DNA from: Coriobacteriaceae bacterium
Lineage (GTDB): Bacteria; Actinomycetota; Coriobacteriia; Anaerosomatales; D1FN1-002
Reading direction: 5' to 3'
DNA length: 53,750 nt
NCBI GenBank assembly: GCA_013824215.1
Contig: PNNM01000001.1
Coordinates: forward strand, 1-53,750
Shown: positions 1 through 53,750 of the stretch, in pieces
How positions within the stretch are numbered: the first letter of the stretch is position 1
Layout of the letters: each line of letters starts with the position of its first letter
Made by a program: the position numbers and the translations under genes
The notes under the pieces: generated by a model
Told to the model about the DNA's origin: nothing
Databases searched by the model: none
Seen by the model: the letters and a program-made list of their open reading frames with translations, nothing else

Positions 1-2
1 CC

Positions 3-1919
3 ATCGCCACCGCGGTCTTCGCGGTCGAGGCGTATCAGGCATGGCGCGAGGCGGCGGCGGGTGAGACGGCCGCGCTGACGCAGGCGGCGCTCATCGCCAT
101 CTCACTCGCGGTGGCCGCCATCCCCGAGGGCCTCCCCGCGGTCGTGACCATGGCGCTCTCGATCGGCGTGCGCCGCATGGCCCAGCGCAACGCGATCGTC
201 CGGCGCCTCCACGCGGTGGAGACGCTCGGCTCAACGACGTTCATCTGCTCGGACAAGACGGGGACGATCACGCGCAACGAGATGCGGGTGCGCCGGATCG
301 TCGTGGGCGAGGACACCGCCGACATCCTGCCCGACTTCGCGCTCTCCCCCGATGGTGCGGTGCCGATAGGCGAGGACTTGGATCTCATGTTCGAGATCGC
401 CGCGTCCTGCAACGACGCGCGCTTTGCGGCGGACGACACGCTGGTCGGCGACCCGACCGAGACCGCGCTCATCGAAGCCGCCGATCGCCTCTCCGAACAC
501 GGCGTGCGGCCGAAGCGCGTGGGCGAGGTGCCGTTCGACTCGGAGCGCAAGCGGATGACGACCGTGCATGCCTCCGGCGGCGGGCGCGTCGCGTATATGA
601 AGGGCGGCGCCGACGTGGTGCTCGCGCTGTGCTCCTGCGCCCTGCTCCGCGGCGAGACCGTCCCGATGACCGAGGGCCTTCGCACCCGCCTCTCGGAGGT
701 CAACGCCGGTCTCGCCTCGAGCGGATACCGGACGCTCGCCCTCGCCATGCGCACGCTGTCGACCGACGAGCCCTCCGAGGGCGAGGATCTCGAGCGGGAC
801 ATGACCTACGTCGGCATCGTCGCCCTGCTCGACCCGCCGCGGGCAGGGGTCGCCGAGGCGATCGACGAGTGCCACAGCGCCGGCATCCACGTCGCGATGA
901 TCACCGGGGACCACGCCTTGACGGCGCAGGCGATCGGTTCCGAGATCGGGCTCGTGGAGGGTGAGCGCGTGGTCACCGGCGTCGAACTGGAACGGATGTC
1001 CGACGACGAACTCGCCTGCGCGGTCGACGATATCCGCATCTACGCGCGCGTGGACCCGGAGCACAAGCTCCGCATCGTCAACGCGCTGAAGCGCCGCGGG
1101 CACGTCGTGGCCATGACCGGCGACGGCGTCAACGACGCCCCGGCGCTCAAACGCGCGGACATCGGCGTGGCGATGGGTCGCATCGGGACCGACGTCTCCC
1201 GCGAGGCCGCGGACATGGTGCTCGCGGACGACAACTTCGCGACCATAGTGGAGGCCATCCGGCAGGGACGCATCGTCTTCGAGAACCTGCGCAAGGTCAT
1301 CCTCTTCCTGCTCTCGTGCAACATGTCCGAGGTTCTCATCGTGTTCACGACCGCGCTCATCTCGCCACATCCCGCCCTGCTGCCCCTGCAGATCCTGTGG
1401 ATCAACCTGGTGACGGACGGCCCTCCCGCGCTCGCGCTCGGCGTGGACCGGGGATCACCGCGCGTGATGGACCGGGCTCCGCGAGGCCCGGAGGAGTCGA
1501 TCCTCACACCCGATCGCCAGATGCAGATCCTGGTGCAAGGCGCGCTCATGACGCTCGCCGGCCTCATCATCTACTTCGGTGCGGGCAGGCTCTTCCCCGT
1601 CGACGGCCCCGAGCATGCTCAGACGATGCTGTTCACGGCCATGGTGCTCGTGCAGGGTTTGCACGCCTTCAGCTTCCTGTCCGCGTCGAAGACCGTCTTC
1701 TCGCGTGAGTCGCTCCGGAACGGGTGGCTGATCGGCGGGTTCGGCGTGTCGCTCGTTCTTCAGGCCGCTGTGATCTACCTGCCGCCACTCCGGAGGCTGT
1801 TCGGCACCGTCCCGCTCGGCGTCCACGACTGGATCGCCGTGGTCGCCGCCGTGCTCGTTCCGGTCGTGGCGATCGACGCGCTGAAGGTCCTCGGCGCGAT
1901 AAGGGCGCGGCGGGCGTAG
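3..1919 (+). CDS. P-type cation-transporting ATPase (P2-type, Ca2+/Mg2+-like), 5' end outside the window
   Basis: The frame is open from the window start. It carries the phosphorylation motif CSDKTGTITRNEM, the nucleotide-domain motif MITGDHALTA, the hinge motif MTGDGVNDAPALKRADIGVAMG and C-terminal TM helices (PEGLPAV upstream, LLSCNMSEVL..., LQILWINLVTDG). Confidence 0.9.
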   Translation: MATAVFAVEAYQAWREAAAGETAALTQAALIAISLAVAAIPEGLPAVVTMALSIGVRRMAQRNAIVRRLHAVETLGSTTFICSDKTGTITRNEMRVRRIVVGEDTADILPDFALSPDGAVPIGEDLDLMFEIAASCNDARFAADDTLVGDPTETALIEAADRLSEHGVRPKRVGEVPFDSERKRMTTVHASGGGRVAYMKGGADVVLALCSCALLRGETVPMTEGLRTRLSEVNAGLASSGYRTLALAMRTLSTDEPSEGEDLERDMTYVGIVALLDPPRAGVAEAIDECHSAGIHVAMITGDHALTAQAIGSEIGLVEGERVVTGVELERMSDDELACAVDDIRIYARVDPEHKLRIVNALKRRGHVVAMTGDGVNDAPALKRADIGVAMGRIGTDVSREAADMVLADDNFATIVEAIRQGRIVFENLRKVILFLLSCNMSEVLIVFTTALISPHPALLPLQILWINLVTDGPPALALGVDRGSPRVMDRAPRGPEESILTPDRQMQILVQGALMTLAGLIIYFGAGRLFPVDGPEHAQTMLFTAMVLVQGLHAFSFLSASKTVFSRESLRNGWLIGGFGVSLVLQAAVIYLPPLRRLFGTVPLGVHDWIAVVAAVLVPVVAIDALKVLGAIRARRA

Positions 1920-1936
1920 GCGACGGGAAGGTGGTG

Positions 1937-1990
1937 GCGTCTCCGCCGCGCTCGCCCGATACTTGGCGTCGAGCGCGAGACGGGAGACGC
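1937..1990 (+). terminator. Nested GC-rich hairpin between the ATPase stop and the kinase start; possible terminator that also occludes the kinase SD
   Basis: Outer arms GCGTCTCC (1937-1944) / GGAGACGC (1983-1990) and inner arms CGCGCTCG (1947-1954) / CGAGCGCG (1970-1977) are both perfect 8-bp complements. The 3' arm contains GGGAG directly before ATG 1991. There is no U-tract. Confidence 0.35.
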
Positions 1991-4120
1991 ATGGCCGAGG
2001 TACGCGCGAAACGGGGCCGACCGGTGCCGCGCACGCTGCGCGGACGGCTGTCGCTCGTGGTGCTGACCGGCAGCATCGCGGCCGTCGCCGTTGTCGCCTT
2101 CACCACCATCGCGCTCTCGGGCCTGTTCACCCAGGCCATCGCCGCCGAGACCGCGGCCGCCCGGCTCGGCGAGTTCCGCTCCTTCCTCGCGATGAAGGTC
2201 GAGTCGGCCGACATCCAGGTCCTCAACTACGCCGAGTGGGACGACTTCTACGTCCACACGTCACCCGACGAGCCGCCGTCCGAGCAATGGATGACCGCTG
2301 AGGTGTCGGGATGGCTGCCCACCCGCACCGAGGCCGAGACCATCGCTTGGCTCGATCGCAGCGGCCGGATCGTCTACTCCACAGGCGAGGCGGACGACGT
2401 CCGAGCCCTCGTCCGGATGGCGCTCGGTTTGAACGGCGGATCGCTGAGGGGTCCGATCGGGCTCTCGCACGGCCCGGCCGTGGCCTCCATCCGCCCCGTC
2501 ACCGGTTGGCCGAGCAAGCCCTACGTCGGCTATGTGGCGATCGCGCAGTACCTCTCGCCGAAGATGCTCGATGGCTTCGTGTCCACTACCGGCGCGCGCG
2601 GCGTCTCGGCATCCCCGGCCGGAGAACGCGTCATCACTTCGTCGGACGTGACCGCCGAGGGATGGGGTGGGGTCGAGATACGGGGCGGGGCGGGAGAGTT
2701 CAGTGTGACGGGCGAGCTCGCGGGGCCGGGGGGCGAGGTGGTGGGGCTCGTGACGGTGCGTGACGCCGACCCGATGGCCGGCCACACCATGCGCGCGCTC
2801 GCTCTGGCCTCGCTGCTGGTGGTCGGACTCACCCTCGCAGGCGGTGTGAGTGTCAACGCACTCCTGCGCCGCATGGTGAGCCGGCCGGTCGACGAGATCG
2901 GGACACGGGTGCGCGTCGCCGTCGAGACCGCGCTCTCCGGCGCCGGGTACACGCCTCTCCAGAGCGAGCCGGGCACACCCGAGGAACTGCGCACGACCCT
3001 CGAGGTCGTCGACGCGCTCATACAGCGGCTCGCGGCTCGCCAGACTGAACTGGAGCGGGCGGCCGACGAGGCGCGCGCCGCCGAAGAGCGCCTCCGCATC
3101 GCGGTGGACGACTCGACCGAGGCGAAGGTCCTCGTCATCGACGGCGTGGTGCGCCTCGCCAACCCTGCCGCTGCCGCCCTCTTCGGGCGTCCCGTCGGCG
3201 AGATGCTCGGCAGGCCGGCCGCCGAGGCCCTCGGCACAGCGTCGGTCACCACCGAGGCCGGCACGCCGTTCGGGCTTGCGCAGGCGGCGTCCTCCGGCGA
3301 CGCGGAACTTCCCGCCCTCATGGTCGAGGTGGAGGACCGCGCGCCCCGCTGGGTGGAGGCGCGCGTGGTCGCGCATCCCGAACAGGGCGAGTACCTGATC
3401 ACGGCGCGCGACGTCACCGAGCCGCGCCGGCTCGGGGAACTGCGTGAGGAGGTCCTCCAGCTGGTGAGCCACGACCTGAAGTCGCCGCTCTCCGTCATCG
3501 CCGGCTACCTCGACATCCTGGAGACCCGGGCCGAAGAGGCCACGCGCGCCAAGGCGATCGACGGAGCACGTCGCGGGACCCAGCGGATGAACGCGCTGCT
3601 CGACGACCTCGTCAACACCACGCGCGCAGACGAGTTGTTCGCCCCGCGCTCGATGGCCCCGGTGCGGATCGACCGTCTGGCCGAGGACGTGGTGGCCTCG
3701 TTCGAACACACCACACGCCACCCGCTGAGATTCGAGAGTGGTGGCCCGTGCGTCGCCTACGGGGATGAGCGAAGGCTTCGGCAGGCACTCGTCAACCTCG
3801 TCACCAACGCCATCAAGTACTCCCCCGAGCTGCGGCCCATCACCGTGGGTGTGCGCGAGGAAGGTCCCCACGTGCTGCTGCACGTGGAGGATGAGGGACC
3901 GGGGGTGCCCGAAGCGGACCGCCTGTGCGTGTTCGAGCGCTTCTACCGGGCCGACGTCTCCGAGGGGCGGCCGGGTATCGGTCTCGGGCTATACATCGTG
4001 CGGGCGATCGTCACCGCGCACGGGGGAACGGTGCGGATCGAGGACCCTGACGACGGAGCGGGCTCCAGGTTCGTCATCGAGTTGCCTCGCGGCCACGCGC
4101 CTGAGCGCGATGGCGACTAG
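1991..4120 (+). CDS. Sensor histidine kinase (two TM helices flanking a CHASE4-like extracytoplasmic domain, then PAS, HisKA, HATPase_c)
   Basis: I chose the internal ATG at 1991 (MAEVRAKRG..., followed by the TM helix LSLVVLTGSIAAVAVVAFTTIAL). Motifs: YAEWDDFY (CHASE4-like), H-box VSHDLKSPLSVIAGY, N-box LVTNAIKYSP, G1 EDEGPGVP, G2 GIGLGLYIV. No response regulator is adjacent. Confidence 0.85.
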   Translation: MAEVRAKRGRPVPRTLRGRLSLVVLTGSIAAVAVVAFTTIALSGLFTQAIAAETAAARLGEFRSFLAMKVESADIQVLNYAEWDDFYVHTSPDEPPSEQWMTAEVSGWLPTRTEAETIAWLDRSGRIVYSTGEADDVRALVRMALGLNGGSLRGPIGLSHGPAVASIRPVTGWPSKPYVGYVAIAQYLSPKMLDGFVSTTGARGVSASPAGERVITSSDVTAEGWGGVEIRGGAGEFSVTGELAGPGGEVVGLVTVRDADPMAGHTMRALALASLLVVGLTLAGGVSVNALLRRMVSRPVDEIGTRVRVAVETALSGAGYTPLQSEPGTPEELRTTLEVVDALIQRLAARQTELERAADEARAAEERLRIAVDDSTEAKVLVIDGVVRLANPAAAALFGRPVGEMLGRPAAEALGTASVTTEAGTPFGLAQAASSGDAELPALMVEVEDRAPRWVEARVVAHPEQGEYLITARDVTEPRRLGELREEVLQLVSHDLKSPLSVIAGYLDILETRAEEATRAKAIDGARRGTQRMNALLDDLVNTTRADELFAPRSMAPVRIDRLAEDVVASFEHTTRHPLRFESGGPCVAYGDERRLRQALVNLVTNAIKYSPELRPITVGVREEGPHVLLHVEDEGPGVPEADRLCVFERFYRADVSEGRPGIGLGLYIVRAIVTAHGGTVRIEDPDDGAGSRFVIELPRGHAPERDGD

Positions 4121-5052
4121 CCCCGGTCCTCCAAGGCAAGTTCGACGAGCTGCGCGCACAACTGCGGGAACTCGATCCCCGCTGCACGGGCCGCATCCGG
4201 GAACAGGCTCGTGGCGGTCATCCCGGGGATGGTGTTCACCTCGAGCAGGTAGACCTCCCCATCCGCGGTGACAATGGTATCCGCACGCGACATGCCCCAG
4301 CAGCCGAGCGCGGCGTGTGCCTCCAGCGCGAGCCGGACACACTCGGCGTCCGCCTCGGCGGATATGCGCGCCGGGATGATGTGCCTGCTCATCCCCGGCA
4401 CATACTTCGACTCGTAGTCGTAGAACTCGTGCTCGGGGACGATCTCGAGACTCGGAAGCGCCCGGGGATGTTCGTTGCCGAGCACCCCGACCGTGACCTC
4501 CGCCCCCGCCACGAAACGCTCGACGAGCGCGACCGCATCGTGACGGAACGACTCCTCGAGCGCCACCGGCAGCTCCTCTGGCGCATGCACGATCGTCACG
4601 CCGATCGCCGAGCCTTCCGAAGCCGGCTTGACGACGGTGCGCGTCCCGAGCTGCATCACGAGCGCGTCCGTGTCGAAAGGCTCGCCCCGCCGGACCGTCG
4701 CCCACTCCGGGGTCTTCAGGCCGTGCAGCTCGAAGAGCCGTTTGCTCATGACCTTGTCCATCGCCGCGGCGCTCGCCAGCACGCCGGACCCCACGTACGG
4801 CAGGTCGAGCAGCTCGAGCAGACCTTGGATCGTGCCGTCCTCGCCCCAGCGCCCGTGGAGGCAGATGAAGGCCACGTCCGCCCCGCTGACCCGGATGGCC
4901 TCGATGAAGCCGGCGTCACCCGTGTCGATCTCGACCACCCGGAAGTCCGCCGAGGCCAGAGCGCTCGCCACCTGCGCGCCGGTGTTGAGCGATACCTCGC
5001 GCTCGGCGGACCTGCCGCCCTTCAGGACCGCGACGGTGCGCACCGCGCTCAC
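4117..5052 (-). CDS. ddl: D-alanine--D-alanine ligase
   Basis: VAVLKGGRSAEREVSLNTG..., ICLHGRWGEDGTIQGLLELLDLPYVGSG, and the ATP-grasp C-terminus EVNTIPGMT. I chose the GTG start at 5052, which overlaps the upstream gene's stop as GTGA. The longer track ORF (to 5370) is an Arg-rich extension that overlaps a real gene. Confidence 0.9.
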   Translation of the reverse strand: MSAVRTVAVLKGGRSAEREVSLNTGAQVASALASADFRVVEIDTGDAGFIEAIRVSGADVAFICLHGRWGEDGTIQGLLELLDLPYVGSGVLASAAAMDKVMSKRLFELHGLKTPEWATVRRGEPFDTDALVMQLGTRTVVKPASEGSAIGVTIVHAPEELPVALEESFRHDAVALVERFVAGAEVTVGVLGNEHPRALPSLEIVPEHEFYDYESKYVPGMSRHIIPARISAEADAECVRLALEAHAALGCWGMSRADTIVTADGEVYLLEVNTIPGMTATSLFPDAARAAGIEFPQLCAQLVELALEDRG

Positions 5053-5687
5053 AACCAGCCGAGCCTGAGCGCATCGAGCATGATCAGGCCGACGACCCAC
5101 AAAGCGACGCCGGCGAACGTCGCCGCTGCCCCCCGCACGAGCGCGGTCACGAACAGGCCGTGGCGCAGGTGCTGGGGCGTGGTCGCGCGCGTACGCATCC
5201 AGACGATCAGCGCGAGCACCGGGCCGAGCATGGCGAGCGCAAGGCCGCCCAGCAGGAGCGGGCCGTAGTACGCCGACTCGACGGGCGAGGCGGCCGGATT
5301 CGAGAACAGGACCGTGACCCCGGAGGCCGCATACACCGCCCACACCGCCACGTACACCACGAACGGCCACTTCGGGATCCCTGCCGCGACCACGACCTGT
5401 ACCGGCTCGGGCGCATCGGTGGGAGCCGGTTCGGGCGCATCGGGCGGCGTCTCGGCCTCGGCCGTCTCCGGCTCCTCGGCCCCGGGCATCGTCTCGGGCG
5501 CCGTCTCGGCTTCCGCTTCCTCCGGCGCTTGCTCGGCTGTGACCGGATCGCTCGCGGCCTCCTCGAGCGGCTCGTCCGGCTCCGCGGCCTCCGCCTCGGC
5601 GGTCTCCACCTCAGCGACTAGATCGACGGGCTCTTCGGGCGGCGTCTCGGGGTCAGGCGGAACGTGTTCCTCCAGCGTCTCGTCCAA
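5049..5687 (-). CDS. Hypothetical membrane protein: about 100-aa acidic Pro/Glu/Ala-rich N-terminus plus about 4 TM helices
   Basis: Strong GC3 bias, low-complexity PEEAEAETAPE... repeats, then hydrophobic helices (WPFVVYVAVWAVYAASGVTVLF, LLLGGLALAMLGPVLALIVW, ...). It overlaps ddl by 4 bp. I recognise no family. Confidence 0.6.
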   Translation of the reverse strand: MDETLEEHVPPDPETPPEEPVDLVAEVETAEAEAAEPDEPLEEAASDPVTAEQAPEEAEAETAPETMPGAEEPETAEAETPPDAPEPAPTDAPEPVQVVVAAGIPKWPFVVYVAVWAVYAASGVTVLFSNPAASPVESAYYGPLLLGGLALAMLGPVLALIVWMRTRATTPQHLRHGLFVTALVRGAAATFAGVALWVVGLIMLDALRLGWL

Positions 5688-5822
5688 GCGAAGGCCCTCC
5701 CCCGTCCCCGGTCGCGTCTACGCGCAGTCTAGTCGACGGTCGGCGCGTGAGACAACGCGGGCGGGCGTACTACTATGGAGGGACGCAAGAGGCCCGAGAG
5801 GCCACGGGACCGAGAAGGTGCG

Positions 5823-7121
5823 ATGGACGACAACACCACCCGCGAGACCGCCCCCATCACGACAGCGGACGTCCCATCCGCGGCGCCGGACGCCGCGCAC
5901 GCACTGCCTGTGGCGGTGCCCGAGGAGCGCGGGCCGAGGGCAGGCGGCTCCACGCTCGCCGTGGCCGCTGCCGTTGCGCTGCTCGTCGGTCTGTGCGCCG
6001 GGACCGGGGCCGGCATCGGCGGAGCGTGGCTCCTGCTCAACGGCCGCGCGGCCCTGCCTTCCAAAGTCGAGGTGGTGCCGGCGTCCACGGACGAGCCCGT
6101 CACCGCGGCGGTAGTAGCCGCGGTCGGCAGCATCGTCAACATCGACATCTCGGGGGACACCAGCTCCACCGATGACAGCGACGGGGCCCTGCCGCAGGGG
6201 CATCCCGACGTGCCCGTCATCGGCCAAGGCTCGGGGGTCGCGTTCAGGCAGGCGCCCGGCGGCGGCACTTACATCCTCACCAACGACCACGTGGTGGAAG
6301 GGGCGGACGAGATCGTCGTGCGCGACACGGCCGGGGAGTCATACGACGCCGTGCTGGTCGGCACCGATGCGGAGACGGACATCGCGGTGGTCGAGGTGGA
6401 CCGCAAGCTCCCGATCGTGAAGGTCGGCGACTCCGAGAAGTTGCGCGTCGGCGACCTTGTGGTGGCCATCGGCTCGCCTTTCGGGCTCTCACACTCGGTG
6501 ACCGCCGGCGTGGTCTCGGCTCTCGCGCGCTCGCTTCCCGACTTCGGGGACGACGACAGCGCCAGCTACCCGCTCGTCGACGTCATCCAGACCGACGCCG
6601 CGATCAATCCGGGGAACTCGGGCGGGGCGCTCGTGGACCGCACGGGCCGCTTGGTCGGGATCAACACGGCGCTCTACTCGGACGAGGGCGCGAACGGCGG
6701 GATCGGCTTCGCCATCCCCTCGAACACCGCGATGAGGGTCGCCGAGCAGATCATCTCGGGGAAGGGCGTCGAGCACCCCTTCCTCGGCATCGTCGGCCAG
6801 ACCGTCACGCGGGAGTTCGCCGACGAGCGTAGCCTCCCGGCGTCCGAGGGGGCGTACGTGGTACAGGTGACGCGCGGCACCGGTGCCGCGAAGGCGGGCG
6901 TGCGGGAGAAGGACCTCGTCGTGGGGTTGGACTCGACCCGGATCCGTTCGATGGACGACCTCATCCTCGCGGTCCGCCGCCACCGCGTCGGTGACACCGT
7001 GACGCTGAAGCTCTACCGGTCAGGCAGGTTGATCGAGCTGGAGATGACAGTCGGACAGAAGCCTGACGACCTCGAGTCGCTCATCGGGACCGAGGGCACG
7101 CTGCCCGAGAACCACCCGTAG
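5823..7121 (+). CDS. HtrA/DegP-family trypsin-like serine protease with a C-terminal PDZ domain and N-terminal membrane anchor
   Basis: Catalytic-triad context TNDHVV, DIAVV, GNSGGALVD, followed by a PDZ-like region (FLGIVGQ...GDTVTLKLYR). ATG 5823 has GAAGG 5 nt upstream; the alternative start is 5775. Confidence 0.85.
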   Translation: MDDNTTRETAPITTADVPSAAPDAAHALPVAVPEERGPRAGGSTLAVAAAVALLVGLCAGTGAGIGGAWLLLNGRAALPSKVEVVPASTDEPVTAAVVAAVGSIVNIDISGDTSSTDDSDGALPQGHPDVPVIGQGSGVAFRQAPGGGTYILTNDHVVEGADEIVVRDTAGESYDAVLVGTDAETDIAVVEVDRKLPIVKVGDSEKLRVGDLVVAIGSPFGLSHSVTAGVVSALARSLPDFGDDDSASYPLVDVIQTDAAINPGNSGGALVDRTGRLVGINTALYSDEGANGGIGFAIPSNTAMRVAEQIISGKGVEHPFLGIVGQTVTREFADERSLPASEGAYVVQVTRGTGAAKAGVREKDLVVGLDSTRIRSMDDLILAVRRHRVGDTVTLKLYRSGRLIELEMTVGQKPDDLESLIGTEGTLPENHP

Positions 7122-7202
7122 GACCGCTCGCGATCGGTGAACAGCGAGGGGTCGGCGCTCCGTCCGGCCCCCTCCGGTCAGCGTCCGGTACGCAACGGCG
7201 CT

Positions 7203-8582
7203 CTACTTGCCTCGGGCGGTCCTCCGGGCGCGGAGTACGGTGACCCCGATGACCCCGAACAGGGCCGCGAGTCCGATCACAGCGATGATCGCGAGGTTCT
7301 TCAGCCCTTGGTCGGGATTCCGGCCGTCTCTGGCGGCGGCCTCACGCTCCGCGGCGGCGGCCTCCTCTGGTGAACTGAAGACCGCCAGCACCGACTTGGC
7401 CATCTCGGTCGTCGGGATCTTCACGCCAGCCTCTTCGGCCATCTTCTCCGAACACGAGCGGTAGTTGAGGACCGCCTCCACGGTGACGCCGCCGTCCTGC
7501 GGCATGGCGTACTCGGAGGTGAACGTCTTGGAGCCCTTCGGCGGGATACGCGTGTCGCTCTTCACGGACACGGCGTCCCAGACCTCGGCCGGGAACCTGC
7601 CTCTCGCGTCCGCCAGAACGGTGTTGAAGTCGTGCCGCTCGGAGACGAGCTTGCTGCCGCCCGCGTCGGTGACGGTGACCTGCAGCCAACACTCCCGCAC
7701 GTCAGTCAGACCGGTCGGCAGGTAGTGGCCGGCGCCCGAGTTGACCACGGTGACGGCGATCTCGGCCTTCTTCCCGGGCTCGACGATCTCTTGAGCCTCG
7801 AGCTCCAGCGTCGCAGCGCCCTTCAGGCGCTCCTCGGCCAAGGCGGCGTTGCCCAATCCGACGTTGCCGCCAGCCCACGTCATCGTGTAGATGTGCGGCC
7901 TTTCGGGGCCGAGCCCGGAGGCCCTTCCCGGATTCGGCTTGGTGACACCGGCGCCCGGGGTCATGTGGCAGTCCTGGCAGGTGATCCCCTGCTTCGCGTA
8001 CTCGCTCTTGGACCATTCCGTGTAGGTGGCCTCGAGCGGTAGTCCGTTGGCGGGATGGTTGACGTTGTGGCAGACGCCGCAGAACGCGGCCTGCTCGTGG
8101 TAGTTGGAGTACGCCGTCTCGTGCGCCGGGGACAGGGCGTCCTTCAACTGCGCGCGCTTCACGCCGTTGGCGTCGATCCTCCAGGAGAAGTTGCCTGGCG
8201 GCATCGCCGTCCCGGTGAGCTGGTGGCAGAAGTCGCAGCTGACGGCCTCGGCCGCCGAGCCCGAACGCGACTTGCCCTTCTTGCCCACGAGCCCCGCCAT
8301 CGCGGCGACGGGCCCGTGGCAGGTCTCGCAGAACGGGCCGAGCGCACCATTGGTGGCCCGATTCGCCTCGGAGAGCTTCAGCTGGTAGATGGGGTCCACG
8401 AGCGCCTTGCTGTGCATCGTCGTGCGCCACTGCTCGAGGAAGGCCGTGTGGCACCCGCAGTTCTCGACCACATCGAACTTGGACTGCGGCACCTTCGGCA
8501 CGGCCGCCGACGCGATGGCGGGGACCGCGGCTCCGACCAGCGCCGCGAGAGCGAGCGTCACCAGGACCCGGATCCTCGTCAT
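7203..8582 (-). CDS. Pentaheme c-type cytochrome with Sec signal peptide and C-terminal TM anchor
   Basis: Five CxxCH motifs (CGCH, CETCH, CDFCH, CGVCH, CQDCH). Signal peptide MTRIRVLVTLALAALVGAAVPAIASA. The C-terminal half is non-heme and beta-rich (NSGAGHYLPTG). The terminal helix is LAIIAVIGLAALFGVIGVTVL followed by RARRTARGK. Confidence 0.8.
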   Translation of the reverse strand: MTRIRVLVTLALAALVGAAVPAIASAAVPKVPQSKFDVVENCGCHTAFLEQWRTTMHSKALVDPIYQLKLSEANRATNGALGPFCETCHGPVAAMAGLVGKKGKSRSGSAAEAVSCDFCHQLTGTAMPPGNFSWRIDANGVKRAQLKDALSPAHETAYSNYHEQAAFCGVCHNVNHPANGLPLEATYTEWSKSEYAKQGITCQDCHMTPGAGVTKPNPGRASGLGPERPHIYTMTWAGGNVGLGNAALAEERLKGAATLELEAQEIVEPGKKAEIAVTVVNSGAGHYLPTGLTDVRECWLQVTVTDAGGSKLVSERHDFNTVLADARGRFPAEVWDAVSVKSDTRIPPKGSKTFTSEYAMPQDGGVTVEAVLNYRSCSEKMAEEAGVKIPTTEMAKSVLAVFSSPEEAAAAEREAAARDGRNPDQGLKNLAIIAVIGLAALFGVIGVTVLRARRTARGK

Positions 8583-8716
8583 GTGCTCCTCCTGTCCGAC
8601 ACCGGGCTGCTCCTCCGGTGGTCAGTCTACCCTTCCGCTACCCTAGGGAATGTACTTCTTCGCGGCGGGGCTCTTCCCTTCGCGGGCGCGGGGCGACACG
8701 AGGAGGAGGCGGCGTC

Positions 8717-9217
8717 ATGGTCGAGACGTACAGGTGCAAGAGCTGCGGGTACTTCCACGTCGGTCCCGCCCCGGAGCACTGCCCGGTGTGCGGGGCGCCC
8801 AAGACGATGTTCGCCGAGTACGACGGCCCTGGCGATCTCAACGGCACCAAGACGCTCGAGAACCTCAAAGCCGCCTTCGCCGGCGAGTCGCAGGCCAACC
8901 GCCGCTACACGCTGTTCGCACGCATCGCGGAGCTCGAGGGCAACCACACCGCCCGGGCGGCGTTCGAGCGTGCCGCGGCCGAGGAGACCGCCCATGCGCT
9001 CGGGCATCTCGCCTACATGTCCGCCTTCGGCGCGACCTCGGAGAACCTCACCGCTGCCGCCACGGGCGAGGACTACGAGAACACCGAGATGTACCCCTCG
9101 TTCGCCGCCACGGCCGAGGCCGAGGGCTACGCGGACATCGCCTACTTCTTCCGCTCGGTCGGCCGGTTCGAGGGGACGCACCGCGACGAGTACAAGAAGT
9201 CGGGTAGCGAGCAGTAG
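8717..9217 (+). CDS. Reverse rubrerythrin (N-terminal rubredoxin-like Cys4 domain plus diiron four-helix bundle)
   Basis: CKSCGY...CPVCGA precedes a ferritin-like domain with ExxH motifs (EETAHALGH, FEGTHRDEY). ATG 8717 follows AGGAGGAGG. The track ORF start at 8618 is upstream of the RBS. Confidence 0.85.
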   Translation: MVETYRCKSCGYFHVGPAPEHCPVCGAPKTMFAEYDGPGDLNGTKTLENLKAAFAGESQANRRYTLFARIAELEGNHTARAAFERAAAEETAHALGHLAYMSAFGATSENLTAAATGEDYENTEMYPSFAATAEAEGYADIAYFFRSVGRFEGTHRDEYKKSGSEQ

Positions 9218-9222
9218 CGCGC

Positions 9223-10257
9223 ATGTCCGACGCCGGCCGCGAGGACATCAAAGCGCTCGGCCGGGAGGAGCTCGGCCGTGCGCTGTCGGGACTGGGCCAG
9301 CCCGCCTATCGCACGGGACAGATCCTCGCCTGGCTCCACGCACGTGGGGTACGCAGCTTCGACGAGATGACCGACCTGCCCGCGGCGCTTCGCGCGGAGC
9401 TGGCCGGGCGTTTCGACGTCAACGTGCCCTCACTCGCGGAATGCCAGGTCTCTCGCGACGGCACGCGCAAGTACCTGTGGCGTCTGGCGGACGGGGTGAC
9501 GGTCGAATCGGTGGGGCTTCCCGAGAGCGACCGGCTCACCGTGTGCTTCTCCACGCAGGCCGGCTGCGCGATGGGGTGCGCGTTCTGCGCGACCGGTCGC
9601 GGCGGTCTCGTCCGCGACCTCGTCGCCGGCGAGATGGTCGATCAGGTGAGGCTCGTGGCGGAGGATCTCGGCGTCCGGGCGACAGGCGCCGTCGCCATGG
9701 GCCAGGGCGAGCCGTTCGCGAACTACGACGCGACCCTCGCGGCCTTGCGCCTGATGAACTCACCCGACGGCCTCGGGATCGGCGCCCGCCACCTCACCGT
9801 CTCGACATGCGGATTGCCGGAGCGCATCCGCGCTTTCGCCTCCGAACCCGAGCAGTTCACGCTCGCGATCTCGCTGCACTCGGCGGTCCAAGCGACCCGC
9901 GACTCGCTCATGCCCGGCGTCGCCGGGATCCCCCTCGGCGACCTGCGACGGGCGGTGGCCGACTACGCGGATCGCACCGGCCGCCGACCGACCTTCGAGT
10001 ATGCGCTGGTCGGAGGCGTGAACGACTCCGCCGGGGAGCTCCGGGCGCTCGTAGCCTTCTGCTCCGGGTCGCTGTGCCACGTCAACCTCATCCCCGCCAA
10101 CCCCGTGGAGGGCTCGGGTCTGCGGCGCGCGCCGGCCGACCGGGGCCGTGTCTTCGCCGAGGCGCTCGCGAGGGCAGGGGTGGAGACCTCGCTCAGACGG
10201 GAGCGCGGCGCCGACATCGACGCGGCATGCGGACAGCTCCGGCAGAGGAGCGGCTGA
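9223..10257 (+). CDS. rlmN: 23S rRNA/tRNA adenine-C2 methyltransferase RlmN (radical SAM)
   Basis: YRTGQILAWLH in the N-terminal domain, the radical-SAM motif CAMGCAFCATG, and the conserved C-terminal CGQL. Confidence 0.9.
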   Translation: MSDAGREDIKALGREELGRALSGLGQPAYRTGQILAWLHARGVRSFDEMTDLPAALRAELAGRFDVNVPSLAECQVSRDGTRKYLWRLADGVTVESVGLPESDRLTVCFSTQAGCAMGCAFCATGRGGLVRDLVAGEMVDQVRLVAEDLGVRATGAVAMGQGEPFANYDATLAALRLMNSPDGLGIGARHLTVSTCGLPERIRAFASEPEQFTLAISLHSAVQATRDSLMPGVAGIPLGDLRRAVADYADRTGRRPTFEYALVGGVNDSAGELRALVAFCSGSLCHVNLIPANPVEGSGLRRAPADRGRVFAEALARAGVETSLRRERGADIDAACGQLRQRSG

Positions 10258-10287
10258 GTCCGCTTCCCCCGCACCGTGCCTAGGGTC

Positions 10288-10761
10288 TCAGTAGCGGAGC
10301 CTGTCCGGGTCCGCGGCCCACTCGTCGAGAACCGCGCTCGCCTCGTCCGCCAGCAGACGCTCCGAGGGCAGCTCGCGCTGCGCCGGGGCGAGGGCCACCT
10401 CGCGGTGGAGCCTGACGTCGTCGAAGCCGATCCTCGCGGCGTCCTCGGCGGTGTTCGCGTAGTAGACACGGTCCAGCCGCGCCCAGTAGACGGCCGCCAG
10501 ACACATGGGGCACGGCTCGCACGTCGTGTAGATGACCGCCCCTTCCAGCGAGAACACGCCGAGCCGCTCGCACGCGGCACGGATCGCGACCACCTCCGCG
10601 TGAGCGGTGGGATCGTTGTCGCCGGTGACCCGGTTCCACCCTTCGCCCACGATCTCGCCGTCCATGACCACCACCGCCCCGAACGGGCCGCCGTCACCGT
10701 CCCCCATCCGGGCGCGACTGAGGGCGATGGCGTGTCGCATGAAGTCCTCGTGGCTCGGCAT
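10288..10761 (-). CDS. CMP/dCMP-type zinc deaminase (guanine/nucleoside deaminase-like)
   Basis: The HAEV...TCEPCPMC zinc-binding signature, plus WARLDRVYYANTAEDAARIGFDD, which is typical of the GuaD-like subgroup. I chose ATG 10761 (MPSHEDFMRHAI). Confidence 0.75.
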   Translation of the reverse strand: MPSHEDFMRHAIALSRARMGDGDGGPFGAVVVMDGEIVGEGWNRVTGDNDPTAHAEVVAIRAACERLGVFSLEGAVIYTTCEPCPMCLAAVYWARLDRVYYANTAEDAARIGFDDVRLHREVALAPAQRELPSERLLADEASAVLDEWAADPDRLRY

Positions 10762-10917
10762 GCCGCCCCCTCGTCTCCTCGGCCGATACGGCGTGTTCGT
10801 GTGGCGATCGCCCGCCGCGAGCATATCCGACGCGGGCGCTCATGCTGCCCCCTCACCGCCACGCGACCCCCGAGAAGATACCCGCGCGCACCGGTGGGGC
10901 CGCGGACGGACGCGCAG

Positions 10918-13900
10918 CTAGCACCCCGGCCGATCGACCGGGCACAGCCCCCCCAGCGCCACGCACTCCCCGCAGACGTCGGCTCGGTACGTCTCGAGCG
11001 GTGCGTACTCCCCCCGCTCCATCGCTACCACGCGCCCGCCGATCTCGGCGCGTATCGCGTCGGCCTCTTCGGCCCGGAACTCGAGGTCGACGGTCCGCGC
11101 CTCCAACTCGACGAAGACGAACCTCGCGCGCACCCGCTGCGCGCCGGCCGCGAAGGCGGCGAGCGCATAGCAGCGCGCCTGCAGTCCGTACGCCTCGCGC
11201 TGGTGCTCTGACAGCGACCACCCGGGGTCGCGCCCGGTCTTGTAGTCCACGACGAGCGCGTCGCTGCCTGTCCATGCGAGCAGGTCCATGCTCCCGACGA
11301 GCCTGACCGGACCGAGCGGCAAGCCGAACGGGTGCTCGCGTGAGACGCGCTCGGCCGTCGCCACCTCCGAGGCGACCTCCGAGGTCCGATACGCGGCCAC
11401 CGCGGTCCGAAGCCGGTCGGCCTCCCCTTCGGACAACCCGAAGCGCGTCATGGCGGCCTCGACGGGCCCGTCTCCCGCTCCCGCCTCGAGCACCGAGTGC
11501 ACCGCCTTGCCGAGCTCCGTCGCGCGGGCCTGGGCCGGATCGCGGAGCGCGGCGAGCCCGAGTACGTTCTGGATGTAGAACCGGTACGGGCACGCGTCGT
11601 ACGACTTGAGTGACGAGTACGAGACGGTCTCGGGCAGCAGCACGGGCCCGGCGCAGACCGCCACCGCCTTCATGGACCGCTCCGCGGCGTCCTCGGCGCG
11701 GTCCAGCGCGTCAGACACGGGAACGGCGAGCGACGAGGTTCCCTCCGGCGACCGGCGCGCGGCGGGGGCGTCGGGCGAGCCGGCGTCGACGAGCGTCCAA
11801 GGCACGCGCAGCCCCGACCCGAGAACGAGCTCGGCGGTGGCCTCCGGAGCCCCGAAGGCCCGGAAGAACGGATGCAGGTGGGTGTCCGCGCGCGGCGCGC
11901 TCGTCTTGGCGTTCGCGGGGGTGGAGCCCACGAGGAAGAGCGCCTCCCGGGCGCGCGTGCACGCCACGTAGGCGATCCTCAACTCCTCCTCTCGCGAACG
12001 TTCCTGCGAGGCCTCTCGCAGCCGCTCGTAACCCGGGCCGGCCACGCGATCCAGTCCCGACCCGTCGGATGGGAAACGGATCCCGAGCATCGGGCGCCCG
12101 TCCAGCCGGTCGACCAAGAAGTGCGGGGCCTCCCGATCGTTCGCCCCCTTGCCGAGGTCCGCGAAGAACACCACGGGGAACTCCAGGCCCTTGGCACTGT
12201 GGACGCTCATGATCCGCACCGCGGCCTCTTCGGTGGCGAGCGGGGCGGCCGCCTCGCGCGACACGTGCCGCTCGTGCTCGTCGAGGTAGGCCAGGAACGC
12301 ACCCGGGTCGCCCGGCGTGAGCGCCTCCCATTCGGCCGCCATGCGGACCAGTTTGAGTACGTTGCGCCACTCGCGAGCACCCTCGCGACCGGAAGCCAGC
12401 AGAGTCAGGTCGTAGTCGAACTGCGCTGCCGCCTCGCGCAGGAGGTCCGCCACCGAGCAGCGGGTCAGGCTTCCCCGGAGGCCGACGAGGACCTCTATCG
12501 CGGCGCTGAGACGCTGCGCCTGCTCCCGCGTGACCCCTTCGGCCTTGCCCCGGGAGGCGGGGACCACCGCCTTCCACAGGGGTGTCCTGCGACCGGTGTC
12601 GTTCGCGAGGCGCCTGATCGCCATGAGTGTGTCGTCATCGAGGCCGACGAGCGGACCCCCGAGCACGCGCACGAGGGCCTCATCGTCCTCCGGCAGCACG
12701 AGCACCTTGAGCAGTGCGCGCAGATCGGTGACGACAGCGGAGCCGAAGAACAGCTCGCCCGAGGCGAGGTAGACGTCCACTCCCCGGTCGCGGATCGCCT
12801 CGGCATAGACGGGGGCGTTGGTCATCGCGCGGAGCAGGACCACGATCCCGGCCGGGTCGACGCCCCGGTCAACGAGCTCCCGCACGCGCAGCGCGACCTC
12901 GCGCGCCTCGGCCTCGCGGGGTCTCAGCGCCCCCGCCGTCCTGCCGTCGACCACGACGGCCTCGATGCGCGGGAGCCCGTCCGGCCAAGCCTCGGTGACC
13001 CCGCCCTCACGGAACGGCTCCAACCGCATGAGAGACTCCCCGAAGAACGCGTCGCCGGAGAAGACCTCGTTGACGAAGTCGAGCACCTCGGGGTGGGAGC
13101 GGAAGTTCCTCGCGAGCGGCAGGCGCCGGTCGACCTCCGAGGCAAGCCGCTCGAACAGACCCACGTCGGCGTAGCGCCACGCGTAGATCGCCTGCTTGTC
13201 GTCGCCTACGACGCACAGGTTGCCGTCTCGGATCGGCTCGACCACGTTCATCTGCAGTCCGTTGGTGTCCTGGAACTCGTCGATCATGAGCAGCTTGAAC
13301 GCGTCACGGTACCGGCGCGCCGTCGGAGGTGAATCCTGGAACAGCCGCGCTGTGGCATCCGCGACGTCGGCGAAGTCCATGACACCCCGTGCCTGCTTGG
13401 CGATGGTGTAGCGGCCGTCGAACTCCCTCACGAGCGCGACGAACGCGGCGGCGTGGGGAGCCAGTGCCAGACCGGCGACCGCCTCCACCGCGACCTGGAG
13501 CGCGTCCTTGGCCGCGCGCGCGAGCTCGGCGGGCTTGGCACCCGCGTTGAACTTCACCGAGGTCAGGGATATGAGCAGCTCCCGCCCGTCGTCCGGGCTG
13601 ATGGGGGCGGATGCGGAGGCCAGGCTCTCTAGGACCGCGCCGCAGGCCTCGTGGTTGGCGCACCGGGTCGGCACGTCCAGCCCGCACGCTTCGATCCCGT
13701 CGCGGAACATCCCGGCGGCGGTCCTCAGCCCGCTCAGCGCCGGCTCGAGGTCGGCGGCCAGCGGCTCGATCTCCTGCACGGACAGTCCCATCCGGCGCAC
13801 GCGCTCGTGCGTGTCCGAGACGCATCGCCTCAGCGTGTCGGCCCCGTACATCTCGAGCAGCGCGAACGCCCCGCCGCCGTGTTGGCGGCAGCAGCGCAGC

Positions 13901-14319
13901 ACATCACTCAGCGCCTGGTCACGAAGGATCCCGGCCTCCACCTCGGAGATGGTGCGGAAGTAGGGGTCTACGCCGGCCTCGAGCGCGTGGCGTCTGAGGA
14001 TCCGGTTGCAGAACGAGTCGATCGTCGAGATCCACGCCTCATCCACCCGCCGCGCGAGTGCGGGCCGGGCCGCCTCGGACACGACTACGCGGCGGACACG
14101 CTCCGCCAGCTCCGCGGCCGCTTTGCGGGTGAACGTTATCGCGAGCACCTCGTCCACCGAGGCGCGCGCGGACGTGCCGTCGTCCGGCGAGACCGCGTAC
14201 GCGAACCGCCTCGCCAGCACGGTGGTCTTGCCGGAGCCGGCACCCGCGGCGATGACGACATCACCGTCGAGCGCGCGGATAGCCGCAAGCTGTTCCGCGG
14301 TGGGCTCGAGCGAGCTCAT
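10918..14319 (-). CDS. addA: ATP-dependent helicase/nuclease subunit A (UvrD/PcrA-type motor plus C-terminal PD-(D/E)XK nuclease with a 4-Cys motif)
   Basis: Walker A AGAGSGKTTVL, then DEFQDTN, VGDDKQAIYAWR, NFRSHPEVL, SVHSAKGLEFPVVF and YVACTRAREAL. Nuclease motif VVDYKTG. Cysteines at CPYRFY and CGECVALGGLC. Confidence 0.85.
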   Translation of the reverse strand: MSSLEPTAEQLAAIRALDGDVVIAAGAGSGKTTVLARRFAYAVSPDDGTSARASVDEVLAITFTRKAAAELAERVRRVVVSEAARPALARRVDEAWISTIDSFCNRILRRHALEAGVDPYFRTISEVEAGILRDQALSDVLRCCRQHGGGAFALLEMYGADTLRRCVSDTHERVRRMGLSVQEIEPLAADLEPALSGLRTAAGMFRDGIEACGLDVPTRCANHEACGAVLESLASASAPISPDDGRELLISLTSVKFNAGAKPAELARAAKDALQVAVEAVAGLALAPHAAAFVALVREFDGRYTIAKQARGVMDFADVADATARLFQDSPPTARRYRDAFKLLMIDEFQDTNGLQMNVVEPIRDGNLCVVGDDKQAIYAWRYADVGLFERLASEVDRRLPLARNFRSHPEVLDFVNEVFSGDAFFGESLMRLEPFREGGVTEAWPDGLPRIEAVVVDGRTAGALRPREAEAREVALRVRELVDRGVDPAGIVVLLRAMTNAPVYAEAIRDRGVDVYLASGELFFGSAVVTDLRALLKVLVLPEDDEALVRVLGGPLVGLDDDTLMAIRRLANDTGRRTPLWKAVVPASRGKAEGVTREQAQRLSAAIEVLVGLRGSLTRCSVADLLREAAAQFDYDLTLLASGREGAREWRNVLKLVRMAAEWEALTPGDPGAFLAYLDEHERHVSREAAAPLATEEAAVRIMSVHSAKGLEFPVVFFADLGKGANDREAPHFLVDRLDGRPMLGIRFPSDGSGLDRVAGPGYERLREASQERSREEELRIAYVACTRAREALFLVGSTPANAKTSAPRADTHLHPFFRAFGAPEATAELVLGSGLRVPWTLVDAGSPDAPAARRSPEGTSSLAVPVSDALDRAEDAAERSMKAVAVCAGPVLLPETVSYSSLKSYDACPYRFYIQNVLGLAALRDPAQARATELGKAVHSVLEAGAGDGPVEAAMTRFGLSEGEADRLRTAVAAYRTSEVASEVATAERVSREHPFGLPLGPVRLVGSMDLLAWTGSDALVVDYKTGRDPGWSLSEHQREAYGLQARCYALAAFAAGAQRVRARFVFVELEARTVDLEFRAEEADAIRAEIGGRVVAMERGEYAPLETYRADVCGECVALGGLCPVDRPGC

Positions 14320-17171
14320 GCGCCATCACCGCCGCACATGCCTTGCGCCGGGCAATACCTGCAACGGCCGGCGGCGGCGGCTCTCCCGATCCGCCCCGAG
14401 CGAATGCTCGCGACAGCCGCCGCCGCCGCCTGCACAGCTCGATCGACCACGGCATCGAAGGCCGGCTCGTCGACCGCGTCGCTCCTGCTCACACCCCCAT
14501 GGACCGCACCGTCCAGATACGGTCCCCGGAACTTGGCGCCGGATGTGGTGCCCAGCCCCGCGTAGAGCCCCCCGACCACACGCAGGCCGAGCAGCCGCCG
14601 GACCGCCGCCACGTAGAGCGGCACCTGGAGCACGGGTTCCGAGTCGTACTCGGCGGGTGTGCTCACACCGCCGTACTTGTAGTCGATGACAAGTGCGTTG
14701 CCGTGTCCGTCGACATCGATCCGGTCTATTCGGCCCGACATCGCGAAATCGCCGAGGTCGACCTCGGGCGCGGCGCTCTTGTACGGCCCGAAGGACCACT
14801 CGACGTGCGCGGGCGCGAAACCCTCGAGCGTGCCTGCCTCAGCGCGCAGGTGGCGCAGCACGCGCGCCCGGACGGTCATGCCAACCTCGTCCGCCAGGTG
14901 CTCGGGCACCTCCCCCTCACGCAGCGCGACGCGCATCGCCGCGTCGACCGCGGCCGGGTCCGCTTCCGGACGGCGTCCCGTCCCGCACAAGGGCCGGTAG
15001 ATCTCCTTCAGGGCCGCGTGCGCCACCCGGCCGTACACGAGGCCGTCCACCTCGAAGTCGACGGACTCCATGTGAAGACACCGGGAGACGAACCAGCGAT
15101 ACGGGCAGCCCGCGTATCTCTCGAGTTCTCCGGCCGCGAAGCACGTGCGCTCGGCAAGTTCCCGCAGGTTGGTCGGCTCCGTGAGCACGCCTGTGCGCGA
15201 TCGGCTGCGCGCGTGCGCCACCGCCACGCGCGCTTCCGTCACCTCCACGCCCGCGTCCGCGGAACAGACGGCCATCGCCACCGTCCTCAGTCCGCGGCGC
15301 AGGGAGTTGCTCGCATGCTCGCCGAGCGCGACCTCGGCCATCCCACTGGCGCGGTCGCACACGAGGGGCGCCTCGTCCTCCGCCTCTAGGCCCACAGGCC
15401 GGTAGAAGTCCCGCAGCTCCTCCCAGAAGACCGAGGGTCCGAGTGGCGATCCGCTCGAGTCCGCTGTCTGCCGGCTCACTACGAGATGGCTCCTCGCCTG
15501 GGTGATCGCGTCGTAGAAGAGCGCTCGCTCCGCCGGTGCTCCACCCCACGTCGGCGGATCCGAACCCACCGAGCCGAACAGCGCGGCCACGTCGGCGGAC
15601 CCGAGCGCGTCCTCGCGGAGCGCGGGGAACTCGCCGGACACCAGACCCGCGACGATGACGGCCTCGAAACGCCGTCCGCGCACGCGCTCGACCCCCATGA
15701 CCTGCACGCGACCAGACCGTTCCGCTTCTCCTGTGGCGACCTCGAGGTCCGTGAGGACGGCACACAGCTCAGCTGCTGAGATGGCGATATCTTCTAGCGC
15801 GACGAGATCGGCGAGGGCCGTCATGACCGCCCGGTGGGCGGCGACGTCCGGGTCCGCCTCCGAGACCGGGCATCCGTCTCGCCCGTAGGCGGCGACCAGC
15901 ATGCCGTTCAGGATCCCGCTCCATGCTCGCGCTGCGTCCGCAGGCCCCGTCCTCGCTCCCGCCGAGCGGGCGCGCTCGAGGGCCTTGCCGGCCGGTCCGG
16001 TGAGCGCGCTCAACCCGGGCTCCAGGCCCGTCCCTCGGGTGACTCCCCGCTCGCGCCATCGGCGCTCGATCGCGACGACCTGCGCCGGCGACGCCCCCGA
16101 GTACGCGGACCGCAGGAAGCCGAGCACCTCCTCCCGCCCGCCGCTCGCGCAGAAACCGACGAGCGAGGAGAAGGCCCTGCCCAAAGGTGTTGCCGCGAAC
16201 GGGATCACCACGTCGTAGTCCGCTTCGATCCCGGCCTCCGCCAACGCGTGCCGCAGGACCGGGACGTGCGCTTCCGGTCTCCGGTAGACGACCGCGATGC
16301 GCTCGGCCGGGATCCCGTGCTCGATCCGGAACCGCAGCACTTCGGCGGCGATGCGATCCGCTTCGGCCTCATCCCCCTCGGCGGACGAGAAGACGACGTC
16401 GCCGCCCGGAGGCGCGGGCTCGGGGCCGGCGAAGAGCCCGGCCTCGATGCGGCGCAGCTCCTCCGAGGGAGTGTGGTCCGTCACGGCGGTCATCCGGACA
16501 TGCTCGCCGAGCGCCGCGAGCCGGCCTACGAGCGCGCTGACGGCTTCGGTCGGGGGGAACCCCTCCTCCCATGTGAACGTCACGAGGATGTCCGCGCCCG
16601 CCGCCGACAAGCTCCCGAGCGCGGCCTCCTGCCCGACCGTCAGGTCCGTGAACCGGTGCACCGCGACGGGGTGCACCGGCAGCGACCCGTTCCTCTCGAG
16701 GATCCCCACGATCTCGCCCGGCTCGATCATGCCGCGTCGCTGGAGTTCGGAGGCGTAGCTCGAGACCATCCCGCCGATCCCGCTCGATCCTGCGGCCTGC
16801 CTCCAGCGCTCCCCGGCGGCGTCCGCAAGGCCTTCGACCACGCGCCCGGCAAGGCGTGTCATGCCGCGCCTCTCGGGCGTGCCTTCCGCACCGGCCAGAT
16901 CGCGCAGCATGAGCGCGCGCTGGGTGGGCGTGACGACAGCGCGCCCGTCCCCGGCCCGCTCCCAAGCATCGCGCAGGAACCGCTCGAAGCGCGTGACGGT
17001 CAGGCCCGTCGGGCAGTCAGCCGCGAGCTCGGCGCGCGCGCGGGAGACGTCGGCGCGCGTGGGGAGGAGCAGCAACGGCTCGTCTCCGCGCGCCACGGAG
17101 TCGAGCAGGAACCGGCGCACCTCTCCGCTCCTGCCCGTGTTCGCGCGTCCTGTCAGCAACCTCAGTGGCAT
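14316..17171 (-). CDS. addB: Helicase/nuclease subunit B (AddB-like; degenerate ATPase N-terminus, C-terminal Fe-S-type PD-(D/E)XK nuclease)
   Basis: N-terminal GRANTGRSGEV (Walker A with Arg in place of Lys). Nuclease motif VIDYKYG. Cysteines at CPYRWF and CRYCPAQGMC. It overlaps addA by 4 bp (ATGA). Confidence 0.75.
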   Translation of the reverse strand: MPLRLLTGRANTGRSGEVRRFLLDSVARGDEPLLLLPTRADVSRARAELAADCPTGLTVTRFERFLRDAWERAGDGRAVVTPTQRALMLRDLAGAEGTPERRGMTRLAGRVVEGLADAAGERWRQAAGSSGIGGMVSSYASELQRRGMIEPGEIVGILERNGSLPVHPVAVHRFTDLTVGQEAALGSLSAAGADILVTFTWEEGFPPTEAVSALVGRLAALGEHVRMTAVTDHTPSEELRRIEAGLFAGPEPAPPGGDVVFSSAEGDEAEADRIAAEVLRFRIEHGIPAERIAVVYRRPEAHVPVLRHALAEAGIEADYDVVIPFAATPLGRAFSSLVGFCASGGREEVLGFLRSAYSGASPAQVVAIERRWRERGVTRGTGLEPGLSALTGPAGKALERARSAGARTGPADAARAWSGILNGMLVAAYGRDGCPVSEADPDVAAHRAVMTALADLVALEDIAISAAELCAVLTDLEVATGEAERSGRVQVMGVERVRGRRFEAVIVAGLVSGEFPALREDALGSADVAALFGSVGSDPPTWGGAPAERALFYDAITQARSHLVVSRQTADSSGSPLGPSVFWEELRDFYRPVGLEAEDEAPLVCDRASGMAEVALGEHASNSLRRGLRTVAMAVCSADAGVEVTEARVAVAHARSRSRTGVLTEPTNLRELAERTCFAAGELERYAGCPYRWFVSRCLHMESVDFEVDGLVYGRVAHAALKEIYRPLCGTGRRPEADPAAVDAAMRVALREGEVPEHLADEVGMTVRARVLRHLRAEAGTLEGFAPAHVEWSFGPYKSAAPEVDLGDFAMSGRIDRIDVDGHGNALVIDYKYGGVSTPAEYDSEPVLQVPLYVAAVRRLLGLRVVGGLYAGLGTTSGAKFRGPYLDGAVHGGVSRSDAVDEPAFDAVVDRAVQAAAAAVASIRSGRIGRAAAAGRCRYCPAQGMCGGDGA

Positions 17172-17257
17172 GTCGCCGCTGCGCGTCGGCCCCCGAGTTA
17201 AGACGCCGACGCCCCTCCCTTCGCGTCAGACAGGGACGCTACGCCCCGGCTCTGACA

Positions 17258-17560
17258 TCACAGGGTGGGTTGCGTGCGCGTATAGCGCTGGACGCCCTCG
17301 CGAAGCTCCCGCACCTTCCGCCAGGCGAGTTCCTCGTCCCGACCGAGGTAGTGGTCGACCCGGTCGTGGACGACACCTGCGGCCGCCTCCGCCCTCTCGG
17401 CGACGATCCGTGCCGCCTCCGCCATGCGCGCGGCCTCGTCCACGAGTCGCCGGCGTGTCCGCGTCCCGGGCGCGGGCGCGAACAGGATGCCCGCGAGCAG
17501 CCCCAGCCCGAACCCGAAGACCAAGCCGATGACGAGTCCTGCCGGGTACCCGCGCCTCAC
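17258..17560 (-). CDS. YtxH-like small membrane protein
   Basis: N-terminal Gly-rich TM helix GLVIGLVFGFGLGLLAGILFAP, followed by charged helical repeats. It overlaps the parB stop by 4 bp. Confidence 0.6.
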   Translation of the reverse strand: MRRGYPAGLVIGLVFGFGLGLLAGILFAPAPGTRTRRRLVDEAARMAEAARIVAERAEAAAGVVHDRVDHYLGRDEELAWRKVRELREGVQRYTRTQPTL

Positions 17561-18426
17561 GGCACATCACCGTCCCGCATCGCTTCGCCGCCCGTGAGCA
17601 GCCTGAACACGCGCTCGAGATCGTCCTCGGTATGGAAGTCGATCTCTATCTTGCCCTTCGCGGCGGTCTGCCGCACGCGGACGCCGGTCCCCAGGAGCCG
17701 CCTGAGTTTGCGCGCCACGATCTTGAACGACTTGGGCGCCGGCGTCCTGTGGGCACGCTCGGCCTGTCCCGCCGCGTAGAGCCGCGCGAGGTTCTCCGTC
17801 TCGCGCACCGACAACCCCTGCTCGGCGACCTTCGCGGCGAGATCCGCTCGCGCCGTCTCGTCCGGGACTCCGAGGATCGCCCTGCCGTGACCGGCACTCA
17901 GTCTGCCCTCGTAGACCATCGTCTGGACGTCGTCGGGCAGGTCGAGCAGGCGGAGCGCGTTGGTCACCGCGGAGCGGGACTTGCTGACTTTATCTGCCAG
18001 TTCGGCCTGCGTCATCTGGTGCTCGGAGAGCAGCCGCTTGTACCCCCTGGCCTCCTCCATCGGGTTGAGGTCCTCGCGCTGGAGGTTCTCGATCAGCGCG
18101 AACTGGAGCGCCTCGCTCTCGCCCATGCTCCGGACGCGTACCGGGACGCGCTCGAGACCGGCCTCCTTGGCCGCCCTCCATCGCCGCTCGCCGGCGACGA
18201 TCTGGTACCCCTCGCCGTGGGGGCGGACCAGGATGGGCTGGAGGATCCCGACCTTGCGCACCGAATCCGCGAGCTCGGCGATCCCCTCGTCGTCCATCGC
18301 GGTGCGAGGTTGCTTGGGATTGGGCGCGATGGTGTGCAGCGGGAGTTCGTGCTCCTCGCCCACCGCCTCCTGCGAGCTCGGGATCAGCGCGGACAGGCCG
18401 CGCCCGAGCCCTCTCCTGCTAGGCAC
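17557..18426 (-). CDS. parB: Chromosome partitioning protein ParB/Spo0J
   Basis: RGLGRGLSALI, the ParB box GILQPILVRP, GERRWRAAKEAGL, and the HTH region QAELADKVSKSRSAVTNALRLL. Confidence 0.95.
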   Translation of the reverse strand: MPSRRGLGRGLSALIPSSQEAVGEEHELPLHTIAPNPKQPRTAMDDEGIAELADSVRKVGILQPILVRPHGEGYQIVAGERRWRAAKEAGLERVPVRVRSMGESEALQFALIENLQREDLNPMEEARGYKRLLSEHQMTQAELADKVSKSRSAVTNALRLLDLPDDVQTMVYEGRLSAGHGRAILGVPDETARADLAAKVAEQGLSVRETENLARLYAAGQAERAHRTPAPKSFKIVARKLRRLLGTGVRVRQTAAKGKIEIDFHTEDDLERVFRLLTGGEAMRDGDVP

Positions 18427-19207
18427 GGGCCAGCACCTCCTTGGCGAGTTCCCGATACGCGGCAGCGCCCTTGCCGCCCGGTTCGTAGAGTGTGACCGGC
18501 TGTCCGAAGCTGGGCGCTTCCGAGAGTCTGACGGTCCGCGGGATGACCGTCGAGAACACCTTGTCGCCGAGGAAGTCCCGCACCTCCCCGACGACCTGCT
18601 GTGAGAGACGCGTGCGGGAGTCGTGCATCGTCATGACCACGCCGAACACCTCGAGGCGCGGATTGAGATGCGATCGCACCAAGCGCACCGTGTCCAGCAG
18701 TTTCGACAGCCCCTCCAAGGCGTAGTACTCGCACTGGATCGGGATGAGCAGCCCATCGGCGGCCGTGAACGCGTTGATGGTGAGCAGCCCCAGGGATGGT
18801 GGGCAATCGATGATCACGAAGTCGAAGTCCCCCACCACCGGCTCGAGGACGCTCTTGAGCCTGTTCTCCCGGCTCATCGCCGAGACCAGCTCGATCTCCG
18901 CGCCGGCGAGCTGGATGGTCGCGGGGATAGCGAACACGTGTTCGATTCCCACAGACTCGATCAGCTCCTCCGCCGGTACCCCCTCGAGCAGCGCGCTGTA
19001 GACGCACCGTTCCCTTTGGTTGCGGTTGAGTCCGAACCCGGAGGTCGCGTTCCCCTGCGGATCCAAGTCGACGACGAGGACCTTCCGGCCCGCCTCTCCC
19101 AGGGTGGCCGCCAGGTTCACCGCTGTGGTGCTCTTGCCCACGCCGCCCTTCTGGTTCGCGACGGCTAGGACCAGAGATCCTCGGACTTCGCTGCCGATCT
19201 GCGTCAT
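18419..19207 (-). CDS. parA: Chromosome partitioning ATPase ParA/Soj
   Basis: The deviant Walker A NQKGGVGKSTTAVNLA, then VLVVDLDPQGN and DFVIIDCPPSLG. Confidence 0.95.
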   Translation of the reverse strand: MTQIGSEVRGSLVLAVANQKGGVGKSTTAVNLAATLGEAGRKVLVVDLDPQGNATSGFGLNRNQRERCVYSALLEGVPAEELIESVGIEHVFAIPATIQLAGAEIELVSAMSRENRLKSVLEPVVGDFDFVIIDCPPSLGLLTINAFTAADGLLIPIQCEYYALEGLSKLLDTVRLVRSHLNPRLEVFGVVMTMHDSRTRLSQQVVGEVRDFLGDKVFSTVIPRTVRLSEAPSFGQPVTLYEPGGKGAAAYRELAKEVLARA

Positions 19208-19272
19208 GCCACCCTCCCTCGAACGCCCTCAGCGCAGTATAGACGTACCCTCCTCGCCGAGGAAGAGCCATC

Positions 19273-20010
19273 TCAGGCCAGGGGGCGCTTCTGCGCCAGG
19301 CCGGTGCGCCGGGGCAGGTCGATCCGCGGAGGACCCGCCACCCGGAACACGACCAGGGTCCGTCGGGCTCCCAGCCCGGGCACGTCCAGCTCGACCATAG
19401 CGGGCGGCTCGAACCCGCAGATCTTCGCCGCCAGATCCGCCCGCTCGAGTTCCTCCCGTTCGGGCGCACCCTTGTATGCCAGGAAGACCCCGCTGTCGGT
19501 CAGCAGCGGCCGTGCCAGTTCCACCAGCACCGGCAGCGCCGCCACGGCGCGCGCCACTGCGACAGGCGCTCTCGCCTGCTCGCGCCGCCCGTACTCCTCG
19601 GCCCGTTCGCCCATCACAGCCGCGTCCAGTCCGAGGTCCTCCTTCACGCAGCGCAAGAAGTCGGCCTTCTTCCGCACGGATTCGAGGAGCACCACCGTCC
19701 GTTCGCATGCGATCCCGAGCGGGATACCAGGGAAACCGGCACCGCTGCCGATGTCCACGATCGGCCCGCCCGCTTCGCGCTCGACGTAGGGAGCAGCGGC
19801 CAGAGAATCGAGCACATGCACCCTCGCGGCGGGCGTTGCTTCGCGAACGGTGGTGAGGTTGAAGTCGCCGGCCGCGGCAAGGACGGCCTCCAGATGCGCG
19901 ACGACCTGGCTCAGCTGCCGGTCCGACAACGACACGCCCATCTCGGCAGCGCCCAGCGCGATCACGTTCCGCGCCTGCTCGATGTCACCAAGATGTTTCA
20001 CGTGAAACAT
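19273..20010 (-). CDS. rsmG: 16S rRNA (guanine527-N7)-methyltransferase RsmG (GidB)
   Basis: FNLTTVRE and the SAM-binding motif IVDIGSGAGFPGIPLG. I chose start MFHVKH (20010); its first six codons are a parS site. Confidence 0.85.
   Translation of the reverse strand: MFHVKHLGDIEQARNVIALGAAEMGVSLSDRQLSQVVAHLEAVLAAAGDFNLTTVREATPAARVHVLDSLAAAPYVEREAGGPIVDIGSGAGFPGIPLGIACERTVVLLESVRKKADFLRCVKEDLGLDAAVMGERAEEYGRREQARAPVAVARAVAALPVLVELARPLLTDSGVFLAYKGAPEREELERADLAAKICGFEPPAMVELDVPGLGARRTLVVFRVAGPPRIDLPRRTGLAQKRPLA
19994..20009. promoter_or_regulatory. parS site 1 (perfect 16-bp palindrome TGTTTCACGTGAAACA)
   Basis: It matches the ParB/Spo0J consensus tGTTnCACGTGAAACa exactly and lies within the first codons of rsmG. 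Confidence 0.85.
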
Positions 20011-20048
20011 CTTGCGGCCCGCTGAGCCGTCTGGCAACGCCTCTTCCG

Positions 20049-20064
20049 TGTTTCACGTGAAACA
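20049..20064. promoter_or_regulatory. parS site 2 (identical palindrome TGTTTCACGTGAAACA)
   Basis: A second exact copy lies 39 bp from site 1, in the rsmG upstream region. Confidence 0.85.
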
Positions 20065-20163
20065 TCTCGCGGCCCCGCCGCGCGTCGCCAGGAACGGGCG
20101 ACTCAGAGGTTCTCGGCAGCGGCGCGGCGCGTGCGGCGGTTGCCGACCATCCCGCCGAAGAGA

Positions 20164-20183
20164 AGGGCGCCCATCGGCGCCCT
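20164..20183 (-). terminator. Hairpin downstream of jag (AGGGCGCC-CATC-GGCGCCCT)
   Basis: A perfect 8-bp GC-rich stem with a 4-nt loop lies 27 nt after the jag stop. On the minus strand it is followed by the U-containing tract CUUCUCUUC. Confidence 0.4.
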
Positions 20184-20209
20184 GGTCGAACGTTGGGAGC
20201 GGGCTCTGC

Positions 20210-20950
20210 CTATCTTCGCGGGTTCACCACGACGTGGCGGAACGGCTCCTCGCCTTCGCTCTCGGTGACGACGCGTGCGTCGCCGCGCAGCGCCATGTGG
20301 ATGACCTTGCGCTCGTAGCTGCTCATCGGGCGCAGCGCGACCGGCTTCGCGTTCCGCTTTGCGCGCTCTGCAGCGCCGCGCGCGATCTCGTCCAACTTGG
20401 CCTTGCGGCGGTACCTGTAGCCGCCCACGTCGACCAGGAGCTGGTGGCGCAGGCCCGTCTTTCTGTATGCGATCGCGCCGACCAAGACCTGGAACGAGTC
20501 GAGCGTCCGGCCGTGCCTCCCGATCAGAACGGCCAGATCATCGCCGACGACATCCAGGATGACCTCGCCGTAGTCGCCCTCGTATTCGTCCACCGTGCAT
20601 TCCGTGCCGAATCCGCCGAGGATCTCCCGGATGGCCTCCGCCGCGGCATCGACGACTCGATCGACCTCTTCTTCCGACAGGTCGCTGATCTCCGGCAGGT
20701 GCGGGACCGGGGCCGTGTCGGCCCCGGCTTCGTCCGGCTTCTGTGTGCCTTCCTCGATCCGGCGAACAGCGTCCGGCTTCAGCCAGACTCGGACCTTGGC
20801 CGCCCTTGCCGCGCCGAGACCGAACATCGTACGCCCGGGCTCCTCCAGGACTTCGTACTCCACTGCATCCTGCTGGACTCCCAGGTCATCCAGAGCTGCA
20901 TCCAAGGCCTCCGCGACGCTCGGCCCCTCCTGGACGGTCTCCTTCTTCAC
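20210..20950 (-). CDS. jag: Jag/KhpB RNA-binding protein (Jag_N, KH, R3H domains)
   Basis: N-terminus VKKETVQEGPSVAEALDAALDDLGV. The C-terminal KH/R3H region includes GYRYRRKAKLDEIARGAAERAKR...MSSYERKVIHMAL. GTG start 20950 overlaps the yidC stop as GTGA. The longer track ORF is an Arg/Gly-rich extension inside yidC. Confidence 0.85.
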   Translation of the reverse strand: MKKETVQEGPSVAEALDAALDDLGVQQDAVEYEVLEEPGRTMFGLGAARAAKVRVWLKPDAVRRIEEGTQKPDEAGADTAPVPHLPEISDLSEEEVDRVVDAAAEAIREILGGFGTECTVDEYEGDYGEVILDVVGDDLAVLIGRHGRTLDSFQVLVGAIAYRKTGLRHQLLVDVGGYRYRRKAKLDEIARGAAERAKRNAKPVALRPMSSYERKVIHMALRGDARVVTESEGEEPFRHVVVNPRR

Positions 20951-21789
20951 GACTGCTTCTCCCCCTCGGCGCGCTTCGATTTCGGTTCCTTCGTCTTCCC
21001 GCCGCCCGTCCCGGTGTGCGAAGACGCCTGCTCCACCGCCGGACGCACCCTGTCCATCATCCTCACCGTGACGGCCTGCTGGCCGATCTGCCAAGCGCTC
21101 GAGGTGACCCAATACACAAGGACGCCGGCAGGGCTTATCCATCCGAAGTACAGCATCATGAGCGACATGTAGGCCCCGATGCGTTTCTGCTGCTGGTCTC
21201 CGGGACCGAGCTGCTGCGGGAGCCACACGCTCAGGGCGAAGAGCACTGCCAGCACCGCGTAGGGGATGACCTCCGGGAATCGCGAGGCCGCCCAGACCGC
21301 ATTCGGGGCCATCGTGATGTCTGGGATGATTATCCAGAACGCCTTAGCCTGTGCCTGGGCGGCTTCCGGAAGGGTGGCCAGGTAGGTGGGCAGGTTCCAC
21401 AGCTCCGGATGCGCGCCCGGGTTCTTGGACATGTACGTCGCGAGATCCGGGCGCACCCCCGAGAGGACCTGGAACAGCGCGATGAAGATCGGCATCTGCA
21501 GGAGCAGCGGCAGGCACCCGCCGAAGGGGTTCACCTTGTTCTCCTGGTAGAACTTGAGCGTCTCTTCCTGCAGCTTCTCCTTGTCGTTCTTGTACTTCGC
21601 CTGGAGCTCCTTGATCTTCGGTTGGATCCGCTGCATCTCGTGCATCGACACCGTCTGCTTGACCGTGAGTGGGATCAGCAGCACCCTCATCGCGATCGTG
21701 AGCAGGATGATGGCGAAACCATAATCGCCGGTGACCGCGTACAGAACGTTCACGGCCTGGAGTATCAGCCCACGGAAGCTATCCCACAC
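20947..21789 (-). CDS. yidC: Membrane protein insertase YidC (short Gram-positive type)
   Basis: YGFAIILLTIAMRVLLIPLTVKQ, KYKNDKEKLQEETLKFYQENKVNPFGGCLPLLLQMPIFIALF, and a basic C-terminal tail. Confidence 0.95.
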   Translation of the reverse strand: MWDSFRGLILQAVNVLYAVTGDYGFAIILLTIAMRVLLIPLTVKQTVSMHEMQRIQPKIKELQAKYKNDKEKLQEETLKFYQENKVNPFGGCLPLLLQMPIFIALFQVLSGVRPDLATYMSKNPGAHPELWNLPTYLATLPEAAQAQAKAFWIIIPDITMAPNAVWAASRFPEVIPYAVLAVLFALSVWLPQQLGPGDQQQKRIGAYMSLMMLYFGWISPAGVLVYWVTSSAWQIGQQAVTVRMMDRVRPAVEQASSHTGTGGGKTKEPKSKRAEGEKQS

Positions 21790-21856
21790 GAGTCATCACG
21801 GCCTTCCTGCCCGGCGCGGCCCGACGGCACGAGGCCGGGGACGGCGGGGCGATGCG

Positions 21857-22075
21857 TCAGGGAACGGGGTCATGGCCCCCGGGACTCCACGGATGGCAGC
21901 GCGCTATCCGTCTGACAGCGAGCCACCCACCACGGAGGATACCGTATCGCTCTATCGATGTGACGGCATACGCCGAGCATGTCGGAGTGAAGCGGCACGC
22001 CGGCGCCAAGAGCGGAGATACCAATATCTGGTAAGCCCGGATCGGCAGGACCACGACCCTGCGGGCGGTGTTCAT
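21857..22075 (-). CDS. yidD: Membrane protein insertion efficiency factor YidD
   Basis: [26 protein letters not shown]...[12 protein letters not shown]. Its ATG overlaps the rnpA stop as ATGA. Confidence 0.9.
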
Positions 22076-22404
22076 GACGCAGCTCCCAAGCGCCTCACGA
22101 GCGCACTCAGCGCCGCCTCGAGCTCGCTCGCCCCCGAGGCGCCTGTCTCGGCCCGAGCCACCAGCGCGATGTCCCAGCCGGCCCAGGGGCCCCCGGTCCG
22201 CCGGCACGCCTCCCGCATCACGCGCTTCGCCCGGTTCCGCCGCACCGCGCCGCCCACCTTCTTGCCGGCGATGAACGCGACCCGGCCGGCGCCGGCGGCC
22301 TCGGCGGGCGATATCGCGCCGATGGCGGTGATCAGCGGGTGGGATACGCGTGCGCCGTCGCGGAAGACCCTGTCGATCTCGCGCGAGGTCTTGATGGTCG
22401 TCAC
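22072..22404 (-). CDS. rnpA: Ribonuclease P protein component
   Basis: Its position between rpmH and yidD, plus the RNR-like basic motif [20 protein letters not shown]. Confidence 0.9.
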
Positions 22405-22439
22405 GGCACCTCCAGCCAGAGGGGCCGGGCGCCCGGAGC

Positions 22440-22574
22440 CTATGCGCAGAGGACGGTGCGGCCTTTGCGGCGGCGATTCGCCAGCACGCGCCGACCACCG
22501 CGCGTCGCCATGCGCGCGCGGAAGCCGTGCGTCTTGGCGCGCTTCCGGTTGTTCGGCTGATACGTCCTCTTCAC
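22440..22574 (-). CDS. rpmH: 50S ribosomal protein L34
   Basis: (V/M)[39 protein letters not shown] chose the GTG start at 22574; the 73-aa track ORF is over-extended. Confidence 0.95.
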
Positions 22575-22740
22575 TGCGGTCCCTCCATCCGGGCGGACCC
22601 GGTCAGTCTCCAAGGGTGCGTAGAACCCGCTGATTGTACTGGCGCCCCCAGACGGTGTCAACGCGAACCGGCGGCCCTGTAGTGCGGGGACGCCACGCCG
22701 CGCCCATCGCGGAGCCGGTCGCCTGAATTGGCCCGAAATC

Positions 22741-23145
22741 TGTGGATAGTGTGGAAAACCGAGCGCCCACGCACGCGCTTCCTGTGGACAGACCTCGGGC
22801 GTGCATTGTGCGCCTGCGGCGGCCGTTGCTAGAATCGGCGGCGTTCCGGTTGCGGCCCATCGATCCGCAAACCGCCTTGAAATCGCCCGTATTCAGGCCA
22901 CACAAGCTCCAGGCCCGCGCACCCGCGAAGCCCTGCGCCGCAACAGCTGTCGCCGCACTTCCGGTCCGGGAGGACCCGTTGGACGTCTCGCTCCCGCGTA
23001 TCCACACCGCAGGCCTCCCGACACCGTGCCGGCGCGCCTCGCGCGAGCGGGCCTCGCCACGGAGCGCTGTCGCCCGACGGGAGTTATCCACAGCCCGCAC
23101 GGGGCTGGGCGCGGGTGTCCACAGTTGTGGGCCGCCTGTGGACAA
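22741..23145. other. oriC part 1: DnaA-box cluster in the rpmH-dnaA spacer
   Basis: Boxes close to TTATCCACA/TGTGGATAA: TGTGGATAG (22741), TGTGGAAAA (22750), TGTGGACAG (22783), GTATCCACA (22998), perfect TTATCCACA (23084), GTGTCCACA (23115), TGTGGACAA (23137). Confidence 0.75.
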
Positions 23146-23432
23146 CGTGGCCGCCGCCGTGTGGCGGCCGTTCCGGTCTGCTTGTCGGCACGCAGGCGAG
23201 CGGGCGGTGTGCGGCTTCCGGGACGATCGGCTCAGGGGGAGTGCTGCGACGCACGGATGAGGGGCTTCCTGTTCCCGCCGGGGACCCGCCCCGCCGCGGT
23301 CGCGAACGGCGTTGAAAGACCGCCCCGCCGCAAGCGGGGAGGCGTATGGTGGTCCTCTACCCTCGGCGCCGGCGCCCCGCCGGGTGCGGGGCCGGTCGGC
23401 AGGGCTCGGCGCGAGAGAGCTGGTGCATCCGT

Positions 23433-24839
23433 ATGCAGGAGTTGGACACGCAGGAGACCCGTCTGCCCGAGGCCGAGAGGTTCTGGACCGATGCGCTCGC
23501 GGTCGCCCGCACCGAGCTGAACACCGCCACGTTCAACACGTGGTTCGTGAGCCTCGGGCCGGTCTCACTGGACGGGGAGACCCTCGTGGTCCTGGCTCCG
23601 CACGAGTTCGCGCGCGAATGGATCGCCGGCCGCTACGCCTCTCTTGTACGCGACGCCCTGCGCCAGGTGAGCGGGCGCCCGCTCGAGGTCCGGTTCGTCG
23701 TCGACCACGACGCCGCTCCCGTCGAGCTGCCCGAACCCGAGCCCTCCGAGGCGCCGGCTGCCGACGTCGCCGTCGCCGCTTCGTCCGGAGAAGAGACGCC
23801 GCGGGTCCGGGGCGGGGAGTTCGATCCGGGCAAGACGTTCGACACATTCGTCGTCGGCGAGTCCAACAAGCTCGCCTACCACACCGCGCTCGCCGTGGCG
23901 GAGAGCCCGGGCAGGATGTACAACCCGCTCTTCATATATGGCGGGTCCGGGCTGGGCAAGACCCACCTGCTCCAAGCGATCGGGCAGTACGTGCTCTCGC
24001 ACTACCCGCATCTGCGCGTCCGCTACGTGTCCAGCGAGAACTTCACGAACGACTTCATCGACTCGATCCGCAGCGGCGGCCGCGAGGGGTTCCGCCAAAG
24101 GTACAGGGCCAACGACGTTCTCCTCGTGGACGACATCCAGTTCATAGCCGGCAAGGAGGGGACTCAGGAGGAGTTCTTCCACACCTTCAACGCACTCGAG
24201 CAGGCCGGCAAGCAGATCGTGTTGACCTCGGACCGGCCACCCAGCGACCTGGTGACGCTCGAGGAGCGGCTGCGCACCCGGTTCTCGATGGGTCTTCCCG
24301 CGGACATCCAGCCTCCCGACCTCGAGACGCGCATCGCGATCGTCAAGCGCATCGCCGAGGTCGAGGACCTCACCGTCCCCGACGACGTCCTCGAGTTCGT
24401 CGCCGACCGCGTCTCCTCGAACGTGCGCGAGCTCCGCGGCGCCCTGACCCTCGTGGTGTCCCACTGCTCCGTGTTCCACAAGGTCGTGGACCTCGACGTC
24501 GCGCGCCTCGTCCTGAAGGACACCTTCCCGGAGCGTACGTTGCGTCCCGTTTCCGTGGGCACGATCCAGTCGGAGGTCTGCCGCCTCTACAGCGTCAGCC
24601 GGGCGGACCTGATCGGGAGCAAGCGCTCCCAGTCCATCGTCTTTCCTCGGCAGGTGGCCATGTATCTGGCCCGCGAGCTCACCGACCTGTCGTTCCCCGC
24701 GATCGGCTCCGAGTTCGGGGGCCGGGACCACACGACGGTCATGCACGCCACCGACAAGATCCGCAATCTCATGCGCAACCAGCGGGACGTCTACGACCAG
24801 GTCCAGACCCTCACGAACACCATCCGCCAGAAGAGCTGA
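23433..24839 (+). CDS. dnaA: Chromosomal replication initiator DnaA
   Basis: Walker [16 protein letters not shown], then [24 protein letters not shown], and the C-terminal DNA-binding region [13 protein letters not shown] chose ATG 23433 (MQELDTQE...). Confidence 0.95.
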
Positions 24840-24852
24840 CGGTGGACCATCC

Positions 24853-25075
24853 TGTGGAGTTCCGGACGGCCAAGCTGTGGAAGACCCGCTCTTCCTGTGG
24901 ATGCAGCCGGAAGGGCTCCCTGCCTGTGGATGACCAGCGTGTATCCGCCAACAGGGGTTTCCTTATGGATACGCCCGCCTCCATGTGCGGGGATGCGGGT
25001 TTTCCCCATTATCCACAGCCCTACTGTGTCTGCTATTCGTGATATGAAGAGGTAAGGAACAAACCGAAGAAGAAG
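24853..25075. other. oriC part 2: DnaA boxes plus an AT-rich candidate unwinding element in the dnaA-dnaN spacer
   Basis: Boxes: TGTGGAGTT (24853), TGTGGAAGA (24876), TGTGGATGC (24895), TGTGGATGA (24924), TTATGGATA (24963), perfect TTATCCACA (25009). These are followed by about 45 nt at roughly 39% GC (tgctattcgtgatatgaagaggtaaggaacaaaccgaagaagaa). Confidence 0.75.
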
Positions 25076-25081
25076 GGGCGT

Positions 25082-26185
25082 GTGATGAGGATCTCTCTGG
25101 CTCGCGGCGACTTCGCCGAGGCGTTGTCTGTCGTGGGGAGGGCGCTCTCGAACCGGTCGACCCTACCGATCCTCTCAGGTGTACTCATCGAGGCCGCGGG
25201 AGAGACCGTGGTGCTCCAAGCGACCGATCTCGAGGTCTCCGTGCGAACGTCGGTCGGAGCGAAGGTGGAGCAGCCAGGCAAGGCGGTCGTTCCTGGAAGA
25301 CTCCTGGCGGATATCGTTCGGAGCCTCCCCGAGGGTGCCGTGACCCTCGAAGCCGACGCCGAAGGGGGCTCGGTCACGAGCGGGACCGCGGTCTTCAGGC
25401 TGCGCGCGCTCAATCCCGAGGACTTCCCGAAGTTCCCGGAGGTCGAACCGGAGCGTACGGTGAGTCTCCCGGCCGGGGTGTTGGCCGCGGTCACCAAGCA
25501 GGTCTCGAAAGCGGCCAGCCGCGACGAGACCAGGCCGATCCTGACCGGCGTCCTGGTCGTGGTCGAGGGCGGCACACTGAAGATGGTCGCGACGGACTCG
25601 TACCGGCTGGCTGTCAGAGAGGTCCACATCGAGCAGAAGCCGGACGAGCCGCTCGAGGTGGTCGTGCCCGGGCGGGCCATCGAGGAGGTCCCGCGCATCG
25701 CTGGCGGAGCCGAGGAGATCTCGATGGGCCTGGCGGGCAACCAGGTGGTGTTCGAGGCGGGTCCGACGACCTTCGTGACCCGCAAGATAGAGGGGTCATT
25801 CCCGAACTACCGCCAGCTCATCCAGCAGGACATCGCCACCACGGTGAAGACGACGAAGGCGGAGCTGCTCGATGCCGCGAAGCGCGTCTCCCTCATGGCG
25901 CAGCACAACGCACCCCTTCGCGTGAAGGTGGCCTCGGCCGACCAGACCCTCACCCTCTCGGCAGCGACCCACGATGTGGGCGAGGCCAGAGAGGACCTGA
26001 TGGTGGGGGTGCAGGGGGACGACGTCGAGGTGGCCTTCAACCACGCCTTCCTGATAGACGGCGTCGCCTCGGTCGACAGCGAGGAGATCACGCTCGAGTT
26101 CGTGAGTCCGCTGAAGCCCGGCATCATACGCTCCGCCGAGGAGGAGGCGTTCCTCTACCTGCTCATGCCGGTCCGGCTGGGCTAG
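25082..26185 (+). CDS. dnaN: DNA polymerase III beta sliding clamp
   Basis: Its position after dnaA, three-domain length (367 aa), and the motifs LPILSGVLIEA, TDSYRLA and PLKPGIIR...LLMPVRL. Confidence 0.95.
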   Translation: MMRISLARGDFAEALSVVGRALSNRSTLPILSGVLIEAAGETVVLQATDLEVSVRTSVGAKVEQPGKAVVPGRLLADIVRSLPEGAVTLEADAEGGSVTSGTAVFRLRALNPEDFPKFPEVEPERTVSLPAGVLAAVTKQVSKAASRDETRPILTGVLVVVEGGTLKMVATDSYRLAVREVHIEQKPDEPLEVVVPGRAIEEVPRIAGGAEEISMGLAGNQVVFEAGPTTFVTRKIEGSFPNYRQLIQQDIATTVKTTKAELLDAAKRVSLMAQHNAPLRVKVASADQTLTLSAATHDVGEAREDLMVGVQGDDVEVAFNHAFLIDGVASVDSEEITLEFVSPLKPGIIRSAEEEAFLYLLMPVRLG

Positions 26186-26200
26186 GAGGGGCGTCGGCGG

Positions 26201-27310
26201 TTGCGGATCTCGAGACTGCTGCTCCGCGATTTCCGGAGCTACGAGCACCTTGCGGTCGAGGCCGGCGCGGAGCTGACGGTGTTCGTCGGACCCAACGCCT
26301 CAGGCAAGACGAACGCGCTCGAAGCCGTTCAGCTGTTGACCGCCGGACGGTCGTTCCGGAACCCCGACTGGTCGGATGTCGTGCGCTCGGGCGCGGAGAC
26401 ATCCGTGGCGCTGATCGAGACGCGGAGCGATGAAGACCGGCAGGGCGAGGTGCGGCTGGAGATAGCCGGAGGGGCCCGCCGGTACTCGGTGGATGGGAAG
26501 GCGGTCCGGCGCGTGTCGGACCTCTCGGGCAGACTGCCGGCTGTGGCGTTCACCCCGGACGACCTGTGGCTGGTCAAAGGTCCGGCGGAGCGCCGACGCG
26601 CCGCTCTCGACGATCTCGGAGGACAGCTGGCACCGGCGTACGCGGCCGCCGCGAGGGAGTACTCCCGCGCGTTGCGGCAGCGGAATGCGCTGCTCAAGGA
26701 GACGAACCCGCCGGACGCGCTCACCGCACCGCTCGAGGACCTGCTCGCCGAGGCGGGGGGCCGTCTCGTCGAGTATCGCGTCCGGCTGCTGCGCCGGATC
26801 GCCGAGCGGGCCGCGGAGGCGCATGAAGAGATCGCGGAGGAGCGGCTGGAGTTCGGCTATTCGGAGCGGGAGGGGCTGGGGAGGGATCCGATGGAGACCG
26901 GCGTGGATGCGGCGGAGGCCGCGGAAGCCATCCGCCGGGAGATCCGCCGCCGCCGGCCGGAGGAGGCCGCCCGCCGAACGACGCTCGTGGGGCCTCACCG
27001 CGACGACGTGTCCGTGAGGATCGGGGGGCGAGAGGCGCGCTCGCACGCCTCGCAGGGTCAGCAGCGCAGCAGTGTCCTGGCGTGGAAGCTCGCCGAGGTC
27101 GCCGTGGTCGAGGACGTGACTGGCAGGTCGCCGGTGTTGTTGCTCGACGACGTGATGTCCGAGCTGGACGAGAGGAGGCGCGAGGCGTTGACCTCGCTCG
27201 TGAGACGCAACGCGCAGACGTTCGTCAGCACGACGAACCTCGGGTATTTCTCCGCCGGCCTTCTCGAGCGCGCGCGGATCGTGGAGGTGCCCGGTGGCTG
27301 CGAAACGTAG
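26201..27310 (+). CDS. recF: DNA replication and repair protein RecF
   Basis: TTG start. LRDFRSYEHL, Walker A GPNASGKTNALEAV, the signature SQGQQRS, and Walker B LLLDDVMSELD. Confidence 0.95.
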   Translation: MRISRLLLRDFRSYEHLAVEAGAELTVFVGPNASGKTNALEAVQLLTAGRSFRNPDWSDVVRSGAETSVALIETRSDEDRQGEVRLEIAGGARRYSVDGKAVRRVSDLSGRLPAVAFTPDDLWLVKGPAERRRAALDDLGGQLAPAYAAAAREYSRALRQRNALLKETNPPDALTAPLEDLLAEAGGRLVEYRVRLLRRIAERAAEAHEEIAEERLEFGYSEREGLGRDPMETGVDAAEAAEAIRREIRRRRPEEAARRTTLVGPHRDDVSVRIGGREARSHASQGQQRSSVLAWKLAEVAVVEDVTGRSPVLLLDDVMSELDERRREALTSLVRRNAQTFVSTTNLGYFSAGLLERARIVEVPGGCET

Positions 27311-27833
27311 GGCGGTCGGCCTCGGAGCGGCGCTGGAGCGCATCGCGGCGAAGGTGGACACGCGAGGCGAACTCGCTCGCGCCCGCGCGGTCGCGGTGTG
27401 GCCCGCCGCGGTGGGCCAGGAGGTGGCGAAGCGCACACACTGCACTGCGTTGCGGAAAGGCGAGCTGCTCGTGCATGTGGATTCCCCGGCGTGGGCGACG
27501 CAGCTCCAAGCGATGGCCCCGCAGATCGCCGAGGCGGTCAATCACCAGGCCGGTAAGCGGCTGGTAAGTAGCGTGCGGTTCACTGTCTCACGCACGGTCC
27601 GCGAGGAACGGGAGAGGGACGCGGTCGCGGCGGGGCTGGAAGCCGTCTACCGCCCGGAGCGCATCGCGCCGGTGCCGCTGACGCCAGGGGAGCGCGCTCA
27701 GGTCGAAGCGACGGCCGCAGCCATCGACGACGACGAGTTGCGAGCCGCGGCGATCCGGGCGATGGCCGCCGATCTGGAGTGGAAGAAGGGAGTCAGAGCG
27801 GCCGCCCGGGAAGCGCCTCCGGACACGCCCTGA
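27294..27833 (+). CDS. DUF721 (DciA-like) protein
   Basis: It occupies the canonical slot between recF and gyrB. WPAAVGQEVAKRTHCTALRKGELLVHVDSPAWATQLQ matches the DUF721 core. It overlaps the recF end. Confidence 0.75.
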   Translation: MAAKRRAVGLGAALERIAAKVDTRGELARARAVAVWPAAVGQEVAKRTHCTALRKGELLVHVDSPAWATQLQAMAPQIAEAVNHQAGKRLVSSVRFTVSRTVREERERDAVAAGLEAVYRPERIAPVPLTPGERAQVEATAAAIDDDELRAAAIRAMAADLEWKKGVRAAAREAPPDTP

Positions 27834-29864
<2,031 letters not shown>

Positions 29865-29886
29865 ATGAGGAGCGGGCAGCCGGTCG

Positions 29887-30435
29887 ATGGCCGAGGACAG
29901 GCGCGACACGAAGGGCTTCGAGCCACCGCCATGGGAGCGGGCGGCGTTCGAGGAGCTGCGACGCAAGCGGGAGGCAGCAGCCGCGGACCGGGACCTCTCG
30001 GAGGCGGTCGATGCGCTGAGGACCGGGACGGAGGAGCCTGCGGAGCGGCAAGCGCCACCGTCGGGACCGGAGCCGGAGGTTTCGGCGCCGGCGCCGATGC
30101 GGGCCGAGCCTCCCGCCGAGTCCCTGGCGGAGGAGCCGGCGGCGCCGGAGAAGCCCGCTTTGGAGGAGCACCGGGTCACCGCGATGCTCGCGGAACTCGC
30201 GGCGCTGGAACCGCAGCCGATGCGGGAGCTGTGGATGGTGGAGGTGGGGGCGGGAGTGTTCCTGGCGCTCCTGGGCCTCTCGGTGTTGGTCTGGGGGTTG
30301 GTCGGCGGCGCGCGCGCGGTCTCGAGTCCGGAAGCCGCGCCCTTCGCCCTCGTGATGATCGTGTTCGGGGCCTCGTTCATCGCACTCGGGCTGTGGCTCG
30401 GGCGTCGAGGCCTCAGGAATAGAGGAGTCGGATAA
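29887..30435 (+). CDS. Hypothetical membrane protein inserted between gyrB and gyrA (acidic/Pro-rich N-terminus, 2 TM helices)
   Basis: High GC3 bias. TM helices VGAGVFLALLGLSVLVWGLVGG and FALVMIVFGASFIALGLWLG. Its TAA stop directly abuts the gyrA GTG start. Confidence 0.55.
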   Translation: MAEDRRDTKGFEPPPWERAAFEELRRKREAAAADRDLSEAVDALRTGTEEPAERQAPPSGPEPEVSAPAPMRAEPPAESLAEEPAAPEKPALEEHRVTAMLAELAALEPQPMRELWMVEVGAGVFLALLGLSVLVWGLVGGARAVSSPEAAPFALVMIVFGASFIALGLWLGRRGLRNRGVG

Positions 30436-33015
30436 GTGGCTGACGAGATCGCCGAATCCCACGTACTTCCGATAGACATCGAACGCGAGCTGAGGGACTC
30501 GTTCCTCGAGTACTCGATGTCCGTCATCGTCGCGCGCGCCCTCCCGGACGTGCGCGACGGCCTGAAGCCCGTACACCGGCGCATCCTGTACGCCATGAAC
30601 GAGTCGGGGCTGACGCCCGGCCGGCCGCACAAGAAGTCCGCGTGGACCGTCGGAGAGGTCATCGGCAAGTACCACCCGCACGGTGACGCGGCCGTGTACG
30701 ACACGATGGTGCGCATGGCGCAGGACTTCGCGATGCGCGCGCCGCTCGTCGATGGACATGGGAACTTCGGCTCAGTCGACGGTGACCGTCCGGCGGCCAT
30801 GCGCTACACCGAGGCCCGTCTGCACAAGCACGCGGTCGAGCTGCTGCGCGATCTCGACAAGGAGACGGTCGACTTCGGCCCGAACTACGACGAGTCTCTC
30901 TCCGAGCCCAAGGTCCTCCCGGCGCGCTTCCCGAACCTGCTGGTCAACGGCTCGGCGGGCATCGCAGTGGGCATGGCGACCAACATCCCGCCCCACAACA
31001 TGGGCGAGATCATAGACGCCACGACGCTGCTCATCGACAACCCGGAGGCCACGACCGAGGACCTCATCAAGGTCGTGCCGGGTCCGGATTTCCCCACCGG
31101 CGGCATCATCATGGGCCGCGACGGGATCCGCGAGGCGTACGAGACCGGACGCGGCTCGATCAAGATCCGCGGGGTCGCGCACATCGAGCAGACGTCCACC
31201 GGACGCACGCGGATCATCATCACGGAGATCCCGTACCAGGTGAACAAGTCCAAACTCGTCATCAAGATCGCCGACCTGGTGCGCGAGAAGAAGCTCACCG
31301 AGATCTCGGACCTGCGCGACGAGTCGGACCGCAAGGGCATGCGCGTCGTCATCGAACTCAAGCAGACGTGCATCCCCCAGGTCGCGCTGAACAAGCTGTA
31401 CAAGAACACGCCGCTCGAGACCGGCTTCGGCGTGAACATGCTGGCGCTCGTCGACGGCGTCCCGCGAACGCTCGGCATCAAGGACGCGTTGCTCCACTAC
31501 ATCGAGTTCCAGAAGGAAGTCATCACGCGGCGCACCCGCTACGAGCTGCGCAAAGCCGAGGAGCGCGCTCACATCCTCGACGGCTACGTCATCGCGCTGG
31601 ACAACATCGACGAGGTCATCAAGATCATCCGGGGCAGCGCCGACGACGTCGAAGCCAAGGCCAAGCTCATCGAGCGCTTCAGCCTGACCGAGGCACAGAC
31701 CGACGCGATCCTCGAGATGCGCCTGCGCCGCCTGACGGGCCTCGAGCGCCACAAGATCGAGGAGGAGCTCGCCGAGTTGCGCGAGAAGATCGCGCGGTAC
31801 ACCAAGGTCCTCGGCGATATGCAGCTCGTGCTCGACATCATCAAGGAGGAGCTGGCCGAGGTCCGCGCCAAGCACGCGGACAAGCGCCGGACCCAGATCA
31901 CGAGCGCGGCCAAGGACCTCGACGTGGAGGATCTCATCGCCGAGGAGGACATGGTCGTCACCATCACGCGGGCGGGTTATGTCAAACGCCTGCCGGTGGC
32001 CACCTACCGCCAGCAGAAGCGCGGCGGAAAGGGCCTTTCGGGGGTCAACCTGAAAGAGAGCGACTACGTCGAGCACCTCTTCATCAGCTCGACCCACGAC
32101 CACGTGCTCTTCTTCTCGACCAAGGGCAAGGTCTACCGGATGAAGGTGCACGAACTGCCGGTGGGTTCGCGCCACGCGCGCGGCACGGCCGTGGTCAACC
32201 TCCTGCCGTTCGAACAGGACGAGAAGATAGCCGCGGTCATCAACACGCGCGAGTTCGGCGCGGACGACAACCTGCTCTTCGCCACCGAGGGCGGCATGGT
32301 CAAGAAGACGGCGATGCAGGCGTACAGCCGGGTGCTGTCCACCGGGATCATCGCGATCAAGCTGAAGCCGGGCGACCGCCTCGTGTCGGTCCGCCGGGTG
32401 CATGCCGGCCAGAAGGTGATGCTCGTCTCCACCGCGGGCAAGGCCATCCGCTGGGACGAGTCGGAGGCCAGGCCGATGGGGCGCGACACCACCGGGGTCC
32501 AGGGGATGCGCACCAAGGCCGGCGAACGCGTGCTCGGCATGGAGATCGCGCCCGACGCCGCCGAGCTCTTCGTCGTCACCGAACGCGGCTACGGAAAGCG
32601 CACGACGGCGGCCGACTACCCGGAACACCACCGCGGGGGCCAGGGCGTCAAGACGATCCAGGTCACCGAGAAGAAGGGCGAGCTGGCCGGGATGAAGATC
32701 GTCCAGCCCGGCCAGGAGCTCATGCTCATCTCGGAGGCCGGCGTCGTCATCCGCGTGAAAGCCGAGGACATCAGCAAGCTCGGACGTTCCACCCAGGGCG
32801 TGAAGGTGATGAACGTCGGCGACGCCGACCGGGTCTGTGCCATCGCCCGTGTCTCGGCGACCAAGAAGAAGGCGCCGAAGGCGGCTCCCGAGGGCCAGGG
32901 AGTGCTGGTCGAGGAGGAGACGGTCGACGCGCGCGAGTCGGAGGCCGAGGAGCTGGTAGCCGAGGAGTTCGAGGACGCCGAGGACGGTGCGGTGGAGGAG
33001 ACTGATGAGAGCTAG
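30436..33015 (+). CDS. gyrA: DNA gyrase subunit A
   Basis: GTG start. [37 protein letters not shown] (the active-site Tyr region), C-terminal beta-pinwheel repeats and an acidic tail. Confidence 0.97.
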
Positions 33016-33022
33016 CGGGCAC

Positions 33023-33730
33023 ATGACAGACGCTGCCGTCGCGCCAGCCCAACGGCTCGCCCACCTGGGCTGCATCCTGTTCGACCTGGACGGGACCCTC
33101 ATCGACTCGGTGGCCCTGATCCTCTCCTCGTTCCGTCATGCGACGGCGGCGGTGCTGGGCCAGGCACTTCCCGACGAGGTGCTCCTCGAGAACGTGGGCA
33201 TGCCGCTGCACGCGCAGTTCATACGCATGGCGCCGGCGCAGGCCGACGAGCTGCTGCGGGTCTACCGGGAACACAACGCGGAGCACCACGACGCGATGGT
33301 GCGCGAGTACCCGGGTACCGAGGAGACACTCCAGGAGCTCGAGCGCCGGGGCCATCGGCTCGGCGTGGTCACCTCCAAGAGCGCACCGGTGATGCGGCGC
33401 GGGCTCGAGCTCTTCGGGCTCGAACGTTTCTTCGAGGTCTGCGTCTCATCGGACGACGTGACGGCGCACAAACCCGATCCCCAGCCGGTCGCGATCGCGG
33501 CCGAACTTCTCGGGTGTGCCGCCGCTGAGAGCATGTATGTGGGCGACAGCCCGCACGACATGGCCTCGGCGATCGCCGCGGGCGCCGTGTCGGTGGCGGC
33601 GCTGTGGGGCGCGTTCCCGCCGGAGGCCGTCCTGGCTCCCGGACCCGACTTCGCCCTGGCTTCGATCCGCGACCTGCCGGCGCTGCTCGACGGGGACGTG
33701 GAGCATTTCACCGTCGGAGATGCAGGGTAG
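33023..33730 (+). CDS. HAD-superfamily hydrolase (phosphoglycolate phosphatase/PpaX-like)
   Basis: HAD motif I LFDLDGTLIDS, motif II GVVTSK, motifs III/IV KPDP...YVGDSPHDMASA. Confidence 0.8.
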   Translation: MTDAAVAPAQRLAHLGCILFDLDGTLIDSVALILSSFRHATAAVLGQALPDEVLLENVGMPLHAQFIRMAPAQADELLRVYREHNAEHHDAMVREYPGTEETLQELERRGHRLGVVTSKSAPVMRRGLELFGLERFFEVCVSSDDVTAHKPDPQPVAIAAELLGCAAAESMYVGDSPHDMASAIAAGAVSVAALWGAFPPEAVLAPGPDFALASIRDLPALLDGDVEHFTVGDAG

Positions 33731-33732
33731 TG

Positions 33733-33749
33733 ACCGACCGTCGGTCGGT
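33733..33749 (+). terminator. Short hairpin/palindrome just after the HAD stop (ACCGACC-GTC-GGTCGGT)
   Basis: A perfect 7-bp inverted repeat starts 3 nt after the stop. There is no U-tract, so it could equally be a protein-binding palindrome. Confidence 0.25.
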
Positions 33750-33888
33750 ACGCGTCCGAAGAGGCCCGGTGCCGTTCCGGGAACGCACGAAGAAGGGTGG
33801 TCGCACGAGGGTGTGCTTGCGCTAGAGTGGGTCGGGCACCTGCGCGGGGATACGACCGCGCGGGACCGTTGGGGCGAGGAGGCGGACG

Positions 33889-35175
33889 GTGTCCAAGGGC
33901 AAGATCATCGCGGCTGTGATCGTGCTGCTCGTCGTGGTGGGCGTGGTGGCCGCCGTGGCGATGGGCGCGCGGAACTCGGCGCCCGAGGTCGAAACGGCTC
34001 AGGTCTCCAAGGACGATCTCTCTGTGACGGTGAGCGCCTCGGGCAAGGTGGAGGCGGGCGACCGCGCCGACGTGTTCCCGCCGACATCAGGAGTGCTCGA
34101 GGCCGTCTACGTCACCGACGGGCAGAGCGTCAAGGCGGGCGACCCGATCGCCGCGCTCGACACCGAGCCGCTGGCCCTCGGGGTCGAGCAGGCGCGTGCG
34201 GGCGTGAGTGCGGCGCGCGGGCAGCTGGCCGGGATCGACAAGCAGGCACCGTCCGCGGCCGACCGGGCCGCCGCGGACGCGGCGGTGGCCGCCGCATGGT
34301 CGTCCTACGAGCAGGCGCGCGGGTTCTACGACGACCTGAAGGAAGTCTACGACGAGACCACCATGACGGTGATCAAGGAGAGCATGGAGCCGACGCTCAC
34401 ACAACTCGAGATAGCCAAGCTCGGCGCGTACTCCGGCTACCAGGGCGCCAAGGCCGGTCAGGCCAAGGCCGAGATGTCGTTCGCAGCCGAGCGGGCGGCG
34501 GCGCAGGCCGGCGTGGATGCCGCGGAGGCCGCGCTATCAGCTGCGCACAACAGCCTCGCGAAGGCTGAGATGGAAGCACCCATCGATGGCATCGTGCTGT
34601 TCAACGCACTGGGCGCTCCGGCGGCCGACGGCGCGGTGCCGAAGGCGGCCGAGGGAGCCGCGGTGGGGCCGCAGGCCGCGCCGTTCACGGTCGTGCAGCT
34701 CGACTCGCTGCGCTTCGCCGCCGAGGTCGACGAGGTCGACATAGACCGCGTCAAGCTCGGCATGAACGGCATAGTCACGTTGGATGCGTTCCCTGGCGAA
34801 GGGTTCGAGGCTCCCGTCACGAAGCGCAGCTCCGCTGCCCAGCTCACGGCCACCGGGGGTACCGTCTTCCCGGTGTACCTGGATCTGGCGGATGTGGCCA
34901 AGGAGTTGCTCATCGGCATGAAGGGCGATGTCGAGATCCAGGTCGAAGCGGTCAAAGCCACGCTCTCGGTGCCGATCGAGGCCATCTTCGACGAGGACGA
35001 CAAGCAGTTCGTCTACGTGGTGAAGGATGGAGCGGTGGAGAAGCGCGAGGTCGAGACGGGCGTCATGACCGACACGCGCGCCCAGGTCGTCAAAGGTGTC
35101 AAGGCTGGCGAGCAGATCGCGCTATCGGGTTCCGTGGAACTCAAGGACGGCATGCAGGTCAGGGTGAAGCAGTAG
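33889..35175 (+). CDS. Efflux transporter periplasmic adaptor (HlyD/MacA family)
   Basis: GTG start after GAGGAGG. An N-terminal TM anchor, the lipoyl-like motif [18 protein letters not shown], a coiled-coil region and a C-terminal beta-barrel (V.TG......[10 protein letters not shown]). Confidence 0.85.
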
Positions 35176-35177
35176 GG

Positions 35178-35971
35178 ATGCCCGAGCAGGCGCCACCCGC
35201 GTCTGCCGCCACTGCGAGCACCTGCGGCGAAGGCCGCGTGGTGCTCGAGGCGCGCGGCGTGGACAAGACGTACCAGATGGAGGGCCTGGAAGTCCGGGCC
35301 CTCCGCGGCGTCGACCTCCGGATCTGCGAAGGTCGGATGCTCGCGGTCATGGGTCCCTCGGGCTCCGGCAAGTCCACGCTCATGCACATCATCGGCCTGC
35401 TGGACCGGCCGACGGCCGGATCGGTGCGGGTCGAAGGCGAAGAGGTCTCGCACATGGCGCCCAACGAGCTGGCCGCGGTGCGCAACAAGCGGATAGGGTT
35501 CGTCTTCCAGTCCTTCAACCTCCTACCGCGCACCTCGGCCCTCGCCAACGTCGAGCTCCCGCTCGTGTACGCCGGGGTCGGCGGGGGCGAGCGCGCCCGC
35601 CGGGCTCGCGAATCGCTCGAGCGCATCGGTCTCGGCGACCGCCTCGGCCACTTCAGCAGCCAGCTCTCCGGCGGCCAGCAGCAGCGCGTCGCCATAGCGC
35701 GCGCGCTCGTCACCGAGCCGAGCATCGTGCTGGCCGACGAGCCCACCGGCAATCTGGACTCGCGCTCCGGCGTCGAGGTCATGTCGATCCTGCAGGACCT
35801 GAACCGTCAAGGGATCACGATCATCGTCGTCACCCACGACCCGAGGGTCGCGCAGCACGCCGAGCGCATCGTCCACCTCAGCGACGGCCGCATCGTGAGA
35901 CACGAGATCGTGGAGGATCGCACCTGCGCCGATGACGAGATGGCCGAGATCCTCGCGCGGGCGGAGGAGGA

Positions 35972-35975
<4 letters not shown>
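35178..35975 (+). CDS. ABC transporter ATP-binding protein (MacB/LolD-type)
   Basis: Walker [13 protein letters not shown]-loop FVFQSFNLL, signature [15 protein letters not shown], Walker [12 protein letters not shown]. Confidence 0.92.
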
Positions 35976-37165
<1,190 letters not shown>

Positions 37166-37186
37166 CGGATCCGCGCGGCCGCTCGC

Positions 37187-37690
37187 TCAGTGCCCGGTGA
37201 AGTCGCTCGGGTCGACGTGCTCGAGGAACTCCCGGAAGCGCTCGACCTCCTGCTCCTCGTCGGCTCCGCCCTCATGGGCGACGACAGCCGCCTCGTCCCA
37301 GACCTCCTCGGCCAGCACGATCGGGCAGCCTACGCGCACCGCCAGCGCCATGGAGTCGGACGGCCTCGCGTCGACCACGACTCGGCGCTCCTCGCCGCGG
37401 AGCACGAGCGCCGCGTAGAACGTGCCCTCCTCCAGCCTCGTTATCTCCACGCGCTCGAGGTAGAACCCGAAGGTCTCGAACATGCCGCGCATCAGATCGT
37501 GCGTGAGTGGCCGAGGCGGCTCGGCACCCTGGATGCCGAGCAGGATCGCCATCGCCTCGGCGTGCCCGATCCAGATCGGCAGGACGTCGTCGCCGAGGAA
37601 GTCGCCCGCGTCGTCGACACGGCGCAGGAGGACGACCGGCGAGTTGCTCGCCGAATCCACGCTGAGCGATGCGATGCGGACCGGGATCAC
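37187..37690 (-). CDS. Bifunctional nuclease family protein (DUF151/BFN)
   Basis: PIWIGHAEAMAI...RPLTHDL...RVEITRLEEGTFYA....VDARPSDSMALAVR. GTG 37690 is preceded by GGAGG. The upstream part of the 305-aa track ORF is a low-complexity extension. Confidence 0.75.
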   Translation of the reverse strand: MIPVRIASLSVDSASNSPVVLLRRVDDAGDFLGDDVLPIWIGHAEAMAILLGIQGAEPPRPLTHDLMRGMFETFGFYLERVEITRLEEGTFYAALVLRGEERRVVVDARPSDSMALAVRVGCPIVLAEEVWDEAAVVAHEGGADEEQEVERFREFLEHVDPSDFTGH

Positions 37691-37763
37691 CGACAGACGA
37701 CCTCCGCTCGGGACGCCACTATCATAGGGGATACCCAGATGGCGGCAGCGGTGGACGGAGGCG

Positions 37764-38168
37764 ATGGGGCTCATGCGGACGCTGGACGTGCGGACGAGCG
37801 AGCGCGAGCAGATGCTGGATATCACGCGGGAGGTGGCCGACGCCGTGTCCGCGACAGGCGTGGCCGACGGTGTCGTGGTGGTGTACGTCCCGCACACGAC
37901 CGCGGCGGTCACGATCAACGAGAACGCCGACCCGGACGTCTGCGCCGACGTGCTGTGCGGCCTTCGCGACATCGCCCCGCGCTCCGGGAAGTGGCGGCAC
38001 GGGGAGGGCAACTCGGACGGGCACATCAAGAGCTCGCTCGTGGGCTGTTCCGTCACGATCCCGGTGAGCGGCGGCAGGCTGGTGCTCGGCACGTGGCAGG
38101 GCATCCAGTTCTGCGAGTTCGACGGCCCGAGGAACCGCTGCGTGTACGTGCAGGTGCTCGGCGCCTAG
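37764..38168 (+). CDS. YjbQ/UPF0047 family protein (secondary thiamine-phosphate synthase-like)
   Basis: ITREV...GVVVVYVPHTTAAVTINENADPDV...GNSDGHIKSSLVG.S..IPV..G.L.LGTWQGI.F.EFDGPR. GGAGG lies 4 nt upstream of the ATG. Confidence 0.85.
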   Translation: MGLMRTLDVRTSEREQMLDITREVADAVSATGVADGVVVVYVPHTTAAVTINENADPDVCADVLCGLRDIAPRSGKWRHGEGNSDGHIKSSLVGCSVTIPVSGGRLVLGTWQGIQFCEFDGPRNRCVYVQVLGA

Positions 38169-38212
38169 CTCCTTGACGCTCGTTCGAGGGGCGCGCTAGA
38201 GTAGCGCGGCGT

Positions 38213-38289
38213 GGGCTCGTAGCTCAGTTGGTTAGAGCGCACGGCTGATAACCGTGAGGTCGATGGTTCGAATCCATCCGGGCCCACCA
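38213..38289 (+). tRNA. tRNA-Ile (anticodon GAU), CCA encoded
   Basis: Cloverleaf read by eye: acceptor GGGCTCG/CGGGCCC (one G-U pair), D arm GCTC-AGTTGGTT-AGAGC, anticodon arm CACGG-CTGATAA-CCGTG, T arm GATGG-TTCGAAT-CCATC, then discriminator A and CCA. Confidence 0.9.
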
Positions 38290-38304
38290 CCCCGCGAACG
38301 AGAA

Positions 38305-38334
38305 GGTCCCGGCGATGAGCCGCCGGGGCCTTTT
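38305..38334. terminator. Rho-independent terminator between tRNA-Ile and the convergent helicase gene
   Basis: A 10-bp stem GGTCCCGGCG / CGCCGGGGCC (one G-U pair), loop ATGAGC, followed by TTTT on the plus strand. Confidence 0.7.
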
Positions 38335-38358
38335 GCATGCGGGGAAGGAGAGGTACGG

Positions 38359-39588
38359 CTAACGCCTGCGGGTGCCTCGGCGGTACCCGCGTCCCTTGAT
38401 GCCGCTGCTGAACACGGAGCGTGGCTTGCGGACCGCCTCGCGTTCGGGGTTCGGCACGATGCGGTCGTGGGAGTAGTCGAACCCGTCGTGGTCGCGGCTC
38501 TCGAGCACCGAGCCTATCTTCGTCTCGATGTCGCGGAGTGTCTCGTGCTCCTCGGGAGCGAGCAGGGTGAACGCCGAGCCGCTCTTGCCGGCGCGCGCGG
38601 TGCGCCCGATGCGGTGGACGTAGTCCTCGGGCGTGTTGGGGATGTCGTAGTTGACGACGTGGCTGATGTCGTCGATGTCGATGCCGCGCGCGACGATGTC
38701 GGTGGCCACCAGCACCCTGCAGCGCCCTTGCTTGAACGAGTCGAGCGCGCCCTGACGCTGGGACTGCGAGCGGTTCCCGTGGATAGCGGCCGCATTGATG
38801 CCGTGCCGCCCGAGGACCTTGGCGACCCGGTCGGCCCGGTGCTTGGTGCGGGTGAAGACGAGGACCCGGTCCAGCTTGTGCTCGGCGATCAGCTTGATGA
38901 GCAGGTCGGCCTTCTGCTGCCCGCCGACCGGGTAGACGGACTGCTGGATCGCTTCGACCGGCGTCGCGCTCGGGGTGACGCTCACCTGCACCGGGTCGTG
39001 CAGCGTCGAGGAGATGACGCGCAACACGTCGGTGCTCATCGTGGCCGAGAACAGCAGGTTCTGCCGCTCGGGCGGGAGCAGGTTGAGGATGCGGCGCACA
39101 TCGGGCCAGAAGCCCATGTCGAGCATGCGGTCCGCTTCATCGAGCACCAGGACCTCGACGCGGTTCAGGTGCACGTCGCCGCGCTTGTGCAGGTCGAGAA
39201 GGCGGCCCGGCGTGGCCACCAGCAGGTCGACGCCCTTGCGCAGCGCTTTGATCTGCGGTTCGTAGCCCACGCCGCCGTAGACGACGGTGACGCGGTGTCC
39301 GGTGTGCTTCGCGACGTCGCGTGCGACCTCCTCGATCTGCACCGCGAGCTCGCGAGTGGGCGTCACGACGAGCGCCGAGGGCGCACGCCCTTCGGTGCGG
39401 ATGCGCTGGAGCATCGGCAGCACGAAGGCGGCGGTCTTGCCGGTGCCGGTCTGCGCGCAGCCGACCACGTCGCGGCCGGCGAGGACCAGCGGGATCGCTT
39501 CGGTCTGGATGGGGGTGGGCCGGGTGTAGCCCATGGCCACCACCGCCTGGAGCAGGCGGGGCTCGAGACCCAGGTTGTCGAAACTCAA
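38359..39588 (-). CDS. DEAD-box ATP-dependent RNA helicase (RhlE-like)
   Basis: Q-motif region FDNLGL...PTPIQ, then AQTGTGKT, PTRELA, VLDEADRMLDMGF, SAT, HGNRSQSQR, ARGIDI and a basic C-terminal tail. Confidence 0.93.
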   Translation of the reverse strand: MSFDNLGLEPRLLQAVVAMGYTRPTPIQTEAIPLVLAGRDVVGCAQTGTGKTAAFVLPMLQRIRTEGRAPSALVVTPTRELAVQIEEVARDVAKHTGHRVTVVYGGVGYEPQIKALRKGVDLLVATPGRLLDLHKRGDVHLNRVEVLVLDEADRMLDMGFWPDVRRILNLLPPERQNLLFSATMSTDVLRVISSTLHDPVQVSVTPSATPVEAIQQSVYPVGGQQKADLLIKLIAEHKLDRVLVFTRTKHRADRVAKVLGRHGINAAAIHGNRSQSQRQGALDSFKQGRCRVLVATDIVARGIDIDDISHVVNYDIPNTPEDYVHRIGRTARAGKSGSAFTLLAPEEHETLRDIETKIGSVLESRDHDGFDYSHDRIVPNPEREAVRKPRSVFSSGIKGRGYRRGTRRR

Positions 39589-39786
39589 AGTGCGAGACTC
39601 CTCTTCTGCGCGCTCATCGGCGCGCCGTTGCAGACGCAGTGATCCTGCGACCGCAACAAGAGGTGCGAGGACGACCGGGTCTTGGGTGATATGCTCTCGG
39701 GTAGCAGTATACGTGCCGAAGTGCGGAAACGCCAGCGCCGAGGGCGTGTGTCCGCCCCCGGGACGCCTCGACCGAGCGGAGCCGCA

Positions 39787-40068
39787 GTGACCGAGCGCGC
39801 CGTACTCATGCTGTCCGGACTCGCTGTCGCTGCGCTACTCGGCGGGTGCGCGGAGGCGGACCCGCCGGCCTCCACGGGCGCCGAGATCGTCCGGACGAGG
39901 TGTACGCGCTGCCACAGCACGGAGCGGATCAAGGCGGGGGCCGCCCGCGACCGCGCCTACTGGGAGACCACGGTCGACCGGATGCGGGGCAACGGCGCGC
40001 GCATAGACGACGCCCAGCGCGCCACCCTCGTGGAGTTCCTGGCTTCGGGGGGCGCCGCCGGACTGTGA
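39787..40068 (+). CDS. Small monoheme c-type cytochrome lipoprotein (putative)
   Basis: Signal peptide with lipobox LLGGC, a single CTRCH heme-binding motif, and a downstream WETTVDRM that could supply a Met axial ligand. The start is uncertain (GTG 39787 or ATG 39808). Confidence 0.55.
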   Translation: MTERAVLMLSGLAVAALLGGCAEADPPASTGAEIVRTRCTRCHSTERIKAGAARDRAYWETTVDRMRGNGARIDDAQRATLVEFLASGGAAGL

Positions 40069-40091
40069 CGCCCGGCGCGCCGGAGGATCCG

Positions 40092-40901
40092 ATGGAGGGA
40101 GCGAAGATGAGTCGTCACCACGACCGGACCAAGGTCCTGCTCGTCGATGATTCCCAGGCTCTGCGCGAGATAGCGGCGTTCACGCTTGAGCACATGGGCG
40201 AGTACGACGTGGATGTCGCCGAGGACGGCCGCGCGGCACTCGGCCTGCTCGCCGACCGTTTCTACGACGTCATGATCGCGGACTTCTCGATGCCCGGGAT
40301 GAACGGGATCGAACTCACCCGGGTGGCGCGCGCCATGCCGCTGCACGCGGGCATGCCGGTGATACTCATGACCCATGACGAGGACCCCCGCTTGGCGGAC
40401 GCCGCGCAGAAGGCGGGCGTATCGGGCCTGATCGCCAAGCCGCTGCATCCCGAGGCGATGCAGGAGGCCATCGGATCGGCCCTGCGCTCGGCCGGGGCGC
40501 CTGAGACCGCCGTCGCCCCCGAGGACGCCGCTCCGATCGGCATGCAGGCGGTGCTCGACGCGTTGCCGCACCCGGCGATGATCCTGGATGCCGACCACGC
40601 CGTGCTGCTCGGCAACCGGGCGTTCTACCGGGCGACCCGCGCGAGTATCGGGGACTGCGGGCTCAGCTGCGCCGATGTGATGCATCGAGACGGAGCCCCG
40701 GCGGACTGCCCGCTCGTCGAAGCGGCCAGGACCGGGATGTACGTGGAGCGCGCGATCATGGACACGGTCGCCGGACCGATGCTCGTCGGGGTCTACCCGC
40801 TCGAACTCGCCGACGAGCGCGGCAAGCGGCTGTTCCTGCACATCACCAGGCCGCTGACCGGCGGGCTGGCCGGTGCCGGGGTCCCACCCAGCCGGGCCTG
40901 A
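40092..40901 (+). CDS. Response-regulator receiver protein with a C-terminal PAS-like, Cys-rich sensory domain (no DNA-binding output)
   Basis: REC domain: VLLVDDS, the phospho-acceptor context MIADFSMPGMNG, and GLIAKP. C-terminus: AMILDADHAVLLGNRAFY...GDCGLSCADVMHRDGAPADCPLVEA. The alternative start ATG 40107 follows GGAGGGAG. Confidence 0.75.
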   Translation: MEGAKMSRHHDRTKVLLVDDSQALREIAAFTLEHMGEYDVDVAEDGRAALGLLADRFYDVMIADFSMPGMNGIELTRVARAMPLHAGMPVILMTHDEDPRLADAAQKAGVSGLIAKPLHPEAMQEAIGSALRSAGAPETAVAPEDAAPIGMQAVLDALPHPAMILDADHAVLLGNRAFYRATRASIGDCGLSCADVMHRDGAPADCPLVEAARTGMYVERAIMDTVAGPMLVGVYPLELADERGKRLFLHITRPLTGGLAGAGVPPSRA

Positions 40902-41015
40902 GGCACGTCTGCGGGCGGGTTGGTCAAGCGCGCCGCCTCGCGACCCGCTCTGGCGCTGGTCTCGGCCGCTCTGTTAGGGTTCGGCAAGGGGCAGCCACGG
41001 GGGAGGCGCGACGAC

Positions 41016-41243
41016 GTGAACATAGCCGAGGCGGTCAAGGACGTCCTGGAGCCCTACGTCGGCCATATGGTCGCCGATACGTGTGTGCGGGCGACAGCGC
41101 TGTCCATCGGCAAGACCTCCGACACGCTGGACGCCGCCGACCTTCCCCCGCTCGAGAACAACGTCCGCAAGCTCCTGCTGCCCATCGCGCCGAGCTCGAC
41201 CATCGACGCGCTCATCGCGCAGATCGAGAGGAACGTCGCATGA
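41016..41243 (+). CDS. Hypothetical 75-aa protein
   Basis: GTG 41016 lies 9 nt after GGGGGAGG, and the stop overlaps the next gene's start (ATGA). I recognise no family. The track ORF start at 40920 is less well supported. Confidence 0.45.
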   Translation: MNIAEAVKDVLEPYVGHMVADTCVRATALSIGKTSDTLDAADLPPLENNVRKLLLPIAPSSTIDALIAQIERNVA

Positions 41244-42049
41244 GCGGCCGCGTGCTGTCGCGCTACACGGTCCTCATGGTCGCGCTCATGCTCGGTTCCG
41301 TCGCGGTGGCGGCCGGCCTCAACTACTTCCCGGTGCTCGGGGACACGGTCGCGCTGTGGGCGGCCGACCTCGGCAGCGTGGCCGTCGTCGGTCTCGCCGC
41401 GGCCATCGTCGTGGGCACGGCGTACTGCTTCGGCAAGGGTCAGCCCGGCAGGCTCTACTGGATGCTCGTCGGCGTCGGGGCGGCCATGTACGCGCTCGGC
41501 GACCTGGTCTGGAGCATCTACGAGCTGGCGGGCAACGAGGTCCCGTACCCTGGGCTCCCGGACGCGTTCTACCTGGCCGAGTACGTGTTCCTGACCGCCG
41601 GGCTGGCGTACGCGGCGTGGAGCTATCGCTCGCTCGGCGACATCAAGATGCCGCTCGCCCTCAGCGGGGCCGTCGGGGCGGCCGCAGCGGGGGGGCTCTA
41701 CGTCTGGTTCCTGAACCCGCTGGTCCTCTCGGACCCTGAGATCGCGGCCGGGGAGAAGGCGCTCGGTGTCGCGTACCCCGCGTTCGACGTGTTCCTCGCG
41801 TTCATGCCCGCGGTCCTCATCATCCTCATGGTCTCGCGCCTCGGGTGGGGCAGGTTCGGCTGGCCTTGGTGGGCCGTGGCCGTAGGCGTGCTCTTCATCG
41901 CGGCGAGCGACACCGCGTACGCGTGGCTCGCCGCCGTGGACAGGTACGAGAGCGGCATGATCCTCGACTACGGATGGATGCTCGGACACGTCGCGATCGC
42001 GACCGGCGCCCTGCTCGCCCGCGACGTCACGCGGGTGCCCAGGGCCTGA
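41240..42049 (+). CDS. Polytopic membrane protein (about 7-8 TM helices) resembling stand-alone membrane sensor modules
   Basis: Consecutive hydrophobic helices with repeated aromatic/Pro/Asp motifs (YALGDLVWSIYE, PYPGLPDAFYLAEYVFL, AYPAFDVFLAF, SDTAYAWL). There is no soluble output domain. Confidence 0.65.
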   Translation: MSGRVLSRYTVLMVALMLGSVAVAAGLNYFPVLGDTVALWAADLGSVAVVGLAAAIVVGTAYCFGKGQPGRLYWMLVGVGAAMYALGDLVWSIYELAGNEVPYPGLPDAFYLAEYVFLTAGLAYAAWSYRSLGDIKMPLALSGAVGAAAAGGLYVWFLNPLVLSDPEIAAGEKALGVAYPAFDVFLAFMPAVLIILMVSRLGWGRFGWPWWAVAVGVLFIAASDTAYAWLAAVDRYESGMILDYGWMLGHVAIATGALLARDVTRVPRA

Positions 42050-42056
42050 CCGGGGC

Positions 42057-45000
42057 CTATCCGCCCAGCAGGACGACCCGCACGCGTCTCGTCCCGGCGT
42101 CCCGTTCGAGCGGGACCCTCGGCTCCGGCAGGCGCACGCCGTCGAGTTCCACGTACGCCACGCCCCTGTTCACGCCACGCGGGTTCTCGACCTCGATCTC
42201 GTAGGTCGTCCCGTCGGCCCGGTACCGCATCGAGTATCCGCCCCAGGACTTCGGGATGCAGGGGTCCACGACGAGGTGGCGGTGCTCCTCCTCGGCGATG
42301 ATGTCGAGGCCGAGCAGCCAGCGCACCACCACCCGGTAGAACCACGACGCCGAGCCCGTGTACCAGGTCCAGCCGCCGCGCCCGACGTGTGGTCCGACGG
42401 CGTAGACGTCAGCGGCCACGACGTAGGGCTCGACCTTGTAGACCCCGACGGCCTCAGGCGTGAGCGCGTGGTTGATCGGGTTGATCAGATCGAGCAGGGC
42501 GAGCGCCTCGTCGCCGTCGCCGGTGAGCAGGTAGGCGAGAGCCACCCACACCGCCGCATGCGTGTACTGCCCGCCGTTCTCGCGCACGCCCGGGACGTAG
42601 CCTTTGATGTAGCCGGGATCGTGGGACATCCGGTCGAACGGCGGGGCGAGCAGCATGATGAGGCTGTCGTCCCACCGCACCAGACGCTGCTCCACCGCCT
42701 CGAGGGAGCGCATCGCCCGCTGACGGTCGCCGGAGCCCGAGATCACCGCCCAGGCCTGCGCGATGGCGTCGATGCTGCACTCGTCGGAGGCGCGGGTGCC
42801 CAGCGGGGTGCCGTCGTCGAAGAACGCACGCCGGTACCATGCTCCGTCCCACGCCTCGCGCTCGACCGCCTGCACGAACCGCGCGGCCGTGGCGCGGTAC
42901 GCCGCCGCGCGAGCCGCGTCCCCGCGGCGCTCGCAGACCTCGGCGAAGCTGCGCATCGTCACGTCCAGGAACCACGCGAGCCACACGCTCTCGCCCGATC
43001 CCCCGAGCCCGACCCGGTTCATGCCGTCGTTCCAATCGCCGCCCCCGATGAGCGGGAGGCCGTGCGGCCCCACTCCGAGGCTGGCGTCGAGTGCCGCGCA
43101 GCAGTGCTCGTAGACGGTGCCGGACAACTGGGAGTACCCCGGTTGCACGTAGAGGTCCTCGACGCCCTCGGCCAAAGGCTGCGCGTCGAGGTACGCGGTC
43201 GTCTCGTCCAGCACGCTCAGGTCGCCGGTGGCGCGCACGTACTCGGCGACCACGAACGGCAGCCAGTTGCGGTCGTCGGTGAAGCGCGTGCGGACCCCTC
43301 GGCCGGACTCCGGCTGCCACCAGTGGAGCACGTCCCCCTCGGGGAACTGCCGGCGCGCGCACTCCACGATGTGCGCGCGGACCAGGTCCGGCCGCACATG
43401 GAGCGCCGCCAGCGAGTCCTGCAGCTGGTCGCGGAATCCGAACGCGCCGGACGACTGGTATGTCGCCGTGCGCCCCCAGAGCCGGCACGAGAGCACCTGG
43501 TAGAGCAGCATGCCGTTCACGAGCCGGTCGAGTGCGGCGTCCGGTGTGGCGATCTCCACCGCGTCGAGCACGTCGGCCCAGGCCGCCTTCGCCGAGGCGA
43601 GCGCTTCCTCGACCGCGCCCGCGCGCCGGTACCGCGCCACAAGCTCCCGTGCCTCCGCCAGTTCCGCCGTCTGGCCGAGCATGAACGAGATCTCGGTGCT
43701 CTCGCCGGGTGCGAGATCGACGCGAACCATCAGCGCGCCGCAGTTGTCGTGGAACCGCCCGGTCACGCCGCCCAGGCCCTTGCGTCCCATGGCGGCCGGA
43801 TGCGCCGGGCAGCCGTTGCGGCCGATGAACTCGGTGCGGCTGCCGGTGAAGCCGCACGTCTCCCGGTCGCAGGCCAGGAACGCGGGCCGGCCGGGGAAGT
43901 CCGGGTTGAAGTGGTTGTGCGCGGTGAGGATCCGCGCCTCCGGGTCGTAACACGTCACGACCTGCTGGTTGGCCCTGCTGCGCGAGCTGCCGAGCACCCA
44001 CTCGACCATATGAGTGACGCTCAGCGAGCGGGCGCCGGCCGTGGCGTTGGTCAGTCGCAGCCGGGCGATGCGCACCGGGTCTTGCGGCGGCACGAACCAC
44101 GTGAGCTCCTGGACGATGCCGTGCGAGGTGTGCTCGAAGATCGAGTACCCGCGGCCGTGGCGGGCGACGTAGGTCCCCTCTGCGCGGGCCGGCGCCGGCG
44201 TCGGACTCCAGTACTCGCCGGTCTCCTCGTCGCGGATGTAGGTCGTCTCGCCGGAGCCGTCGGTGACCGGGTCGTTGTTCCAGGTGGTTATCCGGTTCTC
44301 GTGGCTGTTCTCCGCCCAGGTGCAGCCGATCCCGGCCTCGGACACGAGCGTGCCGAAACGCGGACCCGCGATCACGTTGATCCACGGCGCCGGGGTGGTC
44401 TCGCCCTCCGCCAGCCGAGTGACATACTCCCCGCGCGCCACGTCGAAGCCGCCGAAGCCGTTGTCGAACTCGAGGGCCAGCCGTTCCGGGACGGGGGCCG
44501 GCCATCCGCCCGGCTCGGCTCTCGGCACGAGCGGATCCGGGGGCGCGGGCCGCTTGCCGCGCTGGTTGAGCTGGAGCACGATCGGCCCGCCGTCGCCGGT
44601 AAGCGTCGCCCTGGCCACCGAGAGCAGGAGGTTGAGCACGTCCGGGTGCATCTGGTCGGCGCGTCGCAGGAACACACCGCCCGGGCGGTCCTGGAGCTGC
44701 AGCGCGTGGCCGGTCCTGACGAGCAGCCGCAGACGGTCGGCGAGTTCGTCGGCGTAGCCGGTCGGCCGCGTGTTCAGCACCACGAGGTCCGCCACCAGCC
44801 CCCGGTGCCGCCAGTACTGGTGCGCGAGCAGCGCTTGGCGCACGAGCGGTGTCTCCTCGACGCGCTCGATGCGCACGAGCAGGATCGGCAGGTCTCCCGA
44901 GATGCCGAGCGACCACAGCCCGTCCATCTTCAGGCCGTTCTCCACCGCGGTCTTGACCTTCAGCGGCGAGTGCGGGTCGGTCAGCAGCAGCCGCGAGGCG

Positions 45001-48000
45001 AGCCGCTGGAAGGTCACCGCGTCCTCGGCGGAGATGCCGAGGTCCCGCAGTTCCACCTGCCCGGCCGTCCAAGCCAGGTCGGCCGCGCGCTGGGCGCTCC
45101 GGATGTCGCCGTACTTCTCCACGAGCCGGGCGGCCTCGTCGCGCTCCCGCGCCACCCCGGTGGAGAACACGATGCGGGCGGTCGCGCCCGGTCCGACGGA
45201 GAGGGCATGGCGGATCGCGCAGACCGGGTCGAGCACGGCGCCCGAGATCCCCGACAGTTCCGCTGCCGCATCGAGCGCGGCGGGAGCGTGCACGTCGCGA
45301 AGCCGGCCGAGGAAGCGCGCACGATCGGTCTCGTACGACGAGGGGCACTCCCCGTCGGACTCGCACGCCAGCACGTGGAAGCCCCAGGGGCGCGCCTCCT
45401 CGGCGGAGCGCGGGCGGCGCGAGAACAGGAGCGCACGTCGGGGCTCGTCGGCATGGGTCTCGACGAACAGGTTGGAGAAACCCTTGTGTGCCTGGTCGGC
45501 GCCCTGCGGCGCCATCGCCACCTCGAGGTACGAGGTGACCTCCAGCCGGCGTTCCACGCGGGAGTGGTTCGTGAAGGTGATGCGCCTGACCTCGACATCG
45601 TCCTCGGGCGAGACGACCACCTCGTAGTGCGTGTCGATCTCACCGTCGGTGCGCCACCACTCGGCGCGCGCCTCCGAGAAAGTCACATGGTAGTCGTCCG
45701 CCGTCGCGAGCGACGGCTGGTGCGCGGCGGACCAGACACGGTCCTCGTCCACATCGCGGACGAAGAAGAAGGTGCCCCAGCAGTCGCGGGTGATGTCCTC
45801 GCGGTAGCGGGTGACGGCGAGATCCTCCCAGCGCGAATAGCCGCCGCCGGCGTTCGTGACCATGACCGAGTAGCGTCCGTTCGACAGGAAATGCGTCGCC
45901 GGGGTGGGTGTGTCCGCGAGCGGGTAGCTGCGCGCCACCGGAGCGGGCAGCTCGCGCACGGAGCGCACGAAGCGGACCTCCTCCACGTGCGGCGTCGCGA
46001 GCTGGACGTGCCTCGGCACGCGCTCCTGCAAGAGCAGTTCGGCCGAGCGCACCATCGGGTCCGCGTGGAAGCGCATCCGCATGCGATGGCCGGTCAGCTC
46101 GCCCCCCAAGGCCACCATCCCCATGCCGTGGTGGTGCGCGAAGTACGCGCGTACGATCGCGCGTTCCTTGCCGGCCGGCACGCGTCCCGGCGTGTAGTCC
46201 ACGGCCTCGTAGAAGCCGAACCACCCCTCGGCCCCGCGCTTCCTGAGCGCGTCGAGGTTGGCGATCGACGCGGCGCGGTCCACCTGCAGCGCCAGGAGCG
46301 TCGCGTACGGGGCGACGACCACGTCGCCGGACAGACCGCGCTTCAAGCCGAGGCCGGGCACGCCGAACGCCTGGTACTGGTAGGTGAGATCGGCGTCCTT
46401 GGCGTTGAACGCGGACTCTGAGACGCCCCACGGCACGCCGCGTTGGCGTCCGTACTGTATCTGGCGTCTGACCACGGTCCCGTACGTCTCGTCGAGCAGC
46501 GTCTCCCGCCAGGACCGCATGACGAGCAGCGGCATGAGGTACTCGAACATCGAGGCGCTCCACGACACGAGCGCGTTGCCCGCGTCGGTGCGCGTGATGG
46601 GCCGTCCGAGACGGAACCAGTGGTCCTGGGGGACGTCGCCCTTGGCAACGGCGAGGAAGGAGGCCAGACGGCACTCGGAGGCGAGCATGTCGTAGTAGGA
46701 GTTGTCGAGCCGGCCCTCCGAGGTGTTGAAGCCGATCGAGAAGAGCTGGCGGCTGCGGTCGTACAGCATCCTGAAGTCCGTGTGTTCCCACATCTCGCGT
46801 GCGATGTCGACCTCGAGACGGAGCTGCGCGAGCGTCGTGACGCAGGCCGGTCGGGCGTTGTGCACCCCGGCCAGCACGGCCTCGGCCCAGGCCGCCGCCG
46901 CACCGCACGTCTCGGGATCCTCGCCGGGCGGGTCCGTCGCGATGGCGGTGAGCGCGTCGAGCGCGCGGTCGAGGCCCTCGGCGAGGCCGACCAGCGAAGG
47001 TGTGTGCTCGAGCAGCGGGCAGAGGTCCTCGTAGCGGGAGCAGGCGCGCAGGGCCGGCGGCGCGCCGGCGAGAAGGGGCACCCACGGCGCCAGCGTCTCG
47101 ACGTCGCGCAGCGGCGAGCGCACCGCTTCGAGCAGCGCCGAGCAGGAGGCGCGCGCCCGCTCCACCGGCGTGGCCGGCGCGGGACCGTCCGTCTCGGGCG
47201 CGTCGCCGAGTTCGGCGAGGCGGAGCGGGATCTCCTCGGCCAAGGTGGCGAGCGAGTTGAGCAGCGCCAGCCACTCCCCTAGATTGGCCGGGGTCACCTC
47301 GAGCGAGACCCGCCGCCGCAGCCCGTCGATCTCGTCGCGGAGCCCCTCGATCGCCTCTTTGGCGTCGGAGGCGTCGCGGGCCGCGACCAGGTCCTCGAGC
47401 GCCAGCAACGCCGTGTCCGCCAGGCCGTCGAGCAGCTGGGGTCCCAGCAGCGGCGACTCGGACGCCTCCAGCAGGGCCACGCGGAGTACGAGCAGGTGCC
47501 CGGCGAGGTTGCCCGAGTCCACGGTGGACACGTAGCCCGGGCGGAGCGGCTGGAGCGTGCGGGTGTCGTACCAGTTGTAGAAGTGCCCGCGGAAGCGCTC
47601 CATGCCGGCGAGCGTGGAGACGGTGCGCGAGACACGTTCGAGCAGGTCCACGCAGGTCGTGTAGCCGAGGTCGTACGCGGTGAGGTATGCGAGCAGCTGG
47701 ATGCCGACGTTGGTGGGGGACGTGCGGTGCGCCACCTCGCCCTTCGGCTCCTCCTGGTAGTTGTCGGGAGTCAGCCAGTGGTCCTCGGCTCCCGGGAAGG
47801 TGTCGAAGAAGCGCCAGGCTCGCCGCGCGGTGCGTCTCATGAACGTGCGCTCGGCCTCGGTCGGCTCGGGAACGCTCCGGTCGATCGGGCGGGAGATGCG
47901 CCAGGCGACGTACGGCGAGACGAGCCACACCGCCGCGAAAGGCAGCACGGTGAGCAGGCGCTCGGGTCCGGCGAGCAGGGCGGGTGCGGTGAGCGCCGCC

Positions 48001-50885
48001 GCGACCGCCGCCGCCGGCCACATCCGCGCCATGAACCCGCCGAGGTCCGAGCCGAGCCTGTGCTCCGCGTCGGCGGCGGTCTCCCATTCCAGCAGGCCCC
48101 GGCGGGTGACGGTCATGCGCCACAGCGCCCTGATGATCGCGTCGAGCATGAGGTGCGCCTGGTGCGGCAGCATCGTCAGCGAGAGGAACGCGCGGGCCGA
48201 GTCGCGGCCGAAGTCCTTCCAGGCGGTGTGGAACGACGAGCTGAAGCTCACCGTCTGGGGGCGGAACAGCATCGAGTCGGCGAGCGAGAAGTAGGCCGGG
48301 AACAGCAGCACGGTGAGCAGCATGATGTCCCACTGCCATGCGCTCCCGGGCAGGAGGTACCAGCCGGCGAACGCGAGCAGGAGCGTGGCGGGTGCGAACA
48401 GCGAGCGCCTCAGGTTGTCGAGGATCTTCCACCGGTGCAGCAGCGACAGTGGGTTCGGCTCGCTCCCGCCGTTGTCCAGCGGCACCCGGAGCGCCAGCCA
48501 CGGCAGGGTCTGCCAGTCACCGCGGACCCAGCGGTGCACGCGCGCGCATTGCGGGGCGTAGCTGGACGGGTGCTCGTCGAAGACCTCCACGTCCGAGACC
48601 AGGGCCGTGCGCAGGTAGCAGCCCTCGAGAAGGTCGTGAGAGAGCAGGGAGTCGTGCGGGACGCGTCCCTCGAGCGCGGCGATGAACACGTCCACCTCGA
48701 AGATGCCCTTGCCGGTGAACGAGCCCTCGCCGAAGACGTCCTGGTACGTGTCGGAGACGGCACCCGCGTACGGGTCGATGCCGGTGACGCCGGAGTAGAG
48801 CCAGGCGAAGAAGGAGCGGCCGGCAGCCGGCAGCGACATGCCGACGCGCGGCTGCACGAGGGCGTAGCCATCCGTGACCCGGCGCAGGTCGGCGTCGTAG
48901 ACCGCGCGGTTCAGCGGGTGGGCGATCGTGGAGACGAGCTTGGCGGCGCCGTCGCGCGGAAGGATGGTGTCGGCGTCGAGCGTGGCGACGAAGGTGACGT
49001 CGGCCAGAGGGCCCCGCTCGCCTGCGACGTGCGCGAACGACGTGTCCGTGGCGCCGCGCAGGTAACGCGCCAGCTCGGTGAGCGCGCCGCGCTTGCGCTC
49101 CCAGCCCATCCAGGTCTGCTCGCTCTCGCAGAACCTGCGCTCGCGGACGAAGGCGAGGAACGGACGCCGCCCGTGCTCCGCCTCGTACCGCGTGTTGAGC
49201 TCGTCGACCCCCTTGAGCGCCGCCTCCACGATCGCCGGGTCGCCGGGCGCGTGCGCGGCGTCCGCGGCTTTGAGGTCGCCGAGCACACCGAATCGCAGGT
49301 TCGGGTCGGGGTTGGCCAGGTACGTGCGTTCGAGGTTCTCGAGCACGGCCGAGGTGGCCTTCACCGACGACAGGAGCGCGGGGACCACGACGAGCGTGGC
49401 GTGCGCGTCGGAGATCGGGCGGCGGTAGTCGAGCTTGGGGAAGACACGCGGCGGCCAGAGCATCGCCGCGAAGCGGTTGGCGATGTTGATGCCGAGATCG
49501 CTCATCGGGACGACGCCCAGGAGCAGGAGCAGCGCGACCGCCCATGCCGGCAGCCCCATCGCGATCGCGTACCACCCGAGCGAGAGGACGAGCGCGACGG
49601 TCACCGTTCCGAGCCCGCCCCAGTAGATGAGGCCCCGGTGCGAGAGCGGGCCTCGGTAGAGGCGCTCACGCAGCCGCGGCCGGTACCCGATGCTCTCTTC
49701 GAACACGTAGCGCCCGCGGCTGATCAGGTAGTGTCCGACGTGTCCGCGCACGAGGTCCGAGGGATCGCGCGAGATCGCTTCCAGCGACCAGCTCACCGCC
49801 GCCTCGGCCACCTCCACCTCCGAGAACTCGCACCGCTTCGCCAGCTCCTCGAGGCCATGGCGGAGACGGTCCCGGCTGCGGAAGTCCATCCGGTGGTAGA
49901 CGTCCGCCGGGTCCTGTCTCAAGACGTGCTCCACGATGCAGGTGCGCTCGAAGAACGAACGCCAGTCGAGCGCTTCGAGCAGCCGGATGCTCGTGATCGA
50001 GTTGGCCACGGACACCTGGTTCGCCGCCTGCTCCTGCTGTTCGGCGTGGACGGCCAGTTCGAAGGAGGTCCCCGCGGAGGTGACGCGTCCCTCGAGCCAC
50101 TCATTGATGTCGGCGGTGACGGCCTCCTTGCCCTGGAGCCGCTGGGCGAGACGGCGGAAGAACGCGGCCTCGGCGCCCGGGTGCTCGGTGTCCAGACGCG
50201 ACAGCAGTCCGGCGACCTGGTCCGGGGCCTCCTGCGCGGAGGTGAGCAGGCGGTCGGCCCAGTCGTCGGCGGCGTACTCGTCGAGCTGGGCCCGGACGAC
50301 ACGGTCGGCGATGCGCCGCACGTTCTCGATCAGCGCGACGCGCAGCATGATCGGCACGGCCCAGACCTCGCCGATGGACAGCGGCGAGGAGTCCTGGAAA
50401 CCCATCACGAATCGGAGCAGGAACTCCTCGTCGAGGCGCGCGTCCGTGTGCGACACGAGCGCCACCGCGGCCCCGTACACCCGGGGGTTGCCGGCCAGCT
50501 CACCCGAGGTCAGCCGCGGCAGCTCGAGGCCGTAGTCGGCAGGAAGGTCCTCGCGCACCGTGCGGACCTGGCCCTCGAGCAGATAGTAGTTGTCGAGCAG
50601 CCATTCGCTGGCCGGCGAGACGGCGCGCTGGGCTTGGGCGGAGACTGCGAGGATCGAGTTGCACCACGCCAGATGAGTCGCCGCGCTCTGCACCATGTCG
50701 AGCAGAGGCGTGGTCCGCGCGTGTCCGCCGGTCGTCCAGACCTGCGCGGCCGCGAGCTCTGCCGCGCGCTCCGCCGCGCGCTCCGCGGTCAGCAGTTCTC
50801 CGCGGAACGGCGGGTCGGCCTGCGCGGGCCGAGGTGTGCGAGTCTCGTCCGAGGTCCCCATACGCTTCGTGAGACGTCCCCCCAT
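42057..50885 (-). CDS. cgs: Cyclic beta-1,2-glucan synthase (Cgs/NdvB/ChvB-type: N-terminal cytoplasmic region, TM helices, GT84 glycosyltransferase, cyclization region, C-terminal GH94 phosphorylase-like domain)
   Basis: N-terminus: EWLLDNYYLLEGQ, PRVYGAAVALVSHTD, IGEVWAVPIMLRVALIENVRR. GT84: WMGWERKRGAL, ATLDADTILPRDGA, AHPLNRAVYD, LVQPRV, FTGKGIFEVDVF, LLSHDLLEGCY, RVHRWVRGDWQ. Central region: SPTNVGIQLL, HFYNWYDTRTLQPL, VSTVDSGNLAGHL, SWSASMFEYLMP, GVPWGVSESAFN, FGVPGLGLKRGL. GH94: NGFGGF, PAPWINV, FGFRDQLQD, LHWWQPESGRGVRTR, GGGDWNDGMN, ENGGQYTHAA. The start is uncertain (ATG 50945, 50927, 50885 or 50861). Confidence 0.9.
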   Translation of the reverse strand: MGGRLTKRMGTSDETRTPRPAQADPPFRGELLTAERAAERAAELAAAQVWTTGGHARTTPLLDMVQSAATHLAWCNSILAVSAQAQRAVSPASEWLLDNYYLLEGQVRTVREDLPADYGLELPRLTSGELAGNPRVYGAAVALVSHTDARLDEEFLLRFVMGFQDSSPLSIGEVWAVPIMLRVALIENVRRIADRVVRAQLDEYAADDWADRLLTSAQEAPDQVAGLLSRLDTEHPGAEAAFFRRLAQRLQGKEAVTADINEWLEGRVTSAGTSFELAVHAEQQEQAANQVSVANSITSIRLLEALDWRSFFERTCIVEHVLRQDPADVYHRMDFRSRDRLRHGLEELAKRCEFSEVEVAEAAVSWSLEAISRDPSDLVRGHVGHYLISRGRYVFEESIGYRPRLRERLYRGPLSHRGLIYWGGLGTVTVALVLSLGWYAIAMGLPAWAVALLLLLGVVPMSDLGINIANRFAAMLWPPRVFPKLDYRRPISDAHATLVVVPALLSSVKATSAVLENLERTYLANPDPNLRFGVLGDLKAADAAHAPGDPAIVEAALKGVDELNTRYEAEHGRRPFLAFVRERRFCESEQTWMGWERKRGALTELARYLRGATDTSFAHVAGERGPLADVTFVATLDADTILPRDGAAKLVSTIAHPLNRAVYDADLRRVTDGYALVQPRVGMSLPAAGRSFFAWLYSGVTGIDPYAGAVSDTYQDVFGEGSFTGKGIFEVDVFIAALEGRVPHDSLLSHDLLEGCYLRTALVSDVEVFDEHPSSYAPQCARVHRWVRGDWQTLPWLALRVPLDNGGSEPNPLSLLHRWKILDNLRRSLFAPATLLLAFAGWYLLPGSAWQWDIMLLTVLLFPAYFSLADSMLFRPQTVSFSSSFHTAWKDFGRDSARAFLSLTMLPHQAHLMLDAIIRALWRMTVTRRGLLEWETAADAEHRLGSDLGGFMARMWPAAAVAAALTAPALLAGPERLLTVLPFAAVWLVSPYVAWRISRPIDRSVPEPTEAERTFMRRTARRAWRFFDTFPGAEDHWLTPDNYQEEPKGEVAHRTSPTNVGIQLLAYLTAYDLGYTTCVDLLERVSRTVSTLAGMERFRGHFYNWYDTRTLQPLRPGYVSTVDSGNLAGHLLVLRVALLEASESPLLGPQLLDGLADTALLALEDLVAARDASDAKEAIEGLRDEIDGLRRRVSLEVTPANLGEWLALLNSLATLAEEIPLRLAELGDAPETDGPAPATPVERARASCSALLEAVRSPLRDVETLAPWVPLLAGAPPALRACSRYEDLCPLLEHTPSLVGLAEGLDRALDALTAIATDPPGEDPETCGAAAAWAEAVLAGVHNARPACVTTLAQLRLEVDIAREMWEHTDFRMLYDRSRQLFSIGFNTSEGRLDNSYYDMLASECRLASFLAVAKGDVPQDHWFRLGRPITRTDAGNALVSWSASMFEYLMPLLVMRSWRETLLDETYGTVVRRQIQYGRQRGVPWGVSESAFNAKDADLTYQYQAFGVPGLGLKRGLSGDVVVAPYATLLALQVDRAASIANLDALRKRGAEGWFGFYEAVDYTPGRVPAGKERAIVRAYFAHHHGMGMVALGGELTGHRMRMRFHADPMVRSAELLLQERVPRHVQLATPHVEEVRFVRSVRELPAPVARSYPLADTPTPATHFLSNGRYSVMVTNAGGGYSRWEDLAVTRYREDITRDCWGTFFFVRDVDEDRVWSAAHQPSLATADDYHVTFSEARAEWWRTDGEIDTHYEVVVSPEDDVEVRRITFTNHSRVERRLEVTSYLEVAMAPQGADQAHKGFSNLFVETHADEPRRALLFSRRPRSAEEARPWGFHVLACESDGECPSSYETDRARFLGRLRDVHAPAALDAAAELSGISGAVLDPVCAIRHALSVGPGATARIVFSTGVARERDEAARLVEKYGDIRSAQRAADLAWTAGQVELRDLGISAEDAVTFQRLASRLLLTDPHSPLKVKTAVENGLKMDGLWSLGISGDLPILLVRIERVEETPLVRQALLAHQYWRHRGLVADLVVLNTRPTGYADELADRLRLLVRTGHALQLQDRPGGVFLRRADQMHPDVLNLLLSVARATLTGDGGPIVLQLNQRGKRPAPPDPLVPRAEPGGWPAPVPERLALEFDNGFGGFDVARGEYVTRLAEGETTPAPWINVIAGPRFGTLVSEAGIGCTWAENSHENRITTWNNDPVTDGSGETTYIRDEETGEYWSPTPAPARAEGTYVARHGRGYSIFEHTSHGIVQELTWFVPPQDPVRIARLRLTNATAGARSLSVTHMVEWVLGSSRSRANQQVVTCYDPEARILTAHNHFNPDFPGRPAFLACDRETCGFTGSRTEFIGRNGCPAHPAAMGRKGLGGVTGRFHDNCGALMVRVDLAPGESTEISFMLGQTAELAEARELVARYRRAGAVEEALASAKAAWADVLDAVEIATPDAALDRLVNGMLLYQVLSCRLWGRTATYQSSGAFGFRDQLQDSLAALHVRPDLVRAHIVECARRQFPEGDVLHWWQPESGRGVRTRFTDDRNWLPFVVAEYVRATGDLSVLDETTAYLDAQPLAEGVEDLYVQPGYSQLSGTVYEHCCAALDASLGVGPHGLPLIGGGDWNDGMNRVGLGGSGESVWLAWFLDVTMRSFAEVCERRGDAARAAAYRATAARFVQAVEREAWDGAWYRRAFFDDGTPLGTRASDECSIDAIAQAWAVISGSGDRQRAMRSLEAVEQRLVRWDDSLIMLLAPPFDRMSHDPGYIKGYVPGVRENGGQYTHAAVWVALAYLLTGDGDEALALLDLINPINHALTPEAVGVYKVEPYVVAADVYAVGPHVGRGGWTWYTGSASWFYRVVVRWLLGLDIIAEEEHRHLVVDPCIPKSWGGYSMRYRADGTTYEIEVENPRGVNRGVAYVELDGVRLPEPRVPLERDAGTRRVRVVLLGG

Positions 50886-51026
50886 TCCTTGGTTCCCTGT
50901 GCGACGGTCGGCGCGAAGTTCGCTCATGTGCGGGGCAGGGAACATTCTCGCACGTCCGGGTTTGGTGGCGTCGGGATACCCGGCGGGGTATACTTGGAGC
51001 GGCACAGTCTCTCGATCGGAGATGGC

Positions 51027-51731
51027 ATGGCGGGCAGGAAGTGGCTGATCTGGGGTGCGGTGGCGGTGGCCGTCGCCGGGCTGGCATACGTGGTCAGCAG
51101 GCCGTCGGCTCCGGCGGCGGGCGACGTCGATGCCTCGGCGTTCGCGGGTCTCGTCGCGGACGGGGTGCGCGTCATCGACGTGCGCACCGCCGGAGAGTAC
51201 GAGGGCGGGCACATCCCCGGTGCGGAGAACGTGCCGGTCGACACGGTCCCGCAGACGTCGCAGTCGTGGGACAAGACGCAGCCGATAGCGGTCTACTGTC
51301 AGACCGGCGCCCGTTCGGCCAACGCGATGTCCTACCTCACCGGGCAGGGTTTCGCCACCGTGTACAACCTGCGCGGCGGCATCGTGGAGTGGAGCGGGGA
51401 ACTCACCCGGGGCTCGGCGGCCGGGACAGCCGCCGGTGCCGTGAAGATCGCGACCAACGGCACCCCGGTCCTGATCGACTTCTCCGGCAGCGCTTGACCC
51501 ACCTGCATCGAGATGAAGCCTGTGGTCGACAGGTTGGAGCAGGAGTTCAAGGGCAAGGTCGAGTTCAGGGTCTACGTGGACGACTCAGGCCCCGACAACC
51601 TAGCCGGCACGCTCGGCGTCCAGTACGTGCCCACCTATGTCTTTGTGAACACGGACGGTTCGATCGCCCAGCAGGTCGTCGGCGGTATGGCCGAGGAGGA
51701 CATGCGCAAGGCGCTCGAGGCCCTGAACTAG
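51027..51731 (+). CDS. Signal-anchored rhodanese / thioredoxin-fold fusion; predicted selenoprotein with Sec at TGA 51495-51497 (UPTC redox motif)
   Basis: N-terminal anchor MAGRKWLIWGAVAVAVAGLAYVV. Rhodanese motifs VIDVRTAGEYEGGHIPGAENVP and the active-site loop YCQTGARS. TGA 51495 is in frame with ORF 51513..51731. Read-through gives PVLIDFSGSA-U-PTC-IEMKPVVDRLEQEFKGKVEFRVYVDD...QYVPTYVFVNTDGS, a complete Trx fold with the cis-Pro in register. If TGA is a true stop, the products are 51027..51497 (rhodanese) and an orphan fragment. Confidence 0.6.
51502..51543 (+). promoter_or_regulatory. SECIS-like stem-loop immediately downstream of the candidate Sec codon
   Basis: Lower stem CCTGC (51502-06) / GCAGG (51539-43). 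Upper stem AGCCTGT (51517-23) / ACAGGTT (51529-35), with one G-U pair. Apical loop GGTCG (51524-28). The first loop G is 26 nt after the UGA. Confidence 0.45.
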
Positions 51732-52110
51732 GAGTCGACGGGGTATGTACTGAAGCGAGGCGCTGCGCAGGTGCGCGGCTCTCGAGCACACAGAGAAGTC
51801 CGACACGGCGACGCAGCGAAGAGGTGGACGCTATAGAAGTGGAGCAGCCGAGTCGAGGAGGTTTTCGGGCCGGGGCGTCAGATAAGGACCCTTCGGGCTG
51901 GCCGCATTCTCTCGGGAGCTGGTCACTAGGTTCGCGAGAAACGTGAGCGTTCTCTAGGCCGCCGAAGGGATTCCGGGCATAAGCCCGACTGACTTCAGAG
52001 GCTGAGGCCGAGAGGCCGACAAAGGTCACTTGGCCGACAGGTCCTCGAGGATGGCCCTTTGGAGGGGCGAGTCGCGCGAAGCGAAGGTCGCCTCGGCCCA
52101 CACTCGAAGC

Positions 52111-52154
52111 ACCACGACGCGCCTCCCGATCACTGACGGGAGGCGCGTCGTGGT
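52111..52154. terminator. Perfect 18-bp-stem hairpin downstream of glnK (likely amt-glnK terminator, possibly bidirectional)
   Basis: ACCACGACGCGCCTCCCG (52111-28) / CGGGAGGCGCGTCGTGGT (52137-54), with the 8-nt loop ATCACTGA. It lies 17 nt from the glnK stop. There is no clear U-tract on either strand. Confidence 0.55.
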
Positions 52155-52171
52155 TCTCGAACCACCAGGAT

Positions 52172-52513
<342 letters not shown>

Positions 52514-53750
52514 CTATACCTCCTTCGCGGCCAGCCGGCCCGCGTGCGCGGGGCCGACGGGGAGTTCGTCCAGCGAGCCCTCGCCCAGAGGGCCGGAGCC
52601 CACGAAGTCCGGATAGGCGAGCACGCCAATCTCGGCGGGATCGAGGCCCGCGAGCTCGTCCTCGGCGGACGAGCGTAGCCCCATGAGCGCCTTCTGGACC
52701 GTGAAGAAGACGTAGTGCGTGCCGAACGCCCAGGCGAAGACGACGCCCACCGCGACGAACTGCGCGGCGAGCTGGCTCGCGTTACCGTAGAAGAGGCCGG
52801 TGACCGCGCCCTCCACACCGTTCCAGCCGGCGCCGTACGTCCCGTCGGCGAAGAGGCCGAGGGCGATCATGCCCCACGCGCCGTTGACGCCGTGGACCGA
52901 GACCGCACCCACGGGGTCGTCGACTTTGAGCCTGCGTTCGAGGAAGACGACCGAGCCCACGACGATGACGCCGGCGATGGCGCCGATGACGACCGCGGCC
53001 CACGGGGGGACGAACGCGCACGGCGCGGTGATCGCCACGAGGCCGGCGAGCATGCCGTTGACGGCCATCGACGGGTCGGGCTTGCCCCACAGCCGCCAGA
53101 CGAGCAGCATCGCGGTGACACATCCCGCGGCGCCCGCGAGCATGGTGTTGGCGATGATGATCGCAAAGCGCAGGTCGGTGGCGGCCAGCGTGCTCATGCC
53201 GTTGAAACCGAACCACCCGAACACCAGGATGATCGTGCCGAGGATGGCCATCGGGATGTTGTGGCCGGGCAGGGCCACGGGCGTGCCGTCGGCCTTGAAC
53301 TTGCCGATGCGTGGACCGAGCACGATGGCGCCGGCCAGCGCGGCGAACCCACCGACGGCGTGGACCACCGACGAGCCGGCGAAGTCCACCGCACCGTTGC
53401 CGAGCCCGAAGTTCGCGCCGAGCGTGGCGAGCCAGCCGCCGCCCCAGATCCACATGCCGTAGATCGGGTAGGCGATCGCCCCCATGAACACGCCGAACGG
53501 CACGAACGACGAGAACTTCCAGCGCTCGGCCATGGCGCCGGTCACGATCGTGGCCGCGGTGTCCATGAACACGAGTTGGAACAGGAAGAACGCGAAGACG
53601 CCGGGGTCGTACGTGCCGTCGCCGAGCGACCCGACGAAGAAGCCCTTGGTGCCCGCTATCGCCTGGCCGGCGAGCTGGACGGCCGGGGCGGTGAGGATCC
53701 CCTCGGAGCCGGGAGCCCAGTAGAACGCGCCGAGCGACCCGAACTGCAGG
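52514..53750 (-). CDS. amt: Ammonium transporter Amt (5' end outside the window)
   Basis: The frame stays open to the window edge (LQFGSLGAFYWAPG... upstream of the track ORF). Motifs: FQLVFMDTAATIVTGAMAER, AVDFAGSSVVH, GWFGFNG, GVHGVNGAWG. Confidence 0.93.
   Translation of the reverse strand, partial: LQFGSLGAFYWAPGSEGILTAPAVQLAGQAIAGTKGFFVGSLGDGTYDPGVFAFFLFQLVFMDTAATIVTGAMAERWKFSSFVPFGVFMGAIAYPIYGMWIWGGGWLATLGANFGLGNGAVDFAGSSVVHAVGGFAALAGAIVLGPRIGKFKADGTPVALPGHNIPMAILGTIILVFGWFGFNGMSTLAATDLRFAIIIANTMLAGAAGCVTAMLLVWRLWGKPDPSMAVNGMLAGLVAITAPCAFVPPWAAVVIGAIAGVIVVGSVVFLERRLKVDDPVGAVSVHGVNGAWGMIALGLFADGTYGAGWNGVEGAVTGLFYGNASQLAAQFVAVGVVFAWAFGTHYVFFTVQKALMGLRSSAEDELAGLDPAEIGVLAYPDFVGSGPLGEGSLDELPVGPAHAGRLAAKEV

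Follow-up and report, generated by a model that had tools for sequence, protein, structure and literature searches.

The cgs locus and its surroundings

The window, the whole stretch of 53,750 nucleotides (54 kb) that was analysed, is a contig of an NCBI MAG labelled 'Coriobacteriaceae bacterium'; dnaA, gyrB and gyrA are among its genes. Since these genes lie on the same contig as cgs, mis-binning cannot account for the linkage. The gene order parB-parA-rsmG-jag-yidC-yidD ... dnaA-dnaN-recF-dciA-gyrB-gyrA was observed on the contig, confirming the actinobacterial-type origin synteny described in the initial annotation of this DNA. DnaA-box clusters were located at 22741-23145 and 24925-25017, and the GC skew changed sign near 25 kb. 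Together these features place cgs on the lagging strand, in agreement with the earlier statement that the gene is oriented head-on to replication; so close to oriC, this orientation makes strong constitutive expression less likely.

The cgs gene was found by ORF listing and translation as one intact ORF on the reverse strand (42057..50861 or 42057..50945), encoding 2,934 to 2,962 aa. The protein is slightly shorter than the 2,950-3,000 aa proposed initially. The 5' end of the gene is uncertain: the ORF was listed as 42057..51212 (reverse strand), the frame stays open to 51584, and ATG codons at 50945, 50927, 50885 and 50861 are candidate starts. Because an N-terminal PFRGELL motif is common to relatives of 2,911-2,941 aa, the ATG at 50861 was favoured. 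The likeliest extent, based on the ORF, its translation and the N-terminal comparison, is 42057..50861 (2,934 aa, stop codon at 42057-42059). The NCBI call (P0005, 2,878 aa), the length of which fits a GTG at 50693, was rejected as too short, since the conserved PFRGELL motif is cut off. GC3 periodicity in the cgs frame weakens upstream of approximately 50800; the GC3 value of the frame was 0.91, compared to 0.81-0.96 for the other ORFs of the contig.

The divergent neighbour of cgs (51027..51731, forward strand) encodes a membrane-anchored rhodanese-thioredoxin fusion, which is probably extracytoplasmic. This arrangement is conserved in the clade to which the window cgs belongs; the two genes adjoin in six of six clade loci but in none of 77 non-clade loci. 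The rhodanese-thioredoxin gene has an in-frame TGA codon (51495-51497) in a redox motif, U-P-T-C (UxxC), with a SECIS-like hairpin 3' of it at 51519-51533; this selenoprotein is currently annotated as two genes. Downstream of cgs, and convergent with it, lies a gene for a polytopic membrane protein of 269 aa (41240..42049, forward strand), for which a Pfam search returned no family. The stop codons of the two genes are 7 nt apart, and the GC3 phase across 41240..42049 indicated that the forward-strand ORF is the real one. This gene ends an operon that also contains a response-regulator/PAS-like gene (40089-40901) and a gene for a small protein (40920-41243). Homologues of the 269-aa protein were encoded downstream of cgs in locus L081 and near cgs in L003.

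Domain organization of Cgs

A phmmer search against the PDB gave a collinear, full-length match (E=0, 2051 bits) to the cryo-EM structures of Agrobacterium tumefaciens Cgs/ChvB (8RF0 and 8RF9; Sedzicki et al. 2024, PMC10901819). For the central domain the top PDB match, with E-values of 1e-141 and 1e-126, was TiCGSCy, the cyclization domain of Thermoanaerobacter italicus Cgs and founding member of GH189 (8WY1; Tanaka et al. 2024, PMC10834661). Pfam matches occurred in the order GT2-like, Glycoamylase and three GH94 models. The GT2-like match (residues 653-882) was weak, with a score of 23.8 against a gathering score of 27, since GT84 is not modelled in Pfam; a search of NCBIfam returned no model for the protein. 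Glycoamylase, a GH144/GH189-like fold, was matched at residues 1417-1612, and the GH94 matches comprised two supersandwich stretches and the catalytic domain (2456-2879).

The order of domains, NTD, TM, GT84, TM, CY and GH94, is the same as in the Agrobacterium enzyme, which is grouped with Brucella Cgs and Sinorhizobium NdvB. All of the following segments lie on the reverse strand. The NTD, a putative cytoplasmic scaffold (residues ~85-435, counted here and below from the ATG at 50945; 49641..50693), was delimited by alignment to the Agrobacterium NTD; it holds the motifs EWLLDNYYL and IGEVWAVPIML and is 53-55% identical within the clade. A TM1-TM2 hairpin (~438-485; 49491..49634) was marked by hydropathy peaks and by the same region of the 8RF0 alignment. 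The GT84 domain (~500-845; 48411..49448) was mapped residue by residue: D557, R617, D657-x-D659, Y726 (the priming Tyr in the IF1h loop), D771 (the catalytic base) and R805-W806-x-R808 correspond to D527, R586, D624, D626, Y694, D739, R773, W774 and R776 of Agrobacterium Cgs, the roles of which have been reported (PMC10901819). The TM3-TM6 region (~849-1015; 47901..48401) was assigned by hydropathy. The whole protein is predicted to have about six TM helices and no additional ones; since TM5 is weakly hydrophobic, this count was drawn by analogy with the six-helix TM domain of Agrobacterium Cgs (PMC10901819). The CY (GH189) domain (~1021-1655; 45981..47885), aligned to 8WY1 and 8RF0, contains D1143, the acid/base E1424, E1468, the nucleophile E1510 and H1604-H1605, with catalytic roles as described in PMC10834661. 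The GH94 region (~1656-2962; 42060..45980), which consists of GP1, a Rossmann-like insert, GP2 and GP3, was defined by Pfam and Agrobacterium mapping and includes D2506 and the catalytic acid D2640, equivalent to D2393 and D2528.

Alignment to 8RF0 and 8WY1 revealed that all 18 experimentally important residues are kept in the window protein, and the same 18 were invariant across 120 clade proteins, in which 491 of 2,962 positions are invariant; within the clade, the identity of every domain falls within 39-78%. The residues identical to those of Agrobacterium Cgs are the GT84 Asp, DxD, base Asp and RW, the priming Tyr, the CY acidic residues and the GH94 Asp. These data bear out the initial claim that a single gene of about 9 kb encodes a full Cgs architecture, and all of the motifs quoted in its support were found in the translation. 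The helical insertion of the CY domain (~1191-1380) is 240 residues long between anchors, longer than in L049, the sole alphaproteobacterial locus aligned (~155), but inside the family range of 155-284. Residues E1356, E1400, E1442, H1536 and H1537 of TiCGSCy are all kept. T. italicus is a Firmicute, its Cgs likewise coming from outside the Proteobacteria; of that enzyme the isolated domain alone has been studied, and the two proteins belong to different clades. The earlier view that Cgs enzymes have been characterised from Proteobacteria only is outdated, since the T. italicus domain has been characterised and its structure solved (PMC10834661; 8WY1).

The C-terminal ~800 residues of Cgs also aligned end to end, catalytic Asp included, with GH94 cellobiose and chitobiose phosphorylases (E=1e-88); 1,2-beta-oligoglucan phosphorylase is another enzyme named as a GH94 phosphorylase (PMC10901819). 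In contrast to these enzymes, the GH94 portion of the window protein is built as a single domain into a membrane synthase of 2,900 aa. In databases, clade members are called, for example, 'cellobiose phosphorylase', 'glucoamylase family protein' or 'GH36-type glycosyl hydrolase'; names of this kind cover only part of the protein.

By homology to the Agrobacterium enzyme, the approximately six TM helices would hold Cgs in the cytoplasmic membrane, with all catalytic domains in the cytoplasm. The GT84 domain, using UDP-glucose, would glucosylate its own Tyr, Y726, and then lengthen a beta-1,2 chain, the length of which would be trimmed by the GH94 domain through phosphorolysis. The GH189 domain, with E1510 as nucleophile and E1424 as acid/base, would cut the chain and close the ring by transglycosylation, so that a cyclic beta-1,2-glucan with roughly 17-25 glucose units may be freed into the cytoplasm. 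No UDP-glucose supply gene was linked to cgs in the 54-kb contig.

Inheritance and host envelope

Homologues of Cgs were found in 599 or more genome stretches, which represent at least 14 phyla and include Clostridiaceae and Chloroflexota. The description of the gene as unusual was thus overstated, since the family occurs in many phyla, other monoderm lineages among them. At least 120 clusters of relatives, at 59-68% identity, were all labelled Coriobacteriia, Anaerosomatales or Actinomycetota, and the nearest labelled ones include Anaerosomatales MAGs. The gene is therefore common in close relatives, none of which has been characterised; several are already named 'cyclic beta-1,2-glucan synthetase' by JGI. 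In an NJ tree the window sequence, L001, L003 and L063 formed a clade with 100/100 bootstrap support that was not nested in Proteobacteria. Non-clade homologues were ~40-50% identical to the window Cgs, Agrobacterium Cgs having been compared by bit score alone; the closest (47-50%) included no close proteobacterial sister. The order gyrA-HAD-MFP-MacB-BFN-(DEAD)-cgs-RhdTrx-(glnK-amt) was kept in L001 and L082/L083, the GyrA proteins of which are 80% and 71% identical, respectively, to that of the window. Native composition, the fully supported clade and conserved origin-proximal synteny indicate that cgs was not acquired and descends vertically within the Coriobacteriia clade. On the sequences compared, this clade is Coriobacteriia-specific.

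The YidC protein has 280 aa and 60KD_IMP as its sole domain, as expected from the short YidC noted initially. The membrane-fusion protein of relatives bears a YknX_C domain, which takes its name from B. subtilis YknX. Cultured Anaerosomatales have a Gram-positive wall type (PMC9686372), and the window host was taken as monoderm on this basis; the genomes of cultured relatives are 1.8-2.1 Mb. The initial assignment of a monoderm host agrees with the Coriobacteriia genome and its Gram-positive cultured relatives, and for this MAG it draws on cultured representatives of a related order. Compared to Agrobacterium, the host genome would be of a Gram-positive type without a periplasm, and there is no adjacent chvA/ndvA. 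In Agrobacterium, chvA adjoins chvB.

Alternative readings and the fate of the glucan

The best explanation, to which we assign a probability of roughly 0.85, is an intact, full-architecture Cgs that is vertically inherited in an order-level environmental Coriobacteriia clade near Anaerosomatales/OPB41. The data show the architecture, the catalytic residues and their conservation, the vertical descent and the genomic setting; from these and from homology we infer Cgs activity, the identity of the product and a monoderm envelope. A recent horizontal gain from a diderm donor, for example a proteobacterium, was implied by the initial annotation and would make cgs a foreign island. The proteobacterial provenance of characterised enzymes and the lagging-strand position of cgs, unlike that of its housekeeping neighbours, would fit this reading, which is effectively refuted by the native GC3, by the exclusively coriobacterial clade of at least 120 members and by the chromosomal position and orientation shared by relatives. 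It is very unlikely that the host is truly diderm, or the contig mis-binned, and the glucan system an ordinary periplasmic one. MAG labels are unreliable (the relative L001 is labelled 'Eubacteriales'), an HlyD-like MFP and MacB system is present, and T. italicus has been termed 'Gram-negative' in a review (PMC11842490); however, in each of three independent assemblies cgs shares a contig with dnaA, gyrB and gyrA, YidC lacks a large periplasmic domain, no outer-membrane families were detected among ~90 genes of the window and L081-L083, and the cultured isolates from the related order are Gram-positive. An active enzyme with another product, either linear beta-1,2-glucan or mainly phosphorylase/transglycosylase action on imported glucans, is improbable. 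We reason that GH94 and GH189 catalyse reversible or disproportionating reactions, and the isolated Thermoanaerobacter domain gives linear or cyclic products by substrate length (PMC10834661); yet the same domain yields rings of DP 17-26 (PMC11842490), the cyclase nucleophile and acid/base are invariant, and the invariance of the GT84 catalytic set and priming Tyr argues for de novo synthesis.

Consistent with the initial annotation, no ChvA/NdvA-type exporter or succinyl/acyl-transferase was found in the 54-kb contig, and a gene of ChvA type, in which ABC_membrane and ABC_tran are fused, was likewise absent from L081-L083 up to 10 kb from cgs; the sole ABC system near cgs was of MacB/FtsX type. 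Since the TM domain has no extra channel-forming helices, a glucan leaving the cell would need an unlinked exporter. Two fates of the glucan were weighed. Export through an unlinked transporter, of ABC type or otherwise, with action in the wall zone or medium, is compatible with an intact, vertically inherited Cgs and has close to an even chance. It accords with all studied systems, in which cytoplasmic synthesis is followed by export through Cgt/ChvA/NdvA (PMC10901819; PMC11842490), with the use of insoluble or hydrophobic substrates (S0, ferrihydrite, aromatics) by cultured Anaerosomatales (PMC9686372), and with the conserved, probably extracytoplasmic, rhodanese-thioredoxin neighbour; the lack of a ChvA-type gene at these loci counts against it, and a neutral glucan of 3-4 kDa would diffuse away where there is no periplasm. 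Retention in the cytoplasm, where the glucan could for example act as an osmolyte, provide crowding or protection, or store carbon, is a more tentative proposal. It suits the cytoplasmic placement predicted for all catalytic domains, the channel-free TM domain, the absence of a linked exporter from these loci and the fact that small genomes keep a gene of 9 kb for which no partner is visible, but it is without precedent, an exporter may sit beyond the 54 kb of genome in view, and cyclic glucans should be poor reserves, since, as we reason, the ring is resistant to the phosphorylase of the enzyme itself.

If exported from a Gram-positive-type cell, the glucan would reach the wall zone or medium and not a periplasm; there it may form a matrix with an osmotic or protective function or, like a cyclodextrin, carry substrates of low solubility. 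If retained, it would have a role so far undescribed for Cgs products.

Architecture and catalytic residues of the synthase for cyclic beta-1,2-glucan

A single very long open reading frame was identified on the minus strand, with its stop at 42057, its longest start at 51212 and an open frame that continued to 51584. The initial annotation had described this gene (cgs) as encoding a complete synthase (Cgs) for cyclic beta-1,2-glucan, and all 12 of the motifs that it quoted were found in the translation. The full architecture was confirmed within the one gene: an N-terminal cytoplasmic scaffold domain, transmembrane (TM) helices, a GT84 domain, further TM helices, a cyclization (GH189) domain and a GH94 domain were collinear, in a protein that fits a size of approximately 2,800 to 3,000 residues. 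When PDB entries were searched with phmmer, the match to the Agrobacterium tumefaciens Cgs (cryo-EM structures 8RF0/8RF9) covered residues 99-2925 with a score of 2051 bits, and the 8RF0 match fell into two stretches, split solely by the variable insertion in the cyclization domain. The cyclization domain of the Thermoanaerobacter italicus enzyme TiCGS (crystal structure 8WY1) was matched with E = 1e-141.

The domain order obtained with Pfam agreed with the match to the Agrobacterium enzyme. With Pfam, which has no GT84 model, residues 653-882 weakly matched a GT2-type family (23.8 bits against a cut-off of 27), and 'Glycoamylase' (1417-1612), two GH94 supersandwich matches and the GH94 catalytic domain (2456-2879) followed; no family model was matched when the protein was scanned against NCBIfam. 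Each of the eight protein segments that were compared had an identity of 39-78% within the Coriobacteriia-only Cgs clade to which the protein belongs. A long helical insertion in the cyclization domain was considered as a novelty of this clade and rejected, since its 240 residues between anchors lie inside the range of 155-284 (median 220) spanned by 81 homologues. All of the sequence criteria open to testing place the protein in the Cgs family.

Four candidate ATG starts were present, at 50945, 50927, 50885 and 50861. The GC3 periodicity of the cgs frame was lost upstream of approximately 50800, and the clade relatives are 2,911-2,941 residues long, with a common N-terminal motif (PFRGELL...) located 13-35 residues from their starts. 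Judged from these sequence features, the ATG at 50861 (2,934 residues) is the best-fitting start. The NCBI call (P0005, 'hypothetical protein C0418_00200', 2,878 residues) has a length that matches a GTG at 50693; this start is too far downstream, cutting off the minus-strand segment 50693-50861 with the PFRGELL... motif. Proteins of the clade are named in NCBI as 'hypothetical', 'glucoamylase family' or 'GH36-type'.

Residues of known importance were mapped through alignments to 8RF0, whose chain numbering was found to be native when checked on the DxD motif, and to 8WY1, whose chain index plus 1003 gives TiCGS numbering (construct 1005-1591). These residues were D527, R586, D624, D626, Y694, D739, R773/W774, R776, S1101, D1104, E1300, D2393 and D2528 in the Agrobacterium enzyme (PMC10901819), and the acid/base E1356, E1400, the nucleophile E1442, H1536 and H1537 in TiCGS (PMC10834661), in which D1127 is also important (reviewed in PMC11842490). 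Positions in the window protein are counted from the ATG at 50945, so that 28 must be subtracted for the preferred start. The GT84 site was conserved, with its UDP-binding Asp (D557), DxD motif (D657/D659), catalytic-base Asp (D771) and RW pair (R805-W806), as were R617 and R808, the counterparts of R586 and R776. Y726, in a GIDPY motif, aligns with Agrobacterium Y694 in the IF1-homology loop and is a candidate for the autoglucosylated priming tyrosine. The GH189 cyclase set was also retained (E1510, E1424, E1468, H1604/H1605 and D1143, together with S1140), and in the GH94 phosphorylase domain D2640 corresponds to the catalytic D2528 and D2506 to D2393. When the window protein was aligned with 119 relatives, 18 of 18 important positions proved invariant.

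Host lineage and descent of cgs

The gene order around the origin was parB-parA-rsmG-jag-yidC-yidD, then dnaA-dnaN-recF-dciA-gyrB-gyrA. The window's ParA, DnaA, GyrB and GyrA exactly match NCBI proteins in the range MBA4369962-75 from a MAG named 'Coriobacteriaceae bacterium', and the window makes up one entire contig (53,750 bases). Sixteen DnaA-box-like sites (TTRTCCACA, at most one mismatch) were found in the window, against 5.2 expected by chance; seven were clustered at 22741-23145, upstream of dnaA, and two at 24925-25017, in the dnaA-dnaN spacer, an arrangement on either side of dnaA that suggests a bipartite oriC. GC skew changes sign near 25 kb. With these markers of the origin, cgs, a minus-strand gene lying 17-26 kb farther to the right, is on the lagging strand and head-on to replication, as had been proposed. 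An unusual insertion was observed between gyrB (end 29864) and gyrA (start 30436). It is a plus-strand ORF of 182 codons (29887-30435) whose GC3 is high and whose product matches no Pfam family; the N-terminal half of this product is acidic and rich in Pro and Glu, and the C-terminal half is hydrophobic and could cross the membrane.

The short YidC noted earlier was confirmed (280 residues, 60KD_IMP as the sole domain). Anaerosomatales is an order of Coriobacteriia. Both of its cultured species, Anaerosoma tenue and Parvivirga hydrogeniphila, are of Gram-positive wall type, with a G+C content of 66.6-67.7% and genome sizes of 1.8-2.1 Mb (PMC9686372). That the host MAG is monoderm, as the initial annotation had suggested, is a reasonable inference rather than a demonstrated property: it draws on the Anaerosomatales or Coriobacteriia labels of the relatives, the Gram-positive walls of the cultured species and the short YidC. 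A minus-strand ORF of 459 codons (7203-8582) gave weak matches to the multihaem cytochrome c families c552, c7, c554 and c3, in keeping with reports of many multihaem cytochromes in the cultured Anaerosomatales; large multihaem cytochrome genes also were present a few kb from cgs in two relatives' loci (L082 and L083).

A scan for the conserved pattern GDWNDGMN, with one genome per species, showed that at least 599 genome stretches encode Cgs relatives. The best 80 of these came from Acidobacteriota, Planctomycetota, Verrucomicrobiota, Nitrospirota, Chloroflexota, Gemmatimonadota, Elusimicrobiota, Spirochaetota, Myxococcota, Bdellovibrionota, Ignavibacteria, Desulfobacterota-type bacteria, Clostridiaceae, Actinomycetota and Proteobacteria, the absence of a taxon from this set being uninformative. 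Within these 80, three loci (L001, L003 and L063) encoded proteins 62-64% identical to the window Cgs and all others were at most 50% identical; the four sequences formed a clade with a neighbour-joining bootstrap of 100/100 that was not nested among proteobacterial sequences. At least 120 protein-database clusters were 59-68% identical, the closest relatives were labelled Coriobacteriia, Anaerosomatales, Actinomycetota or Actinomycetia, and all ten clusters that were looked up contained MAG proteins only.

The location of cgs was the same in L001 (GyrA 80% identical) and in L082 and L083 (GyrA 71% identical; contigs of 1.08 and 2.04 Mb, the latter being JGI contig Ga0127641_10001). The conserved order was gyrA, a HAD hydrolase, a membrane-fusion protein, a MacB ATPase and permease, a BFN nuclease, in some cases a DEAD helicase, and then cgs, which was convergent with gyrA in all three; in three clade loci amt-glnK lay beyond the rhodanese-thioredoxin gene, as in the window. 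The GC3 of cgs (0.91) equalled that of its neighbours. Horizontal acquisition had been implied by the initial annotation; a recent transfer was rejected because of this native GC3, the fully supported clade and the conserved position and synteny. Mis-binning of the MAG was excluded, since in three independent assemblies cgs shares a contig with dnaA and gyrA. The gene is neither foreign nor aberrant in a Coriobacteriia genome, and its product, as judged from sequence conservation, is evidently a functional Cgs that is ancient and conserved in this clade. L001 (CAZIPN010000009.1) is labelled 'uncultured Eubacteriales bacterium'; given its 80% identical GyrA and an 11-gene synteny block in common with the window, this label is almost certainly wrong and the MAG a relative from within Coriobacteriia.

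Genes and signals around cgs

Approximately 50 main long ORFs of the 54-kb window were scanned with Pfam. Consistent with the earlier claim, neither a ChvA/NdvA/Cgt-type exporter (fused ABC_membrane and ABC_tran) nor an acyltransferase was found among them, and in L081-L083 none of the genes up to 10 kb from cgs encoded a ChvA-type exporter. The sole ABC system in the window was the MacB/FtsX pair with its HlyD-like membrane-fusion protein (33889-37165, plus strand), a cluster conserved between gyrA and cgs, in which the relatives' counterpart of the fusion protein bears a YknX_C domain. This HlyD-like/MacB-type system lies in a genome that is probably monoderm.

An operon at 40089-42049 (plus strand) encodes a response regulator whose C-terminal domain is PAS-like and rich in Cys, a 107-residue protein and a 269-residue polytopic membrane protein. 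The last gene (41240-42049) is convergent with cgs and ends 7 nt from its stop. The 107- and 269-residue proteins have no Pfam family; homologues of both are encoded beside cgs in L081, the closest relative, and not far from it in L003. A minus-strand ORF at 41054..41989 was considered as a downstream operon partner of cgs and was rejected by GC3 phase, the plus-strand ORF being real. No sigma-70 promoter or intrinsic terminator was found in scans of the cgs 5' region and of the 7-nt convergent junction, where there is no terminator-like hairpin, and Rfam gave no riboswitch or leader near cgs; tRNA-Ile (38213-38289) was the sole Rfam/tRNA match in the window.

Divergent from cgs is a plus-strand gene (51027-51731) for a signal-anchored membrane rhodanese-thioredoxin fusion. 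Its reading frame holds one in-frame TGA (51495-51497), precisely where the thioredoxin redox motif U-P-T-C begins. The coding periodicity was kept across this codon, and with Cys placed there the Pfam Rhodanese and Thioredoxin matches spanned the site. Both the TGA and the UxxC motif were retained in five of five relatives. A hairpin at 51519-51533 (loop GGUCG), approximately 20 nt 3' of the TGA, had its pairing maintained by two compensatory changes. The simplest reading is that the TGA encodes selenocysteine and that the hairpin is a bacterial SECIS element, and the fusion is probably an extracytoplasmic selenoprotein, which gene callers split into 'Rhodanese' and a 74-residue 'Thioredoxin' gene. 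The divergent arrangement with cgs was observed in all six loci of the clade and in 0 of the 77 loci outside it.

Predicted fate and significance of the glucan

By homology (PMC10901819, PMC10834661), GT84 would prime on its own tyrosine and then lengthen a beta-1,2 chain from UDP-glucose, GH94 would limit chain length through phosphorolysis and GH189 would close the ring by transglycosylation, every step taking place on the cytoplasmic face. The predicted product is a cyclic beta-1,2-glucan with a degree of polymerization of approximately 17-25. Hydropathy analysis gave clear candidate helices at approximately 440-485 (two), 849-867, 876-894 and 997-1015, and a weak one near 965-985. These roughly six predicted TM helices, grouped as three pairs and with none extra, would parallel those of the Agrobacterium enzyme. 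That enzyme has a compact TM domain without a channel, and its catalytic domains are cytoplasmic (PMC10901819). The similar predicted helix number gives no hint of built-in translocation in the window protein.

Since catalysis would be cytoplasmic and the TM domain compact and without a channel, the glucan should appear in the cytoplasm first. Its subsequent export by a transporter encoded elsewhere in the genome has odds slightly short of even. Retention in the cytoplasm, where the glucan would be made, is a tentative and somewhat less favoured reading. As a more specific proposal, the glucan may be either a retained cytoplasmic solute or a secreted cyclodextrin-like carrier, perhaps tied to the adjacent rhodanese-thioredoxin selenoprotein; to this proposal we assign a probability of about 0.12. 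Candidate cargo of a secreted carrier could be insoluble or hydrophobic substrates, such as elemental sulfur, Fe(III) minerals or aromatics.

Compared with the known Cgs systems, the window cgs differs in its probable host envelope, in the absence of a linked exporter from the 54 kb and in belonging to its own clade. To our knowledge, cyclic beta-1,2-glucans have been studied almost only as proteobacterial periplasmic osmoprotectants and host-interaction factors. The source of TiCGS, Thermoanaerobacter italicus, is a Firmicute. The characterization of its cyclization domain (PMC10834661, 8WY1) makes the statement that all characterized Cgs enzymes are proteobacterial out of date; a review terms the organism 'Gram-negative', without discussing the envelope question (PMC11842490). 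The earlier reading stood in part: the Cgs identity and the genomic context were upheld, and the proteobacterial restriction and the implied foreign origin were not. No link between Coriobacteriia and beta-1,2-glucans was found in the papers searched, and the Anaerosomatales description never mentions glucans (PMC9686372).

The gene seems to belong to the core gene set of a widespread Coriobacteriia clade, whose members are free-living anaerobes of Gram-positive type; the cultured Anaerosomatales genomes are approximately 2 Mb, and a 9-kb gene is therefore a large investment. Interest centres on where the glucan goes and what it does in a cell that probably has no periplasm. If cultured members of the order carry cgs, it would be directly testable where the glucan is located in a monoderm cell and how it functions there. 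Conservation of cgs in such a clade would imply that the glucan has a role independent of both periplasm and host.

Follow-up and report, generated by a model that had tools for sequence, protein, structure and literature searches.

Reading frame and domains across an in-frame UGA codon

The locus studied here raises the question of whether an in-frame TGA codon ends a short rhodanese gene or encodes selenocysteine (Sec) within a longer protein that continues into a thioredoxin (Trx) domain, as the original prediction proposed from the DNA alone. The locus lies in a 53.75-kb stretch of DNA that constitutes a whole contig (hereafter the window), and annotation currently splits positions 51027..51731 into a 'rhodanese' ORF and a 72-amino-acid Trx fragment. 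On translation, the frame that starts at ATG 51027 reaches TGA at 51495-51497 and then stays open as far as TAG at 51729-51731. Both ORFs were reproduced as first described: the upstream one begins MAGRKWLIWGAVAVAVAGLAYVV, carries the loop YCQTGARS and ends at TGA 51495-51497, and the downstream one, at 51513-51731, shares the frame of the rhodanese ORF and begins 15 nt past the TGA; the read-through peptide is identical to that quoted earlier. Nothing like the GGAG upstream of the first ATG (Table 1) precedes ATG 51513, in keeping with the claim that the downstream ORF has no Shine-Dalgarno sequence. A scan of 50600-52200 for promoters and terminators found neither. TGA is used as a normal stop elsewhere in the window, where it terminates dnaA, yidC, gidB, parB and the gene at 5049-5717, so that a reassigned code is ruled out as an explanation of the interrupted frame.

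To score the read-through protein against Pfam, Cys was substituted at the TGA. On the upstream side, a PF00581 match above its cutoff coincides with a catalytic Cys in the six-residue CxxxxR loop typical of rhodaneses (C91-Q-T-G-A-R96), and C91, G94, R96 and S97 are invariant among 35 orthologues. Across the TGA, the thioredoxin family PF00085 matches with 42.5 bits against a cutoff of 23.5, and in phmmer alignments to the PDB thioredoxins 4ba7 and 2ynx the TGA codon falls on the first Cys of WCGPC, so that U157xxC160 lies on this motif and VPT on the cis-Pro motif IPT. The family match and the VPT/IPT alignment bear out the claim that read-through yields a complete thioredoxin fold, and since the Pfam profile and the alignment to PDB sequences agree, the TGA indeed occupies the Trx redox position. 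An AF2 model of a Cys-containing homologue (P0097) has both folds, with a pLDDT of 90. Among NCBIfam models none reaches its cutoff, the thioredoxin model TIGR01068 scoring 40 bits against 96.8.

Residues 6-23 would form a signal anchor with N-in/C-out topology, judging from the amino-acid sequence. The proposed extracytoplasmic placement of both domains agrees with a positive-inside N-terminus and with the lipobox found in 12 of 96 orthologues and in Cys homologues; either kind of N-terminus, lipobox or signal anchor, indicates export.

Table 1 Features of the selenoprotein locus, with positions in the window.
Feature	Position	Strand	Basis
Giant GH94/glycoamylase-domain protein, divergently transcribed, ~2,900-3,050 aa	42057..50850	-	ORF list; start approximate
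Shine-Dalgarno GGAG, 5 nt 5' of ATG 51027	51018..51021	+	Direct sequence reading
Complete selenoprotein gene (predicted), 234 codons including Sec157, then TAG	51027..51731	+	Translation, Pfam domains, same layout at 21 homologous loci
N-terminal hydrophobic segment, residues 6-23, WLIWGAVAVAVAGLAYVV, after MAGRK	51042..51095	+	Sequence; orthologues alike or with lipobox
Rhodanese domain, residues 45-124	51159..51398	+	Pfam PF00581, E=3e-20, 72.9 bits vs cutoff 22.2
TGT codon, rhodanese catalytic Cys91, loop C-Q-T-G-A-R	51297..51299	+	Sequence; invariant in 35 orthologues
Thioredoxin domain, residues 141-231, spans TGA	51447..51719	+	Pfam PF00085, E=7e-11; PDB thioredoxins E ~2e-10
In-frame UGA, predicted Sec157 codon, position 1 of U-P-T-C	51495..51497	+	TGA in 21/21 clade sequences
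TGC codon, Cys160, resolving Cys of UxxC	51504..51506	+	TGC invariant, 21/21 sequences
Bacterial SECIS-type hairpin A-GCCUGU-GGUCG-ACAGGU-U	51517..51535	+	MFE, pairing in 21 sequences, compensatory pairs
SECIS-type hairpin stem, 6 bp	51518-51523 / 51529-51534	+	
SECIS-type hairpin apical loop GGUCG, starts 26 nt after UGA	51524-51528	+	
Possible lower stem extending the SECIS, 51502-51506 with 51539-51543	51502..51543	+	Window fold -16.7 kcal/mol; weakly conserved
CCC codon, Pro202, thioredoxin cis-Pro (VPT)	51630..51632	+	Aligned to IPT of solved thioredoxins; invariant in alignment A1
True stop TAG	51729..51731	+	Translation; orthologues end TAG/TAA

Homologues with UGA or Cys at the same codon

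A selenoprotein gene is expected to carry an in-frame UGA that aligns with a Cys of homologues and to show protein-coding conservation that runs in frame past it, and both are seen here. At 21 distinct homologous loci, all of them from uncultured Actinomycetota/Coriobacteriia, TGA occupies the Sec157 codon; the sequences of this Sec-UGA clade are 34-78% identical. The aligned codon is TGC or TGT in ~75 homologues from Bacteroidota, members of a rhodanese-Trx fusion family that comprises 3,656 proteins at E<=1e-10, and one orthologue within the clade, P0264, likewise has the Cys form (...YEFYTDWCPGC...). Full-length homologues with Cys or TGA at the aligned position, which the original prediction had named as a test, thus do exist. 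When the window and 17 loci were scanned for TGA-interrupted genes by GC3, the selenoprotein gene was regained at all complete copies except the one at locus L001; the scan, too noisy at 61-70% GC, gave no other convincing gene of this kind.

A covarying hairpin downstream of the UGA

A SECIS-like element was expected near the TGA, and the hairpin that we found there covaries within the clade and is missing from every Cys form. In the window it has an MFE of -8.2 kcal/mol (z = -3.0). Across the 21 sequences all 126 cells of its 6-bp stem are paired, with compensatory changes at two pairs (U-A to C-G in six sequences and G-C to C-G in three), the double changes forcing PVVDR to become PVVDG, PLVEG or PLVQR, and 20 of the 21 loops contain GGUC. 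Cys-type genes form on average 2.3 of the six pairs and none forms all six; P0264 forms three, despite a GC content of 64%. Published rules for bacterial SECIS elements specify a loop of 3-9 nt, a stem of 4-16 bp, a G in the first two loop positions, a distance of 16-37 nt from the UGA and an MFE <= -7.5 kcal/mol (PMC13188914), and the clade hairpins fall within all of these limits (loop 5 nt, stem 6-7 bp, GG, 26 nt, -8.2 to -12.8 kcal/mol). Since the conserved residues P-V-V-D-R are encoded by part of the stem and loop, some of the conservation of the hairpin reflects coding constraint. The fold of the 91-nt context is not unusual (z = -0.5), and a possible lower stem (51502-51506 / 51539-51543), with 67% of cells paired across the 21 sequences, is not counted as established. 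An Rfam E-value scan of 51400-51800 returned sub-threshold chance matches only.

UGA might also be recoded with the help of such an element but as Cys, either through a selC* tRNA(Sec)-like tRNA(Cys) together with a SelB paralogue or through near-cognate read-through by tRNA(Cys)/tRNA(Trp). In 20 of the 21 sequences the UGA is followed by C, which makes for a leaky stop context. For the insertion of Cys, however, plain TGC or TGT would suffice, as in P0264 and the Bacteroidota, yet TGA and hairpin have been kept among sequences as little as 34% and at most 78% identical; nor would near-cognate read-through need a conserved SelB-type hairpin. Systems of this kind do exist, since a selC* tRNA(Cys) whose anticodon is UCA has been described along with its SelB*, but the reported hosts are limited to Firmicutes, Thermodesulfobacteria, Nitrospirae and Proteobacteria and do not include Actinomycetota (PMC7609411). 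We regard recoding as Cys as improbable.

Coding conservation past the UGA

Were the TGA a real stop, the locus would consist of a 156-amino-acid membrane-anchored rhodanese with a dangling beta-strand, followed by a separate or untranslated 72-amino-acid thioredoxin remnant, the product of a split gene or a pseudogene. Every public annotation reads the locus in this way: 93 of the 96 best matches stop at the TGA position, most loci have an ATG 15 nt past the TGA, and the 150 listed matches to the downstream part (50%-identity cluster representatives) include 49 orphan fragments no longer than 80 amino acids, 42 of which start with Met. A pseudogene, however, would not hold its frame, its spacing and an ORF of 76-80 codons after the TGA in 21/21 divergent sequences. 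The region 3' of the TGA has a mean pairwise amino-acid identity of 50%, and divergence there is highest at third codon positions (0.38/0.32/0.48 by codon position). Conservation includes the P-x-C between the TGA and the internal ATG, which changes synonymously, the Pro codon directly after the TGA occurring as CCC, CCT, CCG and CCA, whereas the internal ATG itself, which no Shine-Dalgarno sequence precedes, is replaced by CTG in L088 and by ATT in L090. A fragment translated from that ATG would be without a nucleophilic redox residue, and the covarying hairpin would be left unexplained. In 19/19 orthologues examined, the full-length frame is closed by TAG or TAA, never by TGA. Given the fixed TGA, frame and spacing, the conserved P-x-C and the loss of the internal ATG at two loci, the homologues do not look like a pair of independent genes, and we consider a real stop very improbable. 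Two further readings, a mistake in sequencing or assembly and a nonsense mutation of TGC/TGT confined to one strain, have a negligible chance of being correct, even though the window belongs to a metagenome-assembled genome. The 21 distinct sequences that share the TGA stem from independent assemblies (NCBI, ENA, JGI and Logan) produced by different technologies, so that the TGA reflects neither chance nor assembly error.

Genomic context

Pfam searches of 20 window ORFs, together with ARAGORN and Rfam, found no selA, selB, selD or tRNA-Sec in the window, in which the only tRNA found by ARAGORN and Rfam is a tRNA-Ile. In 13 homologous loci ARAGORN found only tRNA-Ala, and SelA, SelB and SelD are absent from the gene tables of the homologous loci, which cover flanks of ~20 kb.

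The conserved neighbours of the selenoprotein gene are the giant glucan-synthase-like GH94 gene, P-II and Amt, none of which points to sulfur metabolism. The giant gene, with Pfam Glycoamylase/GH94 domains, is also present at L001, L002, L165, L166, L167 and L170. The model NF045521 (rhoda_near_glyco), which the selenoprotein matches below its cutoff (55.9 bits vs 145), suggests by its name a glycosyl-enzyme neighbourhood that would echo the GH94 neighbour.

A ResA/TlpA-like role and a link to the maturation of c-type cytochromes, both put forward in the original prediction, found no support. Scores for ResA (NF002854, 26.8 bits vs 170), DsbE (TIGR00385, 20.5 vs 123) and Redoxin (18.1 vs 26.6) all lie far below their cutoffs. 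With GH94 and P-II/Amt as neighbours there is no association with ccs/ccm or ccdA, and the window's one cytochrome-like gene (7206-8621, a weak NrfA match) lies 43 kb from the selenoprotein gene. Neither model scores nor gene association place the protein in the ResA/TlpA/DsbE family.

A predicted exported rhodanese-selenothioredoxin

Taken together, the homologues with Cys or TGA, the alignment to thioredoxins and the covarying hairpin uphold the central claim of a membrane-anchored fusion of rhodanese and thioredoxin with Sec at the first position of CxxC. We are highly confident that 51027-51731 is a single gene for an exported selenoprotein of 234 residues, composed of a signal anchor, a rhodanese domain (Cys91) and a Sec-containing Trx domain (U157-P-T-C160). 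It probably represents a new family within the well-known class of Trx-fold UxxC proteins.

From the conserved anatomy of the gene, translation would start at ATG 51027, the hairpin at 51517-51535 is predicted to bind SelB and thereby to recruit it with Sec-tRNA(Sec) to the UGA at 51495, and after insertion of Sec translation would continue to TAG 51729. By analogy with known rhodanese-thioredoxin chemistry, Cys91, outside the membrane, would accept sulfane sulfur from thiosulfate or polysulfide, or possibly selenium, to form a persulfide. The selenolate of Sec157 would attack this persulfide and Cys160 would resolve the intermediate, leaving an Se-S bond and releasing sulfide, after which the fusion could be re-reduced by a membrane reductant, possibly CcdA/DsbD-like. 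Such a relay from the Cys91 persulfide to Sec157/Cys160 would make the fusion a self-contained thiosulfate/persulfide:thioredoxin sulfurtransferase. More tentatively, we speculate that the locus typifies an uncatalogued selenoprotein family, a cell-surface relay of sulfur (or selenium) from rhodanese to selenothioredoxin in which Sec is fixed and which has so far been seen only in uncultured Coriobacteriia-like Actinomycetota, and that its invariant pairing with the giant GH94 gene, which resembles cyclic-glucan synthases, might reflect functional coupling, e.g. redox/sulfane control of envelope glucan synthesis, and not mere synteny.

For annotation, this reading of the locus means that one selenoprotein is split between no fewer than 93 clusters (90% identity) of proteins labelled 'rhodanese-like' and ~49 clusters of 69-80-amino-acid 'thioredoxin' fragments; the two sets of entries should be joined, with U where they meet. 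The bacterial selenoproteome gains a well-supported architecture, an exported rhodanese with a Sec-containing Trx domain that physically joins a persulfide-forming Cys to a selenolate nucleophile, and Sec use is extended to an uncultured lineage of Actinomycetota. The Sec-type and Cys-type orthologues form a natural pair for examining the benefit of Sec over Cys in persulfide/thiosulfate chemistry. As the compensatory changes in the stem cost amino-acid substitutions, the locus offers a clean case of RNA structure constraining protein sequence, and the set of 21 hairpins provides a ready test for SelB-SECIS recognition outside Proteobacteria and Firmicutes.

Comparison with known systems

The predicted hairpin resembles the SECIS of E. 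coli fdhF, whose sequence we verified, in lying inside the ORF shortly 3' of the UGA and in having GGUC in its loop, but in fdhF the loop lies 18 nt after the UGA as against 26 nt here, the stem sequences are unrelated, and no bulged U is evident in the predicted hairpin.

At the protein level, known Trx-fold UxxC selenoproteins (Trx PF00085 UxxC, the thiol:disulfide interchange protein PF13098 UxxC and thiol-disulfide isomerase-like proteins; PMC9312934, PMC13188914) share the Trx fold, Sec in place of the N-terminal nucleophilic Cys, a bacterial SECIS that lies within the ORF some tens of nt 3' of the Sec codon, and Cys homologues in other taxa. Here, in contrast, the Trx domain makes up the C-terminal half of a rhodanese fusion with an export signal, and a rhodanese-Sec-Trx fusion is not listed in either of these catalogues. 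Our literature search likewise returned nothing useful on Sec use in Coriobacteriia/OPB41 or on a described rhodanese-Trx fusion.

The Cys-type fusions of Bacteroidota (e.g. P0097, Flavobacterium cauense L022 and Sediminibacterium goheungense L067) have the same build, with a signal or lipoprotein peptide, a rhodanese with an active Cys and a Trx domain with WCxPC, and are 29-36% identical over the matched part, which extends up to full length. They differ in having TGC or TGT at the codon, no hairpin after it and other neighbours; the neighbourhoods of two of these homologues (recF/murB; LysM/fmt/NamZ) gave no functional clue. These proteins are annotated as 'thioredoxin domain-containing' or 'rhodanese-related sulfurtransferase', and the family has no solved structure that spans both domains.

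Rhodanese selenoproteins of forms 1-5 also combine a rhodanese domain with Sec, and one of them, the rhodanese/DsbD fusion-like TsoB (NF045694), joins the rhodanese to a Trx-like/DsbD module. In these proteins, however, it is the rhodanese part that contains Sec (UxxS, UxxG, CxU, UxxxxU), whereas here the rhodanese Cys91 is encoded by TGT and Sec lies in the Trx motif. Membership of this group was accordingly rejected, the scores for NF045694 (26.8-29.8 bits vs 805) and rhodanese_LYCAU NF041203 (36.5 vs 115) also being far below cutoff.

The proposed chemistry has its closest counterparts in two-protein systems. E. coli GlpE, periplasmic PspE and human TSTD1 are single-domain rhodaneses with a six-residue CxxxxR persulfide loop, and thioredoxin is a reported partner of GlpE (Ray et al. 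2000, as cited in PMC2593051) and of TSTD1 (Libiad et al. 2018, as cited in PMC11957799). The GlpE and PspE models score below cutoff (49 vs 102 bits and 34 vs 102 bits, respectively). PspE shows that single-domain rhodaneses work outside the cytoplasm. What distinguishes the predicted selenoprotein from these systems is that donor and acceptor are covalently fused, that the fusion is membrane- or lipid-anchored, and that the nucleophile of the acceptor would be Sec.

Gene layout and reading frame

The predicted layout was reproduced: a frame opening at ATG 51027 meets TGA at 51495-51497 and then stays open, in frame, to TAG 51729-51731. Ahead of the TGA the ORF from 51027 reads MAGRKWLIWGAVAVAVAGLAYVV... 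and includes the rhodanese loop YCQTGARS; ORF 51513-51731, as listed mechanically, has its first base 15 nt past the TGA. In the protein database the window makes up a whole contig of an NCBI MAG, and the gene appears as a 274-aa hypothetical protein with its C-terminus at the TGA. This NCBI model (P0001) begins too far upstream, and ATG 51027 is likely the true start, given its Shine-Dalgarno sequence and a start position shared with the orthologues. The 1,333-codon open frame ahead of the real start (47496-51497, +), antisense to the GH94 gene, arises from the high GC content (70% in the window). As had been claimed, TGA is a normal stop elsewhere in the window, where it ends dnaA, yidC, gidB, parB and other genes, and the genetic code is therefore standard.

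Two other same-frame junctions were seen. At 40899-40901 (+) an in-frame TGA lies between a response-regulator ORF (39705-40898) and a 113-codon ORF (40902-41243) without a Pfam match; GC3 is coding-like for both (0.82 and 0.88, respectively), and these are probably two adjacent genes. The neighbours dnaN and recF share a frame with TAG between them, an ordinary gene junction.

The same TGA across the clade

Searching with the read-through protein gave 96 close matches, 93 of which end at the same site, immediately ahead of the redox motif (...EFYTDW, ...EFSSST, ...DFSGSA); for the Sec-type clade, which has TGA at the first CxxC codon, none of the 120 matches listed reaches past that codon. 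At the DNA level we collected 21 distinct sequences of uncultured Actinomycetota/Coriobacteriia from NCBI, ENA, JGI and Logan assemblies. All 21 have TGA at the aligned codon, followed directly by P-x-C (20/21) or A-x-C (one), and all continue for 76-80 in-frame codons, the remainder of the thioredoxin, to a final TAG or TAA, never TGA. In this downstream part mean pairwise identity is 50% and the third codon position diverges most, the Pro codon next to the TGA varies synonymously (CCC/CCT/CCG/CCA), and the internal ATG that annotators took as a start is CTG at locus L088 and ATT at L090. The part downstream of the TGA is under coding selection. When its 77 residues were compared exhaustively with 1.84 billion cluster representatives, the 150 matches listed included 49 orphan fragments of at most 80 aa, 42 of them starting with Met; these fragments are the missing C-terminal pieces of the genes that annotation has split in two.

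Cysteine homologues

Full-length homologues with Cys in place of the TGA, sought on the basis of the original prediction, do exist. When species-representative genomes were scanned, Bacteroidota (Dyadobacter, Flavobacterium, Sediminibacterium, Chitinophagaceae and others) yielded about 75 rhodanese-thioredoxin fusions of full length, each carrying TGC or TGT at the aligned codon (WCxPC), and the Cys-type fusion family comprises 3,656 proteins at E<=1e-10. Within the clade itself there is a Cys orthologue, P0264 (230 aa; ...YEFYTDWCPGCTEMKPIVEKL...; locus L171, 1369-2061), with the motif YEFYTDWCPGC, a lipobox (SMAGC) and TGT at the Sec position, without the hairpin described below. The flank of its redox motif is the commonest Sec-type flank, YEFYTDW-U, and its gene adjoins a BFN_dom nuclease gene like that at 37190-38164 of the window, not the GH94 gene. 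P0264 shows a switch between Sec and Cys inside the lineage, which could have run either way. Such Sec/Cys pairing is the classical comparative criterion for a selenoprotein.

A Cys-type fusion gene is also present on CAZGVO010000003.1 (L045), labelled 'uncultured Bifidobacterium sp.'. Over the 25 residues around the redox motif it matches a Bacteroidia locus (L044) exactly and a Bacteroidetes locus (L049) almost exactly, which suggests a mis-binned or mislabelled MAG.

A conserved hairpin downstream of the UGA

RNAalifold, run on the 21 sequences, returned exactly the helix of the hairpin at 51517-51535, in which 126/126 stem cells form standard pairs. Two stem positions have changed on both sides (U-A to C-G, n=6; G-C to C-G, n=3), and neither shuffles nor register shifts come near the observed pairing and covariation. 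These compensatory changes are non-silent, turning P-V-V-D-R into P-V-V-D-G, P-L-V-E-G or P-L-V-Q-R: the protein gives way to keep the RNA paired. Nineteen sequences have the loop GGUCG, one has GGUCC and one a GUU triloop. A possible lower stem, with just 67% pairing, is given no weight here.

The hairpin fits the published bacterial SECIS model (PMC13188914) on all counts: apical loop of 5 nt (model 3-9 nt), upper stem of 6-7 bp (4-16 bp), GG at the first two loop positions (at least one G), UGA-to-loop spacing of 26 nt (16-37 nt) and MFE of -8.2 to -12.8 kcal/mol (<= -7.5 kcal/mol). The E. coli fdhF SECIS, its sequence confirmed in a comparison with 5,419 E. coli genomes, has the same GGUC loop. 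As a control, the corresponding sites of 80 Cys-type genes form a mean of 2.3/6 pairs, none reaching 6, and P0264 (64% GC) forms 3/6; the hairpin therefore tracks the TGA, not the protein family or base composition.

Recoding of the UGA through this hairpin is in our view very probable, with Sec the most likely residue. The 53,750-bp window holds no selA, selB, selD or tRNA-Sec, and none of these was seen in the flanks of the homologous loci. It is far less likely that SelB directs the insertion of Cys, delivered by a tRNA(Cys) resembling tRNA(Sec): that system is described only in Firmicutes, Thermodesulfobacteria, Nitrospirae and Proteobacteria (PMC7609411), and there would be little point in it when an ordinary Cys codon could serve. 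The clade-wide TGA, the coding selection downstream, the Cys homologues and the hairpin speak strongly against both a true stop yielding two separate products and an assembly error.

Domain architecture, export and proposed mechanism

With Cys placed at the TGA, Pfam assigns Rhodanese to residues 45-124 (72.9 bits) and Thioredoxin to 141-231 (42.5 bits), both well over cutoff. The predicted placement of the TGA at the redox position held: phmmer against PDB sequences sets it opposite the leading Cys of WCGPC in solved thioredoxins, whose cis-Pro falls opposite VPT. The rhodanese half retains its catalytic Cys, which sits in a six-residue C-x-x-G-x-R loop (C91, G94, R96 and S97 invariant in 35 orthologues); its best NCBIfam match is 'rhoda_near_glyco', under that model's cutoff. 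The Cys homologue P0097 was modelled with AF2 at high confidence (pLDDT 90.3), both folds being joined by a short linker. Foldseek matched PDB entries to the separate domains only; none spans the fusion, and proteins of this build thus have no solved structure.

The N-terminus opens with positive charges and then runs through about 18 hydrophobic residues, and lipoprotein lipoboxes replace this anchor in 12/96 orthologues, in P0264 and in the Bacteroidota forms; these N-termini would place both domains outside the cytoplasmic membrane. The ResA/TlpA-like role originally proposed found no support: scores against the ResA, DsbE and Redoxin models fall far under cutoff. The thioredoxin half is nearer classical thioredoxins than TlpA/ResA/DsbE.

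Two sources describe thioredoxin as interacting with the E. coli rhodanese GlpE (PMC2593051), human TSTD1 as interacting with thioredoxin and handing over sulfane sulfur from thiosulfate (PMC11957799), and PspE as periplasmic (PMC2593051 / PMC11957799). By analogy with this chemistry, Cys91 might form a persulfide from thiosulfate or polysulfide, or bind selenium; the selenolate of Sec157 would attack the persulfide, and Cys160 would resolve the intermediate to a selenenylsulfide with release of sulfide, a putative membrane reductant recycling the enzyme. Among the nearest Cys relatives of the Trx domain is P0261 (514 aa), a fusion of a CcdA/DsbD-like transmembrane domain with two Trx domains (EFYSGDCPICERMAPV...), which may hint at the way in which such Trx domains regain their reduced state after export.

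Gene neighbourhood

The window covers the chromosomal replication-origin gene cluster (17560-33015). The suggested link to cytochrome c maturation was not borne out, since the sole cytochrome-c-like gene among 20 ORFs scanned lies 43 kb off and the conserved neighbours are the GH94/glycoamylase giant, P-II and the ammonium transporter. The giant resembles cyclic beta-1,2-glucan synthases and carries Glycoamylase, GH94 beta-supersandwich and Glyco_hydro_94 domains; at almost every locus its gene and the selenoprotein gene are transcribed divergently, and the placement of P-II and the transporter is kept at most Sec-type loci. A tRNA-Ala(TGC) lies between the genes at the other loci and is absent from the window. 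On the ENA contig L169 (884-9841, -) the GH94 gene is broken into at least 6 ORFs, through either assembly frameshifts or gene decay; the adjoining selenoprotein gene is intact.

Coordinates of features in the window and of the GH94 gene at homologous loci
Feature	Position	Strand	Remark
472-aa ORF, weak Cytochrom_C552 (NrfA-like multihaem) match	7206-8621	-	Pfam, E=1e-5
parB, parA, gidB, yidC	within 17560-33015	-	
dnaA	23316-24839		then dnaN, recF
Two large ORFs, putative gyrB/gyrA	27834-33015		
Giant GH94/glycoamylase protein	42057-~50850	-	~2,900 aa (~2,750-3,050 aa across loci); divergent from selenoprotein gene
GGAG (Shine-Dalgarno)	51018-51021	+	before ATG 51027
Hairpin A-GCCUGU-GGUCG-ACAGGU-U	51517-51535	+	starts 21 nt after UGA
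P-II (GlnB/K)	52172-52510	-	directly downstream, opposite strand
Ammonium transporter	52514-53572	-	downstream with P-II, opposite strand
Giant GH94 gene, other loci	L001 1011-9260; L002 1058-9823; L165 1049-9772; L166 956-9586; L167 909-9755; L170 1074-9836		

Comparison with known selenoproteins

The selenoprotein is solidly supported by comparative evidence. It is useful for annotation and for Sec-versus-Cys enzymology, and is unsurprising in principle. Trx-fold UxxC proteins with an in-ORF SECIS are the commonest kind of bacterial selenoprotein (PMC9312934, PMC13188914). Since the 2022 and 2026 catalogues (PMC9312934, PMC13188914) list no fusion of rhodanese and Trx whose Sec sits in the Trx motif, no NCBIfam release 20 model reaches cutoff on the fusion protein, and no full-length Sec-type protein is among the matches listed, we rate the fusion as a new family or architecture within this known kind. 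The five rhodanese selenoprotein 'forms' already catalogued always have Sec in the rhodanese part (PMC9312934, PMC13188914), whereas here it lies in the Trx motif.
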